DNA of 18,609 nt. It comes from an archaeon. GTDB taxonomy: Archaea > Asgardarchaeota > Thorarchaeia > Thorarchaeales > Thorarchaeaceae. Numbering within the stretch: the first letter of the stretch is position 1; the number at the start of each line of letters is the position of its first letter. The stretch covers positions 1 to 18,609 of the forward strand of contig JAJRZD010000067.1 in the NCBI GenBank assembly GCA_024275415.1. The letters run 5' to 3'. Positions 1 through 18,609 of the stretch are shown one piece after another. Both the position numbers and the translations under genes were made by a program. The notes beneath the pieces are model-generated. The model ran no database searches. It saw only the letters and a list, made by a program, of their open reading frames with translations, and was not told where the DNA came from.

Positions 1-68
1 AAGATATACGACTTTCATAGGAAAAGCAAACATCTAGTCAATGTGGATCTGTATCGTATAATAATTGA

Positions 69-809
69 ATGAGCGTGAGAAAAATGGCTGATGTGAAAAG
101 CGGCGACATGGTAGTACCAGGCGACCAATTATGTGTGATAGCAGAGCTGATGCCTGGCTTTGGAACATACGATAAGGAGGGCATTGTGTATGCAGCGACA
201 ACTGGCTCAGTAGAGATGGATCTAAATGAACGCAGTATCAGCATACGCAGTGGAAGTAGGTTGGCGTTGCCAATCAAAGGCGATGTAATGGTTGGAGAAG
301 TTATAGTTGTCTATGACCAGCGGGCCGAAGTGAGCCTTGTAAAGCGGAATGGCGAGAATATCCTCAGTGGACTGCTAGGTGAGATTCACATAAGCAATGT
401 GACACGACGCTATATCAAAAGCCTTCAGGACGTCCTCAAACCTAGGGATATAGTCAGAGGGGTGGCATTGAACACCCATGAGATTCCGGTCGCTCTTACA
501 TTAGTGGGCCCGGATAATGGTGTATTAGCAGCGAACTGCTCCAAATGTGGCACCAAGCTCACATTGACAACCTATAACAATCTGATATGCCTAAAATGTG
601 AGAATCGTGAGGTACGTGAGGTCGCAAAGGACTATGGGGTCATGTTCGGACTCGAAACACGACAGGATCTCGCTCCAAAGCGCAGACCTCGGCCTTCCCA
701 TGGCTATGGTGATAGACGTTCAGGCCCTCGAAGACACACTGACCGAAGGGGTCGTGGAGGCGGGAACCGTCGATATAGTGACAGACATGGTGACAGAAGG
801 AGAAGATAA
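69..809 (+). CDS. csl4: Exosome complex RNA-binding subunit Csl4 with an Arg/Gly/Asp-rich C-terminal tail
   Basis: N-terminal VVPGDQL..E..PGFGTY, S1 domain (GEIHISNVTRRYIKSLQDVLKPRDIVRG), Zn ribbon CSKC...CLKC then REVREVAKDYG; sits upstream of rpoL as is typical in archaea. Alternative start is ATG at 84. Confidence 0.92.
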   Translation: MSVRKMADVKSGDMVVPGDQLCVIAELMPGFGTYDKEGIVYAATTGSVEMDLNERSISIRSGSRLALPIKGDVMVGEVIVVYDQRAEVSLVKRNGENILSGLLGEIHISNVTRRYIKSLQDVLKPRDIVRGVALNTHEIPVALTLVGPDNGVLAANCSKCGTKLTLTTYNNLICLKCENREVREVAKDYGVMFGLETRQDLAPKRRPRPSHGYGDRRSGPRRHTDRRGRGGGNRRYSDRHGDRRRR

Positions 810-811
810 CC

Positions 812-1102
812 ATGGAACCTAAGATAATTGAACAAAGTCGTTACGAGATTAAATTCGAGTTAGGCGGTGAAGGACACTCCTTCCCGAATCTCTTGAGAAC
901 CACTCTTTTAGAGGAGCCAGCCGTAGATTTTGCAGGTTATAGCATCGACCATCCTTTGCTTGCAAGCCCTGTGTTCACACTCAGGACCAACAGGCGCCAA
1001 GCGAACGTGGTTATGAGAGAGGCGCTTGAGAAGATGCTCGCACGGACTGAGCAATTCCGCAAGATATTCGCGCAGAATGCAGCAGACCATGGTATGGACT
1101 AG
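812..1102 (+). CDS. rpoL: DNA-directed RNA polymerase subunit L (Rpo11)
   Basis: GEGHSFPNLLR and VDFAGYSIDHPL match the Rpb11/RpoL signature; 96 aa. Confidence 0.95.
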   Translation: MEPKIIEQSRYEIKFELGGEGHSFPNLLRTTLLEEPAVDFAGYSIDHPLLASPVFTLRTNRRQANVVMREALEKMLARTEQFRKIFAQNAADHGMD

Positions 1103-1125
1103 TCACTAGCCTACATTATGGACTG

Positions 1126-1545
1126 ATGAGAACGATGTGGGATTCCCTTGTCCAGCACGAATCCATAGAATCCATTTTGCATGACAAGGGTCTCTCACAG
1201 ATTGGGGACAACTTGGTCAATTTCCTCTATTCGCTTGCAAAGTCGTCTGTCCTAGAAACCGCATCAGGAGAGAAAGTACGGGATAAGGTTCTGGCCAAAG
1301 CCATCCGGAATAGCTCTCTCTACCCTTATGTTGGACGGAGGACTGATGCAGGTCGTGCAGCTGATAGTTATGAAGCCATAATTGCATGGCTATGGATGAA
1401 AGATCAGCTTGATGCGAAATGGGCAGTACATTTTCTTGCTGAACGTTTATCAATTACCAAGACGACCAATCGAAAGCAAGAAGGAGCAATCGCAGCTGAG
1501 GCTTTCCAAGCGCTTATCGAAGAAGTCAAGGATCGTCTTCCATGA
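1126..1545 (+). CDS. Archaeal RNase III-family (Mini-III-like) protein without dsRBD
   Basis: DKGLSQIGDNLVNFLYSLA and AADSYEAIIAW resemble the two RNase III catalytic-domain motifs (xxLGD and DxxEA); 139 aa, no dsRBD. Confidence 0.75.
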   Translation: MRTMWDSLVQHESIESILHDKGLSQIGDNLVNFLYSLAKSSVLETASGEKVRDKVLAKAIRNSSLYPYVGRRTDAGRAADSYEAIIAWLWMKDQLDAKWAVHFLAERLSITKTTNRKQEGAIAAEAFQALIEEVKDRLP

Positions 1546-1571
1546 TACCACACTTTCTCCAATGTGCACTC

Positions 1572-1585
1572 AGTAAGGCTTTAAT
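1572..1585 (+). promoter_or_regulatory. Putative BRE/TATA for tfs
   Basis: AGTAAGG-CTTTAAT about 43 nt upstream of ATG 1628; similar CTT(T)AA/CTTATA boxes precede other operon starts in this window. Confidence 0.4.
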
Positions 1586-1627
1586 TGATACAGGGTCTTG
1601 TGGAAAAGACTACGAGGGACTTGGATA

Positions 1628-1954
1628 ATGCAATTCTGTGACAAATGTGGCGCGATGATGGCACCGTTCAAAGATGCCGATGCAGTGAAACTAAAATGCA
1701 GGAGCTGTGGGTATGTTATAGACGCTGCTGGCAGTCTGAAGGTTTCACAAAAGGTCGAACGGACACCACGTGACAAGATTGTAGTCATTGATGACGACAC
1801 GGTGCCCATGCCTAAGACTTCTGCTTCCTGTCCCAAGTGTGGGCACAACGAGGCGTACTATTGGACTGTCCAGACTCGCAGAGGTGATGAGGGTGCCACC
1901 GAGTTCTATCGTTGCACAAAATGCAAGACCACTTGGAGAAACTACGGCGGATAG
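1628..1954 (+). CDS. tfs: Transcription factor S (TFS/RpoM-like transcript cleavage factor)
   Basis: N-terminal MQFCDKCG..M Zn ribbon (CxxC...CRSC); C-terminal CPKCGHNEAYYWTVQTRRGDEGATEFYRCTKC with the acidic DE hairpin intact. ATG 1628 preferred over the GTG start of the ORF track. Confidence 0.95.
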   Translation: MQFCDKCGAMMAPFKDADAVKLKCRSCGYVIDAAGSLKVSQKVERTPRDKIVVIDDDTVPMPKTSASCPKCGHNEAYYWTVQTRRGDEGATEFYRCTKCKTTWRNYGG

Positions 1955-1956
1955 CA

Positions 1957-1978
1957 CTTTTATGTGGTGTACTTAATA
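1957..1978 (+). promoter_or_regulatory. Putative TATA region for the rpa14-pcna-priS-gins block
   Basis: CTTTTATG (1957-1964) and CTTAATA (1972-1978) in the 62-nt gap before TTG 2017. Confidence 0.35.
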
Positions 1979-2016
1979 TCTAGTCGTGCTGTAAGTTCAT
2001 TTGAGAGTGCATAGGA

Positions 2017-2391
2017 TTGGTACCCGAAGAAGCGAACAAGAGATACCTTAGACCTGCCAGTCTAAAGCGGGTAAAGGAGCTGACTACCGACACTCAAGGG
2101 CCGGTCAGGATTCTCTGTATAGTGGTCGAAGCAACTGAGGGTGCGGCACTGGTTCAAGATATCATGGATGAGCCCGGAAAACAGGGTTCAATTAAAGTTG
2201 ATGTCGAGGGAACGCTTGCAGTAGCTGAGAAATACATGTTATTAGGGAATGTGAAGATGACCACAGGAACTGATGGGAAAGAACTGAGGCTTGCCGTGTC
2301 CTCAAGTCATAACATCGATTCGTTGGACATAAAGGCATACAAGGACGCCTTAGCACTAGAGGAAAGGATTAATCAAGCATTTGTGGGATGA
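2017..2391 (+). CDS. Small OB-fold protein, RPA14/Rpa3-like subunit of heterotrimeric replication protein A
   Basis: Pattern R..PA..K.VKEL....G.VRIL..V......ALVQD....G...V.......LLG.V........L.......D..D...Y...L.LE matches my recollection of Thermococcales RPA14 (RRRKPAVERKISEI...DDGTG...QDF...DL...ELE); TTG start; 124 aa. Confidence 0.6.
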   Translation: MVPEEANKRYLRPASLKRVKELTTDTQGPVRILCIVVEATEGAALVQDIMDEPGKQGSIKVDVEGTLAVAEKYMLLGNVKMTTGTDGKELRLAVSSSHNIDSLDIKAYKDALALEERINQAFVG

Positions 2392-2415
2392 GAAATCTAG
2401 TTCGGAGGAAGAAAA

Positions 2416-3189
2416 ATGTTCCATGCAACCCTTGATAGTACAAAAACTTGGAAGCAGATCGTTGATGCCCTTGCTACCTTATTGACAGACGCACACTTTG
2501 TGATTTCGAAGAGTGGTATTGTCCTGAACCAACTTGACTCCTCTAAGGCTGCAATGGTCAGCTTGAATCTCCCCAGCAAGGTATTCCAAGATTATGATTG
2601 TGAGGGCGAATATGACGTATGCCTTGGTATTGACGAGTTGGTTCGAGTCAGCAAGAGAATGGCCGGTGACGATAGGCTTGAATTCTCTCTTTTGAAGACG
2701 GATCCAAAGTCAGAACGCTTCGACAGGTTCGAGATTAAGATGCATGGCCAAGCTGAGAGGAAGTTCAGCCTTCAATTGTTGACACCTCCCGATGAGAGAA
2801 GCAAGAAGCCCGAGTTGAACCTTGCTGCAAATGCAGAAATGTTCGCTGACTCGTTCAAGCAAGCCGTAAAAGATATCGGTGTCGTATCAAACTTCTTGAC
2901 CATCAAAGCGACTGCTGACTCTATCGTGTTCATGGGGGAAGGTGACACTGGAGAGGCAGAGGTTGCATTGAAGAAAGGTGATGACGAATCAGCCCTATTT
3001 GACCTCAAGGTAGAAGAGAATGTTCGAGCACGATATTCTCTCAGTTATCTATCTGATATCACAAAGGCAATCTCATCTGATAGCCTTGTTTTTCAATTTG
3101 GTGAGAACAAACCATTGTCCATCGAATTCGGGATTGCTGAGAAGGGTCGGATTGGGTTTGTTCTAGCACCAATCATCGAAAAGAGATGA
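2416..3189 (+). CDS. pcn: DNA polymerase sliding clamp PCNA
   Basis: 257 aa; WKQIVDALATLLTDAHF, AAMVSLNLPSKVFQDYDC, YSLSYLSDITKA, QFGENKPL, FVLAP; adjacent to priS and gins. Confidence 0.95.
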   Translation: MFHATLDSTKTWKQIVDALATLLTDAHFVISKSGIVLNQLDSSKAAMVSLNLPSKVFQDYDCEGEYDVCLGIDELVRVSKRMAGDDRLEFSLLKTDPKSERFDRFEIKMHGQAERKFSLQLLTPPDERSKKPELNLAANAEMFADSFKQAVKDIGVVSNFLTIKATADSIVFMGEGDTGEAEVALKKGDDESALFDLKVEENVRARYSLSYLSDITKAISSDSLVFQFGENKPLSIEFGIAEKGRIGFVLAPIIEKR

Positions 3190-3205
3190 TACCAGAGGGC
3201 AGGTT

Positions 3206-4597
3206 ATGGCCCCAGACAAAAGCGTACGAACAAAGAAAATGCTCCAGTTGATGTTCCAAGAGTACTATCGAGTGCATCATGACACAATAGACATCCCTCT
3301 TCGGATACAGAATAGAGAGTTTGGGTTGGAGAACTGGGACTTCAGCTGGATTTGCAAGAAACGAAAGGAAGTACATGAAGACGGGAAAGAGAACTGGGTA
3401 GGATGCGGGCGAAGTGGTCGTTCTTTCGTGAATCTACTCAAATGCCCTCATTGTGGTGCCCCTGGACTGCAAGTCACACGGTGGTCACGCCACATCGGAT
3501 ACCGCACACGCGACCACCTTCTAAATGACCTTGTCAAGACAGTCCCTCACAGCATCTATCACTCGGCGGCCTTCTATAGCGTACCCGTTGCACGATCTAT
3601 GGCAGAGAAGAAGTGGCAGGGCGCAGAGATTGTATTTGATATTGATGCAGACCATCTAGAATCACCCTGCACCGAAAGGCATGATGTATGGCAATGCACC
3701 AATAGCGCGTGCGGGGCCACAGGTAGTGGATCCCATCCTGACAACTGTCCGGATTGCGATGGCACCACGTTTAGAGCACTGAAATGGATTTGTGACGAGT
3801 GTCTAACCGCAGCTAAAAAGGACACAATGAAGCTATATGACAAATTCTTGACTGGGCATTTCGGATTGGATTCGGACAAGATCCAACTCAACTACAGCGG
3901 ACACCGTGGATACCATGTACGTGTGCGTGACCCCATGGTCTTCAACCTTGATTCGAACGGCCGGATGGAGCTTGCACATTACATCTCTGGCTTTGGAATG
4001 AATACAAGCATAACCACAGACGGATATCTCAGGGTAAAGCCTACTGGGGATTTACGAAACTGGCAGATGCCATCAATCGCAAGGAAGATTGCTGATACCA
4101 TGATTGAGTTCATCAACTCGATTGATGTATATCAAGGAAAGGAGCCTTGGGTCAAGAGCTTGAAACTGTATCGGGAGGATGCTATTGCAGGATTGAAAAT
4201 GAACCCTCCCATTTTAAGTGCGAAGGTGAAGAAAGTAGGCCCCAAGTACTGGCAGGAGATAGCCAATAAGTCGGTTCTACTCTATGGTGTCGATATTGAT
4301 CAACCAGTGACGACCGACATACACCGAGTTATCAGATTGATAGGCAGCCTCAATGGGAAGACCGGCTTCGCTGTCACCGAGCTCACACGGGACGCCCTGA
4401 CTGACTTCAATCCATTATCAGACTCTGTCGTCTTTAATAAGGGAACCATACAAATCTCGATACCTGAACGGGGTATAACCGTACCAGAAATCACGATAGA
4501 TGGGGACACTTATGGACCATTCAATGGTTCCATAGAGACTCTACCTTCCTCGACTGCGGTGTTCCTGCTGTGCAAGGGGATGGCATTCATTGAATAA
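3206..4597 (+). CDS. priS: DNA primase catalytic subunit PriS with two Cys4 insertions
   Basis: REFG, RHIGY, YHSAAFY, FDIDAD (DxD at aa 145/147), YSGHRGYH, IDQPVTTDIHRVIRLIGSLNGKTG. Confidence 0.96.
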   Translation: MAPDKSVRTKKMLQLMFQEYYRVHHDTIDIPLRIQNREFGLENWDFSWICKKRKEVHEDGKENWVGCGRSGRSFVNLLKCPHCGAPGLQVTRWSRHIGYRTRDHLLNDLVKTVPHSIYHSAAFYSVPVARSMAEKKWQGAEIVFDIDADHLESPCTERHDVWQCTNSACGATGSGSHPDNCPDCDGTTFRALKWICDECLTAAKKDTMKLYDKFLTGHFGLDSDKIQLNYSGHRGYHVRVRDPMVFNLDSNGRMELAHYISGFGMNTSITTDGYLRVKPTGDLRNWQMPSIARKIADTMIEFINSIDVYQGKEPWVKSLKLYREDAIAGLKMNPPILSAKVKKVGPKYWQEIANKSVLLYGVDIDQPVTTDIHRVIRLIGSLNGKTGFAVTELTRDALTDFNPLSDSVVFNKGTIQISIPERGITVPEITIDGDTYGPFNGSIETLPSSTAVFLLCKGMAFIE

Positions 4598-5228
4598 GAT
4601 TGGCTATGACGATATTCGAGAGCTGTGGGAAGACGAAAAGAACCACGAGAAACTCCAGTATCTGGATGACCTGAAACTGAGCTTGATGACCGATTACCTC
4701 TCGAATATCCGCAGGCTGCTTGCCGAAACCCCCTCTGGCAATACGCTTCAAGTTGACCTGCTGAAAGAGGAAGGAGTGAACGTCGAGTTCATGATTAAGG
4801 ATTTGCTCCTGATGCGACGAAACAAGATCCTCTTTCATGTGCTCAATGACGAGAAGATGTCCGGAAACCTAACTCTCGCTGAAGAAGAGTTCTATAATCG
4901 ACTGCGTCGAGGACTGGAAAGCCATACCCGATTCGTCAATGAGATACTCACAGGGAATCCAGCCCCCACAATGAGGATACCTGACTCGACTGCATCTGAG
5001 GAAAACGTAGACAGTCTGGGTGACGAGGTAGAGGATTCTTCTCGCGAGTATATCATGGTTCGGTTCTTGCGTCCCGTTAAAGACACGATTATGGGACTGG
5101 ATGAGATCGTCTACGGACCATTCGAAAAGGAGGATGTCGCTACTATTCCCACTGCCAATGCGAAAATTTGGCTTAGAAACGGTACAGTCACAAGGATTGT
5201 ACAGACCGAGAACAAACGTGGTGATTAG
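4590..5228 (+). CDS. gins15: GINS complex subunit, Gins15/Gins51 type (helical A domain followed by beta B domain)
   Basis: N-terminal W..EK....LQ.L, DLLLMRRNKI, LTLAEEEFY; C-terminal VRFLRPV...MGLD...YGPFEKEDVATIP..NA; TTG start overlapping the priS stop by 8 nt. Confidence 0.9.
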   Translation: MNKIGYDDIRELWEDEKNHEKLQYLDDLKLSLMTDYLSNIRRLLAETPSGNTLQVDLLKEEGVNVEFMIKDLLLMRRNKILFHVLNDEKMSGNLTLAEEEFYNRLRRGLESHTRFVNEILTGNPAPTMRIPDSTASEENVDSLGDEVEDSSREYIMVRFLRPVKDTIMGLDEIVYGPFEKEDVATIPTANAKIWLRNGTVTRIVQTENKRGD

Positions 5229-5507
5229 ATGGATTCAGAATCTATCAGAACTGAACTGAGGAGTATTTCTAACTCGGTGCAGTGTGATCGGACATCTCTC
5301 ACAAACGAGTTCGAGAAACTGCTCATAGCGACCACTAATGTGCTACGACTGACCGATGGGCAACAGGGGATGCTTGCAACCCTCCAAGGAAACCCCCAAG
5401 ATTTACACAGATACCTTCTGAATCTCATTCGCCGGTTACAAGAGATGGTAATCAGCTCCAGCGACCGAACGATCAGGGCGCTTGAGACTTTACAAGGCAG
5501 TGTCTAA
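5229..5507 (+). CDS. Hypothetical helical protein (92 aa)
   Basis: ATG directly after the gins TAG; GGTGA Shine-Dalgarno-like motif at 5220-5224; amphipathic helical pattern; no family recognised. Confidence 0.65.
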   Translation: MDSESIRTELRSISNSVQCDRTSLTNEFEKLLIATTNVLRLTDGQQGMLATLQGNPQDLHRYLLNLIRRLQEMVISSSDRTIRALETLQGSV

Positions 5508-5547
5508 GTGTACAAGTAGAATCGGAAAGCTCTAAAGGTGATGCTCA

Positions 5548-5751
5548 TTGAGTGTAAGTATGCTTTCGGGTCGGCAGTATGTGTTGATAATCGCGGGCAT
5601 CGTGGCTATGGCGCTTGGTTTGACAGGTAGCATGACATATCCCCTATCAAGTGAGGACGTTTCGAATATCCTTCTCTATGAGATGCTAGTCGCCTCTGGA
5701 ATCATCGGCATCCTCGCTCTCATAAATAATAGAGGCCTTGAAGAGGACTGA
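5548..5751 (+). CDS. Hypothetical small membrane protein with two predicted TM helices
   Basis: GGTGA at 5537-5541, 6 nt before TTG (alternative ATG 5560); two hydrophobic segments YVLIIAGIVAMALGLTG and ILLYEMLVASGIIGILALI. Confidence 0.6.
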   Translation: MSVSMLSGRQYVLIIAGIVAMALGLTGSMTYPLSSEDVSNILLYEMLVASGIIGILALINNRGLEED

Positions 5752-5835
5752 CCTCATATTTCGTCCTTTTCACAGCAACACACCACTGGCACAACTATCG
5801 TGATTTTCTATATTTGACTGAAAAATCAATTATCT

Positions 5836-5850
5836 GCAAACTTTTAATAT
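5836..5850 (+). promoter_or_regulatory. Putative BRE/TATA of the hdr operon
   Basis: GCAAA-CTTTTAATAT in the AT-rich 158-nt gap, about 60 nt before the hdrC ATG. Confidence 0.5.
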
Positions 5851-5909
5851 GAGATTCATTCCTGCTCAGTCATTCAGCCCTTTCACTAAATAATCGGTGG
5901 TAAGCGACC

Positions 5910-6452
5910 ATGACCGAAACGGATGACAAAGCCGGACAGCCGGCCATACTCATAGATCCCATTGACATGTCAAAGCTCGACTCTGGATTTAGAAGCGAGA
6001 TTAAGAATATGCCAGATGGTGACGAGATTAATGCTTGTTTTGCATGTTCTACCTGCACAGCAGCGTGTCCTATCGCAAACGTCTGGAAATACAAGCCTCA
6101 TCAACTTATCCGTATGATCCTCCTAGGCATGCGTGAGGAAGTCCTGTCCTCGGAGGAGATATGGCTCTGTTTGACCTGTTTTCAATGTCAGGAACGGTGC
6201 CCCCAGAAAGTGCGTGTGACTGACATCTTCTTTGATTGTAAGAACTTGGCTGCAGAAGAAGGCAAGATTCCTGAGAACATCAAAGGTCTTGCAAGGGAAC
6301 TCGTAGAGAACGGTCAACTCTACCAAGTCACAGCTGATTGGGAACGAGAAGATATGGGTCTTGAGCCAGAAGTACCTGGTCTTTCTACTGATGGGATTAA
6401 GGCGATTCTGAAGGGCACTAGGACTGGAAAGATTACTGGAGGGGAAGAATAG
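5910..6452 (+). CDS. hdrC: Heterodisulfide reductase subunit C
   Basis: CFACSTCTAACP and WLCLTCFQCQERCPQKVRVTD; HQLIRMILLG. Confidence 0.95.
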   Translation: MTETDDKAGQPAILIDPIDMSKLDSGFRSEIKNMPDGDEINACFACSTCTAACPIANVWKYKPHQLIRMILLGMREEVLSSEEIWLCLTCFQCQERCPQKVRVTDIFFDCKNLAAEEGKIPENIKGLARELVENGQLYQVTADWEREDMGLEPEVPGLSTDGIKAILKGTRTGKITGGEE

Positions 6453-7319
6453 TTGCCAACGTACAACCTTTACATGGGATGCAGTGTCCCCGCGAACTAT
6501 CCGAATTACGAGGCTGCCATGATCAAGGTGGCTGAGGCTTTTGGTATGGATTTTGATTATATGGAAGGAGTCGCATGTTGTGGAAGCCCTAACCTACGAG
6601 CAATTGATCACATGGGTTGGCTTACAGTCAATGCAAGAACCCTTGCCATCGGCGATAAGAACGGCCATGATATCGTGACACCCTGTAACGGATGTTTTGC
6701 ATCGCTCAAAGACGCATACCACCTCCTAAAACATGACAAGGAGTATGTTCAGAAGGTCAACAAGATCTTGAAGAAGGAGGGGCTGGAATTCAAGGGGGCT
6801 GCAAAACCTCGTCATTTTGTTGAGGCACTCTATACAGATGTCGGTATAGACGAGATTAAGAAGAAGGTCACAAAGCCCTTGGATGGTGTGGGCATCGCCA
6901 TACATTATGGTTGTCATGTGACGCGTCCTCACGATGTGACCGAGTTCGATCCGGTAATCTTGCAGGAGCTTGTCCAAGCAACAGGAGCGACCGTGATTGA
7001 CTATCCGTTGTGGAAGCAGTGTTGTGGTGCTACAGTGTTGCCTGTGAATGAAGGCATCGCAATCAGACTGGCCCGCGACAAGCTCAAATCAATGAAGGAC
7101 GCAGGGGCTGTGTTTGTTACTGTGGTATGCCCTGCTTGTGGGAACCAGCTCGACCTACAGCAGCTGGGCCTCAAGGAGTCATATGGTGAGGAGTATAACC
7201 TTCCTGTCTTGTTTTATCCTCAAATACTCGGACTAACGATGGGACTGGATGAAGATGCCGTCGGACTATCAATGAATCGAGTTGCAGCCGGTCCAATTCT
7301 GAATCATTTGGCCGAATGA
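6453..7319 (+). CDS. hdrB: Heterodisulfide reductase subunit B
   Basis: Two complete CCG domains: C10...C42C43...C78xxC81 and YGC154H...C190C191...C226xxC229; TTG start directly after the hdrC TAG. Confidence 0.95.
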   Translation: MPTYNLYMGCSVPANYPNYEAAMIKVAEAFGMDFDYMEGVACCGSPNLRAIDHMGWLTVNARTLAIGDKNGHDIVTPCNGCFASLKDAYHLLKHDKEYVQKVNKILKKEGLEFKGAAKPRHFVEALYTDVGIDEIKKKVTKPLDGVGIAIHYGCHVTRPHDVTEFDPVILQELVQATGATVIDYPLWKQCCGATVLPVNEGIAIRLARDKLKSMKDAGAVFVTVVCPACGNQLDLQQLGLKESYGEEYNLPVLFYPQILGLTMGLDEDAVGLSMNRVAAGPILNHLAE

Positions 7320-7331
7320 GGTGAATAGGTA

Positions 7332-8582
7332 GTGTCTGATTCGGTCCTTATCATAGGTGCAGGGGTCGCAGGGCTCACGGCAGCAGTGGAGCTTGCTGAT
7401 TCTGGAGTCAAAGTCACGGTGGTGGAACGATTAGCCACAGTCGGAGGCAATGCTCTAGATCTGTACAAGGCATTTCCTACTGACGATTGTTTCTACTGTT
7501 TCGAAGGGAATCGCTGGAGGCCTGGGATCAGAAAGTGTTTCTATCGTAGTGTGTTGCTTGATCAACCTAACATCGACCTCAAGCTCAGTTCGCAGGTCAA
7601 AGAGATCTCAGGGGCTTCTGGTAATTTCGATGTGAGGATTGAGGTTGGATCACAATACGTCGATTCCAAGAAGTGCATCATGTGTGGTCTCTGCATGGAG
7701 AAGTCGCAGGCATTCTCCTTAATCTCTCCACAATGTCAGCCGCAAGCGGTAGTCTATGACCCAGAAAAAGTAGACGAAGGTGCAAGGGTCGCTGCTGAAG
7801 AATGCCCGACCAAGGCAATAGATCTCGATGCACAGCCATCGGAATCAACTGTGAAGGTATCCGATATCATAGTCGCGACTGGCTATCATGAGATGCAACC
7901 CATCGCAATGGATGAGTATGGCTATGGGCGATATACGAATGTCATCACACAGCTCGAGCTGGCAAAGATCATCGACCCTAATGGTTCATCGAATGGCGTC
8001 CTAGTCAGACCTTCTGACGGAGCTCCAGCAAGTCGAGTTTTAATGGTCCAGTGCGTCGGCAGTAGGGATGAGAACTACTACCCCTATTGTTCAAAGATTT
8101 GCTGTATTTTTGCATTGAAACATGCGAACATCCTCGTGCAGGAACGAGAAAATGTTTCCGTAAGCGTGGTCTACATGGATATCCGAACTTACGACCGACA
8201 TGAGAGATACTATCGTGATGCCAGAGAGGCAGGAGTCGAGTTTGTGAGAGGGCGGATAATGCGGGTAGAGCCCCATAGTGAGAACGAATTGTCCGTCATA
8301 GTGTACGATTCGTTATTGGACAAATACCTCAAGTATACTGTTGACCTATTGGTGTTATCATCTGCGCTCGAACCCCCAAAAGGAGGGAGTGCGATAACCA
8401 GTGCATTGAACCTGAATATGGCAAATGGATTCATTGCCCCTTTTGACCCCGTATCTGAAGAGGAGGTTGTTGTTGGTGAACACATCTATGCTTGTGGGAC
8501 AGCGCTGGGTCCTGCTGAAGTCCCGGAGAGCGTGACTCAGGCCAGGGCCGTGGTATCGAAAATCCTTCAGAGGAGGAAATGA
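7332..8582 (+). CDS. hdrA: Short HdrA-family flavoprotein (QmoA-like size, 416 aa)
   Basis: GAGVAG FAD motif, LYKAFPTDDCFYC, IIVATG, QCVGSRD...YCSKICC, YMDIRTY; GAGGTGA SD at 7318-7324; GTG start. Confidence 0.88.
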   Translation: MSDSVLIIGAGVAGLTAAVELADSGVKVTVVERLATVGGNALDLYKAFPTDDCFYCFEGNRWRPGIRKCFYRSVLLDQPNIDLKLSSQVKEISGASGNFDVRIEVGSQYVDSKKCIMCGLCMEKSQAFSLISPQCQPQAVVYDPEKVDEGARVAAEECPTKAIDLDAQPSESTVKVSDIIVATGYHEMQPIAMDEYGYGRYTNVITQLELAKIIDPNGSSNGVLVRPSDGAPASRVLMVQCVGSRDENYYPYCSKICCIFALKHANILVQERENVSVSVVYMDIRTYDRHERYYRDAREAGVEFVRGRIMRVEPHSENELSVIVYDSLLDKYLKYTVDLLVLSSALEPPKGGSAITSALNLNMANGFIAPFDPVSEEEVVVGEHIYACGTALGPAEVPESVTQARAVVSKILQRRK

Positions 8583-8586
8583 TCAA

Positions 8587-10752
8587 TTGACGGATTCAAA
8601 GAAGTCAGCTGTGATATTATGCACCTGTGGCAAACAACTTGGACTGGACTATGGCCATCTCTCTTCACATCTTGAGAAGCATGAACTAGTTTCCTCAGTG
8701 ATTGTACATGATACATGTTGCCAGCCTGATGGGCTTGACAGCATCGTAGAACTTGTGGACTCAAATGATGGTCGTCTTGTCATCGCTGCTTGCACCAACC
8801 AGAAGATACAGCCACGGATTGATATGTATCTCAGAACAAAGAATGTGGATCCCTCGAAGATACGCTATGTGAACATTCGTGAACAATCCGCATGGGTGCA
8901 TGGTGACAAATCAGAGGCGACTCTGAAATCTCTCGACATGATCAAAGGAGCGGTTGCTGCATCAAGCATCTCTCAGCCATTGCATGTCCAGAAAAAAACG
9001 GTTCCCCCTCATGTCACTGTTGTCGGGGGCGGGATAGCTGGCTTGGAAACTGCACTAAGCTTGAGCAATCTTGGCTACGAAGTTGTATTGGTCGAAATCA
9101 CAGACACCTTGGGTGGGCATGTGCTGAATCTCCCAGTCGTGGCGCCCACCGGGAAATCGGGCGCTGAGGTTATGAAGAGCCGCTTAGATGCGATTGGGAA
9201 GGATAATCGGATACAGGTGATGACCAACACCTATGTGAGATTCTTCGAGGGCGAGATGGGCAATTTCACTGTTCACTATACCTCCGATGGAAAAGATGGG
9301 ACACTTCATACCTCCGCAGTGGTCATGGCCACTGGTTTCAAGGAATTCAAGCCTGTGCAGATGGACGAATACCGCTATGGCAAGAACCCTGATGTACTCA
9401 CTCAATACGAACTGTCCCAGATGATTACCGCTGGCGACATCAAGAAGCCTTCCAGTGCTCAGGATGTCAAAGAGGTCGTCATGGTTCAATGTGTGGGTAG
9501 CAGGTCGGAGGACTATAAACGCGACTGTAGCAAGCTCTGCTGCACCTTTGCCATCGATAACGCGATAGAGCTCAAGGAGCGATTGCCTGATGTCAATGTC
9601 CGAGTCGTATACATGGATATCAGGGTGCCCTTCGAGAATGAGATGATCTACAAGAAGTCGAGGGAACTAGGTGTGGACTTCATCCGCGGTAGGGTCAGCA
9701 TGGTCTGGGAGAACGATGGGCAGACCCGTGTGAAGATATACGACTCACTCATGAATCAGTATTTCGAGGTTCCAGCGGATCTCCTCGTCCTCTCCTCAGC
9801 AGTTCTTCCCTCTGACGGACTTGCCGAACTAGGGGAAACCCTCGGATACATGATTGAGGACGATGGTCATATCAAAGAGTTATACGGGAAGCTCCGGCGG
9901 AATGAAACAAGACGACGCGGAGTAGTAGCTGTAGGAGCAGCTACCCGCCCTCAATTCGTCTTTGAGGCAGTCACAGACGCACAGGCGGCATCTTTAGTAC
10001 TCCACAATGAGCTGCAAGGCGGAGCAATTGAAACATTGGCGCGTGGTGCAGTTCTTGAAGTGGATGACTGTGTCGGCTGTAGTCTCTGTGCACAGCAATG
10101 CCCTCGGGGGGTTCCTCTTATGATCGAGCAGACCGAGTCCGAAGAGATTAATCCTGAACAGAAGCTTATCTTCAAGGCATCGATTGACACCCTGAACTGC
10201 CATGCGTGCGGTGTCTGTCAGAGCCTTTGCCCCTCCGGTGCGACACAGCTCAACTTTATCAGTAACGAACAGCTCTGGGCCGAGATTACAGCAACCTTAG
10301 AGAATGCTGGGCCAGACCGTCCCATCACATTGTGCTTTTACTGCGAGGAGTGTGCAGTATCCACTATTGACATCGCTGGGATTCGAAAGATGGAATATCC
10401 TGCTACAACACGATTGGTTCCTGTCCCCTGTGCCGGACGTGTTAGCATTATAGACATCCTCAAGGCGTTTGAGAATGGTGCTGGTGCAGTCATGATTGCA
10501 GCGTGCGAAACCGACCGCTGTCATGTAGGCGGAACAGGCAACGAGATCGCTCAGGTACAAGTGGATGTTGCAAGGGACATCCTGAACGCGATTGGATGGA
10601 AAGGTGCGCGTGTGGATATGTTCAGGATGTTCAGTGCAGAACCCCAGAGATTCATAGATGCCATAAGCGAGATGACACGTCGTGCATCTGAATTCGGTCC
10701 TACTCCAGTACACAATGGGGAGGCCGGGAAGTGGATGGAGGTCGTCGAATGA
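8587..10752 (+). CDS. hdrA: HdrA-MvhD fusion (QmoB-like architecture, 721 aa)
   Basis: N-terminal CTC...CC...IAAC...VNIREQSAWVH; GGGIAG; QCVGSR...CSKLCC; C-terminal 2x[4Fe-4S] (CVGCSLCAQQCP, CHACGVCQSLCP); MvhD domain from about aa 580 (FYCEEC...YP...VPCAGRV...AACETDRCH); TTG start. Confidence 0.9.
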   Translation: MTDSKKSAVILCTCGKQLGLDYGHLSSHLEKHELVSSVIVHDTCCQPDGLDSIVELVDSNDGRLVIAACTNQKIQPRIDMYLRTKNVDPSKIRYVNIREQSAWVHGDKSEATLKSLDMIKGAVAASSISQPLHVQKKTVPPHVTVVGGGIAGLETALSLSNLGYEVVLVEITDTLGGHVLNLPVVAPTGKSGAEVMKSRLDAIGKDNRIQVMTNTYVRFFEGEMGNFTVHYTSDGKDGTLHTSAVVMATGFKEFKPVQMDEYRYGKNPDVLTQYELSQMITAGDIKKPSSAQDVKEVVMVQCVGSRSEDYKRDCSKLCCTFAIDNAIELKERLPDVNVRVVYMDIRVPFENEMIYKKSRELGVDFIRGRVSMVWENDGQTRVKIYDSLMNQYFEVPADLLVLSSAVLPSDGLAELGETLGYMIEDDGHIKELYGKLRRNETRRRGVVAVGAATRPQFVFEAVTDAQAASLVLHNELQGGAIETLARGAVLEVDDCVGCSLCAQQCPRGVPLMIEQTESEEINPEQKLIFKASIDTLNCHACGVCQSLCPSGATQLNFISNEQLWAEITATLENAGPDRPITLCFYCEECAVSTIDIAGIRKMEYPATTRLVPVPCAGRVSIIDILKAFENGAGAVMIAACETDRCHVGGTGNEIAQVQVDVARDILNAIGWKGARVDMFRMFSAEPQRFIDAISEMTRRASEFGPTPVHNGEAGKWMEVVE

Positions 10753-13010
10753 GTTCGAGTACAGCTGTAAAGGAGATCGCCCCTAAACGAAAGCGTATGA
10801 TGGACATGATTCTCATCCTTGGAGGCCTGAAAGAGGAGGCTGCCATCCCCCTCAGCAGGGTGAACGAGGAGATTGCGAATCTTAAGAAAGAGATCGAACC
10901 GCTTGTTTCGGAGATACTGGCATTCCCTAGTGCATATTATCAACGGTTCTATGAGGTTTCAACAAAGACCAATCTTCCAAGCCAGATTACTGACAAGGGT
11001 ATTCTGACCGAGGCCATCCTGAATATCGAGAAGGCGCTTGAGTTCGGCGAATCTGCTGGACTGTCCGCCCTCAAAGATGCACTGAAAGAAGTGCTCGAAT
11101 CGATGAGTGCGAAACCAGAGGAAAACGAAAAAGTTTCGGTCGATCTGAATCACGTACTGAAGGGGCTTCCAAAGACCACATCGCAGATCTTGGATGCAGT
11201 ATCAGTCCTTGAAGAAACCTCCATGAAGGAACAGGAGCAAGCAAAAGAAGAACTTGACTCTCTTATGGATGGATTCACTGAAATCATCTCAGATGTTGAC
11301 TTAGACGCCGACACCCTTTTAGGAAAACTCCAAAAGATTGGGACAAAGACCCGCTACGGCCCGTTTCTCCGTGTTGCAGCACAACTAAAACGAGGGAAAC
11401 GAGAAGAACGGATAGATGATGAACGTTTCAAGACACTTGTCACAAAGAATCTTGTCACTGAGATGCGACGTGGAATCATTATGTTCATTTTGAACAAGAT
11501 GGGCTCAAAGACCACACCGCAAATAGCTGGATTGTCTGGTCTTTCGCCTCAGGACATCCAGAGTGCCATTGTCAGTATGATAAGCCGTGGTGAAGTAGAG
11601 ATGGTTGGCATTGATGGGAATGCCCCCGTTTTCGCCAAGGTCATCGGGAAGGCGCCAGATAGCACACTTGTCCTAAAACGAGCCCTCCAACAGCTTCGTA
11701 GTGTACTGAAGACTATGGACGATAAGACAAGACACTTGGTCGAAAACCCACTGAATGACCTTGAAACTGCCTATAGTCGGTTGCAGATGCTTGGTGAATA
11801 TGATGAGCCGCTTATCGCAGAGCCAATGAAGACATTACAGGATATTGGGACGAAAGTGGCTGAGGCTGCTATCAAGTCCCACGCTGGTGATGATTCGGAT
11901 GAGCTACGTCTCTTGGTGTCTGCAGGTCTTGAGGCATTCGCACGATTCAGGCTGAAGATAGCATTGGAGAAAGGTCCGCATCTAGTGTCTGGAGTCAATG
12001 TATATGGTGAGAAACTCGACGAGTCCACCTACCAGCAGATTATGGATTCCTATCTGAACAACGAGCTTGAGCGCGGAACTATCCTTATCCTGATTCGAGA
12101 GCTTGGTGCGATGACTACAAAGGACTTGGCGGAGCGAACCGATATCCCACCGGATCGGATATTGCAACACCTACTCCGGATGAAGCGGGACGAACTCCTG
12201 ACAATTGCTGGCGAATCTCACGGATACATCCTGTATGATGTCCCTCGAACGTTGACCGAGGCTGAGGTCGCCATTCAAACTATTAGCTCGCTCGCTCTTC
12301 AGACAGCCGAAGCCACAAAGGATTTGGCCGATACGGTATCTGATCTTCAACCAAGTTCAATTGGGAAGTTGACCAGCGCCTTAGATACCCTTTCCAAGGC
12401 ACGCGACAAGATGGGGAAGATAGAGATTGGTGGCACAGTGATTGCAAAGGATCTCATTGCCAATGTCGAGGACAAGATCAAGTCTGCAGTAGCGATGGGA
12501 TATCGCACACGGGCAAGGATTCCCAGTACTCGCCCCAAGGTCACCATAGAGGATCTCATGGACGTTGACGTTCCCAGTGTGATTGATGAGTACAAGGGCA
12601 TGATGGGCTATGCTCCATTGCTCGGTTTTGGTACTATCGAATGGGTACAGTCCAAGTGTCTTGGGTGCAAGTCCTGCGAGATTGCCTGCCCTGAGAATGC
12701 AATCGAACTTAAACCATCCATCGATGTCCCTCAGTTCTTTGAGTTCTCTGACGAGACTCTTGATTCATTGCCTGTGAACAAATCCATCTTCTACAGAACC
12801 GTCAGGAACCTTGCGACTGTTAAACCATCCACCAAAATTGCATTAGATGAAGATAAGCCTGGTTTCGGATCAGTTGAAGTCGACTTGTGGCTATGCGTGG
12901 GCTGTCGTACTTGTGTGCGACGTTGTCCTGGGACTGATGACGGCGCTCTTGAACTCATCCTCAAGTGGAATCTCCCAGAGGTCATTCGCCAGATTACGGC
13001 ACAGAATTAG
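10749..13010 (+). CDS. Uncharacterised 753-aa protein: helical regions, two winged-HTH modules and a C-terminal 2x[4Fe-4S] ferredoxin
   Basis: ATGA overlap with the upstream stop and GGAGGT SD; wHTH-like segments GIIMFILNKMGSKTTPQIA...GEVEMVG and GTILILIRELGAMTTKDLA...DELLTIAG; CLGCKSCEIACP and CVGCRTCVRRCP. Confidence 0.85.
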   Translation: MSSSTAVKEIAPKRKRMMDMILILGGLKEEAAIPLSRVNEEIANLKKEIEPLVSEILAFPSAYYQRFYEVSTKTNLPSQITDKGILTEAILNIEKALEFGESAGLSALKDALKEVLESMSAKPEENEKVSVDLNHVLKGLPKTTSQILDAVSVLEETSMKEQEQAKEELDSLMDGFTEIISDVDLDADTLLGKLQKIGTKTRYGPFLRVAAQLKRGKREERIDDERFKTLVTKNLVTEMRRGIIMFILNKMGSKTTPQIAGLSGLSPQDIQSAIVSMISRGEVEMVGIDGNAPVFAKVIGKAPDSTLVLKRALQQLRSVLKTMDDKTRHLVENPLNDLETAYSRLQMLGEYDEPLIAEPMKTLQDIGTKVAEAAIKSHAGDDSDELRLLVSAGLEAFARFRLKIALEKGPHLVSGVNVYGEKLDESTYQQIMDSYLNNELERGTILILIRELGAMTTKDLAERTDIPPDRILQHLLRMKRDELLTIAGESHGYILYDVPRTLTEAEVAIQTISSLALQTAEATKDLADTVSDLQPSSIGKLTSALDTLSKARDKMGKIEIGGTVIAKDLIANVEDKIKSAVAMGYRTRARIPSTRPKVTIEDLMDVDVPSVIDEYKGMMGYAPLLGFGTIEWVQSKCLGCKSCEIACPENAIELKPSIDVPQFFEFSDETLDSLPVNKSIFYRTVRNLATVKPSTKIALDEDKPGFGSVEVDLWLCVGCRTCVRRCPGTDDGALELILKWNLPEVIRQITAQN

Positions 13011-13052
13011 CATGTTCCCATGCGACAGTTCAGTATACAATCAGTGGCATTT

Positions 13053-13068
13053 CAAAAGGGACTTATAC
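13053..13068 (+). promoter_or_regulatory. Putative BRE/TATA for the acyl-CoA dehydrogenase
   Basis: CAAAAGGG-ACTTATAC about 48 nt upstream of ATG 13116. Confidence 0.45.
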
Positions 13069-13115
13069 TCTGTAACCTAATGACATTCATTGAGATTTTA
13101 GGCTGGTGAATGTTG

Positions 13116-14315
13116 ATGGTCGATTTCGCATACACGGATGAACAACTTGCTTTGCAGAAGAAGGCACGGGTCTTCACCCATGAGTACATACTGCCCTATG
13201 CCTCATACTATGACAAGACAGGCGAGTTCCCTCTGCCTATCATAAGAAAGGCGTGGGACGCAGGTCTTATGAACTTGGCAATACCCAAAGAATACGGCGG
13301 GCCCGAGCTGGGGCTAGTCGAGGCATGTATCGTGGTGGAAGAGTTTGCTTCAGGATGTGCAGGAATGACCACTAGCATCTTTGCCAACCAGCTTGGCCCA
13401 GAGCCGATTATGATAGCAGGGTCTCCTGAACAGAAGGAAAAGTACCTTCGACCACTGACCGAGGCGCCAAAGCTCGTTTCTTTCGCATGTTCGGAGCCTG
13501 GGATGGGTAGTGATGTAGCAGGAATCAAGACTGCTGTGGAAAAAGATGGTGACGAATATGTCATCAATGGCTCCAAGTTCTGGATCACGAACGCTCCCTA
13601 TGCAGACTACTTTACAGTCTTTGCAAGCCTTGACCCCAGCAAGAGGCACAAGGCACTCTGTGCCTTTATTGTCGATGCTGACGCACCAGGAGTCAAGATT
13701 GGGCGTCCTGTTGAGAAAATGGGACATCGTGCATCCTCGACAGCATCAATAATGTTCAGGGATGCCCGAGTACCCGCTGAGAACCTTCTTGGGTCTGAGG
13801 GCGAAGGGTTCAAGATCGCAATGAAGACCTTTGCGTTGACACGCCCTGCTATTGCAGCATTCGCAACTGGGCTTGCACGCTCCGCCATGGAATATGCCCG
13901 AGAATATACCATGAAGCGGGATGCATTCGGCAGCAAGCTCAGAGAGTTCCAGGCAATCCAGTTCAAGCTTGCCGAGATGCTCATGAAGGTCGAAACCTCT
14001 CGTCTGCTCTATCTGAGGGCTGCATGGGCTGCTGATACCACTCCTGATGCGACCATTCCTGCAAGCATCGCCAAGGCTTTTGCCACTGATGCTGCGATGT
14101 GGTGTGCAAGTGAGGCACTCCAGATTCATGGCGGATATGGGTACATCGACCAATATCCTCTTGAGAAGATATTCAGGGATGCCAAACTCTATCAGATCTA
14201 TGAGGGCACAAGTGAGATACAACGGTTGATTCTTGGACGTTATGTGCTTGATGGGTACCAACCCGCCCGAGAAACACCTCCAAGATGGGCAGGGCAGAAG
14301 GCCCCTGACTTCTAG
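13116..14315 (+). CDS. acd: Acyl-CoA dehydrogenase, MCAD-like
   Basis: SEPGMGSDVAGIKT, NGSKFWITNA, KMGHRAS, FQAIQFKLAEM, QIHGGYGY, QIYEGTSEIQR (catalytic Glu in YEG). Start set by GGTGA at 13105-13109; alternative ATG 13110. Confidence 0.95.
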   Translation: MVDFAYTDEQLALQKKARVFTHEYILPYASYYDKTGEFPLPIIRKAWDAGLMNLAIPKEYGGPELGLVEACIVVEEFASGCAGMTTSIFANQLGPEPIMIAGSPEQKEKYLRPLTEAPKLVSFACSEPGMGSDVAGIKTAVEKDGDEYVINGSKFWITNAPYADYFTVFASLDPSKRHKALCAFIVDADAPGVKIGRPVEKMGHRASSTASIMFRDARVPAENLLGSEGEGFKIAMKTFALTRPAIAAFATGLARSAMEYAREYTMKRDAFGSKLREFQAIQFKLAEMLMKVETSRLLYLRAAWAADTTPDATIPASIAKAFATDAAMWCASEALQIHGGYGYIDQYPLEKIFRDAKLYQIYEGTSEIQRLILGRYVLDGYQPARETPPRWAGQKAPDF

Positions 14316-14563
14316 GAATCTCTGAAATCTGACAATCCTAAATGGTGGGGACTGGTGATTGTAAGTAGAAATATGTGACCGCAGTACCTGTCAGCTGTTT
14401 CTCCCTCGTCCATCAGAAGAAATACTAAACTCAGTACCTTCTTCTTGGTATGATAAAAGGTCGTCAAAGAAGGGCATACTGCATGGCGCCGTATTGCACG
14501 GAATTCTACATTTCCTTCCTCCGTTTTGACATTCTCATCTCATATGGGGCTCTCAGGCAAATC

Positions 14564-14761
14564 TCATACTTGTGTTTGAAGAACACGCATCTTCAGAGAA
14601 AGGGATGTCCTTACCACGCAGACCTTTGAATCATTGTTGTGCACCAAGACGTTTGGCTGCATCTTGTCGCTCTTGGCTGCTTTCATTCAACATGATTACC
14701 GTGACCTCATCCCAATGCCCCCTACAAGCACATCCCTTTCTCAAACCAATACCGAGTATGA
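14564..14761. repeat. Nested inverted-repeat element (candidate structured RNA or MITE-like relic)
   Basis: Perfect 13-bp IR GAGAAAGGGATGT (14596-14608) / ACATCCCTTTCTC (14730-14742), enclosing 10-bp and 9-bp bulged helices and enclosed by a 7-bp IR (14564-14570 / 14755-14761). Confidence 0.55.
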
Positions 14762-14826
14762 CTCCATGCCTTCAATATGTGCTATGGTTTTCCTCCATTA
14801 TCATGCTCAAATATACGTATGATATA

Positions 14827-15363
14827 TCACGAGATGTTACTGTCTACAGACCAATACTGTCCGTTCAATGGTATGTAGACGAATAGGTCTACTTTTGAGG
14901 TGTCGAACCTTCCTTTCTCGTCAAGCACGGCCTCATCAATATGGACTGCTAGCACCTCAGCGACAAAGAGGTCGTGTACACCGACATTGATGACATGGCT
15001 CGTCTTGCATTCGATATTGATTGGGCATTCGTCAATCATTGGAGCATCGACTTTCGATGCCTGAACCGCGGTGAGTTTCATCTCACTGAATTTGTCGTAA
15101 TCCCGTCCTGACTTCGACCCACAGAACTTCATGGCATCGAAGAGGTTCTTTCCAGGGACATTAAGCACAAACTCACCTGCGTCCTTGACTAGGCCGTGAC
15201 TGAACCTGTTAGGTCTGATTCCTATAGCGACACTCGGAGGTTCACTGCACACATTTGCCACCCATGAAAGAGTGATTATGTTTGGACGTTCCTTGCCTTT
15301 CACACTCAGTAATATTACCGGACACGGCACTATGGCTGTCGTACCTTTCATTTGTTTCTTCAT
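14827..15363 (-). CDS. Flavin reductase-like / flavoredoxin family FMN-binding protein
   Basis: PCPVILLS, NIITLSWV, SEPPSVAIGIRPNRFSH, EFVLNVP, FCGSKSGRDYDKF, PMIDECPINIECK, GVHDLFVAEV; start M at 15363. Confidence 0.9.
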   Translation of the reverse strand: MKKQMKGTTAIVPCPVILLSVKGKERPNIITLSWVANVCSEPPSVAIGIRPNRFSHGLVKDAGEFVLNVPGKNLFDAMKFCGSKSGRDYDKFSEMKLTAVQASKVDAPMIDECPINIECKTSHVINVGVHDLFVAEVLAVHIDEAVLDEKGRFDTSKVDLFVYIPLNGQYWSVDSNIS

Positions 15364-15387
15364 GATGTGTGTGTATATGGTTGGCCC

Positions 15388-15418
15388 GTTAAGAAAATGT
15401 CGCAGCATCATACTTAAG
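15388..15418. promoter_or_regulatory. Divergent promoter region between the flavin reductase and the SerA-like gene
   Basis: Minus-strand TTTTCTTAAC (15397-15388) ends 25 nt before ATG 15363, consistent with a leaderless mRNA; plus-strand CTTAAG (15413-15418) lies about 48 nt before ATG 15466. Confidence 0.4.
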
Positions 15419-15465
15419 TTAGAGCAACATCGGCGAAGGACTATCAACTTCAGAGGGTTGTCATA

Positions 15466-16377
15466 ATGGTACGTGTGCTTATCGCAGATCCTATTGCAGA
15501 ATCGGCTATCCGAAAGATGAAAGATGCTGGACTGGACATTGTCCTTCGAGATGCTAGTTCAGACGGCCCCATCAAAGACCAGATAAAGGGCTTCGACGGT
15601 GTTGTTGTACGGAGCGCTACAAAAATCACTCGTGAGGTCATCGAGTCCTCAGATACTCTCAAGGTCATAGTCCGTGCAGGAGTCGGATTGGACAATGTCG
15701 ACCAAGAGGCAGCGAAGGAGAAAGGCATCACTGTGATGAACACTCCCGAGGCGCCCACTGTCAGCGTGGCCGAGATGGTACTTTCCTTGATGTTTGCCCT
15801 GTCTCGGAACATCACTCGCGCTGACAGCTCCATGAAGGACGAACGCTGGGAGAAGAAGAAACTTGCTGGAACCGAACTCTGGCAGAAGACACTGGGCATC
15901 ATCGGGTTCGGCAGGATTGGCCAAGAAGTCGCCAAGAGAGCCAAGGCACTTGAGATGAATGTTCTTGCTTATGACGTTGTCGACATCACTGAAGCCTGCC
16001 GCACATACGGTACACAGAAGGCATCTATTGATGACATCATTTCAAAGTCCGATTACATCTCGCTTCATGTACCGCTCCTTCCCCAGACGAAAGGGATGAT
16101 TGGGTCGGCCGAATTCGAGAAGATGAAGCCTACTGCATTTTTGATAAACACATCCCGTGGTGGTGTCGTGGATGAGGCAGCGTTGGTCGAGGCACTTGAC
16201 TCTGGCAAGATTGCAGGTGCCGCGCTTGACGTGTTCGAAACCGAACCCCCTACCGATTGGAGTCTAATCAAGCATCCAAAACTGATAGCTACACCCCACA
16301 TCGCCTCGTCCACTACAGAGGCACAGGCCCGTGTAGGTGATTTGACCGCATCCAAACTTATCGAGGCTCTCAAATAA
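15466..16377 (+). CDS. serA: D-3-phosphoglycerate dehydrogenase-like D-2-hydroxyacid dehydrogenase without ACT domain
   Basis: VRSATK, RAGVGLDNVD, GIIGFGRIG, INTSRGGVVDE, DVFETEP, TPHIASSTTEAQ; 303 aa. Substrate specificity cannot be determined from the sequence alone. Confidence 0.8.
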   Translation: MVRVLIADPIAESAIRKMKDAGLDIVLRDASSDGPIKDQIKGFDGVVVRSATKITREVIESSDTLKVIVRAGVGLDNVDQEAAKEKGITVMNTPEAPTVSVAEMVLSLMFALSRNITRADSSMKDERWEKKKLAGTELWQKTLGIIGFGRIGQEVAKRAKALEMNVLAYDVVDITEACRTYGTQKASIDDIISKSDYISLHVPLLPQTKGMIGSAEFEKMKPTAFLINTSRGGVVDEAALVEALDSGKIAGAALDVFETEPPTDWSLIKHPKLIATPHIASSTTEAQARVGDLTASKLIEALK

Positions 16378-16405
16378 CGCCTTGAATTCATGCCAATCGT
16401 TACAC

Positions 16406-16413
16406 CTTTAAGG
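16406..16413 (+). promoter_or_regulatory. Putative TATA box of the rpl15e operon
   Basis: CTTTAAGG; implied TSS near 16434-16438, coinciding with the start of the first leader hairpin. Confidence 0.45.
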
Positions 16414-16434
16414 TAATCCGTCTGGTTGCACCGT

Positions 16435-16558
16435 GGCTTGGACACGCTCCAAGCCCGACCATTTCCTTTGTTATGGCGGATACGTCCGCAGGGATGTGGC
16501 CTTCTGGGCTGAACCACAAACAAAGCGAATACATTACAGCAAAGGATGGAATATTCAA
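16435..16558 (+). ncRNA. Candidate structured 5' leader of rpl15e
   Basis: 8-bp hairpin 16435-16455; GCGGA-UACG-UCCGC hairpin 16476-16489; GTGG/CCAC stem 16496-16517; closing helix 16459-16470 / 16540-16549. Confidence 0.5.
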
Positions 16559-17140
16559 ATGTCCGCTTACAAGCATATGAACGAACAGTGGATTAAGGAA
16601 CAACGTGAACGCTCCGATATTGTGCGAAGCAGACTCATCGTCTGGAGAAAGCAAGGCACGATCGTACGTCTCGAACGCCCAACACGTCTGGGTAGAGCAC
16701 GCGCTCTCGGCTATAAGGCAAAACAAGGCTATGTCCTAGTCAGAGTCAAGACCGGACGCGGCCCAAGAGAACGCCCACGACCTCGTATGGGGAGGAAACC
16801 ACGCAGCATGGGCGTGAGCAAATATACGCCTGCAAAATCGAGGCGATGGATTGCCGAAGAGCGTGTTGGGAAGAAGTTCCCGAACCTTCGGGTCCTCAAT
16901 TCTTACTGGGTCGGGAGTGACCACCGCAATGTCTGGTACGAGGTGATCCTTGTGGATCCCAATCACCCAGTGATATACAACGACCCCGAGATCAACTGGA
17001 TATGCGACCCGAGTCATAAGGGCAGAGAGAGCAGAGGTCTCACATCGGCTGGGAAGAGGAGCAGAGGTCTCAGGAAGAAGGGTCGTGGAGCTGAAAAGAT
17101 ACGCCCCAGTCTTGCAGCGAAAGGCAATCTTGGAAAATGA
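16559..17140 (+). CDS. rpl15e: 50S ribosomal protein L15e
   Basis: MSAYKHM..W, RLERPTRLGRARALGYKAKQG, LRVLNSYWVG, WYEVILVDP, RGLTSAGKRSRGL; start ATG 16559 rather than the ORF-track start. Confidence 0.98.
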   Translation: MSAYKHMNEQWIKEQRERSDIVRSRLIVWRKQGTIVRLERPTRLGRARALGYKAKQGYVLVRVKTGRGPRERPRPRMGRKPRSMGVSKYTPAKSRRWIAEERVGKKFPNLRVLNSYWVGSDHRNVWYEVILVDPNHPVIYNDPEINWICDPSHKGRESRGLTSAGKRSRGLRKKGRGAEKIRPSLAAKGNLGK

Positions 17141-17146
17141 GCAGAC

Positions 17147-17629
17147 ATGTCTGATTCATCAGGAGAGCCCCGCATCGATCGATTCCAAGCCCGAGCATTC
17201 TCCCGGGTCACTGAGATTTCAGAGAGAGTACAGAAGGCGCTCCTCAATCTTTACCCTGAGAATGTCCACAAGCATGTAGTGATACGTGAGAATGTGACTG
17301 AGGGGCACTATGGAACCCCAATTCGCATATTAACGGCTGTCGCTACCAAAGAGTATGCCGAGCAGTCCGTTCGCTTTCTTTTTTCAAGCTTGTCTGAAAA
17401 GGATGCCAAGTTGCTTTTGCGAACCTTTGATAGACGCATAGATGAGGACTGCACTTTCTTTCTGAGAATTGATAAGCAAGCAGCATACCTTGGACATATA
17501 TCCCTAGCAAGAGTACCTGATGTGATCAGCTGTGAAATCAGCATCAGGAAGATTCCTCGGTGCTTGCCGGAGGATGCGAGATCCCTGATAGCAACCTATG
17601 TTTCGCTTGCAGGAGACCGCTCAGAATGA
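17147..17629 (+). CDS. DUF54 / COG1325-type RNA-binding protein
   Basis: VTE..ERV.KAL, EGHYGTPI, FFLRIDKQAAYLG; found in the conserved rpl15e-RNase P protein neighbourhood. Confidence 0.85.
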   Translation: MSDSSGEPRIDRFQARAFSRVTEISERVQKALLNLYPENVHKHVVIRENVTEGHYGTPIRILTAVATKEYAEQSVRFLFSSLSEKDAKLLLRTFDRRIDEDCTFFLRIDKQAAYLGHISLARVPDVISCEISIRKIPRCLPEDARSLIATYVSLAGDRSE

Positions 17630-18306
17630 GATATGCCGACTTGAATATCGTTCTCGGGCCAAAATCCCCCGTGAACAGACTGGTGGACATGGGAACACAA
17701 CTCGGATATTCGGTACTGGGGATTCTTGGAAACTATCCTATCTCCTCAGACTCTTCAGATACAGTAACGCTCTGTCCCCGAGCAGAAGCGACTTCCAAAA
17801 GACTGTCTTCCTTGAGGAAGGAGGTCGGGAGAATTCGACACAAGTTCCTAGTGGTTGCATTCCCGCTAGGTGGGATTGAAACGACTAACTGGGCTGCAGA
17901 GGAAGGACTGGTCGATCTGCTGACTGTGAATCCCAGGACGAATCCAAAGTTGCGGAAGACCACCGCACGGCTGGCTGCGGGTAGTGGCACTGCATTGGAA
18001 ATACCGATACTGCCCCTTCTCAGGACAACAGGGCTTGTCCGTTCCAAGATTATCAAGACGTTCTCTGAAACCATCCGAACCGCTAAGCAATCTGGTATGA
18101 AAGTCATCCTCAGTAGTGGTGCTTTCCATCCGCTGCAAATTAGGTCTCCCCGAGCATTGCAACATATTGGGATGCTTCTTGGACTCGAACGATCCGAAGC
18201 AAAAGCAGCGGTTTCAGACATCCCTATTGGTATCATAGAACACAACATCAGGCGGATGAGTGACAACTATATCCTCCCAGGGGTAGAGATAGTAGGTGAT
18301 CCCTGA
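17626..18306 (+). CDS. rnp3: Ribonuclease P protein component 3 (Rpp30)
   Basis: YADL start, AAEEGLVDLL, ARLAAGSGTALEI, VILSSGA....IRSPRAL...G.LLGL; ATGA overlap with the upstream gene. Confidence 0.9.
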   Translation: MRYADLNIVLGPKSPVNRLVDMGTQLGYSVLGILGNYPISSDSSDTVTLCPRAEATSKRLSSLRKEVGRIRHKFLVVAFPLGGIETTNWAAEEGLVDLLTVNPRTNPKLRKTTARLAAGSGTALEIPILPLLRTTGLVRSKIIKTFSETIRTAKQSGMKVILSSGAFHPLQIRSPRALQHIGMLLGLERSEAKAAVSDIPIGIIEHNIRRMSDNYILPGVEIVGDP

Positions 18307-18609
18307 TGAAACAAAATCGGCGGCGATACGTTTGTTTCCGATTGCATCAGGAAGGATCACCAATTGATGGCAATGACCTGAGCAATGCGATTTGGAAAAA
18401 CATGCTTTCTCTCTTTGGAGAGATAATGGTTGCCGAGGCACGGTTCTATCTTAACGAGTATGACCCAGACACAGGATATGGGTTCTTTCAATGCAATGCG
18501 TCACGACTTGACGAAATAGTGGCGGCAGCAGCACTTATCGAGTCCATAGATGATACGAAGGTTTCCTTCCACCCGCTCAAGACATCAGGTACGATCAGAG
18601 CGTTGCTCA
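18306..18609 (+). CDS. rnp2: Ribonuclease P protein component 2 (Pop5/Rpp14), 3'-truncated by the window edge
   Basis: Not in the ORF track; manual translation MKQNRRRYVCFRL...IWKNMLSLFGE...GFFQCNA...LKTSGTIRALL; TGATG overlap with rnp3. Confidence 0.9.
   Translation, partial: MKQNRRRYVCFRLHQEGSPIDGNDLSNAIWKNMLSLFGEIMVAEARFYLNEYDPDTGYGFFQCNASRLDEIVAAAALIESIDDTKVSFHPLKTSGTIRALL

Follow-up and report, generated by a model that had tools for sequence, protein, structure and literature searches.

What does an Hdr operon do when it encodes no recognised electron donor? Asgard archaea, the closest known relatives of eukaryotes, carry many Hdr paralogues and no methanogenesis, and the models that assign them a syntrophic metabolism built on hydrogen or acetogenesis hinge on the balance between ferredoxin, NAD(P)H and thiols. 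In Lokiarchaeon sediments, HdrABC has been noted to be expressed without Mvh (bioRxiv 10.1101/826495). The stretch of Thorarchaeota DNA analysed here (18,609 nt, hereafter the window) contains an operon of five genes, hdrC, hdrB, a short hdrA, hdrA::mvhD and a gene for a protein that we call X (positions 5910-13010). Pfam and a survey of the window's genes revealed no hydrogenase, Fdh, Flx, Apr or Etf genes in the window. The operon thus raises the questions of (i) whether the five products form one complex; (ii) what occupies the place of the donor; and (iii) which disulfide is turned over. Near-universal in the Thorarchaeota family examined and equipped with a lineage-specific adaptor subunit, it offers a concrete, expressible target for determining what Asgard Hdr enzymes do and on which disulfide they act. 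Its genes are:

5910..6452, plus strand: hdrC-like gene, 180 aa, 2x[4Fe-4S] (two CxxCxxCxxxCP motifs in the translation; Pfam Fer4_8 and Fer4_17)
6453..7319, plus strand: hdrB-like gene, 288 aa, two CCG domains (Pfam CCG, 99 bits, two stretches)
7332..8582, plus strand: HdrA-S, a short HdrA of 416 aa with a thioredoxin-reductase-like FAD core, aligning to residues 145-560 of HdrA in 5ODC
8587..10752, plus strand: HdrA-L, a long HdrA fused to MvhD, 721 aa (Pfam Pyr_redox_2, Fer4 dicluster, FlpD/MvhD)
10749..13010, plus strand: X, 753 aa

The ORF list and direct reading give gaps of 0, 12 and 4 nt, after which the start codon of X (ATG, 10749) overlaps the stop codon of hdrA::mvhD by 4 nt (ATGA). 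The coordinates, from hdrC (5910-6452) to X (10749-13010), therefore bear out the tight coupling proposed in a preliminary description of this DNA. The five genes also proved to form a genuine and conserved unit: the synteny of X extends past close relatives to the Hel- and Lokiarchaeota, where the gene order is rearranged. Furthermore, all ten CCG cysteines attributed to HdrB are present in its translation, in two CCG motifs (C10, CC42-43, C78, C81; C154, CC190-191, C226, C229).

The features shared with the MvhADG-HdrABC complex of methanogens (5ODC, 8RVU, 9SFI) are the double CCG site of HdrB, the two clusters of HdrC, the FAD core of HdrA together with its [4Fe-4S] ligands, and MvhD as a [2Fe-2S] connector; E values of the best matches in the PDB are 1e-65 to 1e-78. 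However, in the Thorarchaeota operon HdrA is split into two complementary paralogues, one of which is fused to MvhD, hydrogenase genes are absent, a 753-aa subunit is added, and no Mcr or CoM synthesis gene was found in the genome. HdrA, HdrB and HdrC also all score below the NCBIfam cut-offs for the HdrABC equivalogs, HdrC reaching 104 bits (cut-off 160), HdrB 271 bits (cut-off 345), and the two HdrA proteins 273-448 bits (cut-offs 1100-1400), with HdrA2 the best match of HdrA-L (448 bits, cut-off 1100).

The domains of a canonical single HdrA are divided between the two paralogues. HdrA-S, in which Pfam recognises an FAD Rossmann fold and one Fer4, keeps the equivalents of Cys194 and Cys197 and the core [4Fe-4S] cysteines, and is without the N-terminal and C-terminal domains. 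Its inserted ferredoxin domain holds a single cluster in Thorarchaeota, the second motif having been lost there and retained in Hel- and Lokiarchaeota; C115, C118, C121 and C158 are invariant (family alignment A2). HdrA-L consists of an N-terminal cluster domain, an FAD core without the inserted ferredoxin domain, a C-terminal 2x[4Fe-4S] domain and the MvhD [2Fe-2S] domain (aa 582-704; FlpD/MvhD, 105 bits in Pfam). It has invariant cysteines (alignment A3), and at the Cys194/Cys197 position it reads GKSGAEV, the Cys197 equivalent being missing.

We infer that HdrA-S and HdrA-L::MvhD form an asymmetric heterodimer in which each fills the other's losses. HdrA-L would contribute MvhD as well as the cluster domain at the N-terminus and the ferredoxin domain at the C-terminus, and HdrA-S the Cys197-type ligand along with the pair's only inserted ferredoxin domain. 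As each paralogue supplies what the other has lost, the pair would hold one complete flavin-centred electron junction, in contrast to the two of the methanogen HdrA homodimer. For tandem or fused HdrA paralogues of ANME, a complementary distribution of the N-terminal domain and Cys197 has led to the proposal of a heterodimer (Chadwick et al. 2022, PMC9012536). In the part of that study considered here, the pattern of loss is the same as in our pair, and NfnB-like modules are grafted onto Hdr components as they are in the Thorarchaeota genome; however, the same part describes no X-type subunit, and lineage (Asgard in our case) and gene neighbourhood differ. Electron bifurcation by the Thorarchaeota pair is not assured, because Glu356 of 5ODC is replaced in both proteins (Ala in HdrA-S, Ser in HdrA-L) and Lys409 is retained only in HdrA-S.

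Within the window's family, 84 of 85 species have X, as do all seven species of three other Asgard families, while it was not found in two other large families (0 of 135 and 0 of 31 genomes). Its relatives in Hel- and Lokiarchaeota are 20-25% identical and lie between hdrA-L and hdrC (gene order hdrA-S, hdrA-L, X, hdrC, hdrB), in operons where a free MvhD and two HdrA-like proteins of very large size are encoded as well. Compared with the window proteins, HdrA-S and HdrA-L of these operons outscore the window genome's own paralogues (339 versus 278 bits and 544 versus 409 bits). Their HdrB and HdrC are no nearer to the window proteins than are the window genome's own C73 paralogues, so that orthology extends to HdrA-S, HdrA-L and X, but not to HdrCB.

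Residues 1-620 of X form a helical scaffold that is free of cysteine and includes two winged helices; a C-terminal 2x[4Fe-4S] ferredoxin follows, whose Fer4 dicluster is the only Pfam match above threshold. We divided the protein into four segments:

10749..11129, plus strand: aa 1-127, N-terminal helical segment with invariant K13-R14 (alignment A1)
11130..11993, plus strand: aa 128-415, exchangeable middle, in which long helices and a helical bundle accompany the first winged helix (about aa 224-298; AlphaFold model)
11994..12623, plus strand: aa 416-625, second winged helix (about aa 425-497) and long helices (alignment A1, AlphaFold model)
12624..13010, plus strand: aa 626-753 and stop codon, 2x[4Fe-4S] ferredoxin domain (Pfam Fer4_7)

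No cysteine occurs before C637, and the only conserved cysteines in the protein (C637, C640, C643, C647, C716, C719, C722 and C726) are invariant in alignment A1. The ferredoxin domain, which carries an insert of about 65 aa between its two CxxCxxCxxxCP motifs, is structurally matched by PsaC, PFOR delta and FwdF-type domains (Z 9-10); the conserved linker in front of it (aa 591-625) is modelled by AlphaFold with low confidence. Residues 129-502 resemble uncurated ESM Atlas clusters (TM 0.49-0.52, target-normalised). Among these are HTH-carrying MvhD (FlpD) proteins that, like X, combine a winged helix with an Hdr/Mvh connector; there, the fusion partner of the winged helix is MvhD itself, whereas X has two of them fused to a ferredoxin, and the likeness is a structural lead only. 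A description of X was not found in the literature searched, and X is an undescribed, Asgard-specific scaffold-plus-ferredoxin subunit.

Both fission and insertion variants of X occur. Free homologues of its ferredoxin domain (160-161 aa) adjoin HdrA-S/HdrA-L-like pairs: one of 160 aa follows such a pair after a 7-nt spacer (locus L052), and another lies 1.4 kb from one (L051). In seven of the 85 Thorarchaeota species, moreover, the middle of X is swapped for a GltD/NfnB-like NAD(P)H-flavin module. In one such protein (P0208), Fer4_20 and Pyr_redox_2 replace aa 128-415 and the operon slot is unchanged; the closest match of the insert (552 bits) is the GltD-like module within a 936-aa HdrA of the window genome's mvh-hdr cluster. 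Residues 1-127 of X are 44% identical to P0208 (BLASTP), and residues 416-625 are 58% identical to the corresponding part of the GltD-type variant. Since aa 1-127 are retained in this variant, they are probably an anchoring part.

Judging from these sequence comparisons, it is rather probable that the products of the five genes make up a single soluble iron-sulfur flavoprotein complex of the Hdr type, with X as its fifth subunit and not its regulator. Its distribution, its synteny with the HdrA pair, and the fission and insertion variants make X most likely a subunit at the donor or exchange position. The preliminary description had X taking the place of the usual partner enzymes in an Hdr module without a recognised donor; the lack of such a donor is true of the window version but not of the whole family, in which seven of the 85 species have a GltD/NfnB-type module built into X, so that X seems to be a donor-side subunit and not a mere donor replacement. 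As X probably occupies the electron-donor position, the operon points to an energy-conserving enzyme.

In the mechanism that we propose, the X ferredoxin domain would extend the iron-sulfur wire of the HdrA pair. X would dock most plausibly at the fused MvhD, the site otherwise used by a hydrogenase or Fdh, or alternatively on the inserted-ferredoxin side of HdrA-S, and its Cys-free winged-helix scaffold would hold an exchangeable partner. In a minority of Thorarchaeota this partner would be built into X as the GltD/NfnB-like NAD(P)H-FAD module, giving an NAD(P)H-dependent Hdr; for the window version, donor or acceptor would be a separately encoded protein or ferredoxin. HdrC would wire the flavin junction to HdrB, and the intact non-cubane cluster site of the latter may reduce a thiol/disulfide other than CoM-S-S-CoB or, in reverse, oxidise it. 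The natural GltD-type variant suggests NAD(P)H as a plausible donor. It would work much like FlxABCD-HdrABC, the NADH-dependent Hdr of Desulfovibrio, in which an MvhD-type connector joins HdrABC to a flavoprotein module that oxidises NAD(P)H. The likeness to this system (named in bioRxiv 10.1101/826495) is one of idea: the GltD/NfnB-like input module sits inside X instead of in FlxABC, and the window version is without such a module.

With respect to the substrate, the genome, which is 92.9% complete and contains seven hdrBC pairs and about eleven hdrA genes, was searched for McrA, ComA and DsrC, none of which was found, and for AprA, whose best match (49.9 bits) falls below the cut-off (641.75). 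CoM-S-S-CoB, DsrC and APS are therefore unlikely substrates, which agrees with the earlier proposal of a candidate undescribed Hdr-type complex.

The donor may instead be a standard one acting in trans, with MvhAG, an F420- or formate-dependent module or a large HdrA paralogue docking on MvhD, and X serving as a polyferredoxin-like wire to another enzyme on the output side, instead of as a donor-side adaptor. [NiFe] hydrogenases are encoded at three or more loci of the genome, which also has a single molybdopterin enzyme and a single FrhB-like gene; the Hel- and Lokiarchaeota operon includes a free MvhD and a pair of very large HdrA-like proteins; and X could extend the inserted-ferredoxin branch of HdrA-S, which is down to one cluster in Thorarchaeota. 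MvhAG, however, which the preliminary description had named as a usual partner of MvhD, proved to be encoded in the genome together with a separate MvhD and HdrABC of its own (C97). None of these genes is in the five-gene operon, and use in trans is possible, but the hydrogenases examined adjoin their own MvhD, and the GltD-type variant places a typical input module within X. We consider an in-trans donor unlikely.

Downstream of X, two features bear on another candidate partner:

13051..13069, plus strand: TATA/BRE-like element, about 40 nt upstream of the acyl-CoA dehydrogenase start codon, conserved at four Thorarchaeota loci in an otherwise variable spacer
13110..14315, plus strand: acyl-CoA dehydrogenase (ACAD), 401 aa, Bcd/AcrC-like, with all three ACAD Pfam domains

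The nearest NCBIfam models of the ACAD are AcrC and cyclohexane-carbonyl-CoA dehydrogenase, both matched below their cut-offs. Were the ACAD the missing redox partner recruited by X, it would link the acyl-CoA/enoyl-CoA couple to the Hdr junction with no need of Etf. The coordinates of both genes were compared in about 30 Thorarchaeota genomes, and in all of them the ACAD gene follows X on the same strand at a distance of 66-123 nt; an orthologue (72-89% identity) occurs in 77 of the 85 species. This adjacency alone is weak evidence, because the upstream replication genes are equally syntenic in Thorarchaeota; a single apparent X-ACAD fusion proved to be an assembly gap. Furthermore, the linkage is restricted to Thorarchaeota, the ACAD being missing from Hel- and Lokiarchaeota operons that retain X, and it persists in GltD-type variants despite their replaced middle. 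The search for EtfAB was also positive, on contig C7, with EtfA fused to a ferredoxin. The conserved TATA/BRE-like element suggests a separate, putative ACAD promoter; this element, together with the absence from Hel- and Lokiarchaeota operons, makes the ACAD probably an adjacent gene and not a subunit, and its recruitment by X appears doubtful. Comparably improbable is the broader idea that X serves as a docking hub and turns the Asgard HdrA heterodimer into a modular platform for electron bifurcation, with a scaffold that recruits lineage-specific redox enzymes (the adjacent ACAD in Thorarchaeota, a built-in NAD(P)H module in some of their species, very large HdrA/MvhD proteins in Hel- and Lokiarchaeota). 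If this is true, enoyl-CoA/acyl-CoA or NAD(P)H, for example, would be coupled to ferredoxin and to a thiol/disulfide specific to Asgard archaea, with neither Etf nor hydrogenase involved.

The flavin reductase (a Flavin_Reduct protein by Pfam; 14827-15447, minus strand) is also probably a neighbour, since it lies about 7 kb away and differently arranged in one locus (L004) and is absent among the genes called within about 10 kb downstream in another (L003). Both flanking genes are thus present as first described, but probably outside the complex.

A role of X as an iron-sulfur transcription factor that senses redox state, is co-transcribed with the operon under its control and binds DNA with its two winged helices strikes us as very unlikely. 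Source annotations do name its relatives 'MarR/IscR family/ferredoxin', and the two winged-helix folds, with weak Pfam matches, could still bind DNA; but all of these matches fall below the gathering thresholds (HTH_24, 19.6 versus 21.9; Rrf2, 17.9 versus 30; TrmB, 16.8 versus 25.6). X is also large (753 aa) and acidic (net charge -16 to -44 in Thorarchaeota), and its winged helices are not consistently basic. In Hel- and Lokiarchaeota the gene sits between structural genes, the first winged helix is exchangeable for a flavoenzyme module, and the ferredoxin part occurs alone beside HdrA pairs.

Finally, the resemblance to QmoAB that was pointed out initially holds for size and architecture, but not for sequence. 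In sulfate reducers and sulfur oxidisers, QmoABC and QmoAB-HdrCB likewise pair an HdrA-like flavoprotein of about 410 aa with one of about 720 aa that bears ferredoxin and MvhD-like domains, and in QmoAB-HdrCB, as in our operon, HdrCB replaces QmoC (PMC10504309); the extra X and the lack of any AprBA, Sat or Dsr context found set the Thorarchaeota operon apart. Although these sizes and domain layouts fit QmoA and QmoB, and QmoAB-HdrBC variants as well as 'type II' Qmo proteins in organisms without Dsr or Apr are known (PMC10504309), a QmoAB-HdrCB complex serving APS reductase in dissimilatory sulfur metabolism is barely credible given the AprA and DsrC results above, and NCBIfam places both flavoproteins nearest to HdrA/HdrA2.

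The five genes of the Hdr operon lie on the forward strand of the window, at positions taken from the ORF list except for the start of the last gene, whose ATG was found by reading the junction:

5910-6452, + strand, hdrC
6453-7319, + strand, hdrB
7332-8582, + strand, short hdrA, encoding HdrA-S (416 aa)
8587-10752, + strand, hdrA::mvhD fusion, encoding HdrA-L (721 aa)
10749-13010, + strand, gene for protein X

The ATG at 10749 overlaps the hdrA::mvhD stop codon as ATGA, yielding a 753-aa product, and the spacers of 0, 12 and 4 nt followed by a 4-nt overlap exactly match the tight coupling reported in the preliminary description, whose five gene assignments are all backed by Pfam. The claim that HdrB keeps all ten CCG cysteines also held, since its translation contains two CX31-35CCX34CXXC motifs; that of HdrC contains the CxxCxxCxxxCP motif twice. 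All four Hdr-like proteins fall well under the NCBIfam equivalog cut-offs, and the NCBIfam models nearest to HdrA-S and HdrA-L are HdrA2/HdrA. By its gene content the window is archaeal, with genes for an exosome subunit, RNA polymerase L, TFS, PCNA, PriS and GINS upstream and for eL15 downstream. About 160 nt 5' of hdrC lies an ORF of 63 aa (5560-5751, + strand) for which two hydrophobic helices are predicted, and genes of 61-77 aa are called at the equivalent position in three compared thorarchaeal loci (L003, L004 and L035).

Protein X matched no curated family in Pfam or NCBIfam. It has only eight cysteines, all in a C-terminal 2x[4Fe-4S] domain with an insert of ~65 aa between the motifs. 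In its AlphaFold model (mean pLDDT 77), long helices accompany two winged-helix modules (~aa 224-298 and ~aa 425-497), with helices after each module; the other parts are a conserved linker (aa 591-625), modeled with low confidence, and the ferredoxin domain. BLASTP of X against itself detected no significant similarity between the two winged-helix modules, whose duplication shows in the predicted fold only. The protein is acidic (net charge -16 to -44 among thorarchaeal members), and the winged helices are not consistently basic.

Fold searches with the whole X model (Foldseek and VIA-align) pointed to no specific known family. Foldseek against the PDB gave no match at E <= 0.001, the weak rows being multi-winged-helix proteins such as RPC62 and SelB, while a wide VIA-align search returned generic helical bundles (Z up to 11, in the range usual for helical models), MarR/TrmB/Z-alpha winged helices (Z ~9) and ferredoxin domains (Z 9-10). 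The nearest shape neighbours in the ESM Atlas include HTH-bearing MvhD (FlpD) proteins, and a feature-based protein atlas search with aa 1-620 recovered only the thorarchaeal cluster of X itself (0.76). Within its own genome X has no paralogue and a single weak ferredoxin match, in a molybdopterin enzyme on contig C110.

Among 5.8 billion proteins we found ~250 relatives of X, which belong to Thor-, Hod- or Promethearchaeota wherever the source gave a name. When 1.84 billion cluster representatives were searched exhaustively with HMMER, only one further full-length group emerged, from Hel- and Lokiarchaeota, at 23-26% identity. In a search of 400 genomes of the phylum, full-length X was present in 84 of the 85 species of the window's family (hereafter Thorarchaeota) and in all seven species of three other families; the two largest other families, with 135 and 31 genomes, yielded none.

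The thorarchaeal gene order is hdrC, hdrB, hdrA-S, hdrA-L, X; that of Hel- and Lokiarchaeota is hdrA-S, hdrA-L, X, hdrC, hdrB, with genes for two HdrA-like proteins of 1000-1170 aa, a free MvhD and a 94-aa protein 5' of hdrA-S. An earlier reservation, that the fifth gene might not be syntenic, is answered by the presence of X beside HdrA-S and HdrA-L both in Thorarchaeota and in these rearranged loci. As the association of HdrA-S, HdrA-L and X survives rearrangement and deep divergence, it reflects more than a conservation of gene order across Thorarchaeota. Furthermore, because the HdrA-S and HdrA-L of Hel- and Lokiarchaeota are nearer to the window's proteins than is any paralogue of the window's genome, while their HdrB and HdrC are about tied with the paralogues on contig C73 of that genome, we consider the conserved core to be HdrA-S, HdrA-L and X, with an accompanying HdrCB pair.

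The Hel- and Lokiarchaeota operons (L032, positions 1-6558, L033 and L034) open with the two very large HdrA-like proteins, one of ~1150 aa carrying MvhD and one of ~1010 aa with two HdrA cores; three MvhD domains occur in one operon, and the 94-aa protein is coiled-coil-like. Comparison of the small upstream proteins of Thorarchaeota (92 aa) and Hel- and Lokiarchaeota (94 aa) gave 11-16% identity and revealed no common sixth component.

Both HdrA proteins were aligned to HdrA of Methanothermococcus thermolithotrophicus (structure 5ODC), and by this alignment they are complementary halves. HdrA-S spans 5ODC residues 145-560 and lacks the N-terminal domain and the C-terminal ferredoxin domain; it retains the equivalents of Cys194 and Cys197, the core cluster cysteines and the inserted ferredoxin domain, which has ligands for one cluster only in Thorarchaeota and both motifs in the Hel- and Lokiarchaeota orthologues. 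HdrA-L comprises the N-terminal cluster domain, the FAD core, the C-terminal dicluster domain and MvhD, and lacks the inserted ferredoxin domain and the Cys197 equivalent. The same complementarity of N-terminal domain and Cys197 is the basis on which Chadwick et al. (PMC9012536) propose HdrA heterodimers in ANME archaea. Since Glu356 (5ODC numbering) is replaced in both proteins, by Ala in HdrA-S and Ser in HdrA-L, and Lys409 is retained in HdrA-S only, electron bifurcation by the pair is plausible but not assured.

The idea that X supplies the ferredoxin domain missing from HdrA-L found no support, because the ferredoxin domain of X, searched against PDB sequences, gave generic Fer4 motif matches only, none with a special likeness to the inserted domain of HdrA. 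A co-fold of HdrA-S, HdrA-L aa 470-721 and X aa 585-753 gave a score that was not specific under a chain-1-replacement control.

Natural variants divide X into parts. Homologues of X aa 617-745 also occur as free-standing proteins of 160-161 aa. At locus L052, from a Hel-/Lokiarchaeota-type genome that also has full-length X, such a ferredoxin gene begins 7 nt after a pair encoding HdrA-S-like (433 aa) and HdrA-L::MvhD-like (698 aa) proteins; at L051, from another Asgard family, its distance to an HdrA-S/HdrA-L-like pair is 1.4 kb. In seven thorarchaeal species the gene in the X slot of the operon encodes 972-998 aa, retaining X aa 1-127 (44% identity) and aa 416-753 (58% identity) on either side of Fer4_20 and Pyr_redox_2 domains of the GltD/NfnB type, which binds NAD(P)H, FAD and two [4Fe-4S] clusters. 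On our reading, the retained parts probably contact the Hdr core, and the middle is a region that can be exchanged and would hold a partner. The best likeness of the insert (552 bits) is to the GltD-like module inside a 936-aa HdrA of the window genome's own mvhADG-hdrABC cluster (contig C97), and GltD-like modules therefore appear to be recurrent plug-ins of thorarchaeal Hdr systems.

In the window's genome (3.5 Mb, 127 contigs, 92.9% complete) there are at least three [NiFe] hydrogenase loci; MvhD domains number eight or nine and CCG proteins about 20, and hdrBC pairs and HdrA homologues were counted at seven and eleven. The genome also has a single molybdopterin enzyme, a single FrhB-like gene, and EtfAB in which EtfA is fused to a ferredoxin. 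The possibility of a standard partner at another locus had been raised; none clearly completes the module. Both mvhAG and etfAB are present, and on C97 mvhA and mvhG stand beside their own mvhD, hdrA, hdrB, hdrC and hdrA::gltD; on C46 mvhA lies near a separate mvhD. McrA, ComA and DsrC were not found in this 92.9% complete genome, and its best AprA match is far under the cut-off; CoM-S-S-CoB, DsrC and APS are, on this gene content, unlikely substrates.

Several of these loci have features of their own. The C97 cluster (4050-12986, L054), with mvhA, mvhG, mvhD, hdrA (597 aa), hdrB, hdrC and the 936-aa HdrA with its embedded GltD/NfnB-like module, is a canonical-looking hydrogenase-Hdr system that carries an NAD(P)H module as well. 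On C7 (30885-32946, L053), EtfB and an EtfA bearing a 2x[4Fe-4S] ferredoxin domain at its N-terminus precede a 577-aa protein without a Pfam family. An Hdr island on C73 (~41-59 kb) combines three hdrBC pairs with HdrA genes of very large size, two in number (1166 and 1034 aa). The window's hdrCB has its closest paralogues in this island, namely the hdrC and hdrB at 54362-55758.

Starting from what is directly observed, that is, the gene set, cofactor motifs, complementary domains, conservation, and fission and insertion variants, we propose that the HdrA-S/HdrA-L heterodimer would form a single flavin junction, from which a high-potential branch would run via HdrC and HdrB to a disulfide, and ferredoxin would be served by the inserted ferredoxin domain of HdrA-S. 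The two clusters of X would lengthen the wire at the fused MvhD, and its scaffold would hold the donor: NAD(P)H, via the built-in module, in the GltD-type variant, and a putative separate partner in the window. The chemistry would be of the kind known from HdrABC, the pairing of the kind put forward for ANME HdrA in PMC9012536, and the architecture similar to QmoAB-HdrCB; the GltD-type variant would follow a Flx-like logic. Thor- and Lokiarchaeota are known to carry multiple and fused HdrA copies (PMC11237513), and a lokiarchaeon expresses Hdr without Mvh (10.1101/826495). In the literature searched we found no description of the X subunit or of the five-gene combination.

The preliminary description placed the operon next to an MCAD-like dehydrogenase and a flavin reductase, and in the window Pfam identifies both, an acyl-CoA dehydrogenase (ACAD, 13110-14315) and a convergent flavin reductase (14827-15447). 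The ACAD has orthologues in 77 of the 85 thorarchaeal species (72-89% identity) and lies 66-123 nt 3' of X, on the same strand, in all of the ~30 thorarchaeal genomes with coordinates compared, those with GltD-type variants included. This placement favors a minority reading in which the ACAD is directly coupled to the Hdr module as a subunit or partner. However, the ACAD is absent from the Hel- and Lokiarchaeota operons, the X-ACAD spacer contains a conserved TATA/BRE-like element ~40 nt 5' of the ACAD start codon, the upstream replication genes are equally syntenic with the module in Thorarchaeota, and an ordinary Etf route is encoded in the genome. The lone apparent X-ACAD fusion, a 1155-aa open frame in the related genome G378, crosses an N run (34 X in translation) and is an assembly gap. 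This false ORF, in which 102 N bases join the two frames (contig C151, L050), could mislead automated fusion detection.

The position of the flavin reductase next to the module is not constant; in the thorarchaeal locus L004 it lies ~7 kb away in another arrangement. In L004 (13551-20927), a block encoding a cupin, a free MvhD (131 aa), an HD protein, an AsnC regulator, a JAB protein and RNase P subunits follows the ACAD and separates it from the genes for eL15, a 2-hydroxyacid dehydrogenase and the flavin reductase. The corresponding part of the window (14316-16377) lacks this block and has the other genes inverted.

Follow-up and report, generated by a model that had tools for sequence, protein, structure and literature searches.

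In methanogen complexes, the adaptor MvhD meets the hydrogenase Fe-S subunit MvhG. A large and uncurated family of "long MvhD" proteins, annotated solely as "hydrogenase iron-sulfur subunit," extends the MvhD/FlpD domain (PF02662) by a C-terminal tail of ~110 aa comprising a helix, an NVYGEK motif, and a winged helix (wH). A 2026 preprint on the class II benzoyl-CoA reductase of Geobacter metallireducens, Bam[(BC)2DEFGHI]2, describes BamF, an MvhD adaptor > 100 aa longer than usual, with two Rossmann-fold domains as well as a winged helix-turn-helix in contact with BamI, an Fe-S subunit (bioRxiv 10.64898/2026.04.10.717634). In that complex, electrons run from relay clusters to the HdrA-like C-terminal ferredoxin domain and on to the MvhD [2Fe-2S] cluster, and an associated ETF/acyl-CoA dehydrogenase system docks its ETF at the HdrBC-like BamD, not at the adaptor (bioRxiv 10.64898/2026.04.10.717634).

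The window analyzed here (the whole 18,609-nt stretch) carries a Thorarchaeota hdr operon encoding a 753-aa protein that combines helical domains, two winged helices, and a 2x[4Fe-4S] ferredoxin (Table 1). Most likely, it represents an undescribed Fe-S subunit of a heterodisulfide-reductase-type energy enzyme. More specifically, it is probably a dedicated Fe-S adaptor, acting in electron relay and docking, of the HdrA(short)-HdrA::MvhD-HdrBC complex of Thorarchaeota and Helarchaeota, itself a putative flavin-based electron-bifurcating enzyme of that type. Like BamF and BamI, with BamF compared by its description, the Thorarchaeota system brings together an HdrA-type bifurcating core, an MvhD adaptor, a winged helix, and an Fe-S relay; unlike them, it places winged helix and relay on one polypeptide apart from MvhD, lacks BamB/C, and has no BamGH module save in the insertion variants described below. 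The first-pass annotation, which knew of no characterized equivalent, needs qualifying in view of BamF, where the winged helix of a long MvhD is the docking site for BamI.

Table 1. Features of the operon and of the 753-aa protein, in window positions
Feature	Residues	Position (nt)	Strand	Basis or motif
hdrC-hdrB-short hdrA span		5910-8582	+	
hdrC		5910-6452	+	Pfam, NCBIfam
hdrB		6453-7319	+	Pfam, NCBIfam
Short hdrA		7332-8582	+	Pfam, NCBIfam
Upstream partner, long HdrA fused to MvhD	721 aa	8587-10752	+	
MvhD domain of long HdrA::MvhD		10330-10698	+	
Whole gene of the 753-aa protein, stop included	1-753	10749-13010	+	ORF and translation
N-terminal helical domain, acidic	1-189	10749-11315	+	AF2 helices H12-201
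Invariant basic helix before wH1	190-222	11316-11414	+	LQKLGTKTRYG..LR..AQ.KRGKRE
Winged-helix module 1 (wH1)	223-300	11415-11648	+	AF2, profile A2
Three-helix linker after wH1	301-390	11649-11918	+	AF2 helices 304-322, 329-348, 354-377
Helix and NVYGEK motif before wH2	391-423	11919-12017	+	AGLEAFARFRLKI.LEKGP.LVSG.NVYGEKLD
Winged-helix module 2 (wH2)	424-500	12018-12248	+	AF2
Three-helix bundle after wH2	501-580	12249-12488	+	AF2
Invariant basic stretch, predicted disordered	581-600	12489-12548	+	YRTRARIPSTRPKV
Pre-ferredoxin segment and 2x[4Fe-4S] ferredoxin	601-753	12549-13007	+	
Cluster motif 1	C637-P648	12657-12692	+	CxxCxxCxxxCP
Ferredoxin insert (~67 aa)	649-715	12693-12893	+	
Cluster motif 2	C716-P727	12894-12929	+	CxxCxxCxxxCP
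Acyl-CoA dehydrogenase gene, immediately 3'		13110-14315	+	Three ACAD Pfam domains

The gene is firmly embedded in its operon. Its ATG and the TGA that ends the preceding hdrA::mvhD gene share the sequence ATGA, and GGAGG lies 8 nt before the ATG. Databases hold the identical 753-aa protein and > 120 orthologues at 57-74% identity; a full-length, single-copy match occurs in 75 of the 76 genomes of the window's family. The upstream 721-aa protein scores 104.7 bits with FlpD and 448 bits with the HdrA2 model (Pfam/NCBIfam), and its gene lies directly 5' in all Thorarchaeota and Helarchaeota loci read, including every locus of the Thorarchaeota family with sequence reaching that far. The order hdrC-hdrB-short hdrA is kept in three further loci (L031, L032, and L050), and the Helarchaeota-type homologues, at only 21-24% identity, lie in loci arranged as hdrA(short)-hdrA::mvhD-X-hdrC-hdrB. 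The association with hdr genes proposed in the first-pass annotation thus holds in both lineages.

The same annotation had described a duplicated winged-helix module, its copies separated by helical regions, whose second copy resembles the NVYGE tail of long MvhD but is here split from MvhD and joined to a 2x[4Fe-4S] ferredoxin; each of these points was borne out. Two 41-residue segments beginning at aa 220 (nt 11406) and aa 421 (nt 12009), 201 aa apart, align without gaps at 11/41 identities and form the protein's best diagonal (BLOSUM62 score 71, against 29.7±4.8 and a maximum of 48 in 200 shuffles). Profile-profile comparison of the protein halves with 26 orthologues sets the limits of the repeat at ~71 residues (aa 220-290 vs 421-491; 92% probability, E 6e-7). 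Both copies are winged helices in AlphaFold2 (AF2) models at pLDDT about 85-90 (wH1, helices 224-251, 256-263, and 267-279 and strands 283-289 and 292-297; wH2, in the numbering of the 381-753 model, helices 45-72, 77-84, and 88-100 and strands 105-110 and 113-117). Module profile A2 recovers wH1 by hhalign (96.5%, E 7e-10) and, in a genome search, both wH1 (11403-11639) and wH2 (11931-12245, E 5e-34). wH2 is the best-conserved region of the protein (76-90% identity among Thorarchaeota orthologues), and the helix and NVYGEK segment before it is near-invariant across 26 orthologues. The helical bundles following wH1 and wH2 have no detectable similarity in profile-profile comparison with 26 orthologues, and the second (helices 124-151, 155-177, and 187-210 in the 381-753 model) returns generic helical-bundle matches only. 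The N-terminal region is acidic (net charge about -15 over aa 1-210) and bears an invariant APKRxRMxDM motif close to its start (P12, K13, R14, R16, M17, M20).

In phmmer searches, aa ~380-500 match MvhD(FlpD)+tail proteins of 250-280 aa and free copies of ~110 aa, which share the motif FRLR..GK..GNVYGEK. The long MvhD tail is homologous to module 2 (phmmer E 1e-4 to 1e-8; hhalign 96.5-99.7%) and, more weakly, to module 1; both systems show FR(L/I)(R/K)...GNVYGEK followed by a winged helix with a helix-3 His that is conserved across phyla within the module family. Mapping of genomic contexts, suggested in the first-pass annotation, showed that the module travels with MvhD/HdrA enzyme genes in archaea and some bacteria. 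The tail genes always adjoin genes for a ~1000-aa double HdrA, short MvhD, and HdrC/B (Bathyarchaeia, Thermoplasmata, Asgard archaea, and an Acidobacteriota genome), one free copy lies between mvhD and mvhG/mvhA, and the order HdrA(short)-HdrA(long)-MvhD-wH is collinear with the Thorarchaeota operon. There, too, the module comes after an MvhD domain and has HdrA, MvhD, and HdrB/C as neighbors; unlike in long MvhD, it sits in the next gene, unfused to MvhD, duplicated, set between helical domains, and joined to the ferredoxin. This homology and the company of hdr/mvh genes indicate that the wH module is part of an enzyme.

A different role had been put forward in the first-pass annotation, i.e., a redox-sensing transcription factor or a DNA/RNA-tethered Hdr subunit in which the cluster redox state set by Hdr would alter nucleic acid binding by the winged helices. 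The fold, expected there to be wHTH, does match MarR, ArsR, Z-alpha, and RPC62 at Z 8-9, with PadR also near, and all weak Pfam matches, in this protein and family-wide, are to DNA-binding HTH families (HTH_24, Rrf2, and TrmB for wH2; also MarR and ArsR), yet they remain below gathering scores (HTH_24, 19.7 vs 21.9 bits). Two invariant, strongly basic stretches that flank the modules could bind nucleic acid: the helix at aa 190-222 (net +6.3, pI 11.2 in 26 orthologues; invariant Q195, K196, G198, T201, R202, Y203, G204, R208, Q212, K214, R215, and R221) and aa 581-600 (net +5, pI 11.9, pLDDT < 55; invariant Y585, T587, R588, P592, S593, T594, R595, and V598). The winged helices themselves are net acidic (wH1, -1.9; wH2, -3.2; whole protein pI 5.0), as are their wing tips (G-L-D/E-G-D-A-P in wH1; invariant G-E489 in wH2), and wH1 helix 3 has one basic residue only. 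The "recognition" helix of wH2 does bear invariant R470, R477, and K479, but it is almost invariant as a whole (also H474, D481, and E482), as would be expected of a helix facing a fixed protein partner more than of one following diverging operators. Upstream of hdrC, a weak test found no convincing operator-like palindrome. Unlike ArsR/MarR/Rrf2 regulators, the protein is not a small stand-alone dimer and lacks Rrf2-type Cys ligands; its eight Cys all lie within the ferredoxin motifs, and neither Cys nor any other sensor ligand is near the wH domains. A single-copy gene universally co-operonic and translationally coupled with enzyme genes, from a module family that in many phyla is fused to MvhD or set between mvhD and mvhG, also speaks against regulation, which we consider unlikely in either form. 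The two winged helices probably dock protein partners instead. There is also a superficial likeness to the tandem extended winged helices of the RPC62/RPC39-TFE type (Pol III and archaeal TFE-beta): RPC62 tops the Foldseek rows for the full-length model (E 2.5e-3, TM-scores about 0.1), one Helarchaeota homologue has a weak HTH_9 match, and archaeal TFE-beta also carries an Fe-S domain, but here the Fe-S part is a classical di-cluster ferredoxin in a strictly metabolic context, and what is shared is the generic extended-wH fold.

The ferredoxin domain is canonical in its cluster motifs, whose eight Cys are invariant, Helarchaeota copies included. It scores 40.1 bits with Fer4_7 (cut-off 27) and matches PsaC, FwdF, and PorD in fold (Z about 9). 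As in PsaC, PorD, NuoI, and FwdF, there are two CxxCxxCxxxCP motifs; unlike in these, a conserved insert separates them and ~625 non-ferredoxin residues precede the domain. Co-folding with MvhD, likewise suggested by the first-pass annotation, paired HdrA::MvhD aa 480-721 with aa 381-753 and scored 0.87 in 3/3 runs (best of three controls, 0.01), with shared contacts of >= 79% and partner pLDDT of >= 59. The pass mark used admits 58 of the 80 complexes of known structure and 2 of the 110 mismatched pairs, counts that hold only roughly here because custom alignments were used. Since structures of HdrA-MvhD-donor complexes are already available, the high score may stem from resemblance to these and not from this particular pair. 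The predicted interface joins aa 638-731, i.e., both cluster motifs and the insert, which forms much of the docking surface, to the HdrA ferredoxin motifs (aa 496-560) and MvhD (aa 620-717). wH2 made no confident contact in this co-fold. The electron path so suggested is the same as in the Bam complex.

Operon encoding and predicted contact with cofactor domains would also suit an assembly or maturation factor, a scaffold that delivers Fe-S clusters to HdrA::MvhD or chaperones its folding and then departs, as would the large, flexible helical architecture (low inter-domain confidence, pTM 0.38-0.40). However, a fully ligated 2x[4Fe-4S] fold is typical of electron relays, not of cluster carriers, and ATGA coupling would fit a 1:1 subunit; we regard this role as improbable. 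For an adaptor subunit, the ferredoxin domain, including the conserved insert helix FYRTVRNLAT.KP, would seat where the C-terminal ferredoxin and the MvhD domain of long HdrA together present a surface, and would exchange single electrons, in one direction or the other, with the HdrA Fe-S/[2Fe-2S]/FAD chain. By analogy, this route may parallel BamI -> BamE -> BamF, and the docking site may parallel the MvhG-MvhD meeting point.

The N-terminal helical domain and both wH modules would then be scaffolding and docking elements, the latter most likely keeping the redox partner at the complex. We infer both this partner and the direction in which electrons flow. For most Thorarchaeota, the acyl-CoA dehydrogenase co-transcribed with the 753-aa protein is the candidate; its gene is immediately downstream in 13 of the 14 Thorarchaeota-family loci extending past the gene (L002, L031, L032, L050, L038-L043, L045-L048); in the exception, L044, the sequence stops 256 nt past the stop codon. 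The NCBIfam models nearest to the dehydrogenase are AcrC and butyryl-type, every one below cut-off. EtfAB genes found elsewhere in the same genome could serve the dehydrogenase in place of the 753-aa protein, and the Helarchaeota operons read contain no acyl-CoA dehydrogenase gene, so this partnership is at best lineage-specific. MarR- and PadR-type domains frequently accommodate small acyl or aromatic ligands, and this dehydrogenase neighbor and the wH2 left free in the co-fold would suit winged helices that sense a small molecule (e.g., an acyl-CoA, CoA itself, or a thiol cofactor), gating ferredoxin electron flow allosterically with neither DNA nor a separate protein partner. However, neither a ligand pocket nor a dimer interface of the MarR or PadR kind was identified, and Mvh hydrogenase and double-HdrA clusters without acyl-CoA enzymes contain this module as well, which leaves such gating very unlikely.

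In some lineages, the adaptor may have its electron donor built in. A GltD/NfnB-like Fer4_20 + Pyr_redox_2 module, i.e., a GltD-type NAD(P)H:FAD/Fe-S unit, is inserted after the N-domain in a ~975-aa form in six Thorarchaeota genomes and in a form of at least 1109 aa in one more. Such an oxidoreductase insertion argues against a regulator, and an electron donor is sensible only for a working electron path, not for an assembly factor. The variants keep the N-terminal helical domain and reside in the same operon as the ordinary form.

Many of the Hdr-like modules found in Asgard archaea lack an assigned electron donor and acceptor, and models of Asgard syntrophy, hence also of eukaryogenesis, hinge on the disposal of reducing equivalents. 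In Thorarchaeota, the 753-aa protein studied here is a near-universal, uncharacterized component of one of these modules, and no description of it was found in the literature on Asgard Hdr. Its most likely function, which we regard as probable, is that of an Fe-S adaptor and docking subunit in an HdrA-type bifurcating complex of Asgard archaea.

The gene belongs to an hdr operon (see the table) in which its start codon overlaps the stop codon of the upstream hdrA::mvhD fusion (ATGA), with GGAGG 8 nt ahead of the ATG. Genes for PCNA, PriS, GINS, eL15, and RNase P p30 also lie in the window, which belongs to an Asgard archaeon (Thorarchaeota), and named Thorarchaeota provide the closest database relatives of the protein. 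A repeat search of the 400 nt upstream of hdrC, a weak test, returned short imperfect repeats only and no convincing operator. Three ORFs of 92 to 124 aa have no Pfam match: 2017-2391 (ahead of pcna), 5229-5507 (between gins and hdrC), and 14572-14886 (in the convergent gap after the acyl-CoA dehydrogenase [ACAD] gene), the last two also being without NCBIfam match. The EtfAB genes of the same genome are found outside the hdr operon, at 31014-32496 of contig C7.

Genes of the hdr operon and the ACAD gene that follows
Gene	Position (nt)	Strand	Remark
hdrC	5910-6452	+	operon member, first listed
hdrB	6453-7319	+	same operon as the studied gene
short hdrA	7332-8582	+	same operon as the studied gene
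long hdrA fused to mvhD	8587-10752	+	directly upstream of the studied gene
gene of the 753-aa protein	10749-13010	+	operon member after hdrA::mvhD
ACAD gene	13110-14315	+	99 nt past the studied gene

The first-pass annotation had described a duplicated winged-helix module joined to a ferredoxin, and both features hold. The repeat segments, aa 220 to 260 (from nt 11406) and aa 421 to 461 (from nt 12009), lie 201 residues apart on the top diagonal of the protein, with an ungapped BLOSUM62 score of 71 versus 29.7 ± 4.8 (maximum 48) in shuffled sequences, and AlphaFold2 gives an H-H-H-beta-beta winged-helix topology in both modules (wH1, aa 223 to 300; wH2, aa 424 to 500). Across 26 orthologues, the duplication spans only ~71 residues, i.e., the winged helix and its long first helix; the helical bundles after wH1 and wH2, tested as part of the duplication, have no detectable homology. 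Structure searches retrieved MarR, AntR, ArsR, Z-alpha, and RPC62 winged helices (Z 8 to 9) for the modules and PsaC, FwdF, and PorD for the C-terminal domain. The protein thus shares its winged-helix fold with ArsR HTH_5, MarR, HTH_24, and TrmB regulators but scores below the Pfam gathering thresholds of winged-helix families (HTH_24, 19.7 versus 21.9; TrmB, 16.8 versus 25.6; Rrf2, 17.9 versus 30), whereas the ferredoxin domain exceeds the curated cutoffs (Fer4_7, 40.1 versus 27; Fer4, 33.5 versus 21.1). This domain is of the bacterial 2x[4Fe-4S] type; its two CxxCxxCxxxCP motifs (C637/640/643/647 and C716/719/722/726) are both invariant and use all eight cysteines of the protein as ligands. 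Unlike Rrf2/IscR-type Fe-S regulators, it lacks their three or four Cys ligands directly after the winged helix; there is no Cys outside aa 637 to 726, and none is conserved there among the 26 orthologues. No NCBIfam model matches the nonferredoxin part, and a protein-language-model atlas places the protein in a Thorarchaeota cluster of its own, with nothing else. Two weaker resemblances were set aside: a PDB sequence search with the whole protein gave only generic ferredoxin matches and chance-level ones, among them a protein with a PCI domain (E 0.24), and Foldseek, run on a model of the entire protein (pTM 0.38), returned RPC62 and sigma factors, a likeness judged to be a generic multi-winged-helix/helical resemblance (E at least 2.5e-3, TM ~0.1).

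Sequence searches tie the second module to the tails of long MvhD proteins, i.e., MvhD/FlpD domains with a C-terminal tail of ~110 aa. Besides the Thorarchaeota orthologues, an exhaustive phmmer search with aa 1 to 625 recovered ~740-aa Helarchaeota proteins of the same architecture (21 to 24% identity) and many proteins of 110 to 270 aa matching aa ~380 to 500 only, the longer ones being MvhD (FlpD) with the tail and the shorter ones free copies; membership in this family is supported by similarity over the whole ~100-aa module. Both kinds share the motif FR(L/I)R..(L/I).GK…GNVYGEK, after which comes a winged helix whose helix 3 bears a conserved His, and module 2 carries the family motif FR(L/I)(R/K)x(L/I)xxK ... 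(G)NVYGEK ahead of its winged helix (ARFRLKIALEKGPHLVSGVNVYGEKLD). The C-terminal extension of long MvhDs that the earlier reading had named is real. A profile of the tail module, which includes module 2 itself, hits the window at nt 11931-12245 (E 5e-34) and 11403-11639 (E 4e-9), and wH1 matches it at 96.5% by hhalign; module 1 is devoid of NVYGE and has a basic helix in that place. Profile searches also uncovered hundreds of long MvhD proteins of 250 to 280 aa annotated solely as hydrogenase iron-sulfur subunits. As had been proposed, the module is split from MvhD here: Pfam detects no FlpD (MvhD [2Fe-2S] domain) match in the 753-aa protein, the MvhD domain occupying aa 582 to 704 of the 721-aa upstream product and the module lying 380 residues into the next protein.

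The profile proved too diverse for a genome scan, which relied on a narrower version requiring NVYG[EKD]K, so that its 29 loci undersample the family. An HdrA-type gene sits beside the module gene in 27 of 27 loci (Bathyarchaeia, Thermoplasmata, Promethearchaeota, Hod-/Hermodarchaeota, and one Acidobacteriota genome), and this module gene, where fully read, is a long MvhD. The adjoining HdrA is usually a double HdrA of ~1000 aa, and the longer loci also contain a short MvhD and HdrC/HdrB. Several loci keep the order HdrA(short)-HdrA(long)-MvhD+tail, which is collinear with the Thorarchaeota order HdrA(short)-HdrA(long)::MvhD followed by the 753-aa protein. In an uncultured archaeal genome (L033:14336-14722), a free 128-aa module (hhalign, 99.7% to the module profile) has a short mvhD on one side and mvhG/mvhA, genes of a [NiFe] hydrogenase, on the other. 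The window's own genome has two more mvhD genes outside the window, and ~70 nt past each of them lies a small ORF that matches the winged-helix core of the module (E 4e-6 and 9e-6; loci C21:75041-75654 and C97:6314-6927). Given its neighbors in these loci, the module is a constituent of MvhD/HdrA enzyme clusters in different phyla.

Conservation of the full-length protein extends its association with hdr genes, anticipated by the first-pass annotation, to other genomes. In a survey that covered another 300 genomes of the phylum, it is present in single copy in 75 of the 76 from the window's family; two other families have a distant ~750-aa form and the remaining Asgard families have long MvhDs only. 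It adjoins hdrA::mvhD in every Thorarchaeota-family locus that reaches upstream and in three Helarchaeota-type loci, which retain the order hdrA(short)-hdrA::mvhD-(the studied gene)-hdrC-hdrB and lack the ACAD gene. In 11 sampled relatives and two additional loci (L031 and L032), hdrA::mvhD lies upstream and ACAD downstream wherever the locus extends that far. Identity ranks wH2 (76 to 90%) above wH1 (48 to 71%) and the N-terminal domain (42 to 60%).

Predicted docking lends support to, but is no proof of, a physical link with the upstream product. Cofolding of aa 381 to 753 with HdrA::MvhD aa 480 to 721 (the C-terminal ferredoxin and MvhD domains), using separate alignments, scored 0.87 in three runs, whereas the top of three controls reached 0.01; the runs had at least 79% of contacts in common, and partner pLDDT was at least 59. 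Of 80 solved complexes, 58 reach the pass mark, and of 110 mismatched pairs, 2 do so, counts that hold only roughly here since author-built alignments were used. In the model, the confident interface joins aa 638 to 731, a face that holds the two cluster motifs as well as the conserved FYRTVRNLAT.KP…PGFG insert, to HdrA aa 496 to 560 (ferredoxin motifs) and aa 620 to 717 (MvhD); no confident contact of wH2 appeared in this cofold. The pass may partly reflect recall of a similar arrangement, as solved HdrA-MvhD complexes with Fe-S donor subunits exist.

A structural precedent is offered by class II benzoyl-CoA reductase. According to a 2026 preprint on its cryo-EM structure (bioRxiv 10.64898/2026.04.10.717634), BamF is an adaptor homologous to MvhD that exceeds other MvhDs in length by more than 100 residues, and its winged helix-turn-helix contacts BamI, an Fe-S subunit. 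Electrons leave the clusters of BamI for the C-terminal ferredoxin domain of BamE, the subunit with fused HdrA, and go on to the [2Fe-2S] cluster of BamF; ETF, which was coupled to an acyl-CoA dehydrogenase in the assays, acts as the high-potential acceptor and does so at the HdrBC-like BamD. Compared via the preprint's description of BamF, the 753-aa protein seems to unite in a single chain a winged helix of the BamF type and a relay of the BamI type; it differs from BamF in that its polypeptide has no MvhD [2Fe-2S] domain, MvhD being on the upstream protein. Searched against the PDB, a long MvhD retrieved short MvhDs only (up to 141 aa), BamF not among them, and no Geobacter or BamF-named entry occurs among the best 120 profile matches.

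The earlier interpretation is supported in part: operon conservation and the cofold favor its Hdr link, but its reading as a redox sensor that binds DNA or RNA is not favored. In Asgard archaea, winged helices and basic stretches contacting nucleic acid would couple the redox state of the bifurcating enzyme directly to DNA or RNA through an Hdr-bound Fe-S subunit, an enzyme-tethered redox switch without a known characterized equivalent. In favor of nucleic acid binding, the fold has DNA-binding relatives, invariant basic stretches flank the modules (aa 190 to 222, +6; aa 581 to 600, +5), and helix 3 of wH2 bears invariant R470, R477, and K479. However, the winged helices are net acidic (wH1, -1.9; wH2, -3.2) in a protein of pI 5.0, each of them ends in an acidic wing tip (G-L-(D/E)-G-D-A-P in wH1; A-G-E489-S-H-G-Y in wH2), wH1 helix 3 has a single basic residue, and all cysteines belong to the ferredoxin motifs. 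The near-invariance of wH2 helix 3 rather suits a fixed protein partner. Further, six Thorarchaeota genomes encode an orthologue of ~975 aa composed of the N-terminal domain, a GltD/NfnB-like module in which Fer4_20 is joined to an FAD/NAD(P)H domain (Pyr_redox_2), wH2, helical bundle, and ferredoxin, with wH1 lost; in one genome, the same insert follows aa ~211 and wH1 is kept (at least 1109 aa). The hdr-ACAD operon around these variants is otherwise unchanged. An Fe-S flavoprotein that depends on NAD(P)H and forms part of the chain itself fits an electron entry/exit arm of an enzyme and is hard to square with a transcription factor. Nucleic acid binding by the winged helices and basic stretches is considered improbable. 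Insertion-type orthologues occur at L050:4245-7187 (genome G164), L002:571-3489 (P0123), and L049:3-3329 (genome G182).

As an adaptor subunit, the protein would mark the plug-in point of a partner, either ACAD or, in some lineages, the built-in NAD(P)H oxidoreductase. In Thorarchaeota, the cotranscribed ACAD is the leading candidate for the partner held by the winged helices. If confirmed, this would define a new class of adaptor subunits for HdrA-type bifurcating enzymes, render misleading the "DNA-binding" winged-helix annotations (ArsR, MarR, IscR) of this protein and of hundreds of long MvhDs, and provide a possible ETF-independent link between acyl-CoA oxidation/reduction and flavin-based electron bifurcation.

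The closest models to the ACAD are AcrC (acryloyl-CoA reductase) and cyclohexane-1-carbonyl-CoA dehydrogenase, at scores far below cutoffs. The two HdrA paralogues of the window (7332-10752) have complementary domains, the 416-aa one being an FAD core only and the 721-aa one having N- and C-terminal domains as well as MvhD; the pair is reminiscent of the fused, BamE-like double HdrA of other genomes in split form. Large arrays of Hdr/MvhD genes, made of HdrA(short), HdrA(long), long MvhD, the ~1000-aa BamE-like double HdrA, short MvhD, and HdrC/B, occur in loci L004 to L030 of Bathyarchaeia, Thermoplasmata, and other Asgard genomes (e.g., L006:3540-12194 and L023:2135-14116), and in some of them the pair of long MvhD and double HdrA is repeated.
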